This document shows, in pieces, positions 1-64,000 of a stretch of 64,000 nt of DNA. The notes beneath the pieces were generated by a model. That model was not told where the DNA came from, did no database searches, and saw nothing but the letters and a program-made list of their open reading frames with translations. This stretch comes from an uncultured Bacilli bacterium (GTDB taxonomy: Bacteria > Bacillota_I > Bacilli_A > RF39 > UBA660). Both the position numbers and the translations under genes were made by a program. The stretch lies in contig CAKOMK010000002.1 of NCBI GenBank assembly GCA_934096645.1, positions 55,383-119,382 on the forward strand, written 5' to 3'. The first letter of the stretch is position 1. The number at the start of each line of letters is the position of its first letter.

Positions 1-176
1 AAACAAAATTTAATATAGTATTTGACACTTACTTGAATTAAAAAATTCATAAAGATTGATTTATAACTCAAAGAGAATACTACATTTTTCTAAAAAAATC
101 ATTAAACAATAATTTAAAATAAAATAAATATTAAATAACGCATGATATAATTGATTATAGTAAGGAGATGTTTTAA

Positions 177-485
177 ATGAAAATAGTCGCAAAGGAATTA
201 CAATACAATAGACATGGAATTGCTTATGAAGATGGGTATAGAATTGTATATTTTTATGATGACAATAATTATGAAATAGGTGAATATTGTAAAACTATAG
301 AAGGCTTTATGACAGGATTCACAGAATGTGATCCAATAATATGTGAAGATGATATTCCAGTGTTCATATCCATAGATGATCTGCTTAATAAATATTTAAA
401 CGAAATAACTGATATAGCTGCAGTGGCACTTTATAAAACAGATGGAACTTGTATACAAAAGAAAACAAGAACTATAACAAAATAA
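177..485 (+). CDS. hypothetical protein (102 aa), acidic, no recognisable motif
   Basis: ATG preceded by AAGGAG RBS; lies between window start and a tRNA pair. Confidence 0.5.
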   Translation: MKIVAKELQYNRHGIAYEDGYRIVYFYDDNNYEIGEYCKTIEGFMTGFTECDPIICEDDIPVFISIDDLLNKYLNEITDIAAVALYKTDGTCIQKKTRTITK

Positions 486-585
486 TATAATATAGGAATT
501 TATAGTTCAAAATTTCCATCTTTTTGTTTGTATTTTAAACTACATGTATATCATTTCTATCCTCATTTATTTTGAATGATTTATC

Positions 586-612
586 AAAAAAAAATCAATC
601 ATTAAGATTGAT
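586..612 (-). terminator. rho-independent terminator downstream of the tRNA-Leu/tRNA(CAT) pair
   Basis: 8-bp perfect stem aatcaatc/gattgatt followed by a T9 run when read on the minus strand. Confidence 0.5.
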
Positions 613-626
613 TTATAATTCATAAG

Positions 627-712
627 TGGTGCAGGTGAAGGGACTTGAACCCCCATGGATTGCTCCGCTAGATCCTAAGTCTAGTGCGTCTGCCAATTTC
701 GCCACACCTGCA
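627..712 (-). tRNA. tRNA-Leu (anticodon TAG), long variable arm, CCA encoded
   Basis: Reverse complement folds as a cloverleaf: acceptor TGCAGGT/ACCTGCA, anticodon loop CTTAGGA, T-arm GGTTCAAGTCC, 3' CCA. Confidence 0.85.
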
Positions 713-718
713 AATTAG

Positions 719-795
719 TGGTGGACCTTGTAGGACTCGAACCTACAACCGCCCGGTTATGAGCCGGATGCTCTAACCAATTGAGCTAAAGGTCC
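719..795 (-). tRNA. tRNA with CAT anticodon (elongator Met or lysidine-type Ile2)
   Basis: Reverse complement is GGACCTTTAGCTCAATTGGTTAGAGCA...CTCATAA...GGTTCGAGTCC...CCA. The 5' half resembles Ile2(CAU)-type tRNAs, but the identity is not resolved. Confidence 0.8.
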
Positions 796-806
796 ATCGC
801 TAATTA

Positions 807-835
807 ATAATAACATAAAAAAAATTCGTTTTCAA
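807..835 (-). promoter_or_regulatory. candidate sigma-A promoter for the tRNA pair
   Basis: Minus-strand TTGAAA, 16-nt spacer, extended -10 TGTTATTAT about 10 nt upstream of the tRNA 5' end. Confidence 0.35.
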
Positions 836-905
836 TAATTTTTATTAAAAATGTTTATTTTTTTATATTTTGTGATATATTAATTATAGAAAGTAGATTG
901 ATAAT

Positions 906-2132
906 ATGAAGAAAAACATTTTTATTAAATATTTAATAAGTATATTAATAGTATTTTTAGTCTTTTTTATAATATCAAAATTATTTATAAAAGACAGTGA
1001 AAATGCAGAAGATGAAATAACAATGTCCAACATATATTATTCAAATAACAATACAAATGTATATGTAGAATATCCAAGATTTAAAAGTGATAAGATAAAC
1101 ACAATCATCACAAATATAATTTATTCATATGTAAAAGATTTTAAAGCTTCAGAATCAGAAACAAAAGCATTAGATATCTCATATGATATTTATAAAATAA
1201 ATGACTATGTAAATATTACTTTTAATATTCAAAATACACTAAGTAATGTAAAAAATAAAAATATTCTAATAGATACATCAAAAGAAGAATTAGCCTACAT
1301 TACAAATATATATGATAAAGATTATTTAAAATATGAAATAAATGATTTAGTTTATTACAAATATTCTCAAGATATATATAATCTTATAAAAGATGAAAAT
1401 ATAAATAATTTCACCTATATAATAGATGACAATAAGATAGATATTTATTTTAATAATATAGACTTCAATTTAATCAATTATATTCCATATGTAACAATAA
1501 ATACAAATACTGAACAAGAGGTAAGTTATACAAGTGGAAATAAATTCATAGCATTTACTTTTGATGATGGACCTAGTGAATATACAAATGACTTACTTAA
1601 AACATTAGAAGTAAATAATGCAAGTGCTACATTCTTTATGATTGGAAATAGAATGAAAGCATATAAAGATACAGTATTAAATATATATAATTCAAATAGT
1701 GAAGTAGGTTCACATTCATATTCACATAAAAATTTAATAGAAATAGATGAAAAAGAGTTAGAAACTGAATTAAATACCCCAACTTTAATATATAATGAAA
1801 TAACACATGATAATATAACGCTTTTAAGGCCACCTTACGGCAAATATAATGATTCACTACTTAATAGTAATTACAATATAGTTTTGTGGAATATAGACCC
1901 AAAAGACTGGTTATTAAGAGATAGTAAAAAGATATATAATAATGTAATTTCAAATGCATGTGATGGATGCATAGTAATATTTCATGACATTTATCCAGAA
2001 ACACTAGAAGCGATAAAAATGATTTTACCAAAATTAACAGAAATGAATTACAATATAGTAAGTGTATCTAAATTAATTGAAGTAAAAAAATATGACACTA
2101 GTATTAAAGAGCCAATTAGTCACATAAACTAA
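906..2132 (+). CDS. membrane-anchored polysaccharide deacetylase (NodB/PgdA family)
   Basis: N-terminal TM helix; C-terminal NodB motifs FTFDDGP, GSHSYSH, LLRPPYG, WNIDPKDW. Confidence 0.75.
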   Translation: MKKNIFIKYLISILIVFLVFFIISKLFIKDSENAEDEITMSNIYYSNNNTNVYVEYPRFKSDKINTIITNIIYSYVKDFKASESETKALDISYDIYKINDYVNITFNIQNTLSNVKNKNILIDTSKEELAYITNIYDKDYLKYEINDLVYYKYSQDIYNLIKDENINNFTYIIDDNKIDIYFNNIDFNLINYIPYVTINTNTEQEVSYTSGNKFIAFTFDDGPSEYTNDLLKTLEVNNASATFFMIGNRMKAYKDTVLNIYNSNSEVGSHSYSHKNLIEIDEKELETELNTPTLIYNEITHDNITLLRPPYGKYNDSLLNSNYNIVLWNIDPKDWLLRDSKKIYNNVISNACDGCIVIFHDIYPETLEAIKMILPKLTEMNYNIVSVSKLIEVKKYDTSIKEPISHIN

Positions 2133-2180
2133 TTGACTTTTATTTTTTAAGGCTTTACAATAAGCCTATAAAGGAGAATC

Positions 2181-2798
2181 ATGAATAAAGAATATATTAA
2201 ATTAGGCACAAATTACATAGTTTCAGATGAACAAGGAAACTTAAGAGTTTTAGAAAGTGATTCAGGGCAAGCATTAGAACAAAAACTTCGTCAAGAAAAC
2301 AAAGTAGAAAATTTAGAAAGTTCTTCTAAAACATTAAAAAACAAATTAATAGAAAGCAAAAGAAAACTTAAAAAAGTAGAAAAAAGTCTAAAGAAAGGAA
2401 AAATCAAATTTATAGCTTCTTGTCTTTTAGTAGCTACAGTAATTACAATTTTAAGTTTAGTACCCAATATAACATATACTTATTTTTTAACACTTTTATT
2501 ACCATTTAGTGTAGTAGGGCTATATTGTTTAGTTGAAGCATCTATTAATTTTATTGGCAAGTATAAATCAAAAATAAAATTCTATAAAGAGGAAATAGAA
2601 GAAGATGAAAGAAATCTAAATATACTTTTAAAGCAATTGGAACAAGCAAAAGAAAAATTAAATTTATTAGATTATAGTTGCAATATAAAATATGCTCAAA
2701 ATGTAGATATTAGAAATATAATAGTTGAACCTAAATTATCTATTGAAGAAACAATTTCAAAAGAAAAAGAGAATACTAAAAAGCTAGAATTGATATAA
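2181..2798 (+). CDS. hypothetical coiled-coil membrane protein (205 aa)
   Basis: Strong AAGGAG RBS; K/E-rich coiled-coil segments flank two TM helices. Confidence 0.5.
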   Translation: MNKEYIKLGTNYIVSDEQGNLRVLESDSGQALEQKLRQENKVENLESSSKTLKNKLIESKRKLKKVEKSLKKGKIKFIASCLLVATVITILSLVPNITYTYFLTLLLPFSVVGLYCLVEASINFIGKYKSKIKFYKEEIEEDERNLNILLKQLEQAKEKLNLLDYSCNIKYAQNVDIRNIIVEPKLSIEETISKEKENTKKLELI

Positions 2799-2815
2799 AT
2801 TCTAGCTTTTTTATT
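2777..2815 (+). terminator. rho-independent terminator overlapping the stop codon of the 2181..2798 gene
   Basis: 11-bp perfect inverted repeat aagctagaatt/aattctagctt followed by TTTTTAT. Confidence 0.55.
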
Positions 2816-2871
2816 AAAAAAGTATTTATTTTTTTAAAAATTATGTTATAATGGATAAGAACTTAACTTTT

Positions 2872-2947
2872 GGCCTGCTAGCTCAGTTGGTAGAGCAACC
2901 GACTCTTAATCGGTGGGTCTAGGGTTCGAATCCCTAGCAGGCCACCA
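2872..2947 (+). tRNA. tRNA-Lys (anticodon CTT)
   Basis: Cloverleaf: acceptor GGCCTGC/GCAGGCC, D-arm GCTCAGTTGGTAGAGC, anticodon loop CTCTTAA, GGTTCGAATCC, CCA; extended -10 TGTTATAAT about 12 nt upstream. Confidence 0.85.
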
Positions 2948-2957
2948 AATATTGTTA

Positions 2958-2990
2958 ATTAAACTGCTAATGCAGTTTTTTGTTTATAAA
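2958..2990 (+). terminator. terminator after tRNA-Lys
   Basis: Hairpin aaactgc-taa-tgcagttt followed by TTTTGTTT. Confidence 0.5.
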
Positions 2991-2999
2991 AAAAGAGTT

Positions 3000-3410
3000 T
3001 TAATTCATTTTTAAAGCTCTTTTTGCATATTCATTTGCTTCACTTTTACCATTACTTAGGTGATACCATTCATTTAAATGTCTTTCATACATTAAAGTTC
3101 TTTTGTTTAGAACAATGCTTGTTTTCTTTAATTCTTCAATATCTCTTGCTAATTCATCTTTTCCAGCTTCTAAACTTGCTTTCTTACGTAATAGAGCAGC
3201 AATTAATCTATATTTTTTACTAACTATATCATAATGTTTTAAAGCATTTTCTAATTCAAAAATTCTAATAGTATTCGTTTCTAATTCGCGTACTTCTGAA
3301 AAAGATTCAACAACCTCTCCTAAATATTCATCATAATCACTTTCCAAATAAGTATAGCTATATAAACCCCTTTCATTTGGTACTGATTCTAATATTTTAA
3401 TTTTGTCCAT
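3000..3410 (-). CDS. hypothetical cytoplasmic protein (136 aa)
   Basis: ORF with AGAGAGG RBS; no recognisable motif. Confidence 0.5.
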   Translation of the reverse strand: MDKIKILESVPNERGLYSYTYLESDYDEYLGEVVESFSEVRELETNTIRIFELENALKHYDIVSKKYRLIAALLRKKASLEAGKDELARDIEELKKTSIVLNKRTLMYERHLNEWYHLSNGKSEANEYAKRALKMN

Positions 3411-3506
3411 AAAAACCTCTCTATAAATATATTATATTAGATAAAAATAGTTAATTCAAGTATATAAAATGTATAATTATATGATAAAATATATTTGGTG
3501 AAAAAT

Positions 3507-4463
3507 ATGAATAAGAAATTAATAATATCGCATATCGCAGATATAGATGGTTTAGGATCAGTAGTTCTATCAAAAATAATATTTAAAAATATAGATTATA
3601 TTTTAGTAGAATTACCTGACTTACCAAAAACAATAAAAGATTTAATTGATACAAATAAGTACAAAGAATATGAAGAAATATTTATAACAGATTTATCTAT
3701 CAATAATGACTTAATAAAATTAATTCAAGATCACAATGATTTAAAAATTAAAATAAAACATTTTGATCATCATGAAAGTGAAGTAGAAAATAATAGTATT
3801 GATTTTATAAATGAAGTTCCAATCAAAAATGGTATATTAACTTGTGGCACATCTTTATTTTATGATTACTTAAAAGAAAATTATAAAGATAGTTTTTTAT
3901 ATAACAAAGCTACTATTAGATTTGTAGAAGGAACAAGAAGTAGAGATACATGGGACTTTAAAAACAATGGCAATAAAGATGCAAATAAATTAGAAATAGT
4001 TCATTCGTATTATGGAAATGAATATTACATTAACAAATATATAGATGTTTTAAAGAATGATTTAGAGTTATTTAATGAAGGCGATAATATATTAATTAAA
4101 AGAAATGAAGAAGCACAAGAATATTACATAAAAGAATGTGATAAAAAACTAATAACATTTAACTTAGATGGCTATAAAGTAGGATGCGTTATCGCTGAAT
4201 CATATAGAAGTGAAGTAGGGAATGCATTATCATCAAATCATCCAGAATTAGACTATATTTTAATAGTTAATTTCTTTAGAAACTCATTTTCATTTAGGAC
4301 AACTAAAGATAATGTAGATGTATCACTAATAGCAAAAAAATATGAAAAGAATGGTGGAGGACATAAAAAAGCAGCAGGAATGAGTATTACTGCTGAAAAT
4401 ATTTGGTTAATAGAAAAAATAATAAACTGTTATAAAGACAAATCAAAAGAAGATACAAATTAA
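3507..4463 (+). CDS. nrnA: DHH/DHHA1 phosphoesterase, NrnA-like oligoribonuclease/pAp phosphatase
   Basis: Motifs HIADIDGLGS, FDHHES and C-terminal GGGHKKAAG. The ATG at 3507 with a GGTGA RBS is preferred over the TTG at 3495 in the ORF track. Confidence 0.65.
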   Translation: MNKKLIISHIADIDGLGSVVLSKIIFKNIDYILVELPDLPKTIKDLIDTNKYKEYEEIFITDLSINNDLIKLIQDHNDLKIKIKHFDHHESEVENNSIDFINEVPIKNGILTCGTSLFYDYLKENYKDSFLYNKATIRFVEGTRSRDTWDFKNNGNKDANKLEIVHSYYGNEYYINKYIDVLKNDLELFNEGDNILIKRNEEAQEYYIKECDKKLITFNLDGYKVGCVIAESYRSEVGNALSSNHPELDYILIVNFFRNSFSFRTTKDNVDVSLIAKKYEKNGGGHKKAAGMSITAENIWLIEKIINCYKDKSKEDTN

Positions 4464-4484
4464 ATATCTTCTTTTAAATTACAT

Positions 4485-4607
4485 TTAATTTGCTAATACA
4501 GAAATAGCAATAGTGAAAATACTAGCAACCATAGCAAACAACATAACCCAAGCAAATATTTTTTTAGCTAAATCACCAGATTTCATTTTCTTTTTCTTCT
4601 TTTCCAT
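4485..4607 (-). CDS. possible 40-aa small membrane protein (MEKKKKKMKSGDLAKKIFAWVMLFAMVASIFTIAISVLAN)
   Basis: ATG with GAGGT RBS 8 nt upstream; Lys-rich N-terminus plus one TM helix; not in the ORF track because under 60 aa. Confidence 0.3.
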   Translation of the reverse strand: MEKKKKKMKSGDLAKKIFAWVMLFAMVASIFTIAISVLAN

Positions 4608-4673
4608 AACATTTACCTCAAATAAATTATAATATAAAAGTAATAAAAAATAAAGAAGTAAATATACTTTAAT

Positions 4674-5252
4674 ATGAAAATAATAAAAAGTAGAATATTT
4701 AAAGTATTAATATTGTTATTTATATTAGGACTACTATTTGGCGTGATTAGTTTTATTTTTATGGATAAAACATCATTAGAAAATTATACTCTAAATTATG
4801 TAGATTTAATAAGTAAAAATAATTTTGATTACATTAAAGGATTAATAAATACACTAATATCTAATTATAAATATTTATCTATATTATGGATATTTGGTAT
4901 TATATTCTTTTTATTTCCTTTAGTACCGTTAATAATCATTTATAGAGGTATATCAATAGGATTAATGATTAGCAGTATAATTTACTCATTTAAACTAAAA
5001 GGCTTCTTATATGCTTTAATAATGCTATTTCCAGCTAAAATAATAAATGAATTAATATATATTATAATGAGTTATTATAGTATAAGTTTTTCATTAAAAA
5101 TATATAACGCTATAAAAACAAATAAATCTATAAATATAACTTCTTTCTCTAAAAACTATTTTTATATATTATTAATATTTATAGTAGCACTAACTCTAAC
5201 AAGTATATTTGAAGTTTATTTAAGTACAAATATTATAAAACTAGTAATATAA
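4674..5252 (+). CDS. polytopic membrane protein (192 aa), SpoIIM/DUF95-like
   Basis: Five to six predicted TM helices; the family assignment is tentative. Confidence 0.45.
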   Translation: MKIIKSRIFKVLILLFILGLLFGVISFIFMDKTSLENYTLNYVDLISKNNFDYIKGLINTLISNYKYLSILWIFGIIFFLFPLVPLIIIYRGISIGLMISSIIYSFKLKGFLYALIMLFPAKIINELIYIIMSYYSISFSLKIYNAIKTNKSINITSFSKNYFYILLIFIVALTLTSIFEVYLSTNIIKLVI

Positions 5253-5285
5253 TTATATAAAAAGATTTAAAAACACTCAAATAAA

Positions 5286-5294
5286 TGATATAAT
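5286..5294 (+). promoter_or_regulatory. extended -10 element (TGATATAAT) of the mnmA promoter
   Basis: TGnTATAAT located 26 nt upstream of the AAAGGAG RBS of mnmA. Confidence 0.45.
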
Positions 5295-5319
5295 CTTAAA
5301 TATTGAAAGGAGTTATATC

Positions 5320-6414
5320 ATGAAAGTAGTAGTAGGAATGAGTGGAGGAGTAGATTCAGCTGTATCTGCATATTTATTAAAGAAACAGGGATATGAAGTA
5401 GTTGGTCTATTCATGAAAAATTGGGATTCTAATATTAATAATGATCCTGAAGGTATTACAGATGGAGTTTGTCCTCAAGAATTAGATTATAGAGATGCTA
5501 AAAATGTATGTGATGAATTATGTATTCCACTATATAGAGTTGATTTTATTAAAGAATATTGGGATGATGTATTTAAATATTTTTTAAGTGAATTAGAAAA
5601 AGGTAGAACTCCTAATCCAGATATAATGTGTAATAAATATATTAAGTTTGATAGATTTAAAAAAGAAGCTAAAAAATTAGGTGCTGATAAAATAGCAACC
5701 GGTCACTATGCAAGACTTGAAGGAAATAGACTTTTAAGAGGAGTAGATAATAACAAAGATCAAACTTATTTTTTAAGTCAAGTTACTAGTGAACAATTAA
5801 AAGATGTTTTATTTCCAGTAGGCGGTTTAACTAAGCCAGAAGTAAGAAAAATAGCTGAAGAAAATCATATTCCTGTATATGATAAAAAAGATTCTACAGG
5901 TATATGTTTTATTGGTGAAAGACACTATCAAGAATTTGTTTCTAATTATTTAAAGGGTAAAAAAGGAGACATAATTGATGTAGAAACTCTTAAAAAAGTT
6001 GGAGAACATAATGGTCTTATGAATTATACAATTGGTCAAAGAAGAAATGTTGGCTTAAGTGGTGATGAAAAAAGACATTATGTATGTGGAAAAGACTCTA
6101 AAAAGAATATTTTATATGTAGCTTATGGAGAAGATTCAAAATATCTTTTATCTGATGAAGCTATAATTGAAGATATGAATTTTATTTCAGACAAACATCC
6201 AACTTTTGCTACAGCAAAATTTAGATATAGAAGTGAAGATGTTCCAGTTCAAATAGAATATATTGATGATAAACATATAAGAGTAAAATATAAAGATGTA
6301 AAAGCAGTAACTCCAGGTCAAGCATGTGTGGTTTATTTAGGTGAACAATGCTTAATGGGTGGAATCATAAAACAAGTATTTAAAGACGGAAAAGAAATCT
6401 GGTATCTAAAATGA
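5320..6414 (+). CDS. mnmA: tRNA-specific 2-thiouridylase MnmA
   Basis: PP-loop SGGVDSAV; conserved CNKYIKF and TGHYAR motifs; full-length 364 aa. Confidence 0.9.
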   Translation: MKVVVGMSGGVDSAVSAYLLKKQGYEVVGLFMKNWDSNINNDPEGITDGVCPQELDYRDAKNVCDELCIPLYRVDFIKEYWDDVFKYFLSELEKGRTPNPDIMCNKYIKFDRFKKEAKKLGADKIATGHYARLEGNRLLRGVDNNKDQTYFLSQVTSEQLKDVLFPVGGLTKPEVRKIAEENHIPVYDKKDSTGICFIGERHYQEFVSNYLKGKKGDIIDVETLKKVGEHNGLMNYTIGQRRNVGLSGDEKRHYVCGKDSKKNILYVAYGEDSKYLLSDEAIIEDMNFISDKHPTFATAKFRYRSEDVPVQIEYIDDKHIRVKYKDVKAVTPGQACVVYLGEQCLMGGIIKQVFKDGKEIWYLK

Positions 6415-7454
6415 TAAGACAAACATATGAAGAAATTAATCTAAAAGCACTAGAATCAAATGTAAAAAGTATAATAAGGCAAAGTAGTGAATATAAATAT
6501 CATATTGGAGTAGTTAAAGCTAATTGTTATGGTCTTGGTCTAAAATGTATAAAAAGTATTATTAAAGGTGGAGCTAATTATTTAGCAGTTTCTTCATTAG
6601 AAGAAGCATTAAGTATTAGAAAAATTACTAAAGAAAAAATCCTTATTTTAGAACCAATAAATCCAAAATATATAAATTTAGCAAGAGAAAATAACATCAC
6701 TCTTACAATAAGTTCATTAGAATACTTAAATAATGTAAAAGATCAAGAATTTACTTGTCATATTAAAATTAATACAGGTATGAATAGACTTGGTATTAAT
6801 TCAAAAGAAGAATTTAATGAAGTATATAATATCATAATGAATAGTAATATCACTTTAGAAGGCATATATACTCATATATATAAAGCATCTGATTCTAAAT
6901 GTACAAATAATCAATTTAAGAAATTTGAATATATTACAAGTGATATAGATTTAAATACTATACCAATAGTTCATATTCCAAACAGTGAAACAATATTTAA
7001 CTATAAAAAGAAACCTTATATTAACGGATGTAGAATGGGTATAATAATGTATGGTTTTTCAAATGATATAAAACTAAATAGTGTATTTTCTCTAATATCA
7101 AAAGTAATAGAGATAAAGCATATTCATTCAGGAGATACAGTTGGATATGATGGAAAATATACAGCATCAGGTGATGAAAGTATTGCAGTTTTACCAATTG
7201 GTTATGCAGATGGAATATTAAGACATAATTCAGGAAGAAATGTATATATAAATGAAAAAGAATATAAAATAGTTGGTAATATTTGTATGGATATGTTATT
7301 TGTAAAAGTAGATGACAATGTAAAAGTAAATGATGAAGCATATATAATTAAAGATAATGATCACATTAATCAAATAGCATCATATTTAGATACAATTAAT
7401 TATGAAGTAATGTGTTCAATAAGCGATAGAGTAGTTAGAGAATATAAAAAATAG
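6411..7454 (+). CDS. alr: alanine racemase
   Basis: PLP-lysine motif VVKANCYGLG; 347 aa; 4-nt ATGA overlap with mnmA. Confidence 0.8.
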   Translation: MIRQTYEEINLKALESNVKSIIRQSSEYKYHIGVVKANCYGLGLKCIKSIIKGGANYLAVSSLEEALSIRKITKEKILILEPINPKYINLARENNITLTISSLEYLNNVKDQEFTCHIKINTGMNRLGINSKEEFNEVYNIIMNSNITLEGIYTHIYKASDSKCTNNQFKKFEYITSDIDLNTIPIVHIPNSETIFNYKKKPYINGCRMGIIMYGFSNDIKLNSVFSLISKVIEIKHIHSGDTVGYDGKYTASGDESIAVLPIGYADGILRHNSGRNVYINEKEYKIVGNICMDMLFVKVDDNVKVNDEAYIIKDNDHINQIASYLDTINYEVMCSISDRVVREYKK

Positions 7455-7468
7455 GACATTTTAAAGTC

Positions 7469-8374
7469 CTATTTTAATTTACTTAATTTTTGAATTGTAA
7501 CATCACAAGCTTTTTTATTAATATCACAATATATTCCTTTTCTATTTAATGATTTGGCAACTACTGCTGTAGTACCTCCACCTAAGAAGAAATCAGCAAC
7601 AGTATCTCCTGGATTAGAACACATTTTAATTATTCTTTCAACTACATCATATGGTTTAGGAGTATCATAACTTTCAGCAATCTTACCACGATTATATTCA
7701 TCAAGCATATTATCTTCATCCCATAGGTTACCAACAGGTTTAACAAATGATTTTCTATAAGGTAAGTTATCTATTAATATTAATTCATTTTTATCATATA
7801 ACTCTCTTAATTTACGCTCACTTACCAAACAATGTTTATTTTTTTCTTTAAAGTTAATTTTCATACCATTAATTATGATATCTTTACTTCTTTCTTCAAC
7901 ATAACCATTTTCAAATAAAGGGCTAACTCTCTCATTATCATCTTTTAATTCATTAAAAATAAAATTCTTACTATCTTTAACATAATATAAAATAATATCA
8001 ACTTGAGAATCAAAATTAACATAAAATCCTCTTTCATTACTATGTTTTCTATATATTCTGTTTCTAAAATTAGGTACACCAAATATTTGATCCATAAGTA
8101 TTCTCATGTAAGAATCAAGTCTCCAATTACAATGAAGAAATATACTTCCATTAGGTTTTAATATTCTTTTCATTTCAATAATTCTAGGTTTATACCATTC
8201 TATAGCCTCACTAGGACTACCCAAATTATCATTATAGTCATCAAATACTTTACCAGTATTATATAATATATCTGAATATATTAAATCTACACTTTCACTA
8301 GGCAAACTTTTTAATAAATCAATGTTATCACAATTATAAATAACTTGATTATCTTTATCATAATATTTCTTCAT
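7469..8374 (-). CDS. orphan beta-class DNA methyltransferase (N6-A/N4-C type) with an atypical motif IV
   Basis: C-terminal motif I FFLGGGTT. N-terminal motif IV region DLIYSDILYN sits where DPPY is expected. ATG at 8374 with GAGGTG RBS; the ORF track uses the upstream TTG at 8386. Confidence 0.6.
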   Translation of the reverse strand: MKKYYDKDNQVIYNCDNIDLLKSLPSESVDLIYSDILYNTGKVFDDYNDNLGSPSEAIEWYKPRIIEMKRILKPNGSIFLHCNWRLDSYMRILMDQIFGVPNFRNRIYRKHSNERGFYVNFDSQVDIILYYVKDSKNFIFNELKDDNERVSPLFENGYVEERSKDIIINGMKINFKEKNKHCLVSERKLRELYDKNELILIDNLPYRKSFVKPVGNLWDEDNMLDEYNRGKIAESYDTPKPYDVVERIIKMCSNPGDTVADFFLGGGTTAVVAKSLNRKGIYCDINKKACDVTIQKLSKLK

Positions 8375-8494
8375 ATCACACCTCAATAATATTGTATCTT
8401 ATTTTATATTTTTACTCAATTATATAATGGACAATAAAGCATATTTTTGATAGACTATATATAAAGAAACTAATATGGTTGTACTTTACAAAAA

Positions 8495-8520
8495 AAGACT
8501 GCCTAAGCAGTCTAACACAA
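8495..8520 (-). terminator. orphan minus-strand hairpin plus T-run
   Basis: Perfect 7-bp stem agactgc/gcagtct with loop ctaa, followed by T7 on the minus strand; no minus-strand gene lies immediately upstream. Confidence 0.35.
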
Positions 8521-8605
8521 AAGTGAGCATTTAGGGTTTAACCTTTATTTTAACTCCCTATGTCATCTTGAATGGTATTAAAACCTAGTTGATAGGGGGT
8601 GTCTT

Positions 8606-8806
8606 ATGGAAAAAATAAAATCTATTATAGCTATATTATTAGTAATTGTTATATTTACTGGCTGTACAGATACAAGAAACAGAAATAGTGAAAGTGGTAG
8701 ATATATTGAGAATGACGACGGAACATATGATTATGTTGAAATTGATCCAGATTATGGCATTAGGGAAGATGAATATTATGGTGGGAAAAGCGGCAACAAT
8801 TGGTAA
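8606..8806 (+). CDS. small acidic lipoprotein (66 aa)
   Basis: Signal peptide with lipobox IFTGC. Mature part is about 46 aa and D/E/Y/G-rich. AGGGGGTG RBS. Confidence 0.5.
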   Translation: MEKIKSIIAILLVIVIFTGCTDTRNRNSESGRYIENDDGTYDYVEIDPDYGIREDEYYGGKSGNNW

Positions 8807-8925
8807 AAATAGTTAATTTTAATTAACTATTTTTAATTATAATCAAATTATTTATTTCAAACTATTGACAACCAAGTGTAAAGTGTTATACAATTGTATT
8901 GTACATAATAGATAGGAGAGATTTT

Positions 8926-9693
8926 ATGAAAGAATTAAATGAATTATTAAGTGAAATAGGTATTTCTAAGGTAAAATTAGCTAAATATTTAGGCGTATCT
9001 AGACAAATGATATATAATTATTTAGAATTAGATTCTCTTAGTAAATGGCCTCAAGAAAAAAGAATATTATTATTAAAATTATTAGATATAGAAGAGGGTA
9101 GTGATAAGGCTATCAAAAATATTAAGGTTACTAGTGAATACTTAGAAAATGTAGAAGCTAGATTAAATCAAAATGTAAGAGATATGAATAGTCAAGCCTT
9201 CAATTATAAAAATCTAACTAGGGAAGAGCAGGAGTTATTGAATGATTTAGTATTCTTAATCAAAGAAAAATTTACTGAAGAAAAAACAAAGGATACATAT
9301 TTTACATTCTTATATTTATATCATGTTTTACAATCATTAGATAATGTACCAGAGATTAAATATATATTTGCATATTTATCTAAAAAAACTGGATTTACTA
9401 ATCCAATGGAATTTAAATTTAATGAGACAAGACAATTTATATTAGAGAGTATTATATTTACAGCATTTAATCTATATAACAATGGTGGTGCATCTAAATC
9501 TAAATTAGCTGAATCACATGCTAGATTTGTTCAAGAAATTGAAAATGACAAAGAAGAAAAATTATCTAGAACTCAACAATTAAATTCAGTTAAAATTCAA
9601 GCTTTAAAAGAATTAGGATACACTGAAATCAATAAAGATAATGCATCAGAAGTATTAAATAGAATGGCTGAAATTCAATCAAGAAAAGTATAA
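8926..9693 (+). CDS. XRE-family helix-turn-helix protein with a ~220-aa C-terminal domain of unknown function
   Basis: HTH LSEIGISKVKLAKYLGVSRQMIYNY; AGGAGAG RBS before the ATG at 8926. Confidence 0.6.
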   Translation: MKELNELLSEIGISKVKLAKYLGVSRQMIYNYLELDSLSKWPQEKRILLLKLLDIEEGSDKAIKNIKVTSEYLENVEARLNQNVRDMNSQAFNYKNLTREEQELLNDLVFLIKEKFTEEKTKDTYFTFLYLYHVLQSLDNVPEIKYIFAYLSKKTGFTNPMEFKFNETRQFILESIIFTAFNLYNNGGASKSKLAESHARFVQEIENDKEEKLSRTQQLNSVKIQALKELGYTEINKDNASEVLNRMAEIQSRKV

Positions 9694-10165
9694 ATTATTG
9701 ATTAATTTTTATGAATAACATAACTTCCGATAATATATGTTATGTTAACTTCCATATATTTAAAAAAGATTATATATTATTTATATAGTCTTTTATTTTG
9801 CATTTAATTAATATAACAATAACCTATTTCATATTACGATTAATTTTAACGATATTAATATAATTATATGTGTTTAATGATTATCTATTTAATTAAAATT
9901 TATTTTATAACATAAAATTTATTTGCAATCTAAAAACAATTAATTTATATACTTACCATCCATAAATAATATTCATTCATTATTGCCCACTCATTTTTAT
10001 TCATTATTAATTATAATTGGCAATAAATCAATTAAATTCAAAATAATCTATATTATATAATTTAATCGAGATGTATAATTATTCATTTAATCATTTCTCG
10101 ATGCGTTTTAGAAACTCATCTTTTTTTCTAATATATTTAAAATTACAAAATAATAGTGTATTATA

Positions 10166-10213
10166 GTGAATAATAAAACCCCCTCCTCTACTTAAAATTA
10201 ATAGAAAAGGGGG
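10166..10213 (-). terminator. rho-independent terminator of the sigma factor gene
   Basis: 6-bp G/C stem ccccct/aggggg starting 5 nt after the stop codon, followed on the minus strand by TTTTATTATT. Confidence 0.5.
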
Positions 10214-10218
10214 ATACA

Positions 10219-12591
10219 TTATTTTTTATCCATAGTTAATTTATTATCATATGAAACAGCATTAATAGCAGTATCAATAAAACTATTTATATTGTCTCTA
10301 TATAACATCAAAACTTTTTTAGTAGTTTCAATAACTTCTTGATTATCAATTCCTAAGAATTGTGCAATTGATTCAGTTGAAAAATATTTATCATCAACAT
10401 AACCAAGTTTTAAAGATATAATTATAGCTTCTTTAATAGATAGTGTTTTAAGCATTTGTTCAAAAGTAGGGGTTCTAAGTAATTTAAGTATACTAGAATA
10501 TTCTTCTTTAGAAAACGTTTTGCTTTCCTCTACTTCCTCTACTCTGTTTTCTTGATTTTCAACTTCTGGTAAAGAAACAGGTGTAGTAGTTATTTGCTCA
10601 TCATCTTTAGATGCGATTGACTCATTATTACTTGATTCAATAACGGCTTCATTATCTTTTATATTAGGTACAGTAACTGCTTCCCCTACTTCTTTAACAT
10701 CAGATAAATTTTCATCTTTTGCTTCAATAGAATCATCATGTGTAACTGGAACATTAGAATTTAATAAAATTTTTCTAAGTCTAGGTATAATTACAGCATA
10801 ATATAGATTCTTTTCTTTTTTATTTAATTCAGTAAACGTAGGATTTTCTAAATCACCACCATGTCTTTTCATTAAAATATCATAGTGGAAAGAAGATAAT
10901 TGTTTAATAGCCTCATCGACTTTTTCCTTTGGATAATCTCCCATCAATTCATATACAGTTTTACATCTTATTTTAGGTGCATTTTCTACACTTTTTGCAT
11001 TTTTTTCTTTTTTCATATCCGCTGAATCCTCCACTTTGTTTTTATCTTTTTTATTTACTTCATCATTATAAGATCTAGACCAATCACCAGTTTCTCTATA
11101 TCTTTGTCTAAAATACTCCAAATTTTCTAATGATTTATCAGGGTCTTCAGTAAATATTACTAATTTTTTGGCATAGACACTTCTTCTGATAATCATTAAT
11201 GCTTTAGTTTCAATTTGTCTAATTCTTTCACGCGTAACATTATATAATTGACCAATTTCTTCTAATGTCATAGGTTCATTACCATCAAGACCATATCTTT
11301 TAATTAAAACTTCTACAGCTTGTCGTGATAAATTACATTTTTCTAGTAAATCTTGAACTTGATCTTTTAAGTCTACAGAATCATAATCATCTTCTACATA
11401 AGATAAACTATTTTTATTTAAAACTAATAAATCTTTAACTTCAGTATCACTATCATCACTGACTTTCTCATTTAAACTTGTAATATCAAACTGTGATTCC
11501 TGTAAAATATTTACAGTATCTACTCTAACTCCCATTTTTTTAGCAATTTCTTCATTACTTGGGGTTCTATTTAATTCTATAGTTAAATCATTAATGGCTT
11601 TAATATACATATTTCTTTTTTCTAGAACGTGAACAGGAATTCTAATAGCTCTTCCTTTTTCATTAATTGCTCTATTTATATATCCCTTTATATATGCAAA
11701 AGCATAAGTAGAAAATTTCAAGTTTCTAGATAAATCGAAATATTCTATTGCTTTCATAAGTCCAATATTGCCTTCTTGAACTAAATCAAGCAATGACATA
11801 CCTCTATCTTGAAATTTTTTAGCAACATTAACTACTAATTTTAAATTACTTTGAATAAACAGTTCTTTCGCATTTTCATCTCCATTTTTAATTTTTAGTA
11901 ATAGGTCTCTTTCTTGTTCTGTAGTTAATTGCTTATAACTTCCAATTTCTCTCAAATATGTACTTAATATATCTCTTTCAAAATATTTATTATCTTTATC
12001 AATATCGAATTCATCTTCATTATTTTCTTCTTGAATCTCAATATTATTGACCATGCAATATACTTCTATAAAAGAAACTAAAGTATCATTATCAAATAAT
12101 TTTTCAGCTTTTCCAAATAATATTGGATTCTTATATTTTTTAAAAATAGTTTCAGTCATTAAATATAATGGATTATCATTTTTTATTAATTTAATAATCA
12201 TATCTGGTTCTAAAATATAATTATATTGTTTAAGAAAATCATCTAAAATTGAAAAATAACTAATACAATCATTAACATTAGATAAATTAGTAAATCTTTT
12301 CTTAGTAAAATTATTAATTATTATAACAACCTTTTCTAAATCATTTAAATCATTATATACTTTTCTATCAAATCTTTTTTTAAGTTTATTTTTAATAAAT
12401 TTTTTATAAGTTACACTTTCATCAAATTCACTAATAGATTTTTCTATCTCATCTAATATAATATCACTAAACTCTTCACTAGTAATATCTAAATAGTCAT
12501 ATGCATCATAAAATTTACTTATCAAAGGAAATATCATTTTATATATTTGAACTTTATTTAATTGTTTAATTCTTTTTAAATTCAAATCCAT
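10219..12591 (-). CDS. rpoD: RpoD-like sigma-70 factor (790 aa) with a long C-terminal extension holding two extra region-4-like copies
   Basis: Regions 1.2 to 4.2 at aa ~210-470 (EGNIGLMKA, IRIPVHV, LSRQAVEVLIKRYG...TRERIRQIETKAL). Extra region-4-like segments at aa ~565-610 and ~716-766. AAGGAGG RBS. Confidence 0.8.
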   Translation of the reverse strand: MDLNLKRIKQLNKVQIYKMIFPLISKFYDAYDYLDITSEEFSDIILDEIEKSISEFDESVTYKKFIKNKLKKRFDRKVYNDLNDLEKVVIIINNFTKKRFTNLSNVNDCISYFSILDDFLKQYNYILEPDMIIKLIKNDNPLYLMTETIFKKYKNPILFGKAEKLFDNDTLVSFIEVYCMVNNIEIQEENNEDEFDIDKDNKYFERDILSTYLREIGSYKQLTTEQERDLLLKIKNGDENAKELFIQSNLKLVVNVAKKFQDRGMSLLDLVQEGNIGLMKAIEYFDLSRNLKFSTYAFAYIKGYINRAINEKGRAIRIPVHVLEKRNMYIKAINDLTIELNRTPSNEEIAKKMGVRVDTVNILQESQFDITSLNEKVSDDSDTEVKDLLVLNKNSLSYVEDDYDSVDLKDQVQDLLEKCNLSRQAVEVLIKRYGLDGNEPMTLEEIGQLYNVTRERIRQIETKALMIIRRSVYAKKLVIFTEDPDKSLENLEYFRQRYRETGDWSRSYNDEVNKKDKNKVEDSADMKKEKNAKSVENAPKIRCKTVYELMGDYPKEKVDEAIKQLSSFHYDILMKRHGGDLENPTFTELNKKEKNLYYAVIIPRLRKILLNSNVPVTHDDSIEAKDENLSDVKEVGEAVTVPNIKDNEAVIESSNNESIASKDDEQITTTPVSLPEVENQENRVEEVEESKTFSKEEYSSILKLLRTPTFEQMLKTLSIKEAIIISLKLGYVDDKYFSTESIAQFLGIDNQEVIETTKKVLMLYRDNINSFIDTAINAVSYDNKLTMDKK

Positions 12592-12636
12592 AATACCTCC
12601 TTATAAATAAAAAATATATCTAAATAATTAAGATAT

Positions 12637-12666
12637 ATTATACCATCAATAAATAATTCAGTAAAT
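12637..12666 (-). promoter_or_regulatory. candidate promoter of the sigma factor gene
   Basis: Minus-strand TTTACT, 17-nt spacer, extended -10 TGGTATAAT, about 40 nt upstream of the start codon. Confidence 0.4.
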
Positions 12667-12670
12667 AAAA

Positions 12671-13420
12671 TTATATAAAAATAAGAATTAAAGAAAGAAA
12701 GCAAGCACAAATAACACCAACAAATAAGTAATCATTCTTTTTATATTTAATGACTTCCTTTAATATTTCACTAATTGAAAGCCCCACCATTAATCCACCA
12801 GTAAACATAAGTATAAATGAAAGCATTGTATCATTAATATAATCTTTTAAAAATATGTATGAAAGTACTGCTCCGATAGGCTCAGCAAGTCCTGATATTA
12901 ATGTATATTTAATCGCATTTTTTCGTCCTTTGCCACTATAATATAAAGGTATACTAATAGCTATTCCCTCTGGTATATTATGAAGTATAATTGCAATACA
13001 CATTTTAATACCAATCTTGATATTTGTATAAGCAGAAATAAATACAATAATTCCTTCTGGAAAATTATGTATCATTAAAGATATCATACTCAAAATACCA
13101 ATTTTATATAAATTTGATGATTCTTTTTTAGCATTTATTAATGAATTAATTCTACTTATAGATAAATATCCAAATAAAAATACTAGTAATGATATAATAG
13201 TTCCAAGAATAAATCCATAATTATTAGTTAAATCTATAAATGATTCAGGAATTAATTCAAAAATAGAAATAATCATCATAATTGTCATTGAAAAAGATAA
13301 ACAAAATACAATCATCTCATTAACTTTTTTAGTTTTAATAAATACTAAAAAACTACCAAGTACTGTAGATAACCCAGCTATTAATGATAATATTATAGGA
13401 CCAATTATTTCCATTTTCAT
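12671..13420 (-). CDS. ZIP-family divalent metal (zinc) transporter
   Basis: Eight TM helices with histidine-rich ZIP motifs HNFPEGI and HNIPEGIA. Start placed at the MKMEIIGP ATG; the upstream Leu-rich extension in the ORF track is a translation of tandem repeats. Confidence 0.7.
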   Translation of the reverse strand: MKMEIIGPIILSLIAGLSTVLGSFLVFIKTKKVNEMIVFCLSFSMTIMMIISIFELIPESFIDLTNNYGFILGTIISLLVFLFGYLSISRINSLINAKKESSNLYKIGILSMISLMIHNFPEGIIVFISAYTNIKIGIKMCIAIILHNIPEGIAISIPLYYSGKGRKNAIKYTLISGLAEPIGAVLSYIFLKDYINDTMLSFILMFTGGLMVGLSISEILKEVIKYKKNDYLFVGVICACFLSLILIFI

Positions 13421-13481
13421 ATTAAAAATATATACATTAATATTAAAATTATTACCATAATAATACTGGGTGGTGATAAAA

Positions 13482-13601
13482 ATGGCAAATGCTAGAAGCA
13501 ATGCAAGAATGAATTCTAGAGCAAGAGCTAATTCTAGAAGCAAATCAAATGCTAGAAGCAACTCTAGAAGTAAAAGCAATGCATCATCAAGATGTAAATA
13601 G
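13482..13601 (+). CDS. possible 39-codon micro-ORF MANARSNARMNSRARANSRSKSNARSNSRSKSNASSRCK encoded by the repeat
   Basis: ATG with GGTGGTGA 6 nt upstream; frame preserved through all repeat units; very basic N-[AS]-R-S repeats. Confidence 0.2.
   Translation: MANARSNARMNSRARANSRSKSNARSNSRSKSNASSRCK
13483..13600. repeat. tandem 12-nt periodic repeat with palindromic core (T/G)CTAGAAG
   Basis: About six units (aatgctagaagc, aattctagagca, aattctagaagc, aatgctagaagc, aactctagaagt) separated by 6-nt inserts, all in multiples of 3; lies in the ZIP/NlpC divergent intergenic region. Confidence 0.7.
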
Positions 13602-13650
13602 TAAAAGGATATTCGTTGAATATCCTTTTATTTTATGTTACTATAGAAAT

Positions 13651-15012
13651 ATGAATAGTAAGGTAGTTAAGAAGATATTAAGTACAATTTCAATTTTAGC
13701 AGTTACATCTAGTGTAACTTATTTTGCTTTAATAAAAATATACAGAAATAACGCTTACCCTTCAATAAAAGAAGCAACAGTTAAAATAACTAACGATGGG
13801 GTATTAAATATAAAATTTAAACTTAATGAAAATAAATTAAAACATAATAAAATTTATTGTGCTGAAACAAATAATATTGAAACAACAGATAAATGGATTT
13901 TAGCAAAAAATGATGAATGTAATATCAAGGTAGATGAAAATAAATCTTATACTATATATTTAAAAAATGAAAATAATGAAGTATATAAAGTTAGTAATAC
14001 AAAAAAACTAGGAAATATATTAAGTATGAGTTTTAATAAGGAAAAAATATATTTAGCAGTTAAAGGCACTTATGCCCCTACTCTTGATATTAAATCAGTT
14101 GGATATTTTAATAAGGAAGATATAAAGTACACAATTAACGATGAAAAAATAATTTCTATAGATAAAGATTTAAAAATAACTGGTCTTAAAGTTGGAAATA
14201 CTACTTTAACTGCAGAATATAAAGGAATTAAAACATCTACAGAAATCATAGTAACAGATCTTATTACTGTAAGACCTAAAAAATATAATAGTAAAAAACC
14301 TTATCTTCCATGCGGAAAATATAATGAAGAAGAAAATGATTTACTAGATGAGATTCTTAAAGATAGAGTTGATGAAGTTGGTTATCAAACAAGAGCCAGT
14401 GCTGTTGAAGCTGCAAGATTCTTAACTTTAGAATTTCCATATAAAATTAGATATTTTTCTGAAAATGGAAGAGCTAGTACAAATGGTATTGATGGTGAAG
14501 GAAGATATTATCATAAAGGCTTATATTTAGATGAATCAAGATTTACAAATATTAAAAAGAAAATGGCTGGACCTAAAACATGGGGATGTCAATTATATAG
14601 TAGACCTTCTCATGGAAATAGACCTAATGGGCTTGACTGTAGTGGCTTTATCACTTGGGTAATGCTAAATGGTGGATGGGATGTTGGAGATATAGGTGCT
14701 GGACTTGCTTCACACTTAGATTTAACAGACTACGGAAAAAGAATCAGATTTAATGCAGATGTAGTAGCGTCAGGAAAAGTTAAAGTTGGAGATTTATTAA
14801 GTTCAGGCGGACTAAGCGGTGGCCATATAGCTATGATAGCTGGTGAAGATGACGAATATTATTATGTTGCAGAAAGTTTATGGACTCCACCAGATGTTGC
14901 TGTAATTATTAAACCTTATTCAAAGAAAACTATATTTAATCGTTACTTCTATGTAATGTTAATGGATAGTTATTATAAAGAAGATGGAAAACTAACTAAA
15001 TTATGGTATTAA
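13651..15012 (+). CDS. membrane-anchored NlpC/P60-like cell-wall hydrolase with Big-like domains (paralog 1)
   Basis: N-terminal TM anchor; Ig-like segment ITGLKVGNTTLTAEYKG; C-terminal Cys/His domain (DCSGF, GGHIAMI). Confidence 0.7.
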   Translation: MNSKVVKKILSTISILAVTSSVTYFALIKIYRNNAYPSIKEATVKITNDGVLNIKFKLNENKLKHNKIYCAETNNIETTDKWILAKNDECNIKVDENKSYTIYLKNENNEVYKVSNTKKLGNILSMSFNKEKIYLAVKGTYAPTLDIKSVGYFNKEDIKYTINDEKIISIDKDLKITGLKVGNTTLTAEYKGIKTSTEIIVTDLITVRPKKYNSKKPYLPCGKYNEEENDLLDEILKDRVDEVGYQTRASAVEAARFLTLEFPYKIRYFSENGRASTNGIDGEGRYYHKGLYLDESRFTNIKKKMAGPKTWGCQLYSRPSHGNRPNGLDCSGFITWVMLNGGWDVGDIGAGLASHLDLTDYGKRIRFNADVVASGKVKVGDLLSSGGLSGGHIAMIAGEDDEYYYVAESLWTPPDVAVIIKPYSKKTIFNRYFYVMLMDSYYKEDGKLTKLWY

Positions 15013-15013
15013 A

Positions 15014-16348
15014 ATGAAAAAAAGAACAAAAAGAGACAAAAAACTAAAATTAAAGAAAAAATATGTAAGACTATTAAGAAAAATAAAAATATTTTTTATA
15101 AAAGTATTCTTAATTCTAATAGTCATCTTTTTAATTGTATGCATATATAAAAGAATCACTACAACATATAAAGAAATCAATATAAAAGATAATACAATAG
15201 AAATAACATTATCAAGTAAATATAAAGACTCAGAATGTATATTAAGTGCCACTACCCCAACAGATAATGATAAATGGATTAAAATATCAGATAATAAATG
15301 TGTTTCAAATATAGATACAGGATATAAGTATTTATTTATAAAAAAAGATAATAAAATTAAAAGAATAGATAATATATCAAAATATAAAATAAATGAAAAA
15401 GAAAACTTATATTTACCACCAGATGGTAATTATGAATACATAAAATATTATATTGGAGATTATAATTCTATTAAACCAGAATATAATGATAAAATAATAG
15501 ACTTTGTTAATGGTAAAATATCAAGTAAATCTATTGGTTCAACTACTCTAAAAGTGAGTATAAATGATAAAAGTTATAAAATAAATGTTACAGTAACAGA
15601 TACAATAGTAACTCCTCCAAAAGACGGATATGACTATGATAAAAGATATCTAAAATGTAATGAATTTAGTGAAAAAGAAAGCAAATTATTAGATGAAATA
15701 TTAAAGAATAAAATTAATGATGCTGGTTACAAAACAAGAGCTGGTGCTGTTGAGGCAGCAAGATTCTTAACTTTAGAGTTTCCATATAGAATAAATTATT
15801 TTTATGAAAATGGCAGACAAACAACAAATAATGTAGATGGCGAAGGAAGATATTATCATGAAGGACTATATCTTTCAGAAACAAAATATCAAAGTATAAC
15901 AGGTTCTAAAACAGGTCCTAAAATGTGGGGATGTTCACTTTATAGTAATCCTGCTAAAAAATATATGGATAACGGCCTTGACTGTAGTGGATTCGTATCA
16001 TGGGCATTATTAAACTCAGGATTTGATGTTAAAGATGTTGGAGCAGGTTTTTCAGTAAATAGTGACTTAACTGACTTTGGAGATCTTAAAACTCTAACAG
16101 AGTCTCTAGCAACAAGTAACACTATTAAACCAGGAGATTTACTTCATAGTAATGCAGCTGGTGGTCATATAGCTATTATAATTGGAATAGATTCTGAATA
16201 TTATTATGTAGCGCAAGCATTATGGTATGATGAAGTTGGTGTAATAATTTCAAAATATAAAAAGAATAACTTACCTAATTCATTTAGTGAAGTTGTATTA
16301 ATGGATAAATATTATATTAATGATGGAAATCTAACATATATGTGGTAA
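15014..16348 (+). CDS. membrane-anchored NlpC/P60-like cell-wall hydrolase (paralog 2)
   Basis: C-terminal domain shares conserved blocks with 13651..15012 (RAGAVEAARFLTLEFPY, GEGRYYH, DCSGF, GGHIAII); starts 2 nt after paralog 1. Confidence 0.7.
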   Translation: MKKRTKRDKKLKLKKKYVRLLRKIKIFFIKVFLILIVIFLIVCIYKRITTTYKEINIKDNTIEITLSSKYKDSECILSATTPTDNDKWIKISDNKCVSNIDTGYKYLFIKKDNKIKRIDNISKYKINEKENLYLPPDGNYEYIKYYIGDYNSIKPEYNDKIIDFVNGKISSKSIGSTTLKVSINDKSYKINVTVTDTIVTPPKDGYDYDKRYLKCNEFSEKESKLLDEILKNKINDAGYKTRAGAVEAARFLTLEFPYRINYFYENGRQTTNNVDGEGRYYHEGLYLSETKYQSITGSKTGPKMWGCSLYSNPAKKYMDNGLDCSGFVSWALLNSGFDVKDVGAGFSVNSDLTDFGDLKTLTESLATSNTIKPGDLLHSNAAGGHIAIIIGIDSEYYYVAQALWYDEVGVIISKYKKNNLPNSFSEVVLMDKYYINDGNLTYMW

Positions 16349-16350
16349 TA

Positions 16351-16384
16351 AAAAATCGACTAAATAAATAGTCGATTTTAAAAT
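16351..16384. terminator. bidirectional rho-independent terminator between NlpC paralog 2 and mntP
   Basis: Perfect 10-bp inverted repeat aaatcgacta/tagtcgattt flanked by A5 upstream and TTTTAAAA downstream. Confidence 0.6.
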
Positions 16385-16440
16385 GTTTATATATTAATAT
16401 AAATTTATACATACATTTTATAAAAACTCAAAAATAAGTC

Positions 16441-17004
16441 TTAAAACACCCCTAAATGTTCAAATAATATCTTAGTTCCAATAAGAATTAAAATAACACC
16501 ACCTACTATTTCAGCAATATTCTTAAATTTATTGCCAAAAACATTACCAATCTTAACACCAATAACAGAAATAATAAATGTAATAACACCAATCAAACTA
16601 AAAGATAAAACCATATTCTTACTACCATATAAAAAAGCATAAGCAATACCTATAGCCAAAGCATCAATACTAGTAGCAATAGCTAAAACCAACATAGATT
16701 TAAACTTCAAATCACCATAACTACCCTCTTCTTCATGAAAAGCTTCATAAATCATTTTACCACCAATAAATACAAGTAAAACAAAAGCAACCCAATGATC
16801 AATATTAGTAATTAAACTCTCAAACCTACTTCCAAGTAAATAACCAATTAATGGCATTAAAGCTTGAAAAACTCCAAACCACAATCCAACTTTAATAGCA
16901 TCTTTAAATTTAATATTCTTAAGTTCTAATCCAGTACATATAGATACAGCAAAAGCATCCATTGCAAGACCAACACTCATTAATATAGCTTCTAATATAC
17001 TCAT
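16441..17004 (-). CDS. mntP: manganese efflux pump MntP
   Basis: 187 aa, six TM helices, family motifs LAMDAFAVS and ATSIDALAIG. Confidence 0.75.
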   Translation of the reverse strand: MSILEAILMSVGLAMDAFAVSICTGLELKNIKFKDAIKVGLWFGVFQALMPLIGYLLGSRFESLITNIDHWVAFVLLVFIGGKMIYEAFHEEEGSYGDLKFKSMLVLAIATSIDALAIGIAYAFLYGSKNMVLSFSLIGVITFIISVIGVKIGNVFGNKFKNIAEIVGGVILILIGTKILFEHLGVF

Positions 17005-17879
17005 TTCTTATCTCCTTCACCATATGGATTAACATGTATAATAACTAAATAAATATCATCTATCTCTTTAATAATTTCTTTTTCTAATTTATTAGCTATT
17101 TCATGACTCTTAAAAGTACTCATATTTCCATCTACATAAATTGTAAAAGATATCTGATATTTGTATCCAACTGGAGTAGAATTAAAATGAATAACTTTCT
17201 TAACTTCTTCATGTTTATCTATAATTTTAAATACTTTATTTTTAGTTTCAATTGATATAGATTTATCCATCAAAACATCATAACTTTCTATAAATATTTT
17301 AATATATACTATAAGTATCCAAATAGATATAATAGTTCCAACTACCCCATCTAAAAAATATATTCCATATATACTAAATATACAAGAAATTAAGTTCAAA
17401 GTAGTAATAATACTATCATAAAAATGATCTTTTGAATTAGCTTTTAATAACAAATTATTATATTTTTTATGCAATTTATTAGTATAGAAATATAAAATCA
17501 ATTTAGTAATAATAGTTATTAAACATACAACTATTAACCATATAGAAAACTCATATGTTTTATTATTTATAAGTGAGCTAATAGAATCTTTAAGTAAGAA
17601 TAATGACATTAATATCATAGATATACTAATTAACATAGAATATATATATTCTGCTTTTCCATGTCCTAAATTATGATCTTCATCACATGGCTTACTTGAT
17701 ATTTTATTCCCTATAAATGTCATTAAAGATGAAAATATATCACCAGCACTATTAAACGCATCAGCCATCATAGCTTGACTACCAGTTATAAAACTAACTA
17801 TTCCTTTTATAATCATCAAAAATATATTACATATCATGCCAAACATTCCAGCTCTTTTAGTACTAGTATATCTATTCAT
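17001..17879 (-). CDS. cation diffusion facilitator family metal efflux transporter
   Basis: Six TM helices plus a C-terminal cytoplasmic domain, with CDF motifs in TM2 and TM5 (HGKAEYI). 4-nt overlap with mntP. Confidence 0.7.
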   Translation of the reverse strand: MNRYTSTKRAGMFGMICNIFLMIIKGIVSFITGSQAMMADAFNSAGDIFSSLMTFIGNKISSKPCDEDHNLGHGKAEYIYSMLISISMILMSLFLLKDSISSLINNKTYEFSIWLIVVCLITIITKLILYFYTNKLHKKYNNLLLKANSKDHFYDSIITTLNLISCIFSIYGIYFLDGVVGTIISIWILIVYIKIFIESYDVLMDKSISIETKNKVFKIIDKHEEVKKVIHFNSTPVGYKYQISFTIYVDGNMSTFKSHEIANKLEKEIIKEIDDIYLVIIHVNPYGEGDKK

Positions 17880-17931
17880 AATTTTTCTCCTTAATAATTT
17901 ATATTCAAAATATAACAGATATTTCTATCTG

Positions 17932-18849
17932 TTATTTTAAAAATCCATCTATAATAGCTTTTTCAGCTTCTCTAGCACTAAGCCCTAGAGACATAAGTTT
18001 AATAAATTGATCTCCTGCTATTTTACCAATTGTTGCTTCATGTACTAAAGTTGCATCTACACAAGCAGCATCTATTTCAGGAATAGATTTAACACGAGCA
18101 TTATCTTTAATAATCGCATCGCATTCAACATGACCATAACAATCAGCTTCACCAATCATATTAGATTCAAATGTTTGATTAGATTCATCTTCAGCAACAC
18201 TACGTGAAACAACATGAGCACTTGATTTATTTCCTTTAAGTAGTACTTCAAACATAGTCTTAGCATTTTGATTATTACTTGTATATATTTTTTCATTAAT
18301 AGTTAATTTAGAATTTTCATTAAGTACAGCTTTAGTAACTCTATTAGCATCATCTACTCCTTTAATTTGAGCAGTTTCCATAACCATAGTAGAATTATTC
18401 CCAAGTATAACCTCAGTAGTAGGATTAAGTATTCTCTTAGCTTCACCACTACCTTCTCCATAATGAACTTCATAGTATTTTACATTAGAATTTTCTTCAA
18501 TAAAGAATCTATGTATTCCATTATGAGCACTATCTTTATGACCGTGATTAGAAATTCCACATCCAGCAATAATAGATACATTAGAATTCTTTCCAATAAA
18601 GAAATCATTATAAACTATATCAGTCATACCACTTTTACTAACTAAAACAGGAATATCTACTACTCCATTAGAAGTATTATCTTTAACATATACATTAATA
18701 CCTTGTCCATCTTCTCTAGATTCAATATTAATATATTCATTAACTTTTCTTAAAACACCGTTACCATTTAATCTAATATTGTAAGCATCAGCACTTTCAT
18801 ATCTATTAGGTAATATTTTTTTAAGTAATTTTTCTTCTTCTTTATCCAT
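17932..18849 (-). CDS. short SufB/SufD-family Fe-S assembly protein (305 aa)
   Basis: Beta-helix SufBD fold signatures; partner of the adjacent sufC; shorter than canonical SufB. Confidence 0.6.
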   Translation of the reverse strand: MDKEEEKLLKKILPNRYESADAYNIRLNGNGVLRKVNEYINIESREDGQGINVYVKDNTSNGVVDIPVLVSKSGMTDIVYNDFFIGKNSNVSIIAGCGISNHGHKDSAHNGIHRFFIEENSNVKYYEVHYGEGSGEAKRILNPTTEVILGNNSTMVMETAQIKGVDDANRVTKAVLNENSKLTINEKIYTSNNQNAKTMFEVLLKGNKSSAHVVSRSVAEDESNQTFESNMIGEADCYGHVECDAIIKDNARVKSIPEIDAACVDATLVHEATIGKIAGDQFIKLMSLGLSAREAEKAIIDGFLK

Positions 18850-19570
18850 TATAAATCTCCTCCTTCTTACAACAAGGTTTACTTATAATAGAATTCATAA
18901 CATTCTCACAAGAATCAAAATTAACTATATTTCCATTTTCCATTAATATAACTTTATCTGCCATATTAAGAATCTTTTCTTGATGAGATATAACTAAAGT
19001 CATAGAATTATTATCATCACTAATTTGTTTAAAAATCTTGTTTAAATTTCTAAAACTCCATAAGTCAATTCCAGCTTCAGGTTCATCAAATATAGCAATT
19101 CTAGGTTTTCTAGCAAGAACAGTAGCAATTTCTATTCTCTTAAGTTCTCCTCCACTTAAAGACTTATTTACTTCTCTATCTATATATTCTAAAGCACATA
19201 ATCCTACTTTAGATAATATATCACATGCTTCTTTTTTATTAATTTGTTTATTAGAAGCAAAAGATAATAAATCATATACAGTAATTCCTTTAAATATTAC
19301 AGGTTGTTGAAAAGCAAAACCAATTCCTAAATTTGCTCTTTCATTTATAGATAAATTAGTAATATCTTCACCATCAAGTAAAATCTTACCACTGTCAGGT
19401 TTAATAATACCCATAATAATCTTAACTAATGTACTCTTACCACTACCATTTTGACCAGTAATAACATAGAATTTATTTTTATCTAATTTCAGATTTATAT
19501 TATTTAATATTTTTTTATTGTCTCTTTCAAAACAAATATCAATAAGTTCAATCATAATTACTCCTTTCAA
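18842..19570 (-). CDS. sufC: Fe-S cluster assembly ATPase SufC
   Basis: Walker A GQNGSGKST, ABC signature LSGGE, Walker B IAIFDEPE. Confidence 0.8.
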   Translation of the reverse strand: MKGVIMIELIDICFERDNKKILNNINLKLDKNKFYVITGQNGSGKSTLVKIIMGIIKPDSGKILLDGEDITNLSINERANLGIGFAFQQPVIFKGITVYDLLSFASNKQINKKEACDILSKVGLCALEYIDREVNKSLSGGELKRIEIATVLARKPRIAIFDEPEAGIDLWSFRNLNKIFKQISDDNNSMTLVISHQEKILNMADKVILMENGNIVNFDSCENVMNSIISKPCCKKEEIYNG

Positions 19571-19608
19571 ACAAAGAATATTATATCATTTGAAATATTC
19601 AAAATCAA

Positions 19609-20487
19609 TTAATCTAAGTCACTAAAATCAAGTTCTCCATAAGCATAAATATATGGACTTTTTAAAGGATATTTTTTATTTTGTACATTTAAATGATTTA
19701 CATTTCCTTCAATAGTATAAACATATTTTTTATCAGTTTTTTCGACTATACCAACATGATCAATAACGCCATTATTATTCCAATCAAAAAATATTAAATC
19801 ACCTTTTTTAGGACTATATTTATTAGAAAATTTTAATAAAGATTTTTCTTTATAATAATCTACACCTATCTTAACCCAAACAAACTTAGGAACTTTAGTA
19901 TTAAGTAAACCATTTTGATTAGCAACCCAGCTTACAAAAACAGCACACCATTCAACTCTATGATTAAATCCATACCAATTCCAATACTTTTCACCAGTAT
20001 TTCCAACTTCTTTAAGTGCAGTATTTACTATATTCTCACGAATAACTTTTTCTTTATTTAAATCATAATATAACTTATCTATATCAATAGAATCATAACT
20101 GTTTTTATCAAATAAAATTCTTAAAGTAATATAGTCATTCATCTTAAAATAATTAGTCAAATACTTTTGAGCAGTTTCTCTATCTAATTTAATTTCTAAA
20201 ACACTGCCAAGTTTATTCTTATACATTTTAACATCATAATCTTTAGTTAAATTATAAATATTATTAGTAAACCTAGAATAATCAAAATACTTATCAATCT
20301 TTTTAGCATTATTTTCTAAATAAGTATAATTTATATCAATAATATCATTATTAACAGAACTATTGCTTTCTTCATTATTATTTGGAAGACTAGCACTACT
20401 TTTAAAATCGCTGCAAGCATAAAAAACACTTATAATAACTAAAAGAAGAACAAATAAATAATAAAATACGTATTTTTTATAGTTCAT
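19609..20487 (-). CDS. secreted CHAP-domain peptidoglycan hydrolase
   Basis: Signal peptide; C-terminal CHAP domain with catalytic Cys in WCAVFVSW and His in HVGIVE. Confidence 0.65.
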   Translation of the reverse strand: MNYKKYVFYYLFVLLLVIISVFYACSDFKSSASLPNNNEESNSSVNNDIIDINYTYLENNAKKIDKYFDYSRFTNNIYNLTKDYDVKMYKNKLGSVLEIKLDRETAQKYLTNYFKMNDYITLRILFDKNSYDSIDIDKLYYDLNKEKVIRENIVNTALKEVGNTGEKYWNWYGFNHRVEWCAVFVSWVANQNGLLNTKVPKFVWVKIGVDYYKEKSLLKFSNKYSPKKGDLIFFDWNNNGVIDHVGIVEKTDKKYVYTIEGNVNHLNVQNKKYPLKSPYIYAYGELDFSDLD

Positions 20488-20582
20488 AAAACACCACAAC
20501 TTCCAATAAAAAATAATTAAGAATAATTTTAGCTACTATTCTTAATTATTATATCAAAATTAACTATTAATTGATAGTATTT

Positions 20583-21410
20583 TTAATCATTATAATCATC
20601 TAAAAAACTTTTATAGACTCCATCCTTTTTAGTACCAAGAACACAGTTCAAATTAACGTTATCTAGACTCTTAAATATATTATAATCAGCATTCTTATTT
20701 ACTTTTCTAAGATTTTTGATTAATTCTTTCATTTCTTTTCTCTTACTAGTTCCATCATTTATTAATGAACATCCTTCAGTAAATCTACATGCACAATTGA
20801 TAAATGTAAGTTCATTAAACTTTTTCCAAGCAATAATTGCTTCTTCTTTAACTAAATAAAGAGGTCTAATAAGCTCAATACCTTCATAATTATCAGAATG
20901 TAATTTTGGCATCATAGTTTTAATCTCAGAACCATATATCATAGATAATAATGTAGTTTCAATAACATCATCAAAATGATGTCCTAAAGCTATCTTATTG
21001 CATCCTAGTTCTTGAGCTTTATTATATAAATATCCTCTTCTCATCCTAGCGCACATATAACATGGACTCTTAGAATCAATATTAGCTACAACATCAAATA
21101 TATCACTTTCAAATATTTCAATTGGTACATTTAAAGTTTTAGCATTATCTATAATAAAATCTCTATTATATTGATTATAACCAGGATCCATAACAACATA
21201 TCTTGCTTTAAATTTTACTTTTCCATGTCTTTCTAATTCTTGAACACATTTAGCAAGTAAAAATGAATCTTTACCACCGCTTATACATACCATAATATTA
21301 TCATTTTCATTAATTAACTCATAATCTTGAACAGCTTTAATAAACTTACTCCATATTTCTTTTCTATATTTTTTAATTATAGTTCTCTCAATATCTTTAT
21401 ACTTTTCCAT
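20583..21410 (-). CDS. TtcA/TtuA-family PP-loop tRNA thiolation enzyme
   Basis: PP-loop SGGKDS; Fe-S ligand cysteines CYMC and CAC; adjacent to a cysteine desulfurase. Confidence 0.7.
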   Translation of the reverse strand: MEKYKDIERTIIKKYRKEIWSKFIKAVQDYELINENDNIMVCISGGKDSFLLAKCVQELERHGKVKFKARYVVMDPGYNQYNRDFIIDNAKTLNVPIEIFESDIFDVVANIDSKSPCYMCARMRRGYLYNKAQELGCNKIALGHHFDDVIETTLLSMIYGSEIKTMMPKLHSDNYEGIELIRPLYLVKEEAIIAWKKFNELTFINCACRFTEGCSLINDGTSKRKEMKELIKNLRKVNKNADYNIFKSLDNVNLNCVLGTKKDGVYKSFLDDYND

Positions 21411-21412
21411 TT

Positions 21413-22531
21413 TTACTCTTGCTCCTTATAAATATTATCAAACACCCTTAAAAATTCAAGAATTTCATCCATAGTAGTCAAATGAGATAAACTAACTCTA
21501 ATAGAAGACATAGATAAAGTTTTATCTTGAGTTAAAGCATATATCATTTTAGAAGGCGTTTCAGCTGGACAACATGATGTTTTAGTAGATACATATATAT
21601 TCTCATCATTAAATCTTTTTTGTAATTCAGTTGCTTTAATTCCTTTCACACTAAAATTAATAACATGAGGAATAGAATTATCACGATTATTAATAAACAC
21701 ATTCTTTTTAAGCTTTAAATCATCTTTAATAACTTTATTAAGTTTAGATATATATTCATATCTCTCATTCATTTTAGATAATGCGATTTCTAATGCTTTA
21801 TCACATGCAACAATACTAGCAGTCTCAGGCGTTCCACTTCTATATATAGTGGTAGATTTTCCTCCATTTATTTGAGGCTTTAAACTAACATGTTCTTTTT
21901 TTATAAGAATACTTATTCCTTGTAAACCATAAAACTTATGTGGTGTAATAGTAATTAAATCTACATTAGAAAAATCAATATCAACCTTCCCAACACTTTG
22001 ACTAGCATCACTATGAAAATAACAATTTGGATATTTTTTTAATAATTCACCAATTTCTAAAATAGGCTGTTTAAGCCCTATTTCACTATCAACAGCACAC
22101 ACACTAACTAAAATAGTATCATCTCTAATCATAGATTTTAAAGCTTCAATATCAATAAGACCATTAGAATTTATTGGTATTAACTCTACTTCAAATCCCA
22201 TTTCTTGCATAACCATCGCAGAACTAAGTATTGAATTATGTTCTAAACTACTTATAAGAACATGCTTTCCTTTATTTTTATATCTTTCACAAATACCCTT
22301 AATAACTAAATTATTACTTTCACTAGCTCCACTAGTAAATATAATCTCTTCCGGTTTTACTTCTAAATTTGAAGCTATATTAGAAACACTTTTAGAAATA
22401 AGTTCACGTGCTTTATTACCCATATCATGATTAACATTAGGATTACCATAATATTTCTTACTAACATCACAAAACACATCTAATACTTCACTTTCTACAG
22501 GAGTAGAAGCAGCATAATCTAAATAAATCAT
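21413..22531 (-). CDS. cysteine desulfurase (class V aminotransferase, NifS/IscS-like)
   Basis: PLP lysine in ITPHKFYG; motifs SGASESNN and SGTPE; the catalytic Cys is in the CCPAE region. Confidence 0.75.
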   Translation of the reverse strand: MIYLDYAASTPVESEVLDVFCDVSKKYYGNPNVNHDMGNKARELISKSVSNIASNLEVKPEEIIFTSGASESNNLVIKGICERYKNKGKHVLISSLEHNSILSSAMVMQEMGFEVELIPINSNGLIDIEALKSMIRDDTILVSVCAVDSEIGLKQPILEIGELLKKYPNCYFHSDASQSVGKVDIDFSNVDLITITPHKFYGLQGISILIKKEHVSLKPQINGGKSTTIYRSGTPETASIVACDKALEIALSKMNERYEYISKLNKVIKDDLKLKKNVFINNRDNSIPHVINFSVKGIKATELQKRFNDENIYVSTKTSCCPAETPSKMIYALTQDKTLSMSSIRVSLSHLTTMDEILEFLRVFDNIYKEQE

Positions 22532-22611
22532 ATTAATCCCTCTTTTTAACCAAACATATTATATCTTATTTTAAAGAATTAAAAAAGAACTTTTAACAGT
22601 TCTTATAAAAA

Positions 22612-23310
22612 TTAACACTTTCTTCTCAAATACTCACTATATATCATAGCAATTATAATAATTATTGCAGGAACTATATAAAAAGAAAAAGTATTATTAA
22701 TATTGAATATAGCAGTAGCATTAATAAAAGAATGAGCAATAATAGTTGGAATAATACTACCAGACTTAATAAATATCATAACAAATAAATATCCTAGTAT
22801 AAAAGCATAAAATATTTGAAATAAAGTAGATATCATAGGTGCACCATTTAATAGATTAACTATATGACCAGCACCAAAAGTAACAGATGTCACAATAATA
22901 GCTCTCTCAATATCAGTTTTCTCAATCATTTTAAATAAAAATCCCCTAAAAATAACTTCTTCAATAAAACCTACACATATCATACTAATAACATAAAATA
23001 ATATTTCACTTCCACTATTATTAATATTTATTCCATTATATAAATTAACACACGCAACAATTACTAATGGAATAAAATAAAGGCATTTACGAGTATTTTT
23101 AGGCTTAACCAATCCAAAATACTTAAGATAATTATTTTTACAAATAAATGCTGTCAAAATAGATACTAAAATCAAATTAACAATTGCTGTTTTATAACTA
23201 TAATTACCAAAATATTGAATACATAAAGAATTACTAATCACATAAATCAAAATTAATCCAATAACAAACCACAATTCATGTTTTTTATATAACTTATTCA
23301 TTTCCTTCAC
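22612..23310 (-). CDS. CPBP (CAAX protease/Abi) family intramembrane metalloprotease
   Basis: Motifs EEVIFRGFLF, FGAGHI and HSFIN across TM helices. Confidence 0.65.
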   Translation of the reverse strand: MKEMNKLYKKHELWFVIGLILIYVISNSLCIQYFGNYSYKTAIVNLILVSILTAFICKNNYLKYFGLVKPKNTRKCLYFIPLVIVACVNLYNGININNSGSEILFYVISMICVGFIEEVIFRGFLFKMIEKTDIERAIIVTSVTFGAGHIVNLLNGAPMISTLFQIFYAFILGYLFVMIFIKSGSIIPTIIAHSFINATAIFNINNTFSFYIVPAIIIIIAMIYSEYLRRKC

Positions 23311-23504
23311 CCAAAATCTACAAATCTATGTCTTTTATAAGTAAGATTTCCTTCCATTCCTTTTGAATACTTTTTATATATAGAATATTTAACAGAAAAT
23401 TCTTTAATACCTTCACTAGTTTCAAAATATAAATTATATTCTTTCTTTAATTATATCATCATTTTTTAATTTTCCCATCAATAATAACACTTCTGATATA
23501 AGTT

Positions 23505-24737
23505 TTACTTTCTTTCTAAAACACAAACTGTTTCTACATGTTTAGTTTTATTAAACATATTTATTCCTTCTATTTTAGTAAGATTATAATTAATTAATAA
23601 TTCTATATCTCTTTTTAATGTTTTAGGATTACATGATACATAAACTATTCTTTTAGCTTTAGAATTATTTAAATACTTAATTACATCTTTAGAAAGTCCA
23701 CATCTAGGAGGATCTACTACAATAACATCATAATTACTTTTAGAAACTATTTTAGCATCACCACATATAAAATTAATATTATTTAAATTATTTAGTTTTT
23801 TATTAATATTAGCATTCTTTATAGAACTAGAATTAATCTCTACACCAGTAACACTATTAAAATTCTTACTTAAATATATTCCAATAGTTCCGGTACCACA
23901 ATATAAATCTAATAAATTATTACCATTTAACGCATACTCTCTTACTTTATCATACATTATTTTCATAGTTTCAGTATTAACTTGAAAAAAAGCATCAGGA
24001 TATATACTATATTTAAAATCATTAACATCCATAATTATATAAGGATTGCCATAAATAAGCTTATTATTTAAATAAACAGAATTAACTTGATCAAATAATC
24101 CTTTGTCATTAAAAGTCTCTCTACTTCCTTTAAATACAACCATAATCTCATTATTAGAAACTCTAACTACAACAGATTCAATATTATATAAATCACATTC
24201 TTTTAAATAATTATATATTTTATTAATTCTTTCATCAACTAACAAACACTCATCAAAACAAATTAAATCATGACTATTCTCACTATAATAACCAATCTTA
24301 CCATTCATAACATGAAAAGTAGCTTTATTTCTATAATTAAATTCATTATTAGTTAATATATTAATATCATCAATATTAAATAACTCACACAACTCTTTTT
24401 TCTTATTTTCTAGTTCTATATCAAATGAAGTATGTAAAAAAGAACATCCACCACATTCAAAATATTTATCACAAACTTTATTATTTCTAAATTTACTTTT
24501 TTTAATAAATCTTATTATTCTTCCAACTGCATATCTCTTTTTAATATCTATAATTCTTATAGTAACTTCTTCATCTTTTAAAGCGCATGGAACAAATACA
24601 ACTAAATTATCTATTCTAGTTATTCCATTCATATTATTATCTATATCATTTATAATTACATCATATTCATCATTTAATTTCATACTTTTCTCCACTAATA
24701 AATCAATTATATCATACATCATAATAAAAAGTCTCAA
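23505..24737 (-). CDS. RlmD/RumA-family 23S rRNA (uracil-C5)-methyltransferase
   Basis: TRAM domain, Fe-S cysteine cluster FECGGCSFLH, SAM motif LDLYCGTGT, catalytic DPPRCG. Confidence 0.75.
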   Translation of the reverse strand: MRLFIMMYDIIDLLVEKSMKLNDEYDVIINDIDNNMNGITRIDNLVVFVPCALKDEEVTIRIIDIKKRYAVGRIIRFIKKSKFRNNKVCDKYFECGGCSFLHTSFDIELENKKKELCELFNIDDINILTNNEFNYRNKATFHVMNGKIGYYSENSHDLICFDECLLVDERINKIYNYLKECDLYNIESVVVRVSNNEIMVVFKGSRETFNDKGLFDQVNSVYLNNKLIYGNPYIIMDVNDFKYSIYPDAFFQVNTETMKIMYDKVREYALNGNNLLDLYCGTGTIGIYLSKNFNSVTGVEINSSSIKNANINKKLNNLNNINFICGDAKIVSKSNYDVIVVDPPRCGLSKDVIKYLNNSKAKRIVYVSCNPKTLKRDIELLINYNLTKIEGINMFNKTKHVETVCVLERK

Positions 24738-24751
24738 AAGAGACTTAATTA

Positions 24752-25756
24752 CTATTTTAATGCAAAACCTGATACTGTACCTCTAGGATTAATAATTCCT
24801 TTTTTATTATCTCTAGGTGTATTTATAAGTTTATTTTCAATTACTAATGTAGCACTTGATCCTCCATCTAAATTAGCTGCATTATAAGCACCATATTTTA
24901 ATAAAACTTCTATCATCTCAGTATAATTAGGTCCACTATATACAAATTTAGTATTAGTAACTAAAAATAAAACTATCCCGTCTTTTCTTTGTCCAATTGC
25001 TACTCTAGGAGCATTACCACTTCTTCCATTACCAACCGTTTTCATAGATTCTCCATTAATAATCAAAAATGGTCCAAATTCAACGGCATCTCTAATACCC
25101 ATTTCTAATGCTTCTACTCCTGTAGCTTTAGTTAAAACTAATTTATTATCTTTATTAAATCCAATTAATTCACCTTTTCTATTAGAATCAGTAGCCCATA
25201 TTATTTCACTATCTTTAATAATATATCCAACTGGATAATCAGAAGATAATCCATGAGAATCTTGCTTAAATCTACCAGCATTTATACATACTTTAGATTT
25301 AGTTCTCTTACACATAGAAACCATATTTTCACCATATGCCCCAGTCCCAAGTTTAGTTTTAGTAACAACATGTATTTTAGAAGGATCATATATAGCAACT
25401 AAAAATGCATCATAATTACCAACTTTAGTCTCTATAAGTTTATAATCATTATTTCCTTCTTCTCTTATTAATATCTCTTTGTCATATTCATTTTCATAAG
25501 TATATTTAGGTTCAGTATCAATAATAATACTATCTAAATCAACTTGATCAGTAAGAGGTACATAATAGTTTTCATTCATAGTTTTTTCTATCATTTTATC
25601 ATTATAAAATATATATGCAAAATATTTATGAGACATAGTATTCATAGAAGTATTAATCCACCAAGTTCTAATATCACTAACAGGCCCATAAAATAAGAAG
25701 AATCCAACTAAAGCAATAACATCTAATATAACTATTATTATAGTAAACTTTCTCAT
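24752..25756 (-). CDS. phosphodiester glycosidase (NAGPA/DUF2233) family protein, membrane-anchored
   Basis: N-terminal TM helix; C-terminal DUF2233-like motifs (NAANLDGGSS); 4-nt overlap with the upstream gene. Confidence 0.55.
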   Translation of the reverse strand: MRKFTIIIVILDVIALVGFFLFYGPVSDIRTWWINTSMNTMSHKYFAYIFYNDKMIEKTMNENYYVPLTDQVDLDSIIIDTEPKYTYENEYDKEILIREEGNNDYKLIETKVGNYDAFLVAIYDPSKIHVVTKTKLGTGAYGENMVSMCKRTKSKVCINAGRFKQDSHGLSSDYPVGYIIKDSEIIWATDSNRKGELIGFNKDNKLVLTKATGVEALEMGIRDAVEFGPFLIINGESMKTVGNGRSGNAPRVAIGQRKDGIVLFLVTNTKFVYSGPNYTEMIEVLLKYGAYNAANLDGGSSATLVIENKLINTPRDNKKGIINPRGTVSGFALK

Positions 25757-27045
25757 TTTGACACCTCACTATCTAAAACATATGGATTATTTAATGAACC
25801 ATCTCCATCACTAATTTTATTTTTATTTATACAAACATTAAAATTAATATTTCTTATTATATTAGGTTTAACATTATAAACACTATTATTATAAATATAT
25901 ATTTGATCTTTATCATAAGGAGTAGATAAATAATAATTATTCTTATTTTCTTTATTAAATATAGGCTCAATTATACTATTAACTCCAATTTTACTCTTAA
26001 CTGTTTCTTTAGTAACATTTGTATAATCAAAATTATATTCTCCAGTATAAGTATCACAATCAATTAATAAATCTTTATATTTTAATTCATTATAAATAGT
26101 ATTATTTAAATATTGTCCTAATCCTTCATTAATATTAAATATATTATTTTTATTAGAAAAACTACATTTAATATTTCCATTCTTATATATATCATTTAAT
26201 TGTAATTTTAATATTTCATTATTTGCTTCACTTACTCTATATAAATCATTATCTAATTTAACATAACTAGCAAAATATAAGTTATTATCTTCTATTTTAT
26301 ATGGATCATCTTTACTACCATTTCCACGTATATAACGAGTTAGATTATTTAAAGTAATAACAGGTTTAACTTGATACAATAATTCAGGTTTAACTAAAGA
26401 TAAATTCCCATTATTTAAAACCCAAACATTATTTTGATTAGTATTACTAAGCCATATAACATCTTCACTATCTAAATAACTTTCATTATTATTTTTACTA
26501 TTTAAGTAATCATTAAGTGATAATAGTTTTATATAATCAATTTCTATATCATTACAACTAATATTATTTATATCACTAATATCATCACTACAATAAGGAC
26601 TTTTAATTAATAAATTACTTTTAATATTATTATAAAAAACATCATTTAAATATTTATTTAAATTAGAAGATTTATAATTAGTATTTTCTTTATCATAAGA
26701 TAAATAATTCAAAGTATCATCCATTATCATTTCAATAGTATTATCTTTATTTATTTTAATAATTCTAAATAACATATTAGAATATTCTATATAATTATTT
26801 AAATCTTTCCCTTTAAAAATAAATATATTTTCTATATTATATAGTCCATCTCCGTCATTAACAGTATTTTTTTTAATTTCATTTGTAAGTAAAGTTACTT
26901 CTTTATTATTACTATCTTTAGGAGCTAATTTATTTTTATAATAAAACATTCTATATCCAAAAAAACTTAAGCAACTTACTAAAAATATAATACTTACCAT
27001 ATCAAAACAAAGTTCTATTTTATTTATTTTTTTACGTTCATTCAT
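25753..27045 (-). CDS. membrane-anchored hypothetical protein with repeated GNGS/GDGS-x2-[DN]PY motif
   Basis: ATG at 27045 with AGGTG RBS; signal-anchor; C-terminal ...SDGDGSLNNPYVL and internal ...RGNGSKDDPYKIE; paralogous to 46291..47748. Confidence 0.5.
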   Translation of the reverse strand: MNERKKINKIELCFDMVSIIFLVSCLSFFGYRMFYYKNKLAPKDSNNKEVTLLTNEIKKNTVNDGDGLYNIENIFIFKGKDLNNYIEYSNMLFRIIKINKDNTIEMIMDDTLNYLSYDKENTNYKSSNLNKYLNDVFYNNIKSNLLIKSPYCSDDISDINNISCNDIEIDYIKLLSLNDYLNSKNNNESYLDSEDVIWLSNTNQNNVWVLNNGNLSLVKPELLYQVKPVITLNNLTRYIRGNGSKDDPYKIEDNNLYFASYVKLDNDLYRVSEANNEILKLQLNDIYKNGNIKCSFSNKNNIFNINEGLGQYLNNTIYNELKYKDLLIDCDTYTGEYNFDYTNVTKETVKSKIGVNSIIEPIFNKENKNNYYLSTPYDKDQIYIYNNSVYNVKPNIIRNINFNVCINKNKISDGDGSLNNPYVLDSEVSK

Positions 27046-27126
27046 TTTTACTACACCTGCTATTATAAAGTATAACAAATAAATAAGTATTATTCAACAA
27101 ACAAAAAAGTATGTATAAAACACACT

Positions 27127-28293
27127 TTATTCATTATTCTTTTCTAAATCTTTAAATATTGATTTTCCAATACCGAGTTCATTTTTAATATTCCAGTTAT
27201 CAAGTATTGTAGCTCCAATATCAGCAAATGTATCTCTATCAGGTAATCTAACACCTTTCTTAAATAAATGAGAATACATAAGTACTGGAACATTTTCACG
27301 AGTATGATCAGTTCCCTTAAATGTAGGATCATTACCATGATCAGCTGTAATAATTAACAAATCACTTTTCTTAAGATTTTTAAGTAATATAGGTAAATAA
27401 TAATTAAACTCTTCTAAAGCTTTTTTATATCCTTCTCTATCTCTTCTATGACCATATAACATATCAAAATCATTTAAGTTTCCAAATACAAATCCTTCAA
27501 AATCAGCTTTAGCAAAATCAATAAGTTTCATCATACCATCAATATTATCTTTTGTTTTAATAGCAGTAGTAATATCTTTACCATTAAATATATCAGAAAT
27601 CTTTCCAATAGCAGTAGTATGAACACCATTCTTTTCAAGTAAATCTATAACATTTAGTGGTGGATCTAAAGCATAATCATGTCTTTTTGGAGTTCTTGTA
27701 AAGTTACCAGGTTTTCCAATATAAGGTCTAGCTATAATTCTAGCAATTTTATATTCGTCCCCTTTAGTTAATTCTCTAACCTTTTTACAAATATCATATA
27801 ATTCTTCTACAGGAATAATATCTTCATGAGCAGCTATTTGTAATACAGAATCTGCTGAAGTATACACAATAAGTGCTCCAGTCTTCATTTGCATTTCACC
27901 TAAATCTTTAATAATTTCAGTGCCACTCGCAACACAATTACCAATAACATCTCTACCAGTAACTTTTTGAATTTTAGAAATTAATTCAAGAGGAAATCCA
28001 TCAGGATAAGTCTTATAAGGAGTCTTGCTAACTGTACCCATCATTTCATAATGTCCATTTAAAGTATCTTTAGCTAAATTAATAGGTTTAGCTTTCATAT
28101 AAATACCCCTAGTGCCTTCTACATGTTTACCAATTAATTCAGTAAGACCCATTTTCTCTAAAACATCTAAATTATATGAGTCACCAATAGTATGAAGTAA
28201 AGTATTAGCTCCAGTGTCACCATACTTACTAGCATCATCTGCTTCACCAATACCAACACTATCCATAACAACTAAAAATATTCTTTTAAACAT
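27127..28293 (-). CDS. deoB: phosphopentomutase
   Basis: MFKRIFLVVMDSVGIG N-terminus and metal-binding motifs typical of DeoB. Start placed at the MFKR ATG to avoid overlap with the xer gene. Confidence 0.8.
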   Translation of the reverse strand: MFKRIFLVVMDSVGIGEADDASKYGDTGANTLLHTIGDSYNLDVLEKMGLTELIGKHVEGTRGIYMKAKPINLAKDTLNGHYEMMGTVSKTPYKTYPDGFPLELISKIQKVTGRDVIGNCVASGTEIIKDLGEMQMKTGALIVYTSADSVLQIAAHEDIIPVEELYDICKKVRELTKGDEYKIARIIARPYIGKPGNFTRTPKRHDYALDPPLNVIDLLEKNGVHTTAIGKISDIFNGKDITTAIKTKDNIDGMMKLIDFAKADFEGFVFGNLNDFDMLYGHRRDREGYKKALEEFNYYLPILLKNLKKSDLLIITADHGNDPTFKGTDHTRENVPVLMYSHLFKKGVRLPDRDTFADIGATILDNWNIKNELGIGKSIFKDLEKNNE

Positions 28294-29197
28294 TAACATT
28301 ACCTTCTTTCTTACTCCTATTAAAATATTCATTATAATTATCTTTTATAAAATTATTGGCTAAATGAGTATATATCTCAGTAGTAACAACATTTTCATGC
28401 CCAAGTAACTCTTGTACACTTCTAATATCTGCTCCACATTCTATCATATGAGTAGCAAAACTATGTCTTAAAACATGAGGAGTTATTTCTTTATCAATAT
28501 TCTGTTTTAAAGCAACCTGGCCAATTATTTTATATAAACCTTGTCTAGTCATTCTCTGACCATGATTATTTAAAAATAACGAATCAGTAGGCTTTTGATT
28601 TTTAACAAACAACAGTTGTCTATATTTACTAATATACATATCTAAATAATTAACAGCTATCTTTGATAATGGAACAATCCTTTCTTTACTACCTTTACCA
28701 TATACATTAATAACCATATTTTTTAAATCAACATTTATTATATCTAAATTAACAAGTTCACTAGCTCTAAGACCAGTCGCATATAAAACTTCTAACATAG
28801 TTTTATTTCTATAATCAAAAGCATCTTTAATCTCTATATCTAATAATTTATCAACCTCTTCGATAGATAAATAATTAGGAAGTTTCTTCTTTCTTTTTAA
28901 ACTTTCAACATCTTCGCTAACATTAACAAATCCTTTATAAAGTGATAAAAATTTAAAAAAACTTTTTATACTAGCAATACTTCTATTAATAGAACTATCA
29001 TTCTTATTTGGAAGTAAATGTAATATATAATTATCAATATCTTTTTTAGTAATATCTATTATATCTTTATTAGTATATTCTAAAAAGTATCTTATATCTC
29101 TCATATAAGATTCAACTGTATTACTAGAATAATTTTTATCAATTAATAAATAATTATTAAAGTCATTAACAAATTCTTTATTCTCTATATCTATCAT
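28286..29197 (-). CDS. xerD: XerD/XerC-like tyrosine site-specific recombinase
   Basis: Catalytic-domain motifs ATGLRASEL, HVLRHSFAT, LGHENVVTTEIYTHL. Confidence 0.8.
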   Translation of the reverse strand: MIDIENKEFVNDFNNYLLIDKNYSSNTVESYMRDIRYFLEYTNKDIIDITKKDIDNYILHLLPNKNDSSINRSIASIKSFFKFLSLYKGFVNVSEDVESLKRKKKLPNYLSIEEVDKLLDIEIKDAFDYRNKTMLEVLYATGLRASELVNLDIINVDLKNMVINVYGKGSKERIVPLSKIAVNYLDMYISKYRQLLFVKNQKPTDSLFLNNHGQRMTRQGLYKIIGQVALKQNIDKEITPHVLRHSFATHMIECGADIRSVQELLGHENVVTTEIYTHLANNFIKDNYNEYFNRSKKEGNVNV

Positions 29198-29322
29198 ACA
29201 TGACAATTATATTATATTTTTTTTGATATTTATAGTCATTTTTACATAAGTTTACATAATATTAAAAAACTTATACTTTAATTTTGTATTTATTATTGAT
29301 AAAATAATGAAAGGTGATTTAT

Positions 29323-30522
29323 ATGGAACTACTTACGAATAAATTAAGGCCTACTCATCTTAAAGATGTTTTAGGTCAAGAACACTTAATTGGTAAAAAT
29401 AAAATATTAACTAATTTAGTAAAAGAAAAAAAGTTATTTAATATAATTTTATATGGTAAAAGTGGTATTGGTAAAACAACTATAGCACTTGCTTTGATGA
29501 ACGAATTTAATCAAAGATATAGAGTTCTTAACGCTACTATTAATTCAAAAAAAGATTTTGAAGTTGTTATTGAAGAAGCAAAGCTTTATAAAGGTATTAT
29601 ATTAATAGTGGATGAAATTCACAGAATGAATAAAGATAAACAGGATATACTACTCTCTTACATTGAAAGTGGTTTAATAACTTTAATAGGTCTTACAAAT
29701 TCTAATCCATATCATTCAATTAATCCTGCTATAAGAAGTAGATGTCAATTACTAGAATTACATTCACTTACAGAAAAAGATGTAGAAAAAGGTTTAAAAC
29801 GAGTAAAAGAAGTATTGCCAGATATAATAATGGACAATAAAACTATAAAGTATATAGCTACTCTATCAGATGGTGATATAAGATATGCTTATAATCTAGT
29901 AGAATTTACTTATTATGGTTACAATAAAGAAGTCACAATAGAAAATATAAAGGAAACAAATAACACACCATCATTCTTTACAGATAAAAATGAAGATGGT
30001 CACTATGATATGCTATCAGCATTTCAAAAAAGTATTAGAGGAAGTGACGTAGATGCAGCCCTTCACTATTTAGGAAGACTTATAGTTAGTGGAGATTATG
30101 ATTCAATTTATAGAAGAATGCTAGTAACTGCATACGAAGACATAGGTCTTGCAAATCCAAGTATTGGACCAAAAGTAGTTGCAGCTATAGAAGCAAGTGA
30201 AAGAATTGGTTATCCAGAATTAGTAAAACCATTAAGCGTTGCAATAATAGATATGGCACTAAGTCCAAAAAGCAATTCAGCAGATTCAGCAATAATGTCT
30301 GCTATAAATGATATAAATGCTGGAAATGTCGGAAGAATACCAGAACACATAAAAACAACTTCACCTAATTACAAATACCCACACAACTACCCTAATTATT
30401 GGGTAGACCAACAATATATGCCAGACAATTTAATTGGTAGAAAATACTATTCACCAAGAAATAACAAATATGAAACTGAAATGACAAAATTTAACAACTC
30501 AATAAAAAATTATAAGAAATAA
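29323..30522 (+). CDS. rarA: replication-associated recombination protein A (MgsA/RarA AAA+ ATPase)
   Basis: LRPTHLKDVLGQEHL, Walker A GKSGIGKTT, Walker B LIVDEIHR. ATG at 29323 with AAGGTGA RBS. Confidence 0.85.
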   Translation: MELLTNKLRPTHLKDVLGQEHLIGKNKILTNLVKEKKLFNIILYGKSGIGKTTIALALMNEFNQRYRVLNATINSKKDFEVVIEEAKLYKGIILIVDEIHRMNKDKQDILLSYIESGLITLIGLTNSNPYHSINPAIRSRCQLLELHSLTEKDVEKGLKRVKEVLPDIIMDNKTIKYIATLSDGDIRYAYNLVEFTYYGYNKEVTIENIKETNNTPSFFTDKNEDGHYDMLSAFQKSIRGSDVDAALHYLGRLIVSGDYDSIYRRMLVTAYEDIGLANPSIGPKVVAAIEASERIGYPELVKPLSVAIIDMALSPKSNSADSAIMSAINDINAGNVGRIPEHIKTTSPNYKYPHNYPNYWVDQQYMPDNLIGRKYYSPRNNKYETEMTKFNNSIKNYKK

Positions 30523-30540
30523 ATCTTATAATTTTTATTT
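30511..30540. terminator. bidirectional terminator shared by convergent rarA and hydrolase paralog A
   Basis: 11-bp perfect inverted repeat aaattataaga/tcttataattt flanked by A and T runs, spanning both stop codons; duplicated at 34708..34740. Confidence 0.5.
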
Positions 30541-32946
30541 TGTTATCTTATTAAATCCATCAAATTTAGAAATAAAATCATTATAACTAGAAGTATTAAA
30601 ATAGCTATCTTTAAATATAACTTTAACATATTGTCCTTCACACTTAATACTTTTTATCATATCAGAACTATATCCTTGAGTAATCTTATTTAAACTTGAT
30701 AATGCTTTATCAGGATTTCCAAAATCAAAGTAATGTTCAACGCTAGTAACTGAGTTATTATCATGATTAATTATTATTTTATAACTTGAGTCTAGTGAAC
30801 TATATACATCAGTATTATTATCACTTACTACACTACTATATTCAGGAAATTCAACTGTATCATTTGAAGGTGTTAATGTGCCTGAATCAATTATGTCAGG
30901 GTTTGATGGAGCACTTGGAGCACTAGGAGAATATCCACTATTTCCACTAGAACTTCCACTAGAAGTGTTACTTCCTGTATTACTATTTGAATTGCTTACA
31001 TTTCCAGTACCACCAGTATTACCATAATTATTTTGATTATTACTAGTATTAGTATCTGATGGTTTATTTTCATCTTTGGAGTCTTTTGGTCCTACTTCAG
31101 TTTTATCAGCATTTACTGTACTTGAAGCATTTGACTTATTTGAGTCATTATTACTTTGATTTGTAGAATTATCTCTTCTATCTTTATTATTGCCATTATT
31201 TAACTTAGTGTTTTCTTTAGCATTACTAGCTTTAACATCACTATTGCCTTTTTCTTCACTAGGTTTTTTCGCATCATCATACTTTATATTTTTATTTACT
31301 GTACTAGACATGTTAGCTTCATCTACTTTTTCTTGTTCATCTTTAACTTCATTGCCTTTTAAATCAGTTTCACTTACTTCAGTTTCAACATCAACATCAT
31401 ATTCATCTTTATTTTTTTCAAATTCATCAATTCTTCCTTTTATGTAGTCATCAATAAATTTATCTTTATCTTTTCCACTAAGGCCTTTACTTTCAGCTTC
31501 TTTGTTTGCTTCTTCGCCATAATATTTTTCAAAAAGCTTAGCAGTTTCTGAGTCAATATACTCTTGTTTTTTAGTACCAGTATATCCAAGAGCATCAGCA
31601 GCAGCTCCCAAACCAGCAATGGCTCCAGCAAGAACAGCATCAGTTGTGTTTCTTCCGCCGGCCAAGTCTTCAGCTCTATCTTTAATATTATCTTCAGTAG
31701 CTTCTATTTCAATTTGAGCATGCATAGCAAATTCAACGCATTCAAGAGTCTTAAACAATAATTCACTTGTCTTAGCAACATATTCCATAATTTTAACGTC
31801 TTGAATTTTAGGAGAATTTGTAGTACTTGCATAATCTACAGTAATTTTTAGATTTTTTATTCTAGTACCATTTATTTTGCTAGTTAAAGCTTGAATTTTC
31901 TCTGCTAAAAATCCAGCATCAGTAGTCAAGAATTCACTCATCATACCATTTATATTATCTAAAGATTCTCTCATATGCATGTTATAAGACTCATATTCTT
32001 TTTTATATTTCTCATACATGGCATCTATTTGTTCTGGAGTAAATGTTGGTATTTTTCCTTCAGAAATTAAATTTTGTCTCATAATTCTGATAGCTTCATT
32101 AACATCATCAAATGGAACAAAATTACCATTCTCATCAAATTTATAAAATCCTAAAGCAGAAGGTATTTCATCAGTTTGACCATTTAAAAATGCAAGTAAA
32201 TTATCTTGAAAAACAGTAGCAGGAGTTTCACCATGATCCCCAGGAATTTCAATAATGACTAAAGGAATACCAGCCGCAGCTATTTCTTTATAATGTTGTG
32301 AAGTTTTATATTGATCTGGTAAAGTCTCAACAGATTCAAATGCCATTATAACCGTACCATTTTCTTTCATTAAATTAAGGTTTTCTTCACTAGTATCTAA
32401 TTGACCTCCATTCCATTGAAGATCAAGAAAAACCATAGTTTGTGGTTCTAAATCAGGATTATTTCTAATCTTGTCAAGAGTTCTTGTATAAACAGTACCT
32501 CCACCTTCACTCCAACCAATACAAGTGTGTGAATTAAAAGCGTTCTCACCATAAATAGCTTCTATAGTACGCAACCCTAATTCATTTTTATCATCAGAAG
32601 AAGTCATACAAAAAATCGCATCGTTATTCTCATCTATAGCATTAGTAATAGCATTATCTACTACATAACTTCCAGAAGCACCTCTCGAAGTAATACCACA
32701 AGGATTATAATAAGTATAAGACTTAGTATTCTCATCTATTTTCGCAGGTAAATATATTTCAAACATATTACTATTTAAATCTGTAGTAGAAGTAATAACT
32801 ACTTTATCGCTGCCTTCAACAGGAGCAACGCTAATGCCAATTTCAGTTCCCTCATATTCTGCTATAATATCATTATATGCTCTTAACTGATCTTCTGTCA
32901 TAAAAGAAGTATCAACATTTTCATTTGTACTCATAAAATACCTCAC
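30535..32946 (-). CDS. modular protein, paralog A (803 aa): alpha/beta-hydrolase-like domain, conserved helical module, S/N/T/G linker, conserved C-terminal domain
   Basis: No signal peptide. Serine elbow IGWSEGG (S146) and His in PGDHGE. Helical module at aa ~335-545 (MSEFLTTDAGFLAEKIQALTSKINGT...AGAIAGLGAAADALGYTG). Low-complexity linker at aa ~545-680. C-domain at aa 680-803. GAGGT RBS. Confidence 0.75.
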   Translation of the reverse strand: MRYFMSTNENVDTSFMTEDQLRAYNDIIAEYEGTEIGISVAPVEGSDKVVITSTTDLNSNMFEIYLPAKIDENTKSYTYYNPCGITSRGASGSYVVDNAITNAIDENNDAIFCMTSSDDKNELGLRTIEAIYGENAFNSHTCIGWSEGGGTVYTRTLDKIRNNPDLEPQTMVFLDLQWNGGQLDTSEENLNLMKENGTVIMAFESVETLPDQYKTSQHYKEIAAAGIPLVIIEIPGDHGETPATVFQDNLLAFLNGQTDEIPSALGFYKFDENGNFVPFDDVNEAIRIMRQNLISEGKIPTFTPEQIDAMYEKYKKEYESYNMHMRESLDNINGMMSEFLTTDAGFLAEKIQALTSKINGTRIKNLKITVDYASTTNSPKIQDVKIMEYVAKTSELLFKTLECVEFAMHAQIEIEATEDNIKDRAEDLAGGRNTTDAVLAGAIAGLGAAADALGYTGTKKQEYIDSETAKLFEKYYGEEANKEAESKGLSGKDKDKFIDDYIKGRIDEFEKNKDEYDVDVETEVSETDLKGNEVKDEQEKVDEANMSSTVNKNIKYDDAKKPSEEKGNSDVKASNAKENTKLNNGNNKDRRDNSTNQSNNDSNKSNASSTVNADKTEVGPKDSKDENKPSDTNTSNNQNNYGNTGGTGNVSNSNSNTGSNTSSGSSSGNSGYSPSAPSAPSNPDIIDSGTLTPSNDTVEFPEYSSVVSDNNTDVYSSLDSSYKIIINHDNNSVTSVEHYFDFGNPDKALSSLNKITQGYSSDMIKSIKCEGQYVKVIFKDSYFNTSSYNDFISKFDGFNKITK

Positions 32947-33014
32947 TTATTCTAATAATAGGATACTACGTAATTAGTAAAAAGTAAATGAAATTTGATT
33001 TAGATGACAAAACA

Positions 33015-33045
33015 AAGACAATAAAAAAGATAGTAATTTTACTAT
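33015..33045 (-). terminator. terminator of hydrolase paralog B
   Basis: 9-bp stem agatagtaa/ttactatct followed by T6 on the minus strand. Confidence 0.5.
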
Positions 33046-33051
33046 CTTATG

Positions 33052-34647
33052 CTATTTACCACTAACTGATGTTTCTGTAACAGTAGTACTATCTACAGTA
33101 GCATTAACATCTGTATTACTCATAATTCTTTCATAATTATCTCTTACTGCATCTAAATAATCATCAACAAATTTATCAGCCTCAGTTCCAGTTAATCCCT
33201 TTTCATTAGCCGCATTACGAGCTTCTTCTCCATATAAGTTTTCATATGTTAAATCTGTTAATCTTTCGAGTTCTTTAGCTCTCTCAGCATCAGATAAAGA
33301 TGGATCTATAGTAAAAGGTAAACCTGCAAGAGCTCCAGTTAAAACACTAAAGTCACTAACCTCAGTTCCACCTAAATTAGCAGCTTCGTTATTTAAGTCT
33401 CTTTCTGTCTCTTGTAACTTTAATTGTGCATCCATAGCTTGTTTTGTAAAAGATAATACATTGTCAAGCATTTTTAAGGTATTAACTTTATATTCTAACA
33501 TTTTAATATCTTGAATTTTAGGTGAACTAGTTGTACTAGCATATTGATTTGCAATAACTAAATCTCTTATTTTTGTATTATTAATAACAGAAACAATTGA
33601 ATTAATTTTATCTGCTAAAAATCCAGCATCAGTACTTAAAAATTCTTCCATTATACCATTAATTGAAGAAATAGTAAGTTTAATATTCTTCCCAATAAAA
33701 ATTGATTGTCTAATATAATGGTTTGACATATGAGTAACATCAGCTAAATCAAAAATAATATCATTTCCAAACATAATCTCGCAAAAAGCCATTCTTTGTT
33801 CTTGTGGATCAGTAATTAATACTCTTTCACCATCTTTATCATATTTATAAAGTTTATAAGACATATTATAATCTTTACCACCATGCGTGATTTTACTAGG
33901 TAAACCAAGTATATCAAATGAACCATTGCTAAGACCCCATAATTCACTATCAGCATTTAAAGATCTAACAAATCCATGGGAATCTCTATTATCTTTCTCA
34001 GCAGTATATTCAATATAATAAACAGTTAAACCTTGCTTAGCAAATTCAGAAATATCACCTTGAGCCCTCTTGAAAACATCACCATCAAATACATCAGGAT
34101 TAGTATCAAAATACACAAGTGGTGTTTTTGTTTTTATTAAATTATTTATTTCCTCTTGAGTAAGTTTAACATTATTATATATATCTCTTGGTTCCATTAA
34201 AACAGGAATAAAATTATATCCTCTTTCTATACAATTAGCTGCTACAGAATGCATTGTATTTCCAAAACTAGCACTATATCCTTGATAAACAACAGTAGTA
34301 TCAGCTATACAGGGATTGCTGTCCTTAATACAATCAATAACATCTAAACCTTTTGTCATCCAGTCATCCGTATTGCCCAAATGTATAGGCGACAAAATAA
34401 TAGTATTGCTTTGATTATCAACTACATGATTAAACACTTCGTTGCAGTCATCAATTCCTCCTCCACCTCTACCAGCAATTTGGATACCTGTATCATAATC
34501 AATCTCTTCTGGCATATAAACACGAAACTCACTATCGCCATAACCAACTCTAACAGTTCCTTCAGTTCCAGGTTCAATTTGAGACAATTGGTTTTTAATA
34601 CTATCTATATCTTCTTGAGATAAATTACTCAAATCCATATTATGCAC
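33052..34647 (-). CDS. modular protein, paralog B (531 aa): divergent alpha/beta-hydrolase-like domain plus the conserved helical module only
   Basis: Serine elbow QGYSASFG and His in ITHGGKDY. Helical module IMEEFLSTDAGFLADKINS... at aa ~334-531. Ends right after the module with no linker or C-domain. Confidence 0.7.
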   Translation of the reverse strand: MHNMDLSNLSQEDIDSIKNQLSQIEPGTEGTVRVGYGDSEFRVYMPEEIDYDTGIQIAGRGGGGIDDCNEVFNHVVDNQSNTIILSPIHLGNTDDWMTKGLDVIDCIKDSNPCIADTTVVYQGYSASFGNTMHSVAANCIERGYNFIPVLMEPRDIYNNVKLTQEEINNLIKTKTPLVYFDTNPDVFDGDVFKRAQGDISEFAKQGLTVYYIEYTAEKDNRDSHGFVRSLNADSELWGLSNGSFDILGLPSKITHGGKDYNMSYKLYKYDKDGERVLITDPQEQRMAFCEIMFGNDIIFDLADVTHMSNHYIRQSIFIGKNIKLTISSINGIMEEFLSTDAGFLADKINSIVSVINNTKIRDLVIANQYASTTSSPKIQDIKMLEYKVNTLKMLDNVLSFTKQAMDAQLKLQETERDLNNEAANLGGTEVSDFSVLTGALAGLPFTIDPSLSDAERAKELERLTDLTYENLYGEEARNAANEKGLTGTEADKFVDDYLDAVRDNYERIMSNTDVNATVDSTTVTETSVSGK

Positions 34648-34666
34648 ATCCTATTCTTATATCAAA

Positions 34667-34694
34667 ATTATAACATGAAAACTTGATATGTAAA
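34667..34694 (-). promoter_or_regulatory. promoter of paralog B
   Basis: Minus-strand TTTACA, 16-nt spacer, extended -10 TGTTATAAT, about 20 nt upstream of the ATG. Confidence 0.45.
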
Positions 34695-34736
34695 ACTCCA
34701 AAATAAAAAAATTATAAGAAATAAATCTTATAATTT

Positions 34737-37205
34737 TTATTTTGTTATCTTATTAAATCCATCAAATTTAGAAATAAAGTCATGATAACTAGAAGTATTA
34801 AAGTAACTATCTTTAAATATAACTTTAACATATTGTCCTTCACACTTAATACTTTTTATCATATCAGAACTATATCCTTGAGTAATCTTATTTAAACTTG
34901 ATAATGCTTTATCAGGATTTCCAAAATCAAAGTAATGTTCAACGCTAGTAACTGAGTTATTATCATGATTAATTATTATTTTATAACTTGAGTCTAGTGA
35001 ACTATATACATCAGTATTATTATCACTTACTACACTACTATATTCAGGAAATTCAACTGTATCATTTGAAGGTGTTAATGTGCCTGAATCAATTATGTCA
35101 GGGTTTGATGGAGCACTTGGAGCACTAGGAGAATATCCACCATTTCCATATGAACTTCCACTACCAGAACCATTACTTCCTGCATTATTATTTGAATTGC
35201 TTACATTTCCAGTACCATTTGAATTCCAAGAATTATTTTGGTTATTACCACTATTTGTATTAGTTTCCTCCGTTTTATTGCTATCGTTAGAAGTACCATT
35301 ATCAGTTCTATCTGTACTTACTGTACTAGAAGCATTTGATTTATTAGAATTATTATTTTGATTTGTAGAACTATTAGAATTTTCTCCTCTATCTTTATTA
35401 TTGTGGCTATTTAACTTAGTTTCTTCTTTAGATTCACTAGGTTTAGTATCACTATTGCCCTTATTATCAGTACCAGGTTTCTTCGCATCATCATACTTTA
35501 TATTTTTATTTACTGTACTTGATACATTTGATTTATTTGAACTATTATCATTTTTATCTTTATTTACAACGCTAGACATATTTTCCATGTCTGCTTTTTC
35601 TTCTTTAGCTTTAACTTCATTACCTTTTAAATCAGTTTCACTTGCTTCAGTTTCAACATCAACGTCATATTTATCTTTATTTTTTTCAAATTCTTTAATT
35701 CTTTCTTTTATATAATCGTCAACAAATTTATCTTTTTCTTCCCCAGTAAGTCCTTTACTTTCAGCTTCTTTGCTTGCATCAGCTCCATAATACTTCTCAT
35801 AAAGTTTTGCAGTTTCAGCATCAATATACTCTTGTTTTTTAGTACCAGTATATCCAAGAGCATCAGCAATACTATCTAATCCTGCAATAGCACCAGCAAG
35901 AGCAGCATCAGTTACACCTCCACTAGGAGCCAAATCAGCTGCATCTTTATCAACTTCATTTTCTGTTGCTTCAATTTCCAATTGAGCATGCATAGCAAAC
36001 TCAACACATTCAAGAGTTTTTGCAAGCAATTCACTTGTCTTAGCAATATACTCCATAATTTTAACATCTTGCATCTTTGGAGAGTTTGTAGTACTAGCAT
36101 AATCAGTAGTAACTTTAATATCTTTTATTTTAGTACCATTTATCTTACTAGTTAGTGCTTGAATTTTATCTGCTAAAAATCCAGCGTCAGTTGATAAGAA
36201 TTCACTTAACATCTTATTTATTCTTTCTTGAGATAATTTGATATTTAAATTATATAAAGCATTATCATCTTTTAGCTTATTATATAACTGATCAATATCA
36301 CTTAATTCAAACATAGGCGTTTTAACCATGTCATCAAAGTATTTTGTAGCTTCTTCATAAGATAAATCTTTTTTCTTCCATTCACCAGTCTCAGGATCTT
36401 CTACAAAAATATAAAAATGGTTAAGTTTATCTTTAAAATCTTCTGTCAAATCACCTTTTCCAAGAATCCAATTCAAATAATTGTTATAGTATGGAGTTTT
36501 ACATTTCCCATCATGACTAACAGCATAATCTATATAAAATGTTTCACCACCTAATGAAGCCCAATGTCTAAATACTCTAACAGCATCAGGATTTCCATTA
36601 CTACCATCAGATGTAACTCCAACTAATTTCATGCCTTTATTAATCATAGCTAAATAATCATCATCAGAATTCGGTATATAATACATGCTTCTTTCTGGAT
36701 GATAACTATCTCCAAGAGATAAAGTAGAAATATGATATTTATATGTTCCATCTTCGGCTACACTATAATTTCTAGCAAGAGCAAAAGCAGAACCTCCACC
36801 AGCACTAACTCCAGCAACAGTTACATTATCCCAGTCACCAGGTATTATATCAGATAAACTATTTAATGTGTTTGCTGCCTCTTTTCCACTATAATAATAA
36901 GAACCCCCTGGAAATATTAAAATAGTATTATTATTACAGTTTAATTCATTAAGACTCACACAGTTTCTACTAGAATAATCATCGTCCATTCCCTTATAAT
37001 AAACAACAATTTGAGTATTCTCATCTATATGATCAGGCATATAAATTTGAGCACCAACTTCACTATCCCCAGTAGGTGTATATTCTCCAACATTCCAACT
37101 TATAGATCCAGAATCATTATAAGTTTTATGTTCAGTTTCTATACCATTTATATTATTAGTACGTGTAAAATCAGCACTATCTTGATATCCTGTATTATTA
37201 TTCAT
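34737..37205 (-). CDS. modular protein, paralog C (822 aa): alpha/beta-hydrolase-like domain, conserved helical module, S/N/T/G linker, C-terminal domain near-identical to paralog A
   Basis: No signal peptide. Serine elbow AGVSAGGG (S134) and His in VSHDGK. Helical module from aa ~334 (MLSEFLSTDAGFLADKIQALTSKINGT). The last ~133 aa are almost identical to paralog A at both protein and DNA level. AGAGGTG RBS. Confidence 0.75.
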   Translation of the reverse strand: MNNNTGYQDSADFTRTNNINGIETEHKTYNDSGSISWNVGEYTPTGDSEVGAQIYMPDHIDENTQIVVYYKGMDDDYSSRNCVSLNELNCNNNTILIFPGGSYYYSGKEAANTLNSLSDIIPGDWDNVTVAGVSAGGGSAFALARNYSVAEDGTYKYHISTLSLGDSYHPERSMYYIPNSDDDYLAMINKGMKLVGVTSDGSNGNPDAVRVFRHWASLGGETFYIDYAVSHDGKCKTPYYNNYLNWILGKGDLTEDFKDKLNHFYIFVEDPETGEWKKKDLSYEEATKYFDDMVKTPMFELSDIDQLYNKLKDDNALYNLNIKLSQERINKMLSEFLSTDAGFLADKIQALTSKINGTKIKDIKVTTDYASTTNSPKMQDVKIMEYIAKTSELLAKTLECVEFAMHAQLEIEATENEVDKDAADLAPSGGVTDAALAGAIAGLDSIADALGYTGTKKQEYIDAETAKLYEKYYGADASKEAESKGLTGEEKDKFVDDYIKERIKEFEKNKDKYDVDVETEASETDLKGNEVKAKEEKADMENMSSVVNKDKNDNSSNKSNVSSTVNKNIKYDDAKKPGTDNKGNSDTKPSESKEETKLNSHNNKDRGENSNSSTNQNNNSNKSNASSTVSTDRTDNGTSNDSNKTEETNTNSGNNQNNSWNSNGTGNVSNSNNNAGSNGSGSGSSYGNGGYSPSAPSAPSNPDIIDSGTLTPSNDTVEFPEYSSVVSDNNTDVYSSLDSSYKIIINHDNNSVTSVEHYFDFGNPDKALSSLNKITQGYSSDMIKSIKCEGQYVKVIFKDSYFNTSSYHDFISKFDGFNKITK

Positions 37206-37227
37206 AAAACACCTCTATTATTAATCA

Positions 37228-37262
37228 ATTATAACACACATAAAAAGACAAGAAAATAAAAA
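37228..37262 (-). promoter_or_regulatory. promoter of paralog C
   Basis: Extended -10 TGTTATAAT on the minus strand about 20 nt upstream of the ATG; the -35 region overlaps the T-run of the tcdA terminator. Confidence 0.4.
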
Positions 37263-37291
37263 GACATAAAATTTGCTATAAAATTATGTCT
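37240..37291 (-). terminator. terminator of the ThiF-family gene
   Basis: Stem agacataa/ttatgtct overlapping the stop codon, followed by TTTTTATTTTCTTGTCTTTTT on the minus strand. Confidence 0.5.
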
Positions 37292-37967
37292 ATTTTTTAA
37301 TTACATCATTAATAATATAATTTGTAATAAATAATCCAGCAGTTGCAGGAACAAAAGATGTAGAACCAAGCATTTTAGTATTAATAGGTTTTTCATCACT
37401 TGTTACAACTGTAACATCTTTCATTAAAACTCTATCTTTTCCTAAATCATGTCTTATCTTTTTAGCAAGTGGATCAGTTTCTGTTTTATCAAGAGTAGTA
37501 ATTCTAACACGAGTAGCATCTATTTTATTTGCTGTTCCCATACTAGAAACTAATTTAATTCCTTTATCATGACATTCTCTAATTAATTTAACTTTAACTT
37601 TTGTAGTATCACAAGCATCAATAATATAATCATATTTATATGTAAATAAACATTCTATATTATCTTCTGTTATATGAGTATTTATAATACTAACATTAGC
37701 ATCTTTATTAATTAGTTTGATACGTTTTTTCCATTCTCTTGTCTTATATTTATTATTATTTCTAGATGTAGCAATTATTTGTCTATTAATATTACTTGGT
37801 TTAATAGTATCACTATCTACTAGTGTAATATTTCCAACACCACATCTAATCAAAGACTCTATAACGTATCCTCCAACACCTCCAAGACCAATTATTAATA
37901 CATTTAATTTCTTAATCTTTTCAATGTTTTCTTCTCCGATTAGACTCTCAAGTCTACACAAATTCAT
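37290..37967 (-). CDS. tcdA: ThiF/MoeB-family protein, likely tRNA threonylcarbamoyladenosine dehydratase (TcdA/CsdL)
   Basis: Nucleotide-binding LIIGLGGVGGYVIESL and the SD...NRQ motif; 225 aa. Confidence 0.6.
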   Translation of the reverse strand: MNLCRLESLIGEENIEKIKKLNVLIIGLGGVGGYVIESLIRCGVGNITLVDSDTIKPSNINRQIIATSRNNNKYKTREWKKRIKLINKDANVSIINTHITEDNIECLFTYKYDYIIDACDTTKVKVKLIRECHDKGIKLVSSMGTANKIDATRVRITTLDKTETDPLAKKIRHDLGKDRVLMKDVTVVTSDEKPINTKMLGSTSFVPATAGLFITNYIINDVIKK

Positions 37968-37993
37968 ACTTTTTGCCTCCTAAAAGCACGAAT

Positions 37994-38002
37994 ATTATAG
38001 CA
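37994..38002 (-). promoter_or_regulatory. extended -10 (TGCTATAAT) of the tcdA promoter
   Basis: Minus-strand TGCTATAAT about 25 nt upstream of the AGGAGG RBS. Confidence 0.4.
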
Positions 38003-38024
38003 TAAAAAAAACCTAGTGTAAATA

Positions 38025-38112
38025 TAGTGTAATAAATCTCGCGCTCGACGAGGTGGTAGATCACACGATATGTCTGGGATCTTGATATAAAATCAATATT
38101 CAACGCCGCATA
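38025..38112. ncRNA. GC-rich structured element of unknown identity between metK and tcdA
   Basis: About 88 nt with local GC far above the ~25% background (ctcgcgctcgacgaggtggtagatcacacg...caacgccgcataccgattagttcccc). Contains the hairpin ttgat-ataaaa-atcaa and paired G/C segments. No match to riboswitch consensus sequences I can recall. Confidence 0.25.
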
Positions 38113-38227
38113 CCGATTAGTTCCCCTATAATATTACATAGTCGGTTTATTGTGTCTATATTAATCATCTAGGTTAATTAAAGTTTATCATATAAAAATA
38201 TTTAAGTCTATGCTTTGAAAATAAACT

Positions 38228-39265
38228 TTACACTATTTTATTATAATCAACGAAATGACCATATTTAGCAGTGTCAACATAACATTTATTAAGTAAATCT
38301 AAATCTTCAATTATGTTATTTGGTTCACATTCAGCATATAATGAACCACTTACATCAATATCGCCTTTATCACTAGTTATGTATATAGCAAGGGGTTTTC
38401 TTATTCCAATAGCATAACTAAGTTGAACTTGACACCACCTTAAATTATATTTTTTCAAATAATCAACTGCTATATTTCTAGCTTTATAAGCAGCACTTCT
38501 ATCTACTTTAGATGGATCTTTACCACTAAAAGCTCCACCACCCACTGGAGCAAATCCCTGATATGAATCAACAACAATTTTTCTTCCAGTAAGTCCAGAG
38601 TCACCCTCAAAACCACCTATTTCAAATCTACCAGTTGGATTAATAAGAAACATTTCTATTTTAACATTATATTTTTCACAAATAGATAGGCAAATAGTTT
38701 TAATAATTTTATCTGTTTCTTCTCTTTCTTTTTCAGTATTTTGATAAGAAATAGTAAAATCTTTAATACTTAGTAGTTTCATATTTTCATCATATACTCC
38801 AGTAATTTGAGCTTTACCATCAGCATGAAATCTTTTATCTTTTTTTCTTAATTCATCATACTTAATTGATAATTCAGAAAGTATCATCATAGCTGTAGGT
38901 AAATAATATGAGTTATCATTACAAGCATAACCAAACATCATGCCTTGATCTCCAGCTCCGCCAACTTCTTTATTAGTTCCAAGAGCAATATCATTACTTT
39001 GAATACCTATATTATTTATAATCTTATACTTTTTATAGTAACCAATATCATTCAAAGTCTCATTTACTACTTTTTCAACATCTACAACACTTTTAGATGT
39101 AACTTCTCCAGTTATAAATATTACTCCTTTACCTCCACAAACTTCAATAGCGCATCTACTATCTTTATCCCCTTTTAAATATTCATCTAATAAAGCATCA
39201 CTTATCTGATCACATACTTTATCAGGATGACCTCTAAAAACAATTTCATTACTGTATAACTTCAT
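38228..39265 (-). CDS. metK: S-adenosylmethionine synthetase
   Basis: Motifs GHPDKVCDQISDA, GAGDQGMMFGYA, GGGAFSGKDPSKVDRSAAY; GGAGG RBS; 345 aa. Confidence 0.85.
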   Translation of the reverse strand: MKLYSNEIVFRGHPDKVCDQISDALLDEYLKGDKDSRCAIEVCGGKGVIFITGEVTSKSVVDVEKVVNETLNDIGYYKKYKIINNIGIQSNDIALGTNKEVGGAGDQGMMFGYACNDNSYYLPTAMMILSELSIKYDELRKKDKRFHADGKAQITGVYDENMKLLSIKDFTISYQNTEKEREETDKIIKTICLSICEKYNVKIEMFLINPTGRFEIGGFEGDSGLTGRKIVVDSYQGFAPVGGGAFSGKDPSKVDRSAAYKARNIAVDYLKKYNLRWCQVQLSYAIGIRKPLAIYITSDKGDIDVSGSLYAECEPNNIIEDLDLLNKCYVDTAKYGHFVDYNKIV

Positions 39266-39289
39266 AATTTCCTCCTTTCAGTAATAATT

Positions 39290-39418
39290 ACCTTAAAAAG
39301 AAAAAATACCTAAGATAACCTTAAGTATTAAAAGCTATCCTCATCCATCTGGGTTTACCACCTAATCAAATAGGTTGGTGTGATCTACGAGCCAGTCTCT
39401 AAATCACTCTTTATAAGG
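39290..39418 (-). promoter_or_regulatory. SAM-I (S-box) riboswitch with terminator in the metK leader
   Basis: Minus-strand read CTTATAAAGAGTGATTTAGAGACTGGCTCGTAGATCACACCAACC...GGTGGTAAACCCAGATGGATGAGGATAG. It matches the S-box core (AGAGnnnnAGnGACTGGC, CAACC, GGTGnnAAnnCC, AGATGAG). A hairpin plus TATTTTTTCTTTTT follows. Confidence 0.6.
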
Positions 39419-39449
39419 TAATATAAAATTGTTGTCCTAAGACATAAAT

Positions 39450-39480
39450 ATTATAACATAAAATGCATAAAATGTAATAT
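39450..39480 (-). promoter_or_regulatory. promoter of the metK leader
   Basis: Minus-strand TTACAT, 16-nt spacer, extended -10 TGTTATAAT just upstream of the riboswitch. Confidence 0.4.
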
Positions 39481-40780
39481 GTTAAATAAAATAAAAGACA
39501 ATATTTTTTTCAAATCAGCATTTTTACTATTAATTGGTGGAACTCTAACTAAACTAGTTGGTTTTATTCTAAAAATAATTATAACTAGAAAAATTGGTAC
39601 AGAAGGTATAGCTATTTATAGTCTATTATCCCCTACCATATCATTATTAACAGTAATAGCTACATTTAGTTATCCAACAGCATTATCAAAAATAATATCA
39701 GAAAGACAAACAAACTCAAAATCATTATTTTATTCTACAATAATACTTTCTTTTATAATAAATATTATAGTTATTTTAGTCACTATTTTATTTGCTCCAA
39801 TATTATCAAATAATCTATTAAATGAAAGTAGACTTTATTATCCAATAATATGTATAAGTTTAACTATGCCTTTTATAAGTATATCTTCTATCATAAAAGG
39901 TTATTTTTGGGGAAAACAAAATATGTTCCCCTATATGTTATCCAATTTTATAGAACAATTAACAAGATTATCTTTAATACTGTTTTTCCTAACAAAAATA
40001 TTTTATAAAGGATTAGTATTTTCAATATGTTTTTTATTTATAGTAAATATGATTGGTGAAGTGGTCTCACAAATAATAATGATTCTTTTTATGCCAAAAA
40101 ATTATTTAAATTTCAAGAATATAAAAATAGATTCAAAAGATATAAAAAGTATTTTAAATATATGTATACCATGTACATCAAGTAAAATAATTGGCTCAAT
40201 ATCATATTTTTTTGAACCAATAGTTTTAACTAATGTTTTAATATTTATGGGTTATTCAAATGAATATGTAATTTATGAATATGGTATCATAAACGCATAT
40301 GCTCTTTCACTACTATTAATGCCTCAATTCTTTACTCAAAATATGTCAACAGCTTTAATACCAGAATTATCAAAACATTATAGCTATGGCAATAAAAAAA
40401 TGTGTAAAAAAAGAATAAAAGAAATACTTTTAGTCTCTTGTTTTATTGGTTTAATATCAACAATTATAATTAGTGTATTCCCTAAATTCTTTTTAAGTAC
40501 TTTATATCATACTACTGAAGGATATGATTATATTAAGATATTATCTCCATTTGTAATATTATTCTATGTAGAATATCCTCTAATGAGTTCTCTTCAAGCA
40601 TTAGGAAAAAGTAAAGAAGCTATGAAATGTACAATAACTTCTTCAATAATAAGACTATTTTCCATAGCAATACTTTCACTATTAAAAATAGGTATCTATA
40701 GTTATATATTATCAATAATAGTTAATCTTCTAGTATCAACTTACCTTTATTATAAAGAAGTCAAAAAAGTATTAGCTTAA
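39479..40780 (+). CDS. MOP-superfamily (Wzx/MurJ/SpoVB-like) polysaccharide/lipid-II flippase
   Basis: 433 aa with about 12-14 TM helices; N-terminal LLIGGTLTKLVGFILKIIITRKIGTEGIAIY is typical of MOP flippases. Confidence 0.6.
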   Translation: MLNKIKDNIFFKSAFLLLIGGTLTKLVGFILKIIITRKIGTEGIAIYSLLSPTISLLTVIATFSYPTALSKIISERQTNSKSLFYSTIILSFIINIIVILVTILFAPILSNNLLNESRLYYPIICISLTMPFISISSIIKGYFWGKQNMFPYMLSNFIEQLTRLSLILFFLTKIFYKGLVFSICFLFIVNMIGEVVSQIIMILFMPKNYLNFKNIKIDSKDIKSILNICIPCTSSKIIGSISYFFEPIVLTNVLIFMGYSNEYVIYEYGIINAYALSLLLMPQFFTQNMSTALIPELSKHYSYGNKKMCKKRIKEILLVSCFIGLISTIIISVFPKFFLSTLYHTTEGYDYIKILSPFVILFYVEYPLMSSLQALGKSKEAMKCTITSSIIRLFSIAILSLLKIGIYSYILSIIVNLLVSTYLYYKEVKKVLA

Positions 40781-41419
40781 CTCATCATTTTTAATCACAT
40801 ATACTTTATTATCTTTATAAAAAGCATAAAATATATCTTCAATATTTAAATTCTTATTATCTAAATTATCTATTAACCAATCTAAATCTTTATTAATATA
40901 GTTTAATGTATCTTTTTGAACACAACCATCTAATATAAGAGGAAATGGTATATCACTAGTATCATTTTTATATAAGTTTAATCTTCCATTATTTTCAAGA
41001 ATAGCAAACTTTACTTGAGTTAAATCTTCTATATTATTATTTCTTAATTCAAGCATTAAATCATCTAAAGAATATCTTTGTTTTTTCATTTCAGTTTTAT
41101 TTATTTTACCTTTATTTATTATTAATGAAGGCTTTCCATCAACTAAAGTCCTAAACTTTTCTGATTTAACTGATAATACTCCAAATATTATTTCAAATAC
41201 AAGTAATATCACAATAGGTATAATAGTCAAAAGCATAGATTCATCATAATTCTCTATACTAATCGCAACTAATTCAGCTATTAACAAACTAACAACTAAA
41301 TCCATCAAAGATAACTCTCCTATTTCTCTTTTACCCATCAATCTAAATACAACAATAATAAAGAAATAAAAAAATATTGTCCTAAAAGTAACATTTAATA
41401 TATTCATAATATTCACCAT
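40772..41419 (-). CDS. DUF421 (YetF/YdfS-like) membrane protein
   Basis: N-terminal FRLMGKREIGELSLMDLVVSLLIAE signature of DUF421, plus a C-terminal soluble domain. Confidence 0.55.
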   Translation of the reverse strand: MVNIMNILNVTFRTIFFYFFIIVVFRLMGKREIGELSLMDLVVSLLIAELVAISIENYDESMLLTIIPIVILLVFEIIFGVLSVKSEKFRTLVDGKPSLIINKGKINKTEMKKQRYSLDDLMLELRNNNIEDLTQVKFAILENNGRLNLYKNDTSDIPFPLILDGCVQKDTLNYINKDLDWLIDNLDNKNLNIEDIFYAFYKDNKVYVIKNDELS

Positions 41420-41477
41420 TATTATTATGTATAATCATATTATTTTTAAACATAAATATAATTAATTAGGTGATCAA

Positions 41478-41834
41478 ATGTCAAAAGCAAAAAATTATAT
41501 TAAAAATATTTCATTAATTCTTTTATCAATTATAGTATATTTATTATTTATATCTATTTTTTATTATTTTGAAATATTAAATTATAAAGTTGTTTCTATT
41601 ATAAATTTTATTGTAGTTATGGTTTTATTCTTTGCTTTAGGATTTAAAACATCTTCTATTGAAAGAAAAAAAGGATACTTAAATGGTTTTATAGTATCCA
41701 GTATATTAGTATTATTATTTATAATTTTATCTATAATATTTAGTAAATTAAGTTTTAGTAGTTTAGTTTATTATTTATCATTAATTCTTTCAAGTATAGT
41801 TGGTGGCATTATTGGTGTTGGAAAACATAATTAA
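41478..41834 (+). CDS. small polytopic membrane protein (118 aa)
   Basis: Three to four TM helices; no recognisable motif. Confidence 0.45.
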   Translation: MSKAKNYIKNISLILLSIIVYLLFISIFYYFEILNYKVVSIINFIVVMVLFFALGFKTSSIERKKGYLNGFIVSSILVLLFIILSIIFSKLSFSSLVYYLSLILSSIVGGIIGVGKHN

Positions 41835-42991
41835 TTAACCATAAGTAAAATTTCTATTTTGTCTCCATTTTCTAGTTGAAAATTAATAGTATTATCAGTT
41901 TGTTTAAAATTAGTAACTTTACTTATACTTTTTTGAGTTTTAGCATTCAAATCTATAAAATACAAATTATTGTTTTTATCAATAACTAAATTATTATTAG
42001 TTAAATAAATATAATATTTAACTTTTATCAAATTACCATTTTCATCTTTTACATTATCTATAGTTCCATCAATGTTAACAGAAAAACTTGGTTCTTCGCT
42101 ATCTCCAGCACAAGAATATCCTCCAAATGTAGTAATACTAATCTTATGTTCTTTCATATAAGTGTTAATCGGTAAAAGAGATGCATTATCATCAATAGAT
42201 AATACAAGTATTTCACCATCTATATTAAAATAAAATAAGTTGACTAAAACTTCACATTCAAATATAAAAGCTTTTCTCGAAATATTATTTATTTTACCTT
42301 TAGCACTTGTTTCATAATACTTATAATTATTATAAAGTAACTTTGCTCCATCATTAAAGTCATCATCATCTAAACAACATTCACTATCATTAGCAGAATC
42401 TATAATATCAGCAAAATATGAATAATATATTTTATTGCTTTCAGTAACAGCAAATATATATCCTCCAGAATAACAATCAGCATATGATGAAAAATACTTA
42501 ATATTTTCGTCAATGTATTTATCTTTTACCCATTTATTATCAATATTCCAATATATTTTTTTATTTTGTAATTTAATAAAAGGAATTTCTTCTCCTTCAA
42601 AACCCTTTTCATTCATCTTAAAATATTTATCGTATATAGTATCATAATCCCAAATATATGCTTGATTATATTTAATTTCTTTATTATTTATTTTAATTGT
42701 TTCATAATAATAATCATTATCATCATCTTCATTATTTATTTCATTATCAGGTTCATCATTTAAATTATTATCATTGTTATCTACAACTTCATTGGGAATA
42801 GTGTTATCCTTATCTTCATCTTTTTTATTATCAATCGTATTATCATTATTATCTTCATTAACATTATTATCAATAACAGTATCTTCATCATTATTACTAT
42901 TATTTTTATCATAATAAAATCCAAGTCCACTAAAACTAACACTAACTATAAAGAGTAAAATTAAGATTATCAAAATTATATTACGTTTCAC
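41831..42991 (-). CDS. secreted or membrane-anchored hypothetical protein with an N/D-rich low-complexity region
   Basis: Signal-anchor MKRNIILIILILLFIVSVSFSG, then a DN-rich stretch and a beta-rich domain. Confidence 0.45.
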   Translation of the reverse strand: MKRNIILIILILLFIVSVSFSGLGFYYDKNNSNNDEDTVIDNNVNEDNNDNTIDNKKDEDKDNTIPNEVVDNNDNNLNDEPDNEINNEDDDNDYYYETIKINNKEIKYNQAYIWDYDTIYDKYFKMNEKGFEGEEIPFIKLQNKKIYWNIDNKWVKDKYIDENIKYFSSYADCYSGGYIFAVTESNKIYYSYFADIIDSANDSECCLDDDDFNDGAKLLYNNYKYYETSAKGKINNISRKAFIFECEVLVNLFYFNIDGEILVLSIDDNASLLPINTYMKEHKISITTFGGYSCAGDSEEPSFSVNIDGTIDNVKDENGNLIKVKYYIYLTNNNLVIDKNNNLYFIDLNAKTQKSISKVTNFKQTDNTINFQLENGDKIEILLMVN

Positions 42992-43067
42992 ACTTACTCA
43001 CCACTTCTATTCTAGAAATAGTATATCATACAAACAAATTTAAATAAATTAAAATAAAAAAGAAAAA

Positions 43068-44192
43068 CTATTCATTTTTCTTCTTATTATATCTACTAGC
43101 AAATTCTTCTCTAAATTCTAATAAATCATCTGCTTCTATATGAGTTCTAATATCTTCCATTAATTTGGTTAAAAATCTAATGTTATGAATTGAAATTAAT
43201 CTTTGACCAAAAGTTTCATCAGCAACTAATAAATGTCTTATATATGATTTAGAATAATTATTACAAGCATAACAATCGCAATCTTTTTCAATTGGATCTA
43301 AATCTTTAATATATTTAGCATTTCTAATATTAGTTCTACCATCACGTGTTAATGCATTTCCATGTCTTGCAAGTCTTGTTGGAAGAACACAATCAAAAAT
43401 ATCTATACCACGAATAACACCGTCAATTAAATCCATAGGTTCTCCAACACCCATTAAATATCTAATTTTATCTTTAGGTAAATATGCAGTAGCATACTCA
43501 ATCATTTTAAGTTTAGTTTCGGCATCTTCTCCAACACTTACACCACCAACAGAATATCCATCAAAATCTAATTTAGCAGTTTCAATCGCAGAAAACTTTC
43601 TTAAATCTGGAAATTCTCCACCTTGAACAATTCCAAATTGAGCTTGAACATCACGTTTCTTATTAGCATCTAAGCTTCTTTTAGCCCATCTAAGTGTTCT
43701 TTCAACACTATTTTTCATATATTCATGAGTTACTGGATAAGGAGGACATTCATCAAAACTCATTATAATATCACTACCTAACTTATTTTGAATTTCAATA
43801 CTTTTTTCTGGAGTCAAAAATAAATTTCTTCCATCAATATGACTTTTAAACTTAACTCCTTCTTCACTAATATCTTTTGGTTTAGCTAGACTAAATACTT
43901 GAAAACCACCACAATCAGTTAAAATTGGACCAGTTTTATAATTCATAAAATTATGAAGACCACCAGCATTATCAACTACATCTTCTCCAGGTCTAAGCCA
44001 TAAATGATATGTATTTGAAAGAATAACATCAGCATGAGCATCTTTTAATTCTTCTGGACTAAGTGTTTTTACTGTAGCTTGTGTCCCAACAGGCATAAAC
44101 ATAGGTGTTTTATGAGTTCCCCATTTAGTATGAAATTCACCAAGTCTAGCACCACAACTATTTTCTTTTAATAATTTAAATTTTAAATCCAT
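43068..44192 (-). CDS. tgt: queuine tRNA-ribosyltransferase
   Basis: Zinc motif CDCYAC plus conserved TPMFMPVGT and DCGGFQ. Confidence 0.85.
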
Positions 44193-45235
44193 TATAATTC
44201 CTCCTCAGTTAAAAACATAGCATCTCCAAAACTAAAGAACTTATATTTTTCTTTTTGAGCATGCATATAAGCATTCTTAATAATATCAACACTACTAAAA
44301 GCACTAACTAACATAACTAGTGTACTTTTTGGTAAATGAAAATTAGTAATTAATCCATCAGCACTTAAAAATTTGTGTGGTGGATAAATAAATATATCAG
44401 TTTCTTCTATAGTACTTTTAAATTCTCCATATTTTTGAATGTTTGCTTCAAGAGTTCTAAGAGATGTAGTACCAACACAAATAATTCTATTATTATTCTT
44501 TTTAGCTTCATTTAGTTTTAGAGCAACATCTTCACTTATTTCATATAATTCACTATGCATATCATGTTTAGTAATATCATCTTCACTAACTGGTCTAAAA
44601 GTTCCAAGTCCTACATTTAAAGTAACATATAAAATATTTATTCCTTTTTCTTCTATTTGTTCAAGTAATTCTTTTGTAAAATGAAGTCCAGCTGTAGGTG
44701 CAGCAGCACTACCAGTCTTTTTTGCATAAACAGTATTATATCTATCATTTTCTTTTAATGATTCATGAATATAAGGAGGAAGTGGCATAGCCCCAACTGA
44801 ATTTAAATGTTCAACAAATATCCCTTTATAATTAAATTTAACATGAGTAATTCCATCATTAAATACATCAATTACCTCACATTCAAAATCATCTTCAAAC
44901 TTAATAACAGTACCTTTTTTAACTCTCTTTTGTGGTCTTACTAAACATTCCCATATATCGCTTTCTAATTCTTTCAATAAAAGTATTTCAATCTTAGCTC
45001 CTGTTTCAGTTTTAGTTCCAATAATTCTACTAGGTAATACTTTTGTATTATTAAGTACTAAAGTATCTCCTTTTCTTAAATAATTAATAATGTTATAAAA
45101 TACTTCATCAACATATTTTCCATTATTCTTATTAACAACTAATAATTTAGAATGATCACGTTCTTTAATAGGAGTTTGAGCTATTAAAGATTCATCTAAA
45201 TCATAATCATAAGTATTTATATCTTTATAATCCAT
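44192..45235 (-). CDS. queA: S-adenosylmethionine:tRNA ribosyltransferase-isomerase
   Basis: [15 protein letters not shown]-terminus and GTTSLRTLE motif. Start placed at the MDYKD ATG; the ORF-track start lies further upstream. Confidence 0.8.
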
Positions 45236-45315
45236 AATCAACCTAGGAAAACAGCCTAGTGATTCACCTCTCTTTTCTAGTAGTAAATTATAACACAAAA
45301 TAAAAAGATTATAAA

Positions 45316-45612
45316 CTATAAATTGCTTATAACCTCTTCTAAATCTTCTTTACTTTGAAAACCAACTGATTCAAGTATTTTTTCTCCATCTTTAAATATC
45401 ATTAAGTCTGGTATACTCATTACTCTATATTCTTGAGCTAAATCAGGAAATTTATCTACATCTATTTTAATAATGTCTATTTTATCTTCAATACTTTCAA
45501 GAACAGGACCCATCATCTTACAGGGACCACACCATTCAGCATAAAAGTCTACTAAATGATATCCTTCTTTAACTAATTCATTAAAATTATTTTTTTCTAA
45601 ATATTTTATCAT
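45316..45612 (-). CDS. trxA: thioredoxin
   Basis: WCGPC active site; 98 aa. Confidence 0.85.
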   Translation of the reverse strand: MIKYLEKNNFNELVKEGYHLVDFYAEWCGPCKMMGPVLESIEDKIDIIKIDVDKFPDLAQEYRVMSIPDLMIFKDGEKILESVGFQSKEDLEEVISNL

Positions 45613-46286
45613 TTTAATTTTCCTTTCTCTTTTAATATCTCCACATTTTCTTTAGAAATAATTTCATATTTTATACATGAATTAATAGCTTCTTCACTGA
45701 ATTTTTCTTTATCATTTTTATATGTTTTACTTAAATCATTTATTTCTTCAACTACTTTATTAGCATCACTAACTGCACTACTCATAATAGGTGTATTATA
45801 AAGTATTTTGTTTTTTAATTTTGAATCATCTAATCCTTGTAAAGTCCAAAATGGTAAATTAAATATAAATAATGCTATAAAAACAATAATATAACTCTCT
45901 ATAAATCCAACTATTCCACCTAATATTTTAGATATGAATCCAAGTACAATAGTTGCTTTTAATATCTTTTCTATTATACCACTAACTACAAGAACTATTC
46001 TTAAAGCTAAATATAATAATGAAAAAACTATCAAGAAAGCTATTACTTCATATAGTAATATATTTAAAACTGCTACTCCTTCAAATACACCACCAAAATT
46101 AAAGAATGGTAAATTTTTATAAAGTAATGAAGCAACTGGATTCTTTAAATAAAATGATACTACTAGTATAAGTATAAGTCCTACTAAGAAAACTGTTTGT
46201 TTTATTAGTCCTCTTCTCATACCACTCATTATTCCTAAAAAGAAGCAAACTATTATTAAAGCATCTACTATATTCATAATTTTCAT
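45609..46286 (-). CDS. CvpA-family membrane protein
   Basis: Four TM helices plus a C-terminal tail; 4-nt overlap with trxA. Confidence 0.5.
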   Translation of the reverse strand: MKIMNIVDALIIVCFFLGIMSGMRRGLIKQTVFLVGLILILVVSFYLKNPVASLLYKNLPFFNFGGVFEGVAVLNILLYEVIAFLIVFSLLYLALRIVLVVSGIIEKILKATIVLGFISKILGGIVGFIESYIIVFIALFIFNLPFWTLQGLDDSKLKNKILYNTPIMSSAVSDANKVVEEINDLSKTYKNDKEKFSEEAINSCIKYEIISKENVEILKEKGKLK

Positions 46287-46290
46287 CTCC

Positions 46291-47748
46291 TTAAACTCTA
46301 TATGGATTATCTATGCTTCCATCTCCACTTACTACTTTAATATTTCCTTTTAATGCTATTACAGGTCTAATAATATTAACTGTATTAACTTTATTAGTAA
46401 TAAGTTTTCCTTTATTTACTACAAAATTATATGCATCACTACCATTAAAATATGCCGGTGTTATAGTCCAATATGAACCATCAATATATAAATAATTATT
46501 TTGATTATTATTTAACATATTAATACCAGCATAATATACTTCATCAGCACTAATAAGTCCAATTGGATAATTAAGTCCATTACTAGTACTAATTTTATCA
46601 TTCTCATTTATACAATCGTAATCACTTCTATTATTATAATATAAGTTATTAAATGATAAATATCCAGTATTATTTTTAGAGTAACCACTATTTCCATAAT
46701 TAATTTTATTTAGTGTAAATTCACTTGTTTTTCTATTATTACAGAAAATAGTATCATTTGCAATAAAATTATTATATGAAAATAAATCACTCACATAGAA
46801 ACTATCTAATACTTTTTTAACTGAACTAAAGTTATTATTTGAATGTTCTATTTTATATTCTCCACTACTTGCATTACCATATAAATATCCAACATAAGCA
46901 TTATAATCACTATTATCATTAAATTTACTTTGAATATTTTTAAAAGTACAAACACCATCAATATATTCTCCATTATATATAATTTTTATATTTCCACTTT
47001 CTGTAGTTCTAATTATTTTCCAACACTTATTAGCAAATATTAAATTATTATTTAAATTATTTCCACCTCTATAAAAGAAAATAGTATTTCCATTAATAGA
47101 GTTATTAGTATAAAAAATTCCTTCATTATTAAAGTTTTCTTCATTATAAGGTAAAACATTATTATTATGTACAAAATATGATAAAGAGTTCCTTTCATAT
47201 AGAAAAGCATTATCACTAGTTATTCTAGAAGATTTAACATCTATATTAGTAGAAAATGTTTTATTCATATTATTATTTTGATTTTTATCTGTCTTTAAGA
47301 ATGTAATAATTAATTCATAATTATGTGTCTTTCTTGCTTCTATTCTAACATTACTAGCTATATATGTATTATCTTCATTAGGAACAATTTTATTAATTAC
47401 AATACTTCCTCCATCATTTGAATATAAACTATATACTAAATCACTAGGATTATTAAAATTATTAACTAAATTTTTAAATAATAAATCATAATATACAACT
47501 GTATCTCCAGTATTTTTAACATTAAATGTTTTCTTAATAGATTCTCCAGTATAAGCATTAACAAGAGATATATTACTAGTATCATTAAAAGTTATTTCCA
47601 TATTTGAATCAAATGTGCTTACAAGTATATCATTACCACTACCTTCAGCATTAATAGAAAAGTATGCATAACTACCAGTTATCATTAAAGATACAACAAC
47701 TATTAAAGCTATTACAATATAAATTATACTTTTTTTATTATATTCCAT
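46291..47748 (-). CDS. membrane-anchored hypothetical protein ending in ...KGNIKVVSGDGSIDNPYRV, paralogous to 25753..27045
   Basis: GGTGA RBS; signal-anchor; N-rich beta-rich body; C-terminal block aligns with 25753..27045. Confidence 0.5.
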   Translation of the reverse strand: MEYNKKSIIYIVIALIVVVSLMITGSYAYFSINAEGSGNDILVSTFDSNMEITFNDTSNISLVNAYTGESIKKTFNVKNTGDTVVYYDLLFKNLVNNFNNPSDLVYSLYSNDGGSIVINKIVPNEDNTYIASNVRIEARKTHNYELIITFLKTDKNQNNNMNKTFSTNIDVKSSRITSDNAFLYERNSLSYFVHNNNVLPYNEENFNNEGIFYTNNSINGNTIFFYRGGNNLNNNLIFANKCWKIIRTTESGNIKIIYNGEYIDGVCTFKNIQSKFNDNSDYNAYVGYLYGNASSGEYKIEHSNNNFSSVKKVLDSFYVSDLFSYNNFIANDTIFCNNRKTSEFTLNKINYGNSGYSKNNTGYLSFNNLYYNNRSDYDCINENDKISTSNGLNYPIGLISADEVYYAGINMLNNNQNNYLYIDGSYWTITPAYFNGSDAYNFVVNKGKLITNKVNTVNIIRPVIALKGNIKVVSGDGSIDNPYRV

Positions 47749-47862
47749 TTATATTCACCTATTTTAATCTAAAAATATTATATAATTTAATATAGTTTTT
47801 TTCAATATAATTTGAAAATTACACGATTATTTGATAAAATATTCCATGAGGAGAAAAGAAGT

Positions 47863-48411
47863 ATGTTTAAACAAAGTGATATTTTAGATGAAAAAAACAA
47901 AATTCTAAGACAAAAAAGCAATGAAGTTAAATTTCCTATGTCTGAAGATGATATATCTTTAATAAATGATATGATTATGTATTTAAGATTAAGTCAAGAT
48001 GAAGAATATGCTAAAAAGAATGATATTAGAGCTGGTATGGGTTTAGCTGCTGTTCAGCTTGGAAATTTAAAAAGATTTTTTGTAATTTCATATAAGAATG
48101 ATGATGGTACTTTTGAAGAATATAAAGTAGTTAATCCTAAAATAGTATCTCACTCTGAAGAACTTATTTATGTGGAAGAAGGAGAAGGATGTTTAAGCGT
48201 AAATAGATATGTTGAAGGAATTGTACCAAGATATGCTAGAGTTACAGTTGAATATCAAGATGAATTTGGTAATCAAAAATCTGTAAGAGTTCGTGAAGAA
48301 ATAGCTGTAGCATTCCAACATGAAATAGATCATTTAGAGGGTATAATGTTCACAGATAAAATAGATCCAAAAGACCCATTCAAGAATAAAAACTCGATGC
48401 GTGCAATATAA
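47863..48411 (+). CDS. def: peptide deformylase
   Basis: Motifs GMGLAAVQ, EGCLS, HEIDHLEG; GAGGAG RBS before the ATG at 47863. Confidence 0.85.
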   Translation: MFKQSDILDEKNKILRQKSNEVKFPMSEDDISLINDMIMYLRLSQDEEYAKKNDIRAGMGLAAVQLGNLKRFFVISYKNDDGTFEEYKVVNPKIVSHSEELIYVEEGEGCLSVNRYVEGIVPRYARVTVEYQDEFGNQKSVRVREEIAVAFQHEIDHLEGIMFTDKIDPKDPFKNKNSMRAI

Positions 48412-48477
48412 AGTAAATAATAAATTATTTACTTTTTTTATTAAATAATTTATAATTATCATAGGAGAAGAATATAA

Positions 48478-49155
48478 ATGAAAACAAAAGATAATATTTA
48501 TAAAAAAAGAGCGATTTTTTGGGGGTTAATATTAATTATAATGATAGCGTGTTTTGCATTTGGAATGACAGCTTATTATAATGGAGAGGGTCCAGATGGT
48601 AAAACAAGAAGCACTTTATATCCTATAACTGAAAAATTTAATCAATTAGATGATGTTTCACTATATACCCTATCTGGTCGTGAATTTAGTGCAAAATATT
48701 CAAATGAAAGAATTGTATTAAGATATGAAACTAATAGTAATAAATACAAATATAAATTAGATTATAATGATGAAACAAAACTATTAACTTTAGATACAAC
48801 ATACGATAATGAAGATGATTTATATACTGTAGTAAAAGCTTTAATCAACGCAGTATATGTTAATAAAGGTTATAAAGCTGGAGCTGTATTTGAAAAGTTC
48901 ACAATAGATAGTTTCAAGGCAACAACAATAAATGATGGTATAAGCGTTGTAACAGATGGTAAGAATTATAAAATTGATATTAATTTAGATGAAGATATTT
49001 TAAAAAGTGGTAAAGAAGATATAATCCAAGATAATTCAAATACTAACAATGATAATCAAACTCCTACAGATAATATAACAGATACAACTGATAATACGGA
49101 TAGTACAGATGATAAAAATCAACCAGAAGAACCTCAAACAGATAAACAAAACTAA
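48478..49155 (+). CDS. hypothetical membrane-anchored protein with D/T/N-rich C-terminus
   Basis: N-terminal TM helix; no recognisable motif. Confidence 0.45.
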   Translation: MKTKDNIYKKRAIFWGLILIIMIACFAFGMTAYYNGEGPDGKTRSTLYPITEKFNQLDDVSLYTLSGREFSAKYSNERIVLRYETNSNKYKYKLDYNDETKLLTLDTTYDNEDDLYTVVKALINAVYVNKGYKAGAVFEKFTIDSFKATTINDGISVVTDGKNYKIDINLDEDILKSGKEDIIQDNSNTNNDNQTPTDNITDTTDNTDSTDDKNQPEEPQTDKQN

Positions 49156-49156
49156 A

Positions 49157-49190
49157 AGACTTGAATAAAAATTTCAAGTCTTTTTTAATC
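49157..49190. terminator. bidirectional terminator between the convergent 48478..49155 gene and smc
   Basis: 9-bp stem agacttgaa/ttcaagtct with T-runs on both strands, directly after both stop codons. Confidence 0.6.
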
Positions 49191-52124
49191 TTCTAATTTA
49201 ACACTAACTATCTTACTTACTCCACTCTCTTGCATTGTAATACCATATAATTTATCAAGGTATTCCATAGTTTTCTTTTTATGAGTAATTACAAGTAATT
49301 GAGTTTTATTTTTATAATTAGCTAAATATTCTCCAAATACAGTAGCATTATTCTCATCAAGTGCAGATTCAACTTCATCAAGAATTACAAATGGAACATG
49401 TTCCAAATTCATTATTGAGAATAATAAACTTATAGCCGTCATAGTTCTTTCACCACCAGATAATAAACTAAGTGGTTTTTGATTCTTTCCAGGAGGTACT
49501 GCAATAATATCAATACCAGTTTCAAGTATATTATCAGGGTCTGTTAACTCTAAATGAGCATTTCCACCTTTAAATAATGTTTTAAATACTTTTTCAAATT
49601 CAACATTTATATCATTAAATGATTGAACAAATTTTTCTTTCATTACTTCATCCATATCATCAATAATGCTAAGTAAATCATTTTTACTATTTTCTAAATC
49701 TTCTTTTTGTTTAGTTAAGAAATTAACTCTCTTACTAATTCTATCATATTCATCAATTGATCCTAAATTAACATCTCCAAGACTCTTAACTTTTCTTCTA
49801 AGCATATTAACTCTTTCACGAGCAACTTCAGTATCAATCTCAAGAACATATTCCTTACGAGCTCTCTCATAACCTAAACTATATTCTTCACTAAGTCTAT
49901 TTAATAAGCCATCTAAATTAATATTTATTTTAGTTATTTCAAGTTCTAAATTATTAATTTCATTTACTAAATTATTATATTCACTATTTTGTTTCTTAAT
50001 AGCTGTTTCTAATGTAGTTAATGTATTATTTAAATCAATCTTTTCTTTATTCAAAGCATTCAAAGTCTTTTCTAATTCATTCTTCTTTTCTTCATGATTA
50101 TAATATTCTTTAATAACATTATCTAATTCTTTAGATAAGTTATTATCACTTAAATTATCAATTTCATTTACTACACTTTCAAGTTCACTATTTAATGTTT
50201 CAAGTATTGAATTCTTATTATTTAGTGATTCTTTATTCTTAATAATTTCAATATTTAAATTATATATATTATCTTTAATAATATTTAAGTCACTATCTAA
50301 TTCATTAACTTTCTTTTCAGCTTCAACTATATCATTGTTTATAACATTTAAACTATTTTTTAGCTTTTCTAACTCATATTTATCAGAGATGTATGAACTA
50401 TTAGTTTTAATGCTTCCACCAGTCATAACACCACCAACATGAATAAGCTCACCATCTAAAGAAATAACTCTATATCTATGATTTATTTTCTTACTTATAG
50501 CTATTGCTGAAGTAATATTATCAGTAACAATTATATTTCCAAGTTGATTCATAACAATATTATAATATTTATTATCATATGTCACTAAATCACTTGCTAT
50601 TCCTATAAAACCAATTATATTACTAATATTTCTAAGTATTTCTGGTTCAATACTTTTAGGTTTAATAACATTAAGTGGAAAGAATGTAGCTCTACCTTTA
50701 TTTTGTCTCTTTAAATAATCAATTGCTTCTTTAGCACATGCTTCATCATTAACAACGATATTATTAGAAGAAGCACCTAAAGCAACATCAAGCATAGTCA
50801 CATACTCACTCTTAGTATTAACTAAATTACCTAAAATATCATGAATTCCTCTTAAAGTAGGATTATCAATAACTGATCTAACACTATAAGGTATTTTATT
50901 CATATTAGATATATTATTTTCAAGAATATCAATCTTATTATTTCTATCAAGTAAATCTTTTCTTTTAGAATTAAGTTCAAAAGTTGCTCTTTCTTTTTCT
51001 CTATTAACACTATTATATTCATTATTTAATGAACTTAATTTTTCATTTAAATTATTAATTTCATCATTTAAATATTTAATATCTAAATTGCTAGAAGATA
51101 TATTATTTCTTAAAGAACCTTCCCTATCCTTTAAAGCAATTAAATTATTTTTAACTGTTTCACTTTCTTTATCATATTTATTTCTTTCAGTTATTAAAGT
51201 CTTTTTATTACTTAAAGCAATTAAACTCTCATTAATTTTAAATATAGAAGCACTAGTAGATTTAATATTTTCATCAATATTTAAAAGTCTAACTTTTATT
51301 TTTTCTGCTTCTGTTTCTTCATTAGTAGAATTAGCTTGTAATTTAGATAATTTTTCTTCTAATTTAAGTTTAGCATTAGAATCATTCTCAACTTTAGTAC
51401 TTAAAACAGTTATATCATTAGCAATTAAAGCTATTTCAACACTTTCAAGTTCACTAGTAACTTCTTTATATTCACGTGCTTTTCTAGCAGCTTCTTCAAG
51501 TGGTACTAAGTTTTCACTATTCTCATTTATTATTAAATTTATTCTTTCTATATTATCTTGTGTTTTATATAGTTTAGATAAACTTTCTTCTTTTCTCTTT
51601 TTATATTTTAACACACCAGCAGCATCTTCAAATATAACTCTTCTTTCTTCTGGTTTTTCACTTAATATTTGATCTATCTTATTTTGAGGAACAATATTAA
51701 ATGATTCTTTAGAAGATCTTGAATCTAAAAATAAATTAGTTATATCTTTAAGTCTACATTTTTCATTATTGATATAATATTCATTTTCTCCAGTTTTATA
51801 TACAACTCTTTTAACAGATACATCATTATAATCAATATTAAGCGTCCTATCAGTATTATCAAAAGTAATCATAACAGATGCAAAATTAGCAGGATTACGT
51901 GAAGAAGAACCATTAAATATAACATCAGTCATATTATTAGAACCTCTAAGTGTCTTAATACTTTGTTCTCCTAAAACCCATTTAATAGCATCAACTATAT
52001 TACTTTTACCACTTCCATTAGGACCAACTATTCCTGTAAAAGTAGGATCTAATTCTATAGTTAATTTATCAGCAAACGATTTAAAACCATTAATTTGTAT
52101 TTCTTTAATATACACGATACTCAC
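49185..52124 (-). CDS. smc: chromosome partition protein SMC
   Basis: N-terminal Walker A GPNGSGKSN, central hinge, C-terminal LSGGERTMTAISLLFS and Walker B ILDEVESALD, long coiled coils. Confidence 0.85.
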   Translation of the reverse strand: MSIVYIKEIQINGFKSFADKLTIELDPTFTGIVGPNGSGKSNIVDAIKWVLGEQSIKTLRGSNNMTDVIFNGSSSRNPANFASVMITFDNTDRTLNIDYNDVSVKRVVYKTGENEYYINNEKCRLKDITNLFLDSRSSKESFNIVPQNKIDQILSEKPEERRVIFEDAAGVLKYKKRKEESLSKLYKTQDNIERINLIINENSENLVPLEEAARKAREYKEVTSELESVEIALIANDITVLSTKVENDSNAKLKLEEKLSKLQANSTNEETEAEKIKVRLLNIDENIKSTSASIFKINESLIALSNKKTLITERNKYDKESETVKNNLIALKDREGSLRNNISSSNLDIKYLNDEINNLNEKLSSLNNEYNSVNREKERATFELNSKRKDLLDRNNKIDILENNISNMNKIPYSVRSVIDNPTLRGIHDILGNLVNTKSEYVTMLDVALGASSNNIVVNDEACAKEAIDYLKRQNKGRATFFPLNVIKPKSIEPEILRNISNIIGFIGIASDLVTYDNKYYNIVMNQLGNIIVTDNITSAIAISKKINHRYRVISLDGELIHVGGVMTGGSIKTNSSYISDKYELEKLKNSLNVINNDIVEAEKKVNELDSDLNIIKDNIYNLNIEIIKNKESLNNKNSILETLNSELESVVNEIDNLSDNNLSKELDNVIKEYYNHEEKKNELEKTLNALNKEKIDLNNTLTTLETAIKKQNSEYNNLVNEINNLELEITKININLDGLLNRLSEEYSLGYERARKEYVLEIDTEVARERVNMLRRKVKSLGDVNLGSIDEYDRISKRVNFLTKQKEDLENSKNDLLSIIDDMDEVMKEKFVQSFNDINVEFEKVFKTLFKGGNAHLELTDPDNILETGIDIIAVPPGKNQKPLSLLSGGERTMTAISLLFSIMNLEHVPFVILDEVESALDENNATVFGEYLANYKNKTQLLVITHKKKTMEYLDKLYGITMQESGVSKIVSVKLED

Positions 52125-52189
52125 ATCCTATTTTATTACTTAATTATTATAGCATAATAAAAAGAAAAGCGCATTAGTCAAAAATGAAT

Positions 52190-52834
52190 TTACGCTCTTT
52201 TGTTATATGCTTCTTTAGCTGCATTTTGTTCAGCTTCTTTTTTAGAAGAACCACTTCCAACTCCATATATAAGTCCATCTATAATAACTTCTACTTTAAA
52301 TGTCTTATTATGAGCAGGTCCACTTTCATCTATTAATTTATATTCAACACTCTTTTTAACTGTTTGAACACTTTCTTGAAGTAAACTCTTATAATCCATT
52401 AAGAAATCTTCTTGTCTATCAATATATGGAACAATTAATTCATGAAAAACTCTTTTAACTGCATTAAGACCATTTTCTAAATATATAACAGCCATAGTAG
52501 CTTCAAATACATCAGCAATAATGGTTTTATTTGCTTCACTCATTCCATTACCTAAATAAATATATTTTTTTAAATCTATTTCCTTAGAATATTCATATAA
52601 AGCATTCTCACAAACATATAAACTTCTAAGTCTACTCATTTCACCTTCAGGATAATTAGTATTATTATATAAATAATCACTACACACTATTTCTAAAACA
52701 GCATCACCTAAATATTCAAGTCTTTCATAACATTCACCACCATGTTCATTAGAATAACTTGAATGAGTTAAAGCAGTACTTATTAGCTTCTCATCTTTAA
52801 ATTTAATACCATATTTTTTATATATATTCTTCAT
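52190..52834 (-). CDS. rnc: ribonuclease III
   Basis: Catalytic signature ERLEYLGDAVLE and a C-terminal dsRBD. Confidence 0.85.
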   Translation of the reverse strand: MKNIYKKYGIKFKDEKLISTALTHSSYSNEHGGECYERLEYLGDAVLEIVCSDYLYNNTNYPEGEMSRLRSLYVCENALYEYSKEIDLKKYIYLGNGMSEANKTIIADVFEATMAVIYLENGLNAVKRVFHELIVPYIDRQEDFLMDYKSLLQESVQTVKKSVEYKLIDESGPAHNKTFKVEVIIDGLIYGVGSGSSKKEAEQNAAKEAYNKRA

Positions 52835-52941
52835 ACTTATCACTACTCAATTATAACATAATAAAAATATAATAGTAAATGAACAAGTAATATTTTCTTT
52901 ATAATATTTATTTTTTTTAATTAATATTATATAATTGTAGT

Positions 52942-53154
52942 ATGACAAAATTATTGATAAAGTTAATTGAAATATATCAAATAACTCCTCTTCATAGTCA
53001 TCAAATGTGTAGATTTACTCCTACATGTAGTGAATATATGAAAGAATGTTTGAATATTTATGGATTAAAGGGAATATTTAAAGGAATAAAAAGAATACTT
53101 AGGTGTCATCCATTTGGTAAGATTGGTTATGACCCAGTAATAAAAGGAGAATAG
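52942..53154 (+). CDS. yidD: membrane protein insertion efficiency factor YidD
   Basis: Conserved [10 protein letters not shown]...RCHPFG; 70 aa. Confidence 0.8.
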
Positions 53155-53155
53155 A

Positions 53156-54013
53156 ATGAAAAAATTTAGTATTTTATTAATAGGTATACTATTACTTAGT
53201 GGATGTAGTTTTAATGATGATTTTAGTGACAAACTTATTTATACAACATCTTATCCAATTGAATATGCAACAAGTATGTTATATGGCGATTATGGTAAGA
53301 TATCAAGTGTTTATCCTAACGGAGCTGACACTAAATATGAAGTAACTGAAAAGAAAAAAGATATTTATTCTAAAGGTGAAAAATTTATCTATTCAGGTAT
53401 TGCAAACGAAGGATATCTAGCAAGAGACTTACTTAATAAAAATGGAAATCTTCAAATAATAGATGCTACTAAAGGATTACAAGCATCAACAACAATTACT
53501 TCTTCTTGGTTAGATCCTTCAAACTATTTAATGCTATGTAGTAATATTAAATCTGGATTAATCGATTATACAAGTAATGTTTATACAAAAGAAAATATAG
53601 AAAAGAATTATAACTTATTAAATGAAAAAGTATCAGAATTAGATGTAGCTTTATATGATATAGGTAAAAATGGTAACTATAACACTATTCTTACTACAAG
53701 CAATGTATTTAATTATTTAACTAAATATAATATAAACGTTATATCACTTGATACTAACAACGATGCAATAGATAGAGCTTATTCAGATGCAAAAAAAGCA
53801 ATATCAGATAAAAGTATTCAATATATTTATTATATCGAAGGTGACGAATTTAATGAACAACAAGAAAAACTAGTAACAGACAATAGTTTAGTTAAAGTAG
53901 CTATAAATAATTTATTTACACTAAGTGATGAAGAAAGAAATGAAAATAAAAACTACATCACACTTATGAATGAAATAATAGAAAATTACAAAAAAGAATT
54001 ATATAAAAAGTAA
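53156..54013 (+). CDS. lipoprotein of unknown function
   Basis: Lipobox LLSGC after the signal peptide; 285 aa. Confidence 0.5.
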   Translation: MKKFSILLIGILLLSGCSFNDDFSDKLIYTTSYPIEYATSMLYGDYGKISSVYPNGADTKYEVTEKKKDIYSKGEKFIYSGIANEGYLARDLLNKNGNLQIIDATKGLQASTTITSSWLDPSNYLMLCSNIKSGLIDYTSNVYTKENIEKNYNLLNEKVSELDVALYDIGKNGNYNTILTTSNVFNYLTKYNINVISLDTNNDAIDRAYSDAKKAISDKSIQYIYYIEGDEFNEQQEKLVTDNSLVKVAINNLFTLSDEERNENKNYITLMNEIIENYKKELYKK

Positions 54014-54017
54014 AAAG

Positions 54018-55178
54018 TCAAACCAACTTTTTACTTTTTTTAACACATTTAATAATATTTAATAATTCATAATATTCACTTATGTGTTTTCTATCATTAT
54101 TAGTATAATATAAATGACTAAATATTTCTAATACTCTATCATAATATTCACCAAAAATATCTTCTAACATATCTATATACTCATCTTCATAACAAGAAAG
54201 TATAAACCAATTCATAAAATCATATCCAAAAGCTTTATATATATGACAAGCAGCCTTAACATAAAGTCTTATTTGATTATCATGAATTATAGTATTAGCT
54301 TCTTCATCTAGGTCAAACTCATCATAAAAACTAGAATTAAATATCATATTAGTTAAAGCTTCAGTAAGACCTTCTTCTATACCTCTTTGATTTGATATTC
54401 TAGTCTTAACAATTTCTTTTGGTTCATATATTTTATCATTTATACCTCTTTTATTATAAAAACTAGAAGATAAATAAGTTTCATCATCATAACCATATAT
54501 TATAGCGTCATCTATTTGATCAATAACATTACCATCAATAGACTTAATAATAAATAATTTAACACTAGGATTATAATAAATATCATAATTTTCTAGTCCT
54601 CTACAAGAAGAAATTAATGTTTCATTAGTTAAATCACCAAGAGAATATAACTTTTCAACTTCACTTCTAAGTAAACCTACATTATATTTAAAATTAACAG
54701 ATTTTTCTTTTTCATCTGAAGCATAAATATAATCAAGATTATTTAAAGTATTATCATATTTTCTTAAAACAGCTCTATTCTCATGAATCATTTCATGAAT
54801 AATTGTTTCGCATAAAACAAGTATAGCACTTTTCTTTCTAGATTCACTTCCATCAACATACTCATTATATAAAGTTCTAAGATAATCATAATTAATCCAT
54901 ATACTATGATAACGTAAAGAATTACTATGTTCTAATTTTCTTTCTTCACTAGAACTTAAAGAATCATTAACAATATTACTATCATGATTATAAACAGCAC
55001 TAGAATCTTCATACGTAATAGTTCCCTTATAGTCAATATATATTTCTATATCAAACAAATGATTAAATAAATCACTATATCCAAGCCTACTAAAAAATAA
55101 AGCTAAAACATCTTTAGCTTTATTTTTACCTATTTCAATAAAACTATTATATTCACTTTCTTGAAACATAATTATCAA
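54018..55178 (-). CDS. cytoplasmic hypothetical protein with HExxH motif (HEMIHE), possible metallopeptidase-like
   Basis: 386 aa, no TM helix; the single HEMIHENR motif is the only recognisable signature. Confidence 0.4.
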   Translation of the reverse strand: MIIMFQESEYNSFIEIGKNKAKDVLALFFSRLGYSDLFNHLFDIEIYIDYKGTITYEDSSAVYNHDSNIVNDSLSSSEERKLEHSNSLRYHSIWINYDYLRTLYNEYVDGSESRKKSAILVLCETIIHEMIHENRAVLRKYDNTLNNLDYIYASDEKEKSVNFKYNVGLLRSEVEKLYSLGDLTNETLISSCRGLENYDIYYNPSVKLFIIKSIDGNVIDQIDDAIIYGYDDETYLSSSFYNKRGINDKIYEPKEIVKTRISNQRGIEEGLTEALTNMIFNSSFYDEFDLDEEANTIIHDNQIRLYVKAACHIYKAFGYDFMNWFILSCYEDEYIDMLEDIFGEYYDRVLEIFSHLYYTNNDRKHISEYYELLNIIKCVKKSKKLV

Positions 55179-55186
55179 CCTACACC

Positions 55187-56203
55187 CTATATATCATAAT
55201 CAAATAAAGTTCTTTGTTCATTTATTTTAAATTTCTTGTATGCTTTTGGAGTAACAATTCTACCCCTAGAAGTTCTTTTAACATATCCTTCTTGTAATAA
55301 GAAAGGTTCAATAACATCTTCAATAGTAGTCACTTCTTCACCAATAGATGAAGCAATAGATTCTATTCCTACTGGACCACCATTAAATTTATTAATGATA
55401 CTAAGTAAGTAATCTTTATCAGCATTATCAAGACCACTTTCATCTATCTTTAATCTTTCAAGAGCCTTCTTAGTAATTTCTAAATCAATAATATCTTTTC
55501 CATCAACTAATGCAAAATCACTAACTCTTTTTAAAAGTCTATTTGCTATACGTGGAGTCTTTCTACTTCTAATAGCAATCTCAAGAGCAGCATCATCATC
55601 AATATTAAATTTAAGCACTCTAGAGCTTCTTTTAACTATCATGGCTAATTCTTCATCAGTATAGAATTCTAGCTTAGAAATGATTCCAAATCTATCTCTA
55701 AGTGGACTAGACAAGTCACCACTTCTAGTAGTTGCTCCAACTAATGTAAAAGGAGGTAAATCTATTTTAATACTTCTACTTTGTCCTTCACCACCAATAA
55801 TAATATCTAGCTTAAAATCTTCCATAGCACTATATAATATTTCTTCAATATATCTAGGTATTCTATGTATTTCATCAATAAATAAAACATCATTTGGCTC
55901 TAAAGTAGAAAGTATAGCAGCTAAATCTCCACTCTTCTCAATAGTAGGACCACTAGCAGTCTTAATATTACTACCAAGTTCATTAGCAATAATATGTGCT
56001 AAAGTAGTTTTACCAAGCCCAGGAGGACCATATAATAAAACATGATCTAAATTTGTACCCCTTAACTTAGCAGCTTTAACAAATACTTTTATATTTTCTT
56101 TAACATCAGTTTGTCCAATATATTCATCAAAAGAGTCAGGTCTAATACTTTTCTCAAAAGTATCTTCTTCTAATTCATGATTAGTAACAACTCTCTCATC
56201 CAT
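55187..56203 (-). CDS. ruvB: Holliday junction branch-migration ATPase RuvB
   Basis: Walker [10 protein letters not shown], Walker B LFIDEIHR, sensor and winged-helix regions. Confidence 0.9.
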
Positions 56204-56771
56204 TATATTTCTCCTTAATATATTTTTCTACATCATACCAAGAATCAACTCTTTTAAATCTATTTTCATCATGATTATATTGATTAGTAAATAATAACAC
56301 ATCAACACCAGCAGCACTAACTTCTTCACAATGACTTTCTTTATCATCTATAAATAGATTAACTTCATTTTCAACGCATTCATCAACCTTACTACCAGTA
56401 TCAACATATATCTTATCATAATGAATACCATGTCTATCTAACCAATTCTTAGTAAGCATATATGGATCAGTAATATATTTGCCTTTTCTAAAAGATATAA
56501 TAATTATTTTAGCACCTTCTTTATGTAATTTATTAATTACTTCTTTAGCACCTTCTTTTATCTCTGCATTATCCATAATATATTCAAGTCTATCAGCAAA
56601 GAATTTACCTTTCATATCTTTTTCCCAATCCATCATTTCAGTAAATTCATAAGCATCTTTATTTTTAACACCACTGCCACCTAAAACTTCTTTATCATAT
56701 TTATCTGCTTCAACAAGTATTCTTTCATTAGTAGAACAAATAGTGTCATCCATATCAATTCCAATTATCAT
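56196..56771 (-). CDS. HAD-superfamily 5'(3')-deoxyribonucleotidase-like hydrolase
   Basis: HAD motif I IGIDMDDT; C-terminal DD motif. Confidence 0.55.
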
Positions 56772-56781
56772 AATCTATACC

Positions 56782-57330
56782 TCACTTCAATAATAATTTT
56801 AATGCTTCTTTAATTTGATTCTCTATACTTAAAGTCTTATCAACTTTAACAACAATATTTTTAATATCATTTGTTTTATAACCTAAAGCTTCAAGAGCTA
56901 AAACTAATTCATCATTAGATTCACTACTTCCTTCACTCATAACAAGTTTTCCTTTTAAATCTAATATTATTTGTCTAGCTAACTTTTCACCAATCTTAGG
57001 AAACTTCTTTAAATATAATATATTTTCTCTATCAATAGCGTCAATTATTCCATTAATAGATCCAGTTGCTAGTATTGGCATAGCCATTTTAGGTCCAAGA
57101 CCTTTAACATCTATAAGTCTTAAAAACAAATCTCTTTCTTCTTCACTACTAAAACCATATAATGAATTTTCATCTTCTCTTATATGATTATATACATATA
57201 CAATAGTTTCTTCATTTTCTTTAAATTTATATGGATTAGGAGTATAAACTTTATATCCAACACCATTAACATCTATAACAATATAATTTGCTAATTGTTT
57301 AGTAATTTTTCCTTTTAAATAATCAAACAT
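56782..57330 (-). CDS. ruvA: Holliday junction DNA helicase RuvA
   Basis: MFDYLKGKI N-terminus, HhH motifs (LIDVKGLGPKMA), C-terminal domain III. Confidence 0.85.
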   Translation of the reverse strand: MFDYLKGKITKQLANYIVIDVNGVGYKVYTPNPYKFKENEETIVYVYNHIREDENSLYGFSSEEERDLFLRLIDVKGLGPKMAMPILATGSINGIIDAIDRENILYLKKFPKIGEKLARQIILDLKGKLVMSEGSSESNDELVLALEALGYKTNDIKNIVVKVDKTLSIENQIKEALKLLLK

Positions 57331-57387
57331 AACATCATCCTCACTACAAAATTATAACATACAAAAAGTTACTTTAAAAGTAACTTA

Positions 57388-57999
57388 TTATTTTTTATTC
57401 ATTAATTCTCGATATTTTTTACCAATTCTAAACATAGTATTCTCAACATACTTTTTACTTTTATTAATCTTTTCAGCAATTTCAGCATTTGATAAACCAA
57501 GAACCTTATATTCAAATATTTCTTTTTCACCACTACTAAACATATCTTTAAGTTTATTAAGTAATACTTTTCCTTCTTCTTCTTCAAATAAAATATTTAA
57601 AGGATTACTTCTTTCATCACTAAAAACATCATAAAAGTCTAAATTAGAATCATCTATCATCTTATCTAAAGAATAACTATCATTTAATATTTTACTCTTT
57701 TTACTAAAACTTTTTCTAACAGAAGATAGCATATTATTTTTAATACATTTAGTCGCATAAGTATAAAAAGTAGTATCTTTTGTTTCATCATAAGTATTAA
57801 TCGCAGTCATTAAACCAATTAATCCTTCTTGATAAAAATCATTAATTTCGCTTCCAACAATATTTAATTCTTTCATATATTGTTTAACCGTACTAAGTAT
57901 AATAGGTTTATATTTATTAATTATAGTATTATAAGCTTCTTCACTATTTTCACAACAAAGATAAACTAATTCATTATCATTTAATTCTTTATAATCCAT
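57388..57999 (-). CDS. sigH: SigH-like sigma-70 family factor (203 aa)
   Basis: Region 2 (DFYQEGLIGLMTAINTY) and region 4 HTH (LSNAEIAEKINKSKKYVENTMFR). Lies next to the rlmB/yacO homolog, as sigH does in Bacillus. Confidence 0.6.
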   Translation of the reverse strand: MDYKELNDNELVYLCCENSEEAYNTIINKYKPIILSTVKQYMKELNIVGSEINDFYQEGLIGLMTAINTYDETKDTTFYTYATKCIKNNMLSSVRKSFSKKSKILNDSYSLDKMIDDSNLDFYDVFSDERSNPLNILFEEEEGKVLLNKLKDMFSSGEKEIFEYKVLGLSNAEIAEKINKSKKYVENTMFRIGKKYRELMNKK

Positions 58000-58006
58000 C
58001 TTTCAC

Positions 58007-58705
58007 CTATTTATATTTCATTATTTCATAAATTAATATTCCACATGCAACACTTGCATTTAAAGAATTTATTTTACCTTTCATTGGAAGACTAATTATT
58101 TCATCACAATTCTTAGTTACTATTTGTTTAAGCCCATGCCCTTCACTTCCAATAACTAAACAAGTTTTAGTATCAAACTTTATATTAGAATAATTTTTTC
58201 CATTAGCTTCAGCACCATATACCCAAAAACCTAAATCTTTTAATTTAGTAATAGTATTAGTAAGATTAACAACTTCAATAATTTTAACATTAGCTAAAGC
58301 TCCACAAGAAGTTTTATAAACAGTAGAATTAACATTTACACTTCTATTTCTTGGAATAATTATATAATCTACTCCAGCACATTCACATGTACGTATAATA
58401 GCTCCAAAATTATGAGGATCTTCAATAGAATCTAACATAACAACAAAAGATGCATCATTATCATTTTCAAGAGCTTTAATATCTAAATATTTATACTCTT
58501 CAATATCAGCAGCAATACCTTGATTAGTACTATTACCACACATCTTATCTAATTTATTTTTATCCATATGAAACTTCTTTAAATTTCTTTTATTAATTCT
58601 ATTTAATAACAATTCATCTTTAAAATTATTATCTAAAAATACTTTATATATTTTAATATTATTATTTAATATTTCATTTATAACATTCTTACCATATACT
58701 AGCAT
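58007..58705 (-). CDS. rlmB: SpoU/TrmH-family 23S rRNA 2'-O-ribose methyltransferase (RlmB/YacO-like)
   Basis: SpoU motifs DPHNFGAIIRT, IGSEGHGL, LNASVACGIL. Confidence 0.75.
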   Translation of the reverse strand: MLVYGKNVINEILNNNIKIYKVFLDNNFKDELLLNRINKRNLKKFHMDKNKLDKMCGNSTNQGIAADIEEYKYLDIKALENDNDASFVVMLDSIEDPHNFGAIIRTCECAGVDYIIIPRNRSVNVNSTVYKTSCGALANVKIIEVVNLTNTITKLKDLGFWVYGAEANGKNYSNIKFDTKTCLVIGSEGHGLKQIVTKNCDEIISLPMKGKINSLNASVACGILIYEIMKYK

Positions 58706-58734
58706 AATTCCTCCAAAAAACTAAAAATATTTTA

Positions 58735-59115
58735 TCATACTTTTTTAATTTTATTTACAATAAATTTTAACAAATTCATAAGCAATAATATAACTATATA
58801 AAGAGCATCTATAATATAGAAAAACATAATACCTAAAAATGTAGCTAAAGCACCAATATCAGTACCTAAAGTATACTTTTCACTTTTTAATAATATATAC
58901 ATCACGACAGCACTAACAAGAAATATCAAAAATGATGTAAGTATCACTTTATAACTAATATATTTCTTTTTATATTTAAACATATAAAATATAAAAAGTG
59001 ATATAAATGAAAATATTTGAAATAAAAGTACTGCATCAGAATAATCTTTAACAAATATTATCATTAATATAAAATCAATAATACAAACTATACCAGTAAC
59101 AACTATCTCTAACAT
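58735..59115 (-). CDS. small membrane protein (126 aa)
   Basis: Four TM helices; no recognisable motif. Confidence 0.4.
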   Translation of the reverse strand: MLEIVVTGIVCIIDFILMIIFVKDYSDAVLLFQIFSFISLFIFYMFKYKKKYISYKVILTSFLIFLVSAVVMYILLKSEKYTLGTDIGALATFLGIMFFYIIDALYIVILLLMNLLKFIVNKIKKV

Positions 59116-59121
59116 AATACC

Positions 59122-60000
59122 CTACTTTAAATCATTTTTTAATTGTATAGCAGCAATAGCTCCTTCGCTTACACCAGTCGCTATTTGATATACATCTTTT
59201 TTAATAATATCGCCACAAGCATATACTTTATCAATATTAGTTTTCATTTTATTATTAACTATTATATATCCATTTATATTTTCTACGCCAAGACTTCTAA
59301 TAAACGAAGTATCAGATTCATATCCATAATATACAAAAGCGCCATCACATTCTAAAAATGAACCATCATCTAATATAATACCCTTTAAAGTATCTTCTCC
59401 AAAAAATTCATTAGCTCCATTATTAATAATATTAATATTTTTATCTTTAACTTCTTGAACTAGTTTTTTTTCTGCAGTTATTTCATATTTAGTAATAATA
59501 GTCACATCACTTGCAAACTTACTTAAATATAATGCTTCTTCAAATGCACTATTTCCTCCACCTAAAACACATATTTTTTTATCTTTAAATAATGGTGCAT
59601 CGCAAATAGCACAATAACTAATTCCTTTTCCAATAAATTTATTTTCATTTATAAGACCACTCTTACGAGGTTTTCTTCCAGTAGCAATAATTAATCCTTT
59701 AGAAGTAAATTCTCCTTTAGTAGTAGTAACTTTCTTTATTCCATTTTCTTCTACAACATTAGTAACTTTAGCTAATTTAAATGGTACTTTTTCATTCAAT
59801 ATATGTTCAAACATATTAGAAGCTAAATCCGGTCCACTAATAGACTTAAATCCTAAATAATTTTCAACTATTGTTATTTTATTTAAAAGTCCACCAGGAG
59901 CACTCTCATCAATCATTAATACATTTAGTCCAGCCCTCTTAGCATAAATTCCAGCACTCATACCAGCAGGACCCATACCAATAATTATAGCATCATACAT
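59122..60000 (-). CDS. trxB: thioredoxin-disulfide reductase
   Basis: FAD motif GMGPAGMSAG, redox CAICD, NADPH motif GGGNSA. Confidence 0.85.
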   Translation of the reverse strand: MYDAIIIGMGPAGMSAGIYAKRAGLNVLMIDESAPGGLLNKITIVENYLGFKSISGPDLASNMFEHILNEKVPFKLAKVTNVVEENGIKKVTTTKGEFTSKGLIIATGRKPRKSGLINENKFIGKGISYCAICDAPLFKDKKICVLGGGNSAFEEALYLSKFASDVTIITKYEITAEKKLVQEVKDKNINIINNGANEFFGEDTLKGIILDDGSFLECDGAFVYYGYESDTSFIRSLGVENINGYIIVNNKMKTNIDKVYACGDIIKKDVYQIATGVSEGAIAAIQLKNDLK

Positions 60001-60015
60001 AATATTCATCCCCTT

Positions 60016-60828
60016 TTAAAAGATAATTTCTTCATCAACACTATTATAAAGATCATCAAGTTTAGGCTTCTTAGCTTGTGTAAAGAATATATATACACCA
60101 GCAGATATCATAATAACACTTAATACTTGAGCAACTTTAACATTAGCAATCATTAAACTATCAGTTCTAAATGTCTCTATAATTCCTCTAACAATACCAT
60201 ACCATATCAAATAAATAGACACAATTTGTCCTTTTTTAATATATTTTCTTCTTCTAATAATCATTAAAATAATAAAACCAATTAAACAAGCAATAGATTC
60301 AAAATAAAACATAGGTAAATGATAACTACCATTTATATACATATTATCTATTACAAATTGAGGTATTATTTTCATATTAACTAAAGTCTGATAGCTAACT
60401 GTACTACCATAAGCTTCACTATTAAAGAAGTTACCCCATCTACCAATAGCTTGAGCAATTATCAAAGCAGGAGCAAATATATCAGTAATCTTTAAAATAT
60501 CAACCTTATATTTTTTACAATATAATATTAATGTAATAAGTCCAGCAATAATCCCACCATGAATAGCTAAACCACCATTCCATATCTTATATATTTCAGA
60601 TAAATTCTTTGAATAATAATCCCAACTAAATATAACAAAAAATAATCTAGCTCCAATAATACCCATTATTAAAACCCAAAATATCAAATTAAAAATAAAA
60701 TCATATTTAATTTTAAATCTATTAGCTTCTCTAATAATCAAATAGTACGCTACAAAAACACCAGCTAATATTAATGCGCTATACCATCTAATTTCAAGTC
60801 CGCCTATTGAAAAAAGCACTGGATCCAT
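60016..60828 (-). CDS. lgt: prolipoprotein diacylglyceryl transferase
   Basis: Lgt signature GGLAIHGGIIAG and the conserved GRWGNFFNSEAYG. Confidence 0.85.
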   Translation of the reverse strand: MDPVLFSIGGLEIRWYSALILAGVFVAYYLIIREANRFKIKYDFIFNLIFWVLIMGIIGARLFFVIFSWDYYSKNLSEIYKIWNGGLAIHGGIIAGLITLILYCKKYKVDILKITDIFAPALIIAQAIGRWGNFFNSEAYGSTVSYQTLVNMKIIPQFVIDNMYINGSYHLPMFYFESIACLIGFIILMIIRRRKYIKKGQIVSIYLIWYGIVRGIIETFRTDSLMIANVKVAQVLSVIMISAGVYIFFTQAKKPKLDDLYNSVDEEIIF

Positions 60829-60832
60829 ATAA

Positions 60833-61255
60833 TTACCCTCTTCCTACATTCTTAGTAATAATATTATCTAAAAGTATTCTCATAAAACTAATAAATATAG
60901 CTATAAAGAATGTTGCAAAAAAACCATGAATATTAAAAGCACTACCCATCAAAATATCACATAATTTCAAAATAATCATATTCACAATTGGATAAGCTAT
61001 TCCAAAACTCAATATACTAAGTGGTAATGTCCAATAAATAAGTACAGGTTTAACTGTATAATTTAATAAATCTAAAATAAACGCAGCTATTAAAGCATAT
61101 AGAAAACTCTTTATCTCAATTCCTTTAAATAAAGATTCAGTAATCATTAAAACAACAGCATAAACTATAAGTCCAACAACAAATTGAATAAAATCACTTT
61201 TCTTATTATATTTTTTATTAACTATATTATTTGCCATAACTCCTCCTAAAAACAA
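60833..61255 (-). CDS. membrane protein, Phage_holin_4_2/YvlD-like family
   Basis: 140 aa with four TM helices; the family assignment is by overall resemblance only. Confidence 0.4.
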   Translation of the reverse strand: MFLGGVMANNIVNKKYNKKSDFIQFVVGLIVYAVVLMITESLFKGIEIKSFLYALIAAFILDLLNYTVKPVLIYWTLPLSILSFGIAYPIVNMIILKLCDILMGSAFNIHGFFATFFIAIFISFMRILLDNIITKNVGRG

Positions 61256-61677
61256 TCTAATTCATTTATCATATTATAATTTTCAGAAACATATTCTCCA
61301 TCACAATAAAAATACACAGCATGATTATAAACATCTTTCTTCTTTAAATAAACAAATCCATCACATGACACATTATTATATTTTACATCAACTATACTTT
61401 TATATCTCTTCAAAGCATCAAAAGTAACACATAAATAATCATTATCAGAATGTTTTAAAACATATTCAGTCATAAAAGCACTCTTATATTTTGAATTAAG
61501 TTCATTAACATAATAAGTCTCAATAAAATTAACACTAGCAAATTTAACATTCTTTTCATTAGTCTTAATCTCTTCACTTAATTTAGTTTCTTCATTACTA
61601 GCAAAATTAGGATTTAAAATAATAACTATAAGAGCTATTATAATCACTACAATAAATATTGCTACACCATTTCTCAT
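61246..61677 (-). CDS. hypothetical membrane-anchored protein (143 aa)
   Basis: N-terminal TM helix; overlaps both neighbouring genes. Confidence 0.4.
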   Translation of the reverse strand: MRNGVAIFIVVIIIALIVIILNPNFASNEETKLSEEIKTNEKNVKFASVNFIETYYVNELNSKYKSAFMTEYVLKHSDNDYLCVTFDALKRYKSIVDVKYNNVSCDGFVYLKKKDVYNHAVYFYCDGEYVSENYNMINELDCF

Positions 61678-62165
61678 TATTTTTTCCTCAAATCATTATA
61701 TCTTTGTTTAGATGACTCAATTACTTTAAATGCTTCTTCTTTTCCATAATAATCTAAAACATCAACTGGAATATTTTGTAATGTTTTATAATTTTCAAAG
61801 AAGTTTTTAATCTCATCAAGTACAAAAGAAGATAAATCATCTAAAGTATTTACATCATTATATCTTGGATCTACTGCTACTACAGAAATAATTTTATAGT
61901 CTTCTTTTCCATTATCAAACATTTTTAATGCTCCAATAACTTTAGCAGGAATAACACATCCTGGATAAGAAGGTTCACTACCAATAACCAATATATCAAG
62001 TGGATCTCCATCTTTAGCTAAAGTATTATCTATAAAACCATATTCAGCAGGATAAGACATAGAAGAATATAAAACTCTATCTAATTTAATCTTACCATCT
62101 TTAATCTCAAATTTATTTCTAGAACCATTAGGTATTTCAATAATTGCTTCTACAACATCTTTCAT
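61677..62165 (-). CDS. ppa: family I inorganic pyrophosphatase
   Basis: DGDPLDILV signature; 162 aa. Confidence 0.85.
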   Translation of the reverse strand: MKDVVEAIIEIPNGSRNKFEIKDGKIKLDRVLYSSMSYPAEYGFIDNTLAKDGDPLDILVIGSEPSYPGCVIPAKVIGALKMFDNGKEDYKIISVVAVDPRYNDVNTLDDLSSFVLDEIKNFFENYKTLQNIPVDVLDYYGKEEAFKVIESSKQRYNDLRKK

Positions 62166-62236
62166 ATTATCACATCCTAAAAATAATTATATCAAAAAAA
62201 CACTTAAATATAAATAAAAAAGTCAACGTTTGTTGA

Positions 62237-62449
62237 CTACTTTTCTTCTTTATTAACTTTAATAGCTTCTTTTCCTTTATAGTAACCACACTTAGTACAA
62301 GCTCTATGTGGAGCAAGTGGAGCGCCACAATTACTACAAGTAGCTACAGTAGGAGCATCTTTCTTTAAATGAGTTCTTCTTTGTCTTTTAGCAGTTTTAC
62401 TAATTCTTCTAAAAGGTAAAGCACCAAATAAAGTAATATCTAATTTCAT
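62237..62449 (-). CDS. rpmF: 50S ribosomal protein L32
   Basis: ALPFRRISKTAKRQRRTH and the zinc-ribbon CSNCG...CTKCGYYKG. ATG at 62449 with GAAGGAGG RBS; the ORF-track start at 62476 lies upstream of the RBS. Confidence 0.8.
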   Translation of the reverse strand: MKLDITLFGALPFRRISKTAKRQRRTHLKKDAPTVATCSNCGAPLAPHRACTKCGYYKGKEAIKVNKEEK

Positions 62450-62559
62450 TTTTATTCCTCCTTCACGCATCAACATTCGAGTTAATTTCTCATTTGCCTA
62501 GATATTTTCTCATAAATAAATAAAAATATCAAGTAAATTTAACTATTTTCTTATAAAAA

Positions 62560-62588
62560 TTGCTAAAAAGAACCAATTTTGTTATAAT
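62560..62588 (+). promoter_or_regulatory. near-consensus sigma-A promoter of the HAD/tmcAL operon
   Basis: TTGCTA, 17-nt spacer, TATAAT; 23 nt before the ATG at 62612. Confidence 0.55.
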
Positions 62589-62611
62589 CATGATGAAGGA
62601 ATGAAGATATT

Positions 62612-63304
62612 ATGAAATTATTAGTAAGTGATTATGATGGTACATTTGATACAACTGAATCTAGTGAAACATATAGAAACAGTATCGCAGTAGATAAATT
62701 TAGAAGAAAAGGAAATCAATTTGCTTTCGCAACTGGTAGAAGTTTTAGATCAATAAAACAGCAAACAAATTATTATAAAATCAGCTATGATTATTTAATA
62801 TGTAATAACGGACTCGCTATATTTGATAAAAAAGATAGATTATTAAAAAGTACACTTATTAGTAAAGAAGCAATATTAAAAACATTAGCATATTTAAATA
62901 AACTAGGATATGTTAAAAAAATAGTATTATTAAATACTTATGGAGAAGAAACAAAAAACTATGACGAAGTTATAGAAATATTATTTACTCTTCAAATAAG
63001 AAATGTTAAAGAAGCAGAAAAAATAAAAAATGAATTATCATTTTTATCATCTATGTCAAAATTTAATAGTGTTTTAGTTAGTAGTGAAACTAATAAAGTA
63101 GAAGGAATACAATTTATAAGTGAAAGATTTAATATACCGCATCAAGATATAATAACAGTAGGTGATGAAAAAAATGACATAGAAATGTTATTAGAATATG
63201 ATGGTTATAAAATGCTAATATCTTCTCCACTACTCTATAAACAAAAACTAAAAACAACTACTTCAGTAAGTGCATTAATTAAAAGAATAGGAAGATTTAA
63301 ATGA
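62612..63304 (+). CDS. HAD-superfamily Cof-like hydrolase
   Basis: Motif I VSDYDGT, motif II ATGR, C-terminal GDEKNDIEM. Confidence 0.65.
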   Translation: MKLLVSDYDGTFDTTESSETYRNSIAVDKFRRKGNQFAFATGRSFRSIKQQTNYYKISYDYLICNNGLAIFDKKDRLLKSTLISKEAILKTLAYLNKLGYVKKIVLLNTYGEETKNYDEVIEILFTLQIRNVKEAEKIKNELSFLSSMSKFNSVLVSSETNKVEGIQFISERFNIPHQDIITVGDEKNDIEMLLEYDGYKMLISSPLLYKQKLKTTTSVSALIKRIGRFK

Positions 63305-64000
63305 AAACAATTGGTATAATCGCAGAATATAATCCATTTCATAATGGACACTTATATCAAATAAACAAAATAAAAGAAAAATACCCAGATTCAATAATAA
63401 TAGTATGCCTAACTGCATCGTTTACTCAAAGAGGAGAAGTATCTATACTAAACAAATGGGAAAAAACACAAATAGCATTACAAAATAACGTAGATATAGT
63501 TATAGAATTACCATATATTTATGCAGTACAAAGTAGTGATATATTTGCTGAATCATCACTTAAATTATTAAATGAATTAAAAATAGAAGAATTATGCTTT
63601 GGAAGTGAAAATAATAACTTAGACAATTTAATAAAATGTGCCAAAACAGAGCTGTATAACAAAGAATTTGATATCAAAGTAAAAGAATACATGCAAGAAG
63701 GAATTAGTTATCCTACTGCTTTAAATCGTACCTTAAAAGACTTAATAAACATAGAAATATTAGAGCCAAACGATTTACTAGCACTAAGCTACTTAAAATC
63801 AATATACAAAAATAACTACAAGATAAAACCATTCATAATAAAAAGAACAAATAACTATCATGATTTAGAATCAAACGAAAACATCATATCAGCATCAAAC
63901 ATAAGAAACAAAATAAAAAATGATATAGATATAAAACATAATGTACCACTCGCAACATATCAAATACTAAAAAACAAAACAATTCAAAATAAATACTTCA
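63301..64000 (+). CDS. tmcAL: tRNA(Met) cytidine acetate ligase TmcAL (YlbM/DUF795 nucleotidyltransferase), 3'-truncated by the window edge
   Basis: GIIAEYNPFHNGHLYQ HxGH-type motif and SFTQRGE; 4-nt overlap with the upstream gene. Confidence 0.7.
   Translation, partial: MKTIGIIAEYNPFHNGHLYQINKIKEKYPDSIIIVCLTASFTQRGEVSILNKWEKTQIALQNNVDIVIELPYIYAVQSSDIFAESSLKLLNELKIEELCFGSENNNLDNLIKCAKTELYNKEFDIKVKEYMQEGISYPTALNRTLKDLINIEILEPNDLLALSYLKSIYKNNYKIKPFIIKRTNNYHDLESNENIISASNIRNKIKNDIDIKHNVPLATYQILKNKTIQNKYF

Follow-up and report, generated by a model that had tools for sequence, protein, structure and literature searches.

The small gene and its surroundings

Situated between the divergent metal importer gene zupT and an NlpC/P60-like gene, positions 13482–13601 of the window (the whole stretch of DNA analyzed, 64,000 nucleotides (nts) long with a G+C content of ~24%) form a monocistronic gene with its own bipartite promoter, a near-perfect Shine–Dalgarno (SD) sequence and its own terminator (Table 1). 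The original prediction had offered a micro-ORF with a ribosome-binding site and an ATG as one of two readings of this region, and that ORF is present as described, with the peptide given in Table 1. Its tandem units, 12 nts each, specify tetrapeptides of the form N-[AS]-R-[SMA], and the resulting protein has a net charge of ~+10.5 and a computed pI of ~12. The terminator stem, which begins 1 nt past the stop codon and has a dG of −12.7 kcal/mol, is the sole terminator-like site in 1.5 kb, versus 0.1 expected. The GTG at 13470 was considered as a start codon and rejected: it lies within the SD sequence, and in the homologous locus L001 a stop codon stands directly 5′ of the ATG frame. AlphaFold2, run on the single sequence with no alignment and hence uninformative, returned one N-terminal helix (residues 4–18) at a mean pLDDT of 74. 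A direct repeat is also discernible in the intergenic region, its box A spanning the zupT start and its box B the small-gene −10 element; among relatives the two boxes are spaced 34/35 or 44 nts apart.

Table 1. Genes, expression signals and repeat units at the small-gene locus (window coordinates)
Feature	Position	Strand	Description
zupT (ZIP-family metal importer), divergent	12671..13420	-	249 aa; PF02535; ZupT NF003243, 208 bits
Direct repeat, box A / box B	13403..13465		AATTATTTCCATTTTCATA / AATTATTACCATAATAATA; 44 nt apart
Small-gene promoter, −35	13434..13438	+	ACATT; exactly 17 nt 5′ of the −10; family [G/A][A/C/T]AT[T/A]
Small-gene promoter, −10	13456..13462	+	CATAATA; family consensus CATAATAATAAC
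Shine–Dalgarno sequence	13468..13477	+	GGGTGGTGAT; 4 nt 5′ of ATG; family consensus AGGTGGTGAT, kept in nearly all members
Small protein gene	13482..13601	+	ATG 13482; 39 codons + TAG (13599–13601); product MANARSNARMNSRARANSRSKSNARSNSRSKSNASSRCK
Repeat unit	13488 and 13548	+	AATGCTAGAAGC
Repeat unit	13500	+	AATGCAAGAATG
Repeat unit	13512	+	AATTCTAGAGCA
Repeat unit	13530	+	AATTCTAGAAGC
Repeat unit	13560	+	AACTCTAGAAGT
Repeat unit	13578	+	AATGCATCATCA
Intrinsic terminator	13602..13634	+	13-bp perfect stem 13602–13614 / 13618–13630, 3-nt loop, then TTTTA
NlpC/P60-like paralogue 1	13651..15012	+	453 aa; weak NLPC_P60 and Big_2 matches; outside the unit

The true start of zupT is the ATG at 13420 and not the TTG at 13579; homologues align from 13420, and public calls agree on the shorter protein. 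The 53-codon extension of the minus-strand ORF 12671–13579 is the antisense, Leu-rich reading of the small gene, which the ORF track had indeed fused to the importer, and its length differs in L001 and a second homologous locus, L002. On the other strand, the zupT promoter has its TG and −10 region where the −35 element of the small gene lies, so that the two overlap. At the opposite flank, direct reading reveals a candidate promoter for NlpC/P60 paralogue 1, TTGAAT (13616–13621)-N17-TACTAT (13639–13644), which ends 6 nts 5′ of the ATG at 13651; NlpC/P60 paralogue 1 is thus probably transcribed from a promoter of its own, as an mRNA without a leader. The promoter-to-ATG geometry of zupT is the same as that of NlpC/P60 paralogue 1.

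A DNA repeat that mirrors a tetrapeptide repeat

Direct reading of 13488–13589 resolves seven units of 12 nts that follow the pattern AAY-[GT]CW-AGA-RSN, with 6-nt spacers breaking the run at three places. Three exact copies of AAT[GT]CTAGAAGC and one near copy all fall inside 84 bp. A search for AATKCTAGAAGC at up to two mismatches returns these four (three exact, one with two mismatches); the remaining 16 matches in the 64 kb are dispersed and carry two mismatches each. Because the window total of 20 is at the chance level (17 ± 4), the non-randomness of the array resides in its clustering, not in copy number. In the repeat search, copies are spaced by 42, 18, 30 and 36 nts, each a multiple of 6, and TRF reports periods of 30 (score 85) and 18 at the array. 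The tandem array initially noted at 13482–13601 is thus borne out by direct reading, by the clustered matches and by the spacings. At the DNA level, the 12-nt repeat merely reflects the codons of a repeated tetrapeptide, N-[A/S]-R-[S/N], which has been expanded, contracted and reshuffled in frame, differently in different lineages. The accompanying suggestion that the locus is slippage-prone has weak support. Relatives with in-frame 3- or 6-nt indels, and one with an expanded (NSSR)n run, speak for it. However, gene calls from many samples list the identical 39-aa product, on at least 22 contigs in all, and members of close subgroups share one length. The recurrence of the identical product shows that the sequence is stable within the species and speaks against rapid slippage.

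The second reading of the region took the repeat as DNA, that is, as an array of (near-)palindromic TTCTAGAA operators bound by a dimeric regulator that acts on the divergent promoters. Five CTAGA cores do occur within 90 bp, one of them a perfect TTCTAGAA, and TCT-AGA is somewhat over-used for Ser-Arg (33 of 60 such pairs in the family versus 9 of 27 in the genes of the window). However, the units lie inside the transcribed and translated region, 3′ of the promoter; their sequence, number and spacing vary among relatives, in which frame and amino-acid composition are conserved; and substitutions are biased to the synonymous sites of frame +0. Nor does this genome avoid CTAG, which occurs 173 times versus 134 expected. 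An operator array is thereby rendered extremely improbable. The TCTAGA palindromes are instead incidental, because ordinary codon usage places an xCT codon for Ser or Ala before the Arg codon AGA; CTAG-forming xCT-AGA pairs account for 48% of the [S/A/T]-R pairs in the family and 37% in ordinary genes. More generally, what looks like a palindromic "repeat array" can, in AT-rich DNA, be a pure codon artefact of this xCT-then-AGA kind. The zinc-responsive regulator that had been envisaged fared no better. Scans of 13400–13650 yielded no Bacillus-type Zur box (TCGTAATNATTACGA, ≤3 mismatches) and no AdcR box (TTAACNNGTTAA, ≤1 mismatch) in or near the array, the promoter elements lie 5′ of the ORF, and a comparison by eye of the regions upstream of zupT and of a znuA-like gene (53156) for a shared operator showed AT-rich chance similarity alone.

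A protein family conserved in composition

For neighborhood comparison, the 80 closest zupT loci were retrieved from a genome collection. Small ORFs of the same composition lie divergent from zupT in at least 23 of the closest loci, and nearly all of the retrieved loci from uncultured low-GC Bacilli bear an oddly composed small ORF at the same place; there was none among the true Clostridium zupT loci inspected. Independently of the ORF, metagenome contigs were scanned with a promoter/SD 19-mer spanning the −10 to the SD sequence, and the 43 matches were followed by a complete family ORF in 27 cases and by a family ORF cut by the contig end in one more. The distinct homologous peptides number 42 and range from 28 to 54 aa in length (median 41). 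Records that bear the family are labeled uncultured Bacilli, "Tenericutes" UMGS1021, Clostridium sp. CAG:628 and Erysipelotrichaceae RUG12335, together with some mis-binned MAGs. This is a previously undescribed, orthologous family, whose locus beside zupT is fixed among uncultured low-GC Bacilli of the gut and rumen.

The composition of its members is extreme: N 25%, S 24%, R 17%, A 17%, K 8%, T 3% and C 2.3%. D, L, V, F, W and P are absent from the peptides, though each is one mutation away from codons in use, and acidic and hydrophobic residues are essentially excluded (Glu 0.8%) across lineages whose zupT genes are ~45% identical. Most members have one to three Cys, often within SRCK, without Cys being conserved; His hardly occurs. 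Relatives have lineage-specific repeats such as ARSN, SRNS or ANSNARSNAR. No alignment column is invariant across the family, so what selection maintains is composition, charge and length rather than a fold.

The original prediction had taken the in-frame unit sizes as favoring a coding constraint, and the family bears this out. The start codon, SD sequence and stop codon are conserved, and frame +0 is open in all 41 distinct family genes. Indels between close relatives are in frame (in L002, for instance, a 3-nt deletion yields 38 aa versus 39), and the codon usage of the family is that of the long genes in the window. Pooled over 17 nearest-neighbor pairs, pN/pS is 0.23 in frame +0 versus 0.40–2.98 in the other five frames, a synonymous excess well exemplified by L007 and L080, which differ by six synonymous changes and no nonsynonymous one. 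Hairpin and T-run terminators accompany 34 of the 41 genes, with stems unrelated to one another; in the window, as described, the terminator abuts the stop. Might the ORF nonetheless be spurious, a low-complexity, purine-rich DNA repeat that is open by chance? The antisense frame −1 is likewise open in 32 of the 41 genes, which means that composition by itself suffices to leave some frames open. Yet chance openness accounts neither for the conservation of SD sequence, start, stop and terminator nor for a low pN/pS confined to frame +0, nor for the exclusion of acidic and hydrophobic residues over such divergence, and we deem it very unlikely. The small ORF is very probably a real, translated gene. 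The locus thus carries a gene that belongs to a family, is under selection at the protein level and keeps a common promoter, SD and terminator architecture.

Synteny and the neighboring genes

Throughout the clade, the neighborhood is syntenic and comprises mgsA, xerD-deoB (convergent with the small gene), the small gene, zupT (divergent), a parB-like HTH gene and mnmA. In the window, L001 and L002, a block of ~13.5 kb stands between the small gene and deoB and contains two NlpC/P60 paralogues, MntP, a CDF exporter, Suf genes and others. Only in one sub-clade does NlpC/P60 lie 3′ of the small gene, and it has its own candidate promoter, contrary to the notion of a control region common to the importer and NlpC/P60. 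The same facts bear on the idea that the Arg/Ser/Asn-rich ORF is a leader peptide, whose translation would control the terminator at 13602–13630 and, thus, the downstream NlpC/P60 genes. The layout in the window invites such an attenuator: the ORF stop abuts the terminator stem, and NlpC/P60 paralogue 1 begins 20 nts past the T-run. However, most relatives have a convergent deoB or xerD downstream and keep ORF and terminator all the same, no alternative antiterminator pairing is evident at the locus, which offers a simple hairpin alone, and the plausible promoter of NlpC/P60 paralogue 1 ends just 5′ of its own ATG. Attenuation has barely any probability left, and a leader-peptide role for NlpC/P60 in particular is excluded because that gene follows the small gene only in the sub-clade of the window.

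The link with zupT is far more pervasive, as the small gene adjoins it in nearly all of ~60 loci, usually divergently and with interdigitated promoters. This adjacency, along with the one to three Cys of most members and their frequent SRCK context, would fit a partner of ZupT under zinc limitation, co-regulated from the common 62-nt region and acting in the zinc economy. It can, however, be explained by inherited synteny alone, since the whole neighborhood is syntenic. The divergent arrangement is moreover dispensable, because the small gene and its promoter remain intact where insertions of 0.9–2.8 kb separate them from zupT (L008, L023/24/26/48, L063, L082, L102) and where zupT is inverted to a tandem orientation (L061). 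Neither a Zur/AdcR-type box nor a conserved palindrome is present at the locus, and the unconserved Cys and near absence of His also count against such a partner. Co-regulation with zupT in the service of zinc economy is hence improbable. We likewise give little credence to its more specific forms, in which the peptide would, for example, stand in for a small zinc-ribbon protein without containing zinc, or modulate the transporter; in Pfam and NCBIfam, it has no similarity to the L31, L33, L36 or S14 paralogues.

Database searches

The family is unlike anything curated. A profile search with 13 family peptides against 5.8 billion proteins gave 6875 word candidates and none at E ≤ 1e-3, and an exact look-up of 10 family peptides in a collection of 15 billion proteins found none present. 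Against 1.84 billion representatives, phmmer produced two low-complexity matches inside long proteins and nothing else, and a PDB profile search had no match at E ≤ 10. Neither the window peptide (E ≤ 0.01) nor 26 family members (E ≤ 10) matched a SASP (small acid-soluble spore protein) family in hmmscan searches of Pfam, nor did NCBIfam return any; the two collections also gave no match indicative of homology to ribosomal proteins L31, L33, L36, S14 or S18. The sole matches there, to the SR region of coronavirus nucleocapsid and to RSRP (E 0.24–4.5), are at the level of composition and insignificant. At the RNA level, Rfam has no family at the locus at its gathering threshold. On the other hand, a gene-position index holds the exact 39-aa product as a called gene on the at least 22 contigs mentioned above, in 91 index blocks, with all of those listed being human-gut assemblies. 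The family is therefore called but unnamed, rather than uncalled. Lying outside every curated family, small proteins of such size and composition are invisible to homology-based annotation. While the sequence family is new, its general kind, small basic low-complexity proteins and SASP-like genes, is known.

The promoter

The alignment of 35 distinct family promoters reveals two blocks, [G/A][A/C/T]AT[T/A] and CATAATA(ATAAC), separated by a fixed 17-nt gap of unconserved spacer. In Bacillus subtilis, the forespore sigma factor sigma-G recognizes the consensus GHATR-N17/18-CATWHTA, reportedly compiled by Haldenwang in 1995 and by Wang and colleagues in 2006. In a comparison made after the motif had been seen and among family members that are not independent, 22 of the 35 promoters have at most one mismatch to this consensus versus 1.8% of random 62-mers from the window, and 34 of the 35 have at most two versus 20%. 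By contrast, the family fits the sigma-A form TTGACA-N16-18-TATAAT as poorly as the null does. In the same genome, housekeeping promoters take the form TGTTATAAT, unlike the small-gene promoter; indeed, two tRNA loci and the SAM-riboswitch/metK unit of the window have an extended −10, TGTTAT(A/T)AT, which is absent from the small gene. In loci with a short intergenic region, the window included, conservation of the −35 is confounded because this element overlaps the zupT promoter on the other strand.

Mapped forespore promoters of Clostridioides difficile offer a second yardstick, and some of them closely resemble the family promoter: sspA has TGAATT...CACAATAAT, spoIIR has TGAATA-N17-CATAATT and CD1567 has GAATA...GTAATAATAAT (PMC3789822, Table S6). 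A two-block position weight matrix (PWM) built from 44 C. difficile sigma-F/G promoters nevertheless did not separate the family from the null (median 5.8 vs. 4.4 bits). A regular-expression search of the window for other sigma-G-type promoters gave one match, within a gene, versus ~5 expected. Judged by its motif, the small-gene promoter could well be of the forespore type, an assignment to which we lend almost, but not quite, even weight.

Sporulation context and proposed function

Erysipelotrichales, RF39, RFN20 and ML615J-28 are without essentially all known SASPs, and many of these SASP-poor lineages are predicted or known to sporulate, the predicted ability being mixed in related orders; RF39 retains spoIIM (Field et al., 2024, PMC10868615). 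Clostridium innocuum likewise sporulates without any known ssp gene, and its SASPs have been called "enigmatic" (Galperin et al., bioRxiv 10.1101/2022.02.25.481979). The window itself encodes a SpoIIM-like protein (TIGR02831, E 3e-18) and a PdaB-like deacetylase, both matching below the family cut-offs, as well as other cell-wall genes (alanine racemase, NlpC/P60, CHAP amidase) and a SigH-like sigma factor. No sporulation-specific gene, sigF and sigG included, was securely recognized in the 64-kb window and ~20 kb of extra flank (~10 kb per side). Given matches below cut-offs and no secure marker, sporulation and the possession of sigma-F/G are no more than putative for this lineage.

The tiny hydrophilic protein, the monocistronic gene, the near-perfect SD sequence, the dedicated terminator and the putatively sigma-G-type promoter together amount to the gene signature of a minor/gamma-type SASP. 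As to which class of sigma factor is used, when the gene is expressed, whether the protein binds nucleic acid and what it might do in spores, we infer the following. From a sigma-F/sigma-G-type, that is, forespore-type, promoter, the small protein would be made in large amounts; as a polycation, it would coat or condense nucleic acid, a functional analogue of SASPs or protamines, and it may double as a nitrogen-rich store of amino acids. To judge from composition and expression signals, family members are probably abundant nucleic-acid-binding polycations. The best explanation overall, tentative and a shade less than evenly weighted, is a new family of small basic repeat proteins that is possibly expressed in the forespore as a SASP- or protamine-like polycation. 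A SASP-like role as such, drawn by analogy, is conceivable but doubtful. Carried to its full extent, the proposal would make the family the "missing" spore DNA-protective or storage protein of these reduced-genome Bacilli, non-homologous, protamine-like, forespore-made and a new SASP class, and in that form it is rather unlikely.

Such a polycation could also serve outside the spore. It may act in vegetative or stationary phase in association with the nucleoid, RNA or ribosomes, in the manner of bS22, bL37, Thx or histone-like repeat proteins, which we consider a real though unlikely prospect; that its promoter is an atypical housekeeping one or belongs to another alternative sigma factor, with no spore link, is possible to a similarly limited degree. 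The composition and the very strong SD sequence would suggest an abundant nucleic-acid binder here too, the window has no demonstrated sporulation genes, the promoter does not stand out in the C. difficile PWM, and the weak, non-significant matches are only to SR-rich RNA-binding regions. Against this stand the promoter, which lacks the housekeeping TGnTATAAT form and fits sigma-A no better than chance, and the mode of conservation, as ribosomal proteins are normally conserved in sequence whereas here composition alone is conserved.

Significance

How can spore DNA be protected without SASPs? This question has been posed by two comparative-genomics papers (PMC10868615; bioRxiv 10.1101/2022.02.25.481979). 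Forespore expression of the small gene, if true, would provide a concrete candidate for such protection in lineages without known SASPs, and at the same time a simple marker gene for sporulation in uncultured lineages. A vegetative role, if true, would instead make the protein a bacterial polycation of a new, protamine-like or SR-like kind. The family extends across many uncultured gut and rumen Bacilli and is subject to purifying selection for an extreme composition, and its interest lies in this breadth, in the composition itself and in a testable link to the "missing SASP" question. There is also a practical side: in gene calls, the ORF either appears as a 39-aa product without a name or distorts the calls of its neighbors, as when the ORF track lengthens zupT to 302 aa, or when an ATG further upstream is taken as the start of NlpC/P60, which then overlaps the small gene.

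Comparison with known systems

The closest likeness is to the minor or gamma-type SASPs of Bacillus (SspE; SspG–SspP; Tlp). These are very small, hydrophilic, low-complexity proteins, some with tandem repeats, that are confined to one lineage and fast-evolving, and their genes are monocistronic with a strong SD sequence, their own terminator and a promoter of the sigma-G-type consensus, all features echoed by the small gene. The differences are nonetheless substantial. The family has no sequence similarity to any SASP Pfam family and lacks the GPR cleavage motif, its expression in spores and the sporulation of its host are putative, and, compared to the Q/N/G-rich gamma-SASP, which does not bind DNA, it is far more basic (pI ~12, with essentially no acidic residues). 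With the alpha/beta-type SASPs (SspA–D, SspF, Ssp4), the family shares its proposed role, namely saturating and protecting the DNA of the dormant cell, and a putatively sigma-G-type promoter, down to the −35 TGAATT of C. difficile sspA that recurs in many family members. However, alpha/beta-type SASPs are conserved, helix-turn-helix-like proteins of 60–75 aa with invariant motifs, whereas the family is without any conserved column. Both the GPR site, of the E-[IF]-[AG]-S-E-[FT] type, and the conserved DNA-binding helices are absent from the family, whose peptides have no I or F and little Glu.

In its chemistry, the family is closer to protamines, Chlamydia Hc2 and Coxiella ScvA, polycations that condense the nucleoid during development. 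Shared traits are Arg/Lys/Ser/Ala-rich repeats in variable number, a very high pI, and a reliance on charge and composition rather than fold. Homology is absent, though, and the family is Asn-rich rather than Arg-dominated, occurs in Firmicutes-type Bacilli and binds DNA only putatively. Leader peptides of attenuators resemble the small gene in their short ORF, runs of few codons and directly following intrinsic terminator, but the gene downstream of the family is unconserved and often convergent, no antiterminator accompanies it, and purifying selection for composition and length with a very strong SD sequence sets it further apart. Lastly, the Zur-regulated paralogues of ribosomal proteins (the C− forms of L31, L33, L36 and S14) present the same picture of a small basic gene adjoining that of a zinc importer; unlike them, the family has neither homology nor a Zur box, and its sequence is not conserved as those of ribosomal proteins are.

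Translation starts and candidate leaderless mRNAs

The small gene, which encodes a basic 39-aa Asn/Ser/Arg-rich repeat protein, lies between the ZIP-family metal importer gene zupT and the NlpC/P60-like paralogue NlpC/P60-1. It carries a 9/10 match to the anti-Shine–Dalgarno (anti-SD) sequence, in contrast to both of its neighbours: no SD is present at zupT (13420, minus strand) or at NlpC/P60-1 (13616-13653, plus strand). Because a -10-like hexamer ends only 6 nt before the ATG in either case (Table), the sequence suggests that both neighbours are expressed from leaderless mRNAs. In public gene calls (L130-L132), NlpC/P60-1 starts instead at ATG 13549, giving a 487-aa product (13549-15012, plus strand); called from there, the frame shares its first 53 nt with the 3′ end of the small gene and then passes through that gene's terminator. 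Translation from 13651 would yield MNSKVVKK..., with a signal/TM segment, and is the more plausible of the two.

A direct repeat across the divergent region

Two copies of a direct repeat, boxes A and B, underlie this region, the zupT start codon falling under box A and the -10 of the small gene under box B. The CCAT-to-CCAT distance is 44 nt in the window and either 34/35 or 44 nt in relatives, two spacing classes that differ by one helical turn. Box A is kept at loci where it lies outside zupT. The pair may represent a regulator site or the remnant of a duplication.

Other features of the window

Beyond the locus, a candidate second forespore-type promoter, so read from its sequence, precedes a TIGR04086/DUF3792 membrane-protein gene, whose divergent neighbour encodes a YetF/DUF421 protein. 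The promoter of the SAM riboswitch and metK reads TGTTATAAT. No ABC permease or ATPase gene was recognised adjoining the ZnuA-family gene, and no Pfam match was found for three large ORFs (803, 531 and 822 aa; 30535-37205, minus strand), in a region of ~30% G+C versus ~24% elsewhere.

Table. Positions of features in the window
Feature	Position	Strand	Details
Sigma-70 family protein gene	10219-12591	-	790 aa
Direct repeat, boxes A and B	13403-13421 and 13447-13465		ATT(A/T)(T/C)CCAT(A/T)AA...
zupT -10-like hexamer	13427-13432	-	TATATT; ends 6 nt before ATG 13420
NlpC/P60-1 -10-like hexamer	within 13616-13653	+	TACTAT; ends 6 nt before ATG
~13.5-kb block	13651-27100		2 NlpC/P60 paralogues, MntP, CDF exporter, SufBD and its ATPase, CHAP/Amidase_6 protein, PP-loop protein, cysteine desulfurase, CAAX protease, TrmA-like methylase, NAGPA protein
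SAM riboswitch (RF00162)	39338-39419	-	45.5 bits; upstream of metK (38228-39265)
Candidate forespore-type promoter	41419-41480		GTATA-N17-CATAAATA, then SD AGGTGATC; upstream of TIGR04086/DUF3792 gene (41478-41834)
yidD-like small ORF, then directly ZnuA-family substrate-binding protein gene	52940-54013	+	ZnuA-family gene at 53156-54013

Variation and mosaic structure

The small protein itself varies among relatives. A 35-aa form ending in HNENNAR occurs in L007, L010 and L080, and a more divergent 28-aa form, MKTQKTNRTSKCNKKTNRCKRESSSSEE, occupies the same position upstream of zupT in L019 and L071 (~3880-3970, minus strand), with an acidic tail and with the CATAATA and AGGAGGT signals kept. 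In L023, L024, L026 and L048 (~2100-4000), two genes (447-483 aa and 88-107 aa) are inserted between the small gene and zupT, on the same strand as the former; a duplicated zupT 5′ end, CCAATTATTTCCATGATA, flanks them and has the appearance of a mobile element's target duplication.

On the other side, the ~13.5-kb block separates the small gene from deoB in the window, L001 and L002; the two genes directly adjoin in most relatives (L003-L017 compared with the window). Since L002 and the window share 84-86% identity over the zupT–NlpC segment versus 99% in the parB-like gene and mnmA, the comparison points to mosaic recombination.

The sigma-70 family gene adjoining zupT is, judged by its distribution, a strain-variable insertion, because it is missing in L002 and L129 despite 99% identical flanking genes; L129 has a 190-aa gene there instead. 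Residues 207-469 of its product correspond to regions 1.2-4, with extensions of ~200 aa N-terminal and ~300 aa C-terminal to them. Its top NCBIfam matches, all far below cut-off, are RpoD/RpoS-type models and MzaA, the MZA anti-phage sigma factor.

Follow-up and report, generated by a model that had tools for sequence, protein, structure and literature searches.

What would three tandem genes from the very AT-rich genome of an uncultured human-gut Firmicute do, given that each places a different hydrolase-like domain in front of the same helical module, and where in the cell would their products act? The array lies in a 64-kb stretch of DNA (64,000 nucleotides; hereafter the window). We tentatively favor the reading that it encodes a diversifying set of signal-less, envelope-associated serine esterases that share a clade-specific targeting or retention module.

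Architecture, context, and evolution of the array

Three adjacent minus-strand ORFs (803, 531, and 822 aa; genes A, B, and C) are located precisely as described in the initial annotation, and alignments agree with the single architecture proposed there, namely a variable α/β-hydrolase domain, a helical module, and an optional disordered linker with a C-terminal domain. The common plan comprises a divergent N-domain of ~295 aa (the head) followed by the shared helical module of ~220 aa. The ORFs of genes A and B reach GTG codons at 32946 and 34647, respectively; homologue N-termini and ribosome-binding sites suggest that the true starts are the ATG codons at 32934 (MSTNEN, 799 aa) and 34638 (MDLSNL, 528 aa). 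The module identities in the following list, both relative to C, are from tblastn.

30535..32934, minus strand: gene A (799 aa from the probable start); type A N-domain, helical module, linker, and C-terminal domain; orthologues P0008-P0019 begin MSTN or MSEN
32053..32934, minus strand: A N-domain (aa 1-294), type A; GWSEG elbow, AFES(V)E, and GDHG; fold predicted from the B model and weak homology between types
31378..32055, minus strand: A helical module, sharing 72% identity with that of C
30904..31377, minus strand: A linker, S/N/T/G-rich and of low complexity, boundaries approximate; probably disordered, by analogy with the C linker
30538..30903, minus strand: A C-terminal domain and lead-in, 99% (protein) and 97-100% (DNA) identical to those of C
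33052..34638, minus strand: gene B (528 aa from the probable start); type B N-domain and helical module, without linker or C-terminal domain
33766..34638, minus strand: B N-domain (aa 1-291), type B; GYSAS elbow, YFDTNPD, and DSHG
33103..33756, minus strand: B helical module, sharing 40% identity with that of C; modelled helices at 298-334, 339-353, 373-422, 450-479, and 484-508
34737..37205, minus strand: gene C (822 aa); type C N-domain, helical module, linker, and C-terminal domain
36324..37205, minus strand: C N-domain (aa 1-294), type C; GVSAGGG elbow, GVTSDGS, and SHDG; weak NCBIfam match at the elbow
35646..36323, minus strand: C helical module (aa 295-520), six predicted helices, the last two at pLDDT 83-86
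35106..35645, minus strand: C linker, 57% S+N+T+G; predicted to be disordered (pLDDT about 30)
34740..35105, minus strand: C C-terminal region, a predicted α+β domain of ~100 aa with topology b-b-b-b-a-b-b-a (pLDDT 63-80)

Three endings thus follow the module across the family: nothing; a disordered S/N/T/G-rich spacer and a small α+β domain; or, in a sister genome, a spacer and a LysM domain. The conserved C-terminal domain (~105 aa) is present in A and C only, and had no significant fold match. Very AT-rich genomes often encode N-rich spacers of low complexity, irrespective of protein location, a point against the envelope reading.

The assignment of a separate promoter and terminator to each gene is supported by the following elements, with the promoter of A being less clear than the others.

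30507..30534, minus strand: terminator after A, AT-rich hairpin and U-tract (dG -8.3 kcal/mol, z -3.3), overlapping the 3' end of the convergent rarA
33015..33048, minus strand: terminator after B, AT-rich hairpin and U-tract (dG -8.5 kcal/mol)
34709..34736, minus strand: terminator after C, AT-rich hairpin and U-tract (dG -8.3 kcal/mol), a copy of the terminator after A
34667..34694, minus strand: candidate gene B promoter of sigma-70 type (TTTACA, 16-nt spacer, TATAAT, TG extension; 11/12 matches)
37228..37236, minus strand: candidate gene C extended -10 (TGTTATAAT), read by eye, downstream of a terminator-like hairpin of the thiF-like gene

All three terminator hairpins have z of about -3; an automated scan, which requires 3 G-C pairs and therefore missed them, reported no terminators in the array. 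The promoter elements suggest vegetative expression from sigma-70-type promoters. Promoter inversion and phase variation close to the xerD-like gene were also considered, and the only inverted repeats proved to be the terminator palindromes.

The array is flanked by housekeeping genes in conserved synteny (a thiF-like gene, metK, rarA, an xerD-like gene, and deoB). Several human-gut metagenome contigs carry this array, again between the thiF-like gene and rarA, so the locus is not an assembly artefact. DNA identity between A and C climbs along the gene, from 43-53% in the N-domain through 73-89% in the module and 69-85% in the linker to 97-100% in the C-terminal domain. Over the 3' 300 nt the two genes share 99% identity, against about 45% in the heads, which points to gene conversion of the 3' part. 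Among the homologues, P0012 combines a B-type head with an A/C-type tail, and P0024 an A-type head with a B-type tail. Contigs of the sister genome each open with the tail of a preceding paralog, which indicates at least 5-6 tandem copies. The array evolves through tandem duplication, exchange of heads and tails among paralogs, and 3' gene conversion.

Divergent esterase-like heads on a clade-specific helical module

Within the window, the N-domains are scarcely alignable with one another (23-33% identity over partial stretches, E 0.02-0.1); weak homology between types is seen for the A head and a B-type head on L009 (E=1.6e-9). At least three very divergent head types are carried on one clade-specific module. 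Every head type contains the nucleophile elbow (G-x-S-x-G) that typifies the α/β-hydrolase superfamily. The G-x-S-x-G/S elbows and downstream His to which the initial annotation drew attention (GWSEG in A, GYSAS in B, and GVSAG in C) are present and conserved per type, and the elbow of P0025 is GWSLG. Candidate acid and His residues of the triad are likewise kept within each type (FES/GDHG, FDT/DSHG, and TSD/SHDG), the types misaligning with one another at these positions. The model of B has the mostly parallel central sheet with alternating helices of an α/β-hydrolase fold, and the head finds its best structural matches among PHB-depolymerase-type, feruloyl, and carbohydrate esterases, including LpqC (3d0k) and feruloyl esterases (8bbp, 7xrt), at 9-15% identity. 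The heads therefore look like serine esterases, with putative catalytic activity. Of the esterase/lipase function originally proposed, the esterase-like character of the head stands, and "lipase" is too specific, as the structural matches are esterases; rather than a membrane lipid, the substrate would be an ester carried by glycans of the diet, the host, or the wall. None of A, B, or C had a Pfam match at E<=1, to a curated esterase or lipase family or to any other, and the sole NCBIfam match of the heads is sub-threshold and spans 27 residues at the elbow of gene C; no family of PHB-depolymerase or CE1-type esterases in either database reached threshold. Esterases of these types are normally Sec-secreted or plainly cytoplasmic, and single-domain, and none has the helical module of the array.

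That module, reported in the initial annotation for all three proteins, is confirmed: A, B, and C align from about residue 295-335 to about residue 520 with many invariant columns, including the stretches EFL[ST]TDAGFL, YASTT.SPK.QD.K..EY, L.GA.AGL, and KGL.G...DKF.DDY. A, B, and C had no match at or close to threshold in Pfam, NCBIfam, PHROGs, or PADLOC, no relative of the module was found in Pfam, NCBIfam, PHROG, or PDB, and the PDB yielded nothing by sequence for either protein C or the module profile. Word-indexed homologue searches returned the close family and fragments only. An exhaustive HMMER scan with the module profile yielded 10 matches among 1.84 billion representatives; three of these, a repeat protein (P0029) and two chimeric fragments (P0026 and P0028), were judged uninformative. 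The module occurs in only 2 of 185,579 species genomes and at two near-identical loci in JGI metagenomes, and viral contigs contained neither the module nor the P0027 or P0031-class families. The two AlphaFold models, built on 11-12 sequences per alignment, are of low confidence (mean pLDDT 60 and 51).

Possible cell-envelope association versus a cytoplasmic role

The proteins were described at the outset as lacking a Sec signal peptide, TM segment, or lipobox, and none was seen in A, B, or C, as judged from their polar N-termini and a hydrophobicity scan. No hydrophobic 19-mer occurs in the first 100 residues of any of the three, and the most hydrophobic 19-mer in each is an internal G/A-rich stretch of the module (Kyte-Doolittle 1.2-1.5). 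Classical signals exist in other proteins of the window (e.g., MKKFSILLIGILLLSGC at 53156). As a TM anchor, the G/A-rich segment is unlikely in B and C, where it scores 1.19 on the Kyte-Doolittle scale and contains Asp or Pro, and borderline in A (1.48). A double-glycine leader at the N-terminal 'LSQEDIDSI' was rejected by eye because the GG cleavage motif is absent. Neither an export signal in the array proteins nor export machinery in the 64-kb window was identified.

Two sets of homologues nevertheless point to the cell envelope. Homologue P0006 has the same head and module, with a tail in which an N-rich spacer and a LysM domain (PF01476) replace the ~105-aa C-terminal domain; LysM is absent from A, B, and C themselves. 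The only remote relatives of the module among the 1.84e9 representatives, P0027 and P0030 (E 1.9e-6 and 9e-4), have as their N-terminus a GH73-type glucosaminidase (PF01832, E 1e-21 to 1e-23), which acts on peptidoglycan, and also lack a signal peptide. In both, the head leads into the first half of the module; a spacer of low complexity comes next, and a G/A-rich hydrophobic segment lies at the C-terminus. The link has modest E-values and is limited to the first ~110 module residues. P0030 lies between a miaB-like gene and frr-pheST, and its positional counterparts in related genomes (P0042 and P0037) are longer signal-less glucosaminidases in which a helical region is combined with either LysM or a hydrophobic segment at the C-terminus. 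Taken together, the layouts of P0030, P0042, and P0037 indicate that a signal-less envelope enzyme joined to a helical region and an anchor is a recurrent pattern in this gut clade. These uncharacterised glucosaminidases share the plan of the array proteins, but they differ in their head enzyme, are single-copy at a conserved miaB-frr locus rather than arrayed, and lack both the ~105-aa C-terminal domain and the latter half of the module.

We infer from these relatives an extracytoplasmic location for the array proteins. The helical module would carry different enzyme heads to the envelope, or retain them there, without an N-terminal Sec signal, and the C-terminal domain would serve, like LysM, as a wall-binding anchor, a role suggested by its interchangeability with LysM. 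Against the envelope reading, gene B and several homologues are tailless, and LysM occurs in a homologue only. The fallback offered in the initial annotation, a surface or housekeeping lipase set, comes nearer to the reading favored here, with the same reservation about "lipase." Combinations of an enzyme with a long helical domain are also known from FtsEX-controlled coiled-coil wall hydrolases (PcsB and CwlO), and PcsB (4cgk) was a weak, non-significant Foldseek match (E 0.55); these hydrolases differ in having signal peptides and the reverse domain order, with the coiled coil first.

A bolder proposal, which we consider rather unlikely, is that the module, with its G/A-rich segment and the GY.G.KK..Y-like stretch that follows it, represents an unrecognised export or anchoring route for signal-less proteins of uncultured low-GC gut Firmicutes. 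This G/A-rich and GY.G.KK..Y-like region resembles the C-terminal hydrophobic segments of the clade glucosaminidases. On the same, rather unlikely proposal, the clade would use a single device for both a housekeeping peptidoglycan glucosaminidase and a polymorphic esterase array. Such a device could conceivably, at the same low probability, be a very divergent, partner-less, internal variant of a type VII secretion system (T7SS) 'reverse' targeting domain, or a wholly new pathway.

The envelope reading must be weighed against another, that the proteins are cytoplasmic esterases that never leave the cell, with the module acting as an oligomerisation or scaffolding domain and the spacer being a by-product of the AT-rich genome. 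The absence of signal peptide, TM segment, and lipobox, the failure to find secretion genes nearby, the housekeeping neighbors in conserved synteny, the acidity of every domain, and the likeness of the helical part to generic coiled coils and helical bundles are all consistent with this. However, a cytoplasmic role sits poorly with the LysM tail of P0006 and with a module held in common with glucosaminidases that act on peptidoglycan. In addition, exposed proteins more typically show S/T/P-rich 'SPSAPSAPS' spacers, head/tail shuffling, and rapid diversification, and three to six diverging esterase paralogs would be unusual in the cytoplasm. We regard it as unlikely.

Type VII secretion, endolysin-like, and sporulation alternatives

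A further reading, prompted by the kinship with the lipase toxin TslA and its LXG-like domain proposed in the initial annotation, is that the array encodes reverse T7SS substrates of the TslA/TslM kind, in which the head would be an antibacterial or host-directed toxin and the module an LXG-like targeting domain served by a T7SS elsewhere in the genome. The gross order is the same as in Tsl1 (TslA) and Tsl2 (TslM) of Staphylococcus aureus, with a signal-less N-terminal α/β-hydrolase followed by an all-helical domain; these too form several non-identical paralogs whose copy number varies between genomes, and some Tsl2 members have a linker, as do A and C (PMC10730906, PMC13560087). T7SS variants occur widely across Bacillota (PMC11217815), an invariant L-x-G-A-x-A-G-L occupies the turn between two long module helices, and the helical region of the glucosaminidase P0037 has a sub-threshold Pfam LXG match centered near an L-Q-G motif (E 0.004; 17.5 bits, cutoff 26.5). 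This last match is not transferable to the module, because an hhalign comparison of the module with the P0037-class helical region was non-significant (probability <1%, P=0.076). YxxxD/E and FxxxD motifs in the module were set aside as evidence, being expected by chance in an acidic helix.

Direct comparison gave no support for the proposed kinship. Neither A, B, C, nor the isolated module matched Pfam LXG (PF04740) even at E<=10, the module likewise had no WXG100 match at that cutoff, a profile search of all PDB sequences was empty, and Foldseek comparison of the low-confidence helical models gave 0 PDB matches at E<=1e-3. The module has no detectable sequence, profile, or fold similarity to LXG, WXG100, or EsxA, including the helix-turn-helix with LXG or GXL motif seen in Tsl1/Tsl2. 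Companion genes are missing as well: Tsl1/Tsl2 loci have as constant features adjacent Lap/WXG100 partner genes and immunity gene clusters (PMC10730906, PMC13560087), whereas no small ORFs occur within or beside the array in the window or the syntenic contigs (gaps of 12-105 bp, including 105 and 89 bp), in keeping with the earlier remark that immunity-like and WXG100-like small genes are absent. Specifically, neither small helical partners (Tla, Lap, or WXG100) nor immunity clusters (DUF576 lipoproteins or DUF1433 membrane proteins) were found beside any paralog in the window or related contigs, and, although the heads are variable as in polymorphic toxins, no small neighbor that could be a cognate immunity gene was present in the loci examined. 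Within the 64-kb window there were no T7SS core genes (EssC/TsxC, the WXG100 protein TsxA, or TsxB), nor EsaA, EssB, or YukD. The array does not look like a toxin cassette, since small ORFs in the gaps and immunity-like repeats are both missing and the surroundings form a conserved housekeeping neighborhood rather than an island. The proteins also depart from known reverse substrates in that the module is internal in A and C, with a long spacer and another domain behind it (LysM in P0006), and in that TslA is cited as a fungal-type lipase whereas the array head resembles carbohydrate or PHB-depolymerase-type esterases. On balance, a T7SS role is improbable.

Pneumococcal LytA and phage endolysins have a catalytic N-terminus and a wall-binding C-terminus, and no signal peptide. 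By analogy, the array proteins might be wall enzymes released by partial lysis or through a holin-like pore that re-bind walls via the C-terminal domain or LysM. The layout fits, with an N-terminal catalytic head, a C-terminal binding tail (LysM in P0006), and no signal, and the P0030 glucosaminidase head matches phage endolysin families (PHROG E 2e-20). However, A, B, and C have no PHROG match, none of the families scanned (the module, P0027, and the P0031 class) occurs on viral contigs, there is no holin or prophage context, and gene B has no binding tail. The head of LytA and the endolysins is a peptidoglycan hydrolase rather than an esterase, and the 220-aa helical module between head and tail is foreign to their architecture and would be left unexplained. 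We consider this explanation quite improbable.

Signal-less LysM proteins are typical of spore coats, and among NCBIfam families the P0006 LysM comes closest to the SafA/ExsA spore-coat subfamily, although below cutoff (E 5e-10); nevertheless, it is very unlikely that the proteins are made in the mother cell and laid on the spore surface or cortex, in the manner of spore-coat LysM proteins and coat lipases or esterases, since the promoter elements of B and C are good ones of the vegetative sigma-70 type, a sporulation regulon context is absent, and the other hints, a SpoIIM-family gene in the window (4674-5252) and a YunB gene in a related genome, include a family (SpoIIM) that is not confined to spore formers.

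If the array proteins are cytoplasmic, they constitute a lineage-specific esterase family of limited interest. If, as we tentatively favor, they are extracytoplasmic, this clade exports sizeable folded enzymes without a Sec signal and without visible T7SS partners, esterases in this array and a conserved glucosaminidase elsewhere; the module would then add a domain family not covered by Pfam, NCBIfam, PHROGs, and PDB, and, being shared and unannotated, would give a concrete starting point for studying how uncultured gut Firmicutes secrete or anchor proteins by non-classical means. On a small scale, the array also illustrates clearly how tandem paralogs shuffle heads and tails and undergo gene conversion.

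Organization of the esterase array

The initial annotation described three adjacent genes (here A, B and C), each encoding a variable N-terminal domain in front of a common helical module, and the array was recovered in place:

30535-32946, minus strand: gene A ORF (803 aa)
33052-34647, minus strand: gene B ORF (531 aa)
34737-37205, minus strand: gene C ORF (822 aa)

For A and B, translation is more likely to begin at the ATG codons at 32934 (799 aa) and 34638 (528 aa) than at the ORF limits (32946 and 34647), since homologues have the N-termini MSTN... (A) and MDLSNL... (B), and Shine-Dalgarno-like sequences lie upstream of both ATGs. Each gene had been credited with its own promoter and terminator. 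An AT-rich hairpin and U-tract (ΔG about -8.3 to -8.5 kcal/mol, z about -3) are present 3' of all three genes, missed by the consensus terminator scan only because that scan requires three G-C pairs; promoter elements were found for B (sigma-70-type, 11/12 matches, with a TG extension) and C (an extended -10 element). The 89-105 bp intergenic gaps hold no small ORFs, and no immunity-like or partner small genes occur among the neighbours, as first reported.

In a three-protein alignment, the N-terminal thirds (heads) are poorly conserved and are followed by a dense block of identity from about residue 330 to 520, the helical module, with the motifs EFL[ST]TDAGFL, YASTT.SPK.QD.K..EY, L.GA.AGL, and KGL.G...DKF.DDY; this agrees with the proposed architecture. 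Also as described, A and C continue into an S/N/T/G-rich linker (the spacer) and a conserved C-terminal domain, the last ~120 residues being near-identical. DNA identity between A and C rises from 43-53% in the heads to 73-89% in the module, 69-85% in the spacer, and 97-100% in the final ~400 nt, as expected if the 3' end has recently undergone gene conversion or recombination. A 99%-identical repeat shared by the two genes reaches 31 nt beyond the stop codons, and behind gene A those 31 nt cover the final 19 nt of rarA, a convergent gene, stop included:

30504-30522: 3' end of rarA, behind gene A
34706-34724: duplicated rarA 3'-end fragment, behind gene C

The rarA fragment behind gene C therefore shows that the A locus was the source of the copy and the C locus the recipient.

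Several independently assembled human-gut metagenomes have the same three-gene array, again flanked by thiF-like and rarA. The window comprises ordinary Firmicute housekeeping genes (identified by eye, backed by Pfam and precomputed annotations), including deoB, xerD-like, rarA, metK, a MurJ/SpoVB-type flippase, tgt, queA, smc, rnc, ruvAB, sigma factors, and trxB-like; near-identical versions of rarA, xerD, and deoB occur in the sister MAG GCA_964490375.1 (‘uncultured Clostridium sp.’). The G+C content is 24% for the window vs. about 30% in the array, with positions 30001-38000 (the array region) at about 28-30% vs. about 21-26% nearly everywhere else; only 38001-40000 (27.1%) and 14001-16000 (26.8%) come near. 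The higher G+C could reflect amino-acid composition (Gly/Ala/Ser-rich) or foreign origin. Other features of the window are:

38228-39265: metK (345 aa), with a SAM riboswitch directly upstream
39338-39419, minus strand: SAM riboswitch (RF00162; 45.5 bits, just over the gathering score)
10219-12591, minus strand: 790-aa sigma-70-family protein, with regions 1.2 to 4 confined to residues ~207-469 and unusual N-terminal (~200 aa) and C-terminal (~320 aa) extensions
13549-15012 and 15014-16348, plus strand: tandem paralogs (487 and 444 aa), both anchored in the membrane by their N-termini and sharing a C-terminal region containing ‘GLDCSGF’ (NlpC/P60-like by eye), which looks like another duplicated envelope-enzyme pair

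Divergent heads and exchangeable tails

The expected G-x-S-x-G/S elbow and downstream His occur in each head. The nucleophile elbows (GWSEGGG, GYSAS, and GVSAGGG in A, B, and C, respectively) are each kept within their own head type, as are a candidate acidic residue and His, both downstream of the elbow. The AlphaFold model of B (11 sequences; mean pLDDT 60, with parts of the head higher) has alternating strands and helices in the head. No curated family in Pfam or NCBIfam matched the heads at threshold. By predicted fold and elbow motif, the heads belong to the alpha/beta-hydrolase superfamily, outside every curated family, and are thus probably very divergent serine esterases; of the earlier esterase/lipase designation, the hydrolase part stands, and nothing specifically indicates a lipase.

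Heads and tails (the parts following the heads) have been swapped among homologues: in P0012 a B-type head precedes an A/C-type module with the spacer and C-terminal domain, in P0024 the head is A-type and the tail B-type, and P0006 has a C-type head and the module, then an N-rich spacer and a terminal LysM. The sister MAG has a larger array: each of its short contigs opens with the tail of a preceding paralog, and one contig has two B-type heads (70% and 52% identical to B). On one contig of this MAG (L007, 688-3554) a B-type gene adjoins rarA directly, with no A-type gene between, and A-type heads are on other contigs; therefore, array order and content differ between close relatives.

Distribution of the helical module and its occurrence in glucosaminidases

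The module had no match in Pfam, NCBIfam, PHROG, or PADLOC, no relative among PDB sequences, and no occurrence on viral contigs. When 1.84 billion cluster representatives were searched exhaustively with HMMER, 10 matched at E<=1e-3 (five of them full-length family members); the module was found in 2 of 185,579 species-representative genomes, and a scan of 241 million JGI metagenome records added two near-identical loci. It is among the most narrowly distributed domains and, like the ~105-aa C-terminal domain, lacks annotation and is confined to the clade.

The two remote module matches are proteins without signal peptides, P0027 and P0030 (455-469 aa; E = 1.9e-6 and 9e-4), in which an N-terminal bona fide GH73-type glucosaminidase (PF01832) is followed by a stretch that aligns clearly with the module's first ~110 residues (FL..DA.FL...IN.T...Y.ST..S...D....Y...A..L), then by a low-complexity spacer and a C-terminal G/A-rich hydrophobic segment with lysines after it. 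P0030 is encoded between a miaB-like gene and frr-pheST. In related genomes (Frr 90-94% identical to that of the P0030 contig; RuvB 74% identical to that of the window), the same position holds signal-less glucosaminidases of 700-840 aa, whose long helical region is of another kind and whose C-terminus is a G/A-rich hydrophobic segment or LysM. At the conserved miaB-like/frr/pheST locus of related low-GC gut Firmicutes, signal-less GH73 enzymes form a family in which the helical region diverges rapidly and is accompanied by a low-complexity spacer:

L011, 10001-11410: signal-less GH73 glucosaminidase
L014, 7235-12454: tandem pair of these genes (838 and 817 aa)
L015, 10001-12106: signal-less GH73 glucosaminidase

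The plan of a putative envelope enzyme without a signal peptide, a helical region, a spacer, and an anchor thus recurs in this clade, the esterase array being one version of it.

In A, B, and C (e.g., A residues 433-460), and at the C-termini of P0027, P0030, P0031, and P0044, hydrophobicity is highest in a G/A-rich stretch, after which comes a similar motif (A, ‘ALGYTGTKKQEY’; P0030, ‘GVGYAGKKTYDK’; P0031, ‘ATAYGAKKYLEK’; P0044, ‘AAAYGAKKYMDK’). The similarity of these segments was not significant by HMMER; they could be homologous, or a membrane segment resembling a glycine zipper could have arisen convergently.

In one of the 700-840-aa glucosaminidases, P0037, residues ~338-417 of the helical region gave a sub-threshold Pfam match to LXG (PF04740; E = 0.004; 17.5 bits vs. 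a cutoff of 26.5; profile positions 117-195 of 202), centred on an L-Q-G-E-E-W motif (‘SNLQGEEWDIIRNKCNEF’; at the equivalent place in P0044, ‘ESLQGRAWNTIRKKMDEY’), and this region may be an internal LXG-like domain. Because profile-profile comparison of this region with the module was not significant, the hint stops at P0037 and was not carried over to the module.

Proposed envelope function and alternative explanations

The most economical reading is that the array proteins would work at the cell envelope or extracytoplasmically, because of the LysM swap and the module shared with peptidoglycan glucosaminidases; spacers rich in Ser/Thr/Pro, and tandem paralogs that have diversified rapidly and in modular fashion, point in the same direction. 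The module would be a common device that brings the enzyme heads to the envelope or holds them there. We hold this reading only tentatively, its main weakness being that no export signal or machinery was found. Cytoplasmic esterases, for which an export signal would be superfluous, are a doubtful alternative, set against the same LysM and glucosaminidase connections.

Reverse-arrangement substrates of a T7SS are unlikely. TslA of Staphylococcus aureus, proposed initially as the nearest architecture and now joined by a second family, TslM (PMC10730906, PMC13560087), shares with the array, as does TslM, only the gross order of a hydrolase head followed by helices, so that the proposal was not upheld. 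The LXG/EsxA-like fold that defines both toxin types was not seen in the array's helical domain, neither Lap or WXG100 partner genes nor immunity gene clusters adjoin the array, and the 64-kb window encodes no EssC-like ATPase, WXG100, EsaA/EssB, or YukD-like proteins. LytA/endolysin-like release by lysis, which would likewise dispense with a signal peptide, is improbable; no holin or prophage genes were found in the window. Spore-associated enzymes are very unlikely: a SpoIIM-family membrane protein (4674-5252, plus strand; PF01944, E = 4e-12, above the cutoff) hints that the organism is a spore former or descends from one, but promoters of the sigma-70 type are weak evidence against a role confined to sporulation. 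A related genome encodes YunB (L015, 605-1276). The array has no immunity or partner genes beside it and keeps a stable location among housekeeping genes, both of which count against an antibacterial toxin cassette.

Returning to an envelope role, the array proteins represent a novel form of modular, tail-anchored, putative envelope enzyme that carries no recognisable export signal. That the module is itself a new or highly divergent export or anchoring device for signal-less proteins, common to the glucosaminidases and esterase array of this clade, seems rather unlikely; if true, such a device would be of high interest.

Follow-up and report, generated by a model that had tools for sequence, protein, structure and literature searches.

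In this study, we asked how two neighboring genes with strongly diverged 5' parts came to share almost the same 3' end. The two genes, A and C, lie on either side of a third, B, in the genome of an uncultured human-gut bacterium, and all three encode uncharacterised hydrolase-like proteins. The stretch of DNA that we analysed, 64,000 nucleotides long, is referred to here as the window, and the features that bear on the question are collected in Table 1. We consider it highly probable (roughly 85%) that the 435-bp segment common to A and C was left by a recent gene conversion, a non-reciprocal homologous recombination event that overwrote the 3' end of C with that of A.

Table 1. Features of the A/B/C locus, in window coordinates. 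CTD, C-terminal domain.
Feature	Position	Strand	Description
rarA (mgsA) recombination-factor gene	29314..30522	(+)	convergent with A; Pfam MgsA_C 1e-48 and AAA domains; NCBIfam match
Repeat copy 1 (putative donor)	30504..30938		within A and the end of rarA; perfect run 30605-30938
Predicted bidirectional AT-rich hairpin terminator of rarA and A	30507..30534		folds -10.1 and -10.9 kcal/mol, z -4.3 and -3.2
Paralog A	30535..32946	(-)	803 aa; A-type Ser/His hydrolase-like head, helical module, N/S-rich linker and ~110-aa CTD; putative donor of the converted tract; orthologs P0008-P0019
A-side linker and helical-module DNA	30939..31966		~80-88% identical to C 35141-36234; exact runs <=48 nt
Hairpin and T-tract downstream of B, unlike the A/C hairpin	33015..33051	(-)	AAGATAGTAAAATTACTATCTT; -11.1 kcal/mol, z -3.0
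Paralog B	33052..34647	(-)	531 aa; B-type head and helical module only, without linker or CTD
Promoter-like site for B	34667..34694	(-)	TTTACA-16 nt-TATAAT with TG, 11/12 matches; directly past the C terminator and rarA fossil
Hairpin copy downstream of C	34703..34736		folds -14.6 kcal/mol, z -5.6; present in all strains, converted or unconverted
Repeat copy 2 (putative converted tract)	34706..35140		C tail and its downstream hairpin; perfect run 34807-35140
Paralog C	34737..37205	(-)	822 aa; C-type head, helical module and C-type linker with an A-type CTD; putative conversion recipient
C-side linker and helical-module DNA	35141..36234		unconverted in the window; partly converted in L001 and L016

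The first-pass annotation of this DNA had described ~450 bp of near-identity at the 3' ends of A and C. The near-identity is real, being gapless over 435 bp with four mismatches, but its 5' boundary lies at 30938/35140 and not at ~30960/35160, several mismatches and a 3-nt indel falling between the two. The repeat search reported 30504-30803 against 34706-35005 at 99%, and a global alignment of A with C holds 48-50 identities per 50 bases from 30547 to ~30946. The mismatches (A coordinates 30577, 30582, 30601 and 30604) lie close together within the final 70 nt of the gene, three of the four being private to the A copy of the window, and beyond them the two copies, 4.2 kb apart in direct orientation, agree perfectly for 334 bp. 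Identity then falls to ~80% over the linker and helical module and to ~45% over the N-terminal heads. In copy 2, C-type diagnostic sites end at 35141 and A-type sites begin at 35109, and the 9-bp insertion that is typical of C (CCAAGCACA) is missing from the C tail in between. That the similar helical modules offer further substrates for recombination, as had been proposed, was borne out, since islands of exact match coincide with one conversion endpoint: the 38-nt island at 31268-31305 is where conversion ends on the 5' side in two other strains, at loci L001 and L016.

As first annotated, both copies of the repeat include an 11-bp inverted repeat (aaattataaga/tcttataattt) that, in the A copy, also encodes the end of the convergent rarA gene; it lies at 30507-30534 and 34709-34736 and directly adjoins the stop codons of A and C. 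The C-terminus of RarA reads ...NSIKNYKK; the last ~6 codons of its gene lie within the repeat, with the TAA (30520-30522) in the hairpin loop, and the stop codon of A (30535-30537) abuts the stem. Both hairpins match an intrinsic (rho-independent) terminator, with an AT-rich stem of 11-13 bp and, after it, a run of 6-7 T right at the stop codon, and with predicted folds of -10.1 to -14.6 kcal/mol (z -3.2 to -5.6); a terminator consensus scan missed them because it demands three G-C pairs. Next to C, the match to the end of rarA extends over 19 nt without gaps (34706-34724), or over 21 nt (34703-34724) if one extra A in an A-run is allowed. In a sister species (L012), the same hairpin stands at the rarA stop with a B-type gene beside it and no A-type tail, which indicates that the hairpin beside C was copied from the 3' end of rarA. 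By the same sequence evidence, this copy stems from the duplication that created the A/C pair and is older than the recent conversion. The idea that C carries a fossil of rarA is thus upheld, but not the direction of exchange that had been read from it: since the unconverted strains carry the fossil as well, it can neither orient nor date the recent event, and we dropped it as a marker of recent conversion.

Evidence of direction comes instead from other strains. We compared 10 same-species metagenome loci whose flanks are 96.7-99.6% identical to the window. Perfect A/C tracts occur only in the window (334 bp), in L001 (805 bp) and, as two ~200-bp patches, in L016. They are absent from L002, L003, L006-L009 and L017, where the tails are 86-90% identical; the longest exact A/C run in unconverted strains is 32-96 nt, compared with 334 nt in the window. 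A permutation test on 370 polymorphic sites gave p<=1e-4 for the window, L001 and L016, and p=0.24 and p=0.57 for the unconverted loci L017 and L006. In unconverted genomes tails group by position, the C tails forming an orthologous group of their own, whereas the C tail of the window is 99.0% identical to the A tail of the same genome and only 88-89.5% identical to orthologous C tails; in L001 the two tails are 100% identical. The window's C tail carries A-type alleles at informative sites while other strains of the species keep a distinct C-type tail, in agreement with the recent A-to-C conversion first proposed. Related but distinct A and C tails, which survive in many strains, represent the ancestral state.

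The direction and the extent of exchange vary among strains. A copies are A-type throughout, and the C gene of L001 has four alleles private to the A gene of L001; at least one short C-to-A patch, in L002, means that the A-towards-C direction initially suggested describes most, but not all, of the traffic. Painting of the proteins of ~50 C-type variants distinguished at least five mosaic classes, and about two thirds of the variants have no A-type block except for one or two terminal diagnostic residues. The 805-bp tract of L001 reaches into the linker and L016 is patchy, and the earlier claim that homogenisation is confined to the C-terminal domain does not hold, nor is homogenisation continuous. 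The view that exchange is recurrent fared better, as tract length differs among strains. Taken together, the strain comparison indicates that gene conversion in this species is recurrent, recent and mainly A-to-C, with differing 5' endpoints. One boundary is common to the C genes of the window and L016 and another to those of L001 and L016, so some haplotypes may derive from each other by inter-strain recombination; independent conversions number at least two, the exact count being uncertain. The tract of the window lacks any allele found solely in the A copy of the window, so that it may be older or younger than the divergence of the strains.

In the lineage of the window, A-type sequence replaced the tail of C from codons just upstream of the CTD to a point at or near the stop codon and terminator. 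The mechanism would be RecA-type recombination that starts or resolves in shared sequence. Its 3' limit would be set by the end of homology ~38 nt beyond the stop codon, and its 5' limits would fall at identity islands that adjoin linker indels. The events would alter the proteins little, as nothing but the CTD is made identical, and are probably neutral or nearly so.

Could the tails be identical with no recent exchange at all, through a young duplication or through purifying selection that froze the CTD DNA while the rest diverged? The CTD is indeed conserved as a protein (dN/dS of 0.12-0.18), and in every strain A and C agree at 96-100% over their final ~100 nt and the terminator, but the unconverted strains already refute this explanation, which we find hardly credible. 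In L002, with flanks 99.3% identical, the A and C tails are only ~90% identical and differ at many synonymous sites, which selection at the protein level is unable to remove across 334 bp; the C tails of unconverted strains make up their own orthologous group; and the ~45% DNA identity of the heads implies that the duplication is old. An assembly artefact is a somewhat more serious concern, if still an improbable one. The true genome would then have a diverged C tail, and the assembler would have threaded or collapsed the A-tail path into C via k-mers shared at the terminator and linker. The comparison loci, and probably the window, are short-read metagenome assemblies; orphan CTD-only fragments occur on tiny contigs (P0069, 617 bp); sister-species family members are found on contigs of 1.7-5.8 kb, a sign that the repeats do disturb assembly; and conversion boundaries fall at exact-match islands, as would also be expected of graph artefacts. 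Mis-threading or bubble collapse is most a concern for the ~200-bp patches of L016, yet the L016 haplotype was found on 10 contigs. The tracts of the window (334-435 bp) and L001 (805 bp) cross indels of at least 9 bp relative to C-type sequence as well as tens of substitutions, and such tracts would exceed the typical limits of assembler bubble collapse. Unconverted tails were recovered by the same pipeline from other samples, one assembly series (MERR22) yielding both unconverted (L005-L007) and converted (L016) loci. Moreover, the A and C copies of the window differ at four positions, and a two-copy direct repeat with unique sequence between is a single consistent path through an assembly graph. 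The chimeric C protein of the window is identical to a protein of public collections (P0055) recorded from NCBI and ENA on two contigs; an exact-protein contig look-up gave no match for it, and a cluster look-up does list it.

The locus had also been likened to cassette families that shuffle variable heads onto a constant tail, and a rival reading would make it a dedicated variation system, comparable to pilE/pilS or vlsE, that reshuffles heads and tails of a surface or secreted protein at high frequency. The analogy stands in a loose sense only: a D-type head with a B-like promoter has replaced the head on an A body in L003, L004 and P0011 (one head replacement), C exists in several mosaic classes, and species differ in their tail module, CTD or LysM. 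However, pilE/pilS and vlsE combine one expression site with silent donors, whereas no silent, promoterless or truncated cassettes are present at this locus and all three genes are full-length, complete ORFs that have intergenic regions and hairpin terminators of their own (with a strong promoter match for B only). That promoter-like site is the best match of the region and is conserved in other strains. The order tcdA-C-B-A-rarA is kept in 10/10 same-species loci. No strain has a further gene inserted among these five, and the intergenic gaps are ~85-105 bp; this arrangement is fixed, yet the tract within it varies and a head has been swapped. The prevalence of unconverted C variants also argues against programmed switching, as do dN/dS values of 0.05-0.18 across all modules (against a ~3%-diverged strain), which point to purifying selection on A, B and C. 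The D head is just 50-80% identical to the resident B, and so it is an old module and not a product of in-locus shuffling. Overall, a programmed system seems to us very improbable, and gene conversion, mainly from A to C, remains the preferred reading.

The nature of the proteins gives this exchange its context. Searches of A, B and C and of their separate domains against Pfam, NCBIfam, PHROGs and PADLOC identified no significant family. A G-x-S-x-G motif and a downstream His are invariant in all three proteins and >90% conserved in 66 distant relatives. Weak Pfam matches to alpha/beta-hydrolases (Peptidase_S9 at 7e-5, Esterase at 4e-4) arise in relatives only, the heads of the window having none, and a PDB profile search with the head plus helical module and with the CTD gave nothing below E=0.1, the best esterase match being at E=1.5. 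Secondary structure prediction suggests alternating beta/alpha elements in the head and long helices at residues 300-512. An AlphaFold2 model of the head plus helical module (pLDDT 44.5, from a five-sequence alignment) was too poor for a fold search; that of the CTD was usable (pLDDT 76.9), and Foldseek found no match to it with E<0.01 in PDB and BFVD. Resemblances of the CTD to a kinase N-lobe or to the T3SS chaperones InvB/SycH (TM ~0.45) were non-significant and were rejected.

The family appears narrow, with ~20 clusters among 5.8 billion proteins and ~80 remote relatives. A scan of GTDB genomes returned two other uncultured genomes only, and not the window's own species, and tblastn of B against annotated plasmids and phages returned no match. 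A homolog search with the CTD alone yielded just one fragment of the A/B/C family; a remote CTD homolog (P0088, 31% identity) surfaced from the head profile search. Paralog B has its short form, lacking linker and CTD, in all strains and in the sister species. The C-terminal module is otherwise exchangeable: it is the CTD here, in which Pfam detected no LysM, a LysM domain (E=1.1e-15) at the equivalent position of the sister-species ortholog P0006, and a lysozyme domain or membrane anchor in distant relatives. The proteins are probably cell-envelope-directed, putative Ser/His hydrolases. A bolder reading, which we offer tentatively and hold to be rather unlikely, would see in them an undescribed 'reverse-polarity' family of modular effectors of gut Clostridia, in which signal-peptide-less Ser/His hydrolase heads of at least four types (A, B, C and D) are joined to a conserved helical body and to exchangeable envelope-targeting tails (CTD, LysM, lysozyme, membrane anchor), export bypasses Sec (through a T7SS-like route such as that of TslA, or in association with sporulation), and the repertoire is diversified at the head/helical and linker/tail junctions. 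If so, the conversion tract would be one visible product of module shuffling with ecological consequences.

Gene conversion between paralogs is an ordinary process, and no new mechanism is established here; the strain comparisons document the A/C case unusually clearly. It provides a clean natural example of conversion that recurs between tandem paralogs and is polymorphic among strains, and its donor, recipient, endpoints and ancestral state can all be read from public metagenomes. For pangenomics based on metagenome-assembled genomes (MAGs), it shows that intragenomic identities of 330-800 bp come and go between strains that are >99% identical; such identities break up assemblies and may be mistaken for allelic variation or mask it. 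For protein discovery, an unannotated modular family with exchangeable, putatively envelope-directed tails is a candidate for functional study.

Among described proteins, the closest in layout are TslA/Tsl1, 'reverse' type VII-secreted lipase toxins of Staphylococcus and other Bacillota (PMC10730906), and TslM (PMC13560087). Like TslA, the A/B/C proteins lack a signal peptide and occur as several paralogs per genome, and their variable N-terminal domain, putatively lipase/esterase-like, precedes a predicted helical domain. TslA belongs to a cassette of four genes that also encodes an immunity lipoprotein (DUF576) and two small helical partner proteins; the A/B/C locus has none of these, and A and C, unlike TslA, add a linker and CTD after the helical module. 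Searches gave no LXG/WXG signal at meaningful E-values for the window: the helical module of the window has no LXG/WXG100 match in Pfam at E<=10, and neither the helical modules nor the 177-aa helical neighbour of P0088 gave an LXG/WXG match better than E=0.64. One distant relative reached LXG at that noise-level value, and one remote relative has a WXG100 match at E=1.6e-4. T7SS-related genes are absent among the genes annotated in the 10-kb flanks of related loci.

Polymorphic toxin systems (Rhs, CDI, LXG) exchange their variable modules through recombination within a region that stays constant. The A/B/C family is likewise modular, with a conserved body and alternative variable domains, and the head swap of L003 falls at the conserved head/helical junction. 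In contrast to those systems, its polarity is reversed, with a variable N-terminus and a constant C-terminus, and it has no immunity genes, orphan cassettes or recognised toxin domain.

As to process, the nearest parallels are the concerted evolution and gene conversion of duplicated bacterial genes, such as the PE_PGRS pairs of M. tuberculosis and other repeat loci (PMC1762029, PMC12046097, PMC13061034), which have also been surveyed across prokaryotes (PMC6053082). In these cases as in ours, paralogs of one genome resemble each other more than orthologs of different strains do, the tracts span hundreds of bp with sharp edges, and the exchange is visible only through strain comparison. Our case differs in gene family and host, a very AT-rich uncultured gut Firmicute, and, unlike long-lasting concerted evolution, homogenisation is sporadic and partial, with most strains keeping diverged tails. 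In Helicobacter pylori, intragenomic gene conversion among babA, babB and babC gives chimeric bab genes (PMC4552749). The bab loci are dispersed while A, B and C are adjacent, and bab conversion, known to be adaptive in adhesion, alters expression and phase variation, whereas here a constant tail is exchanged with no evident regulatory consequence. In both, the paralogs diverge in their functional regions but are much alike at the 3' end, and non-reciprocal recombination within the genome gives rise to chimeras that are polymorphic among the strains of one species.

The paralogs A, B and C form a tandem array on the minus strand between rarA and a tcdA/thiF-like gene, in housekeeping surroundings. 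The G+C content of the paralog locus (30000-38000) is ~30%, against ~24% in the surrounding genome. Upstream of metK lies a SAM (S-box) riboswitch (39338-39419, minus strand; Rfam RF00162) that scores 45.5 bits, barely over the gathering score.

Features of the paralog locus (window positions)
Feature	Position	Strand	Remarks
rarA	29314-30522	+	convergent with the paralog array
11-bp inverted repeat	30507-30534		adjoins A stop codon
Paralog A	30535-32946	-	803 aa
Paralog B	33052-34647	-	531 aa
11-bp inverted repeat, copy	34709-34736		adjoins C stop codon
Paralog C	34737-37205	-	822 aa
tcdA/thiF-like gene	37290-37967	-	other flank of the A/B/C array

The near-identity of the A and C 3' ends, proposed in the first-pass annotation, was confirmed by a repeat search of the window (30504-30803 against 34706-35005, 99% identity) and by global alignment, in which the last ~435 bp are near-identical, the N/S-rich linker and helical module are ~80-88% identical as far as ~31966/36234, and the N-terminal heads are ~45% identical. 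Four mismatches (A coordinates 30577, 30582, 30601 and 30604) separate 30504-30938 from 34706-35140, and the longest perfect run covers 30605-30938 and 34807-35140; together these place the 5' edge of the repeat at 30938/35140, ~20 bp short of the earlier estimate. At the very 3' end of the gene, a 28-bp stretch of the window A copy (30577-30604) holds three private substitutions, absent from every other A or C copy in all strains compared; they may reflect a micro-import or a mutation cluster.

A protein search with C returned only 20 clusters among 5.8 billion proteins, almost all of them drawn from human-gut metagenome assemblies in ENA, and the cluster contigs supplied ten comparison loci (L001-L003, L005-L009, L016 and L017). 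Flank identity to the window is 96.7-99.6%, which places them in one species. Gene order is metK-tcdA-C-B-A-rarA-xerC/D-like in 10/10 loci; the arrangement is thus fixed, while the sequences vary. Downstream of xerC/D in L002 (12360-13526), a phosphopentomutase-like (Metalloenzyme) gene is broken into ORFs of 203 and 135 aa, through either a frameshift or pseudogenization, or an assembly error. Perfect A=C tracts measure 334 bp in the window, 805 bp in L001 and ~200 bp each in two separate tracts in L016; L002, L003, L006-L009 and L017 have none, their longest exact runs being 32-96 nt. Over the last 400 nt of coding sequence, A and C tails are 86-90% identical in unconverted genomes, those whose C tail is still C-type, and cluster by position: C tails match one another at 94-97%, and A tails group with A tails. 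In the window, the C and A tails are 99.0% identical, whereas the window C tail reaches only 88-89.5% against orthologous C tails.

Painting with 277 fixed A/C differences and a variable-site table revealed that C-type sequence in the window C copy runs as far as 35141, that A-type sequence begins by 35109 and reaches at least 34779, and that the copy is missing a 9-bp insertion diagnostic of C-type tails. A copies, in turn, remain A-type along their whole length. Conversion therefore ran from A to C. The window tract carries the ancestral A state. Four alleles private to the A copy of L001 (30944, 30927, 30790 and 30736) recur in its C copy, the mark of a recent, lineage-specific event. The C copy of L016 is a mosaic that shares one boundary with L001 (between 31312 and 31270, at a 38-nt island of A/C identity, 31268-31305) and another with the window (between 30939 and 30907), so some haplotypes may be linked by descent or inter-strain recombination. 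We conclude that there were at least two, and probably three, independent A-to-C events. Permutation of 370 polymorphic sites (Sawyer-type test) gave p<=1e-4 in three cases (window, L001 and L016) and p~0.01 in L002 and L003, with no significant A/C tract in L017 (p=0.24) or L006 (p=0.57). At least five classes of mosaic occur among ~50 full-length C-type proteins painted from cluster listings; some two thirds of these proteins either are unconverted or resemble A solely at the final one or two diagnostic positions. The claim of recent A-to-C conversion with recurrent exchange was therefore correct, given the A-type tail, the strain-specific tracts and the permutation result. Exchange in reverse is also seen: the A copy of L002 bears a 5-bp C-type patch (CGGA..A; window 30664-30668), a short C-to-A conversion.

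Mis-assembly could also make two tails identical, but we consider this very unlikely. Measured against C-type tails, the tracts include tens of substitutions as well as indels; four sites still distinguish the window copies, and converted and unconverted loci come from one assembly series. Moreover, the mosaics recur, that of L016 on 10 contigs, and the window C protein is present in both NCBI and ENA. A fragment comprising only the ~110-aa C-terminal domain (CTD) of A and C (P0069; 617-bp orphan contig, 7 member sequences) is probably a collapsed repeat left from short-read assemblies of this species.

The inverted repeats had been read as a rarA fossil at C that betrays copying from A. The rarA stop (30520-30522) lies inside the loop of the A-side hairpin, and 19-21 nt from the 3' end of rarA reappear in the C-side copy; predicted folding energies are -10 to -14.6 kcal/mol (z-scores -3.2 to -5.6). 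Directly beside rarA in a sister species (MAG CAZBAZ01, 'uncultured Clostridium sp.') is a B-type gene, with no A-type tail there; the rarA product still ends in ...NSIKNYKK and the rarA stop bears the same hairpin, which is therefore native to the rarA end. The copy beside C is a scar left when an A-like 3' end was originally duplicated. The fossil argues for that old duplication but not for the recent event: hairpin and T-tract are kept 3' of C in all strains, converted and unconverted, and so neither date nor orient recent conversion.

Modules have also moved at the other end. In L003 (8370-10888), the related locus L004 and the related protein P0011, the first ~970 nt of the gene at the A position are unrelated to A (~40% identity), and the remainder is 85-100% identical. 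The upstream region resembles the B promoter region, and the head has only 50-80% DNA identity to resident B and 82% protein identity to the head following B in another species (L014, CAVIDW01). This is a fourth, B-related head type (D) on an A body, joined at the head/helical junction. The suggested analogy to cassette families is loosely supported by this D head, yet gene arrangement is fixed in the ten loci. Tails in sister species are LysM (P0006, E=1.1e-15), never the CTD. Sister species (L011-L013 and L015, CAZBAZ01; L014) have larger arrays, with two C-type genes, A-like genes and B; their contigs are all 1.7-5.8 kb, consistent with repeat-induced assembly fragmentation.

A, B and C have no family match in Pfam, NCBIfam, PHROGs or PADLOC, and no N-terminal signal peptide (by inspection) or strongly hydrophobic segment. 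In all three heads a G-x-S-x-G motif and a His downstream of it are invariant. When 1.84 billion representatives were searched with a profile, 81 remote relatives emerged; conservation of this Ser and His among them exceeds 90%, and a few of the relatives weakly match alpha/beta-hydrolase families. One relative, P0088, has the full head, helical, linker and CTD order (CTD 31% identical, alignment essentially gapless); P0076, P0080 and P0086 have head, helical and low-complexity regions with a C-terminal hydrophobic anchor, P0090 joins the head to a phage-tail lysozyme, and another architecture places TPR before the head. On the P0088 contig (L018, Logan SRR33718306, 2-4706), an incomplete gene that encodes a glucosaminidase domain (E=6e-5) lies ahead of P0088; 5 nt after P0088 comes a 177-aa protein, helical-looking by eye and without a Pfam match, then DUF3792 and DUF421 genes, as near the window locus. 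An AF2 model of head plus helical module was too poor for use (pLDDT 44.5); the CTD model was fair (pLDDT 76.9), with no significant structural neighbour. Against a ~3%-diverged strain, dN/dS is 0.05-0.18 in all modules, indicating functional genes. Compared with L002, the closest strain, the heads of window C and A give 0.75-1.03, whereas the ~3%-diverged strain gives 0.08-0.16 for them; so few changes underlie the higher values that they may represent segregating polymorphism or recombination, not positive selection. At most, A, B and C can be called probable envelope-directed Ser/His hydrolases whose C-terminal modules are exchangeable.

This architecture resembles TslA-type reverse T7SS lipases (PMC10730906), but the locus lacks the defining partner and immunity genes of the TslA cassette, and no LXG signal was found. 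The closest documented parallels to tail conversion are the H. pylori bab paralogs (PMC4552749) and M. tuberculosis repeat gene pairs (PMC1762029, PMC12046097). The gene family is uncharacterized; gene conversion is a known process, of which the exchange between A and C is a well-resolved instance.
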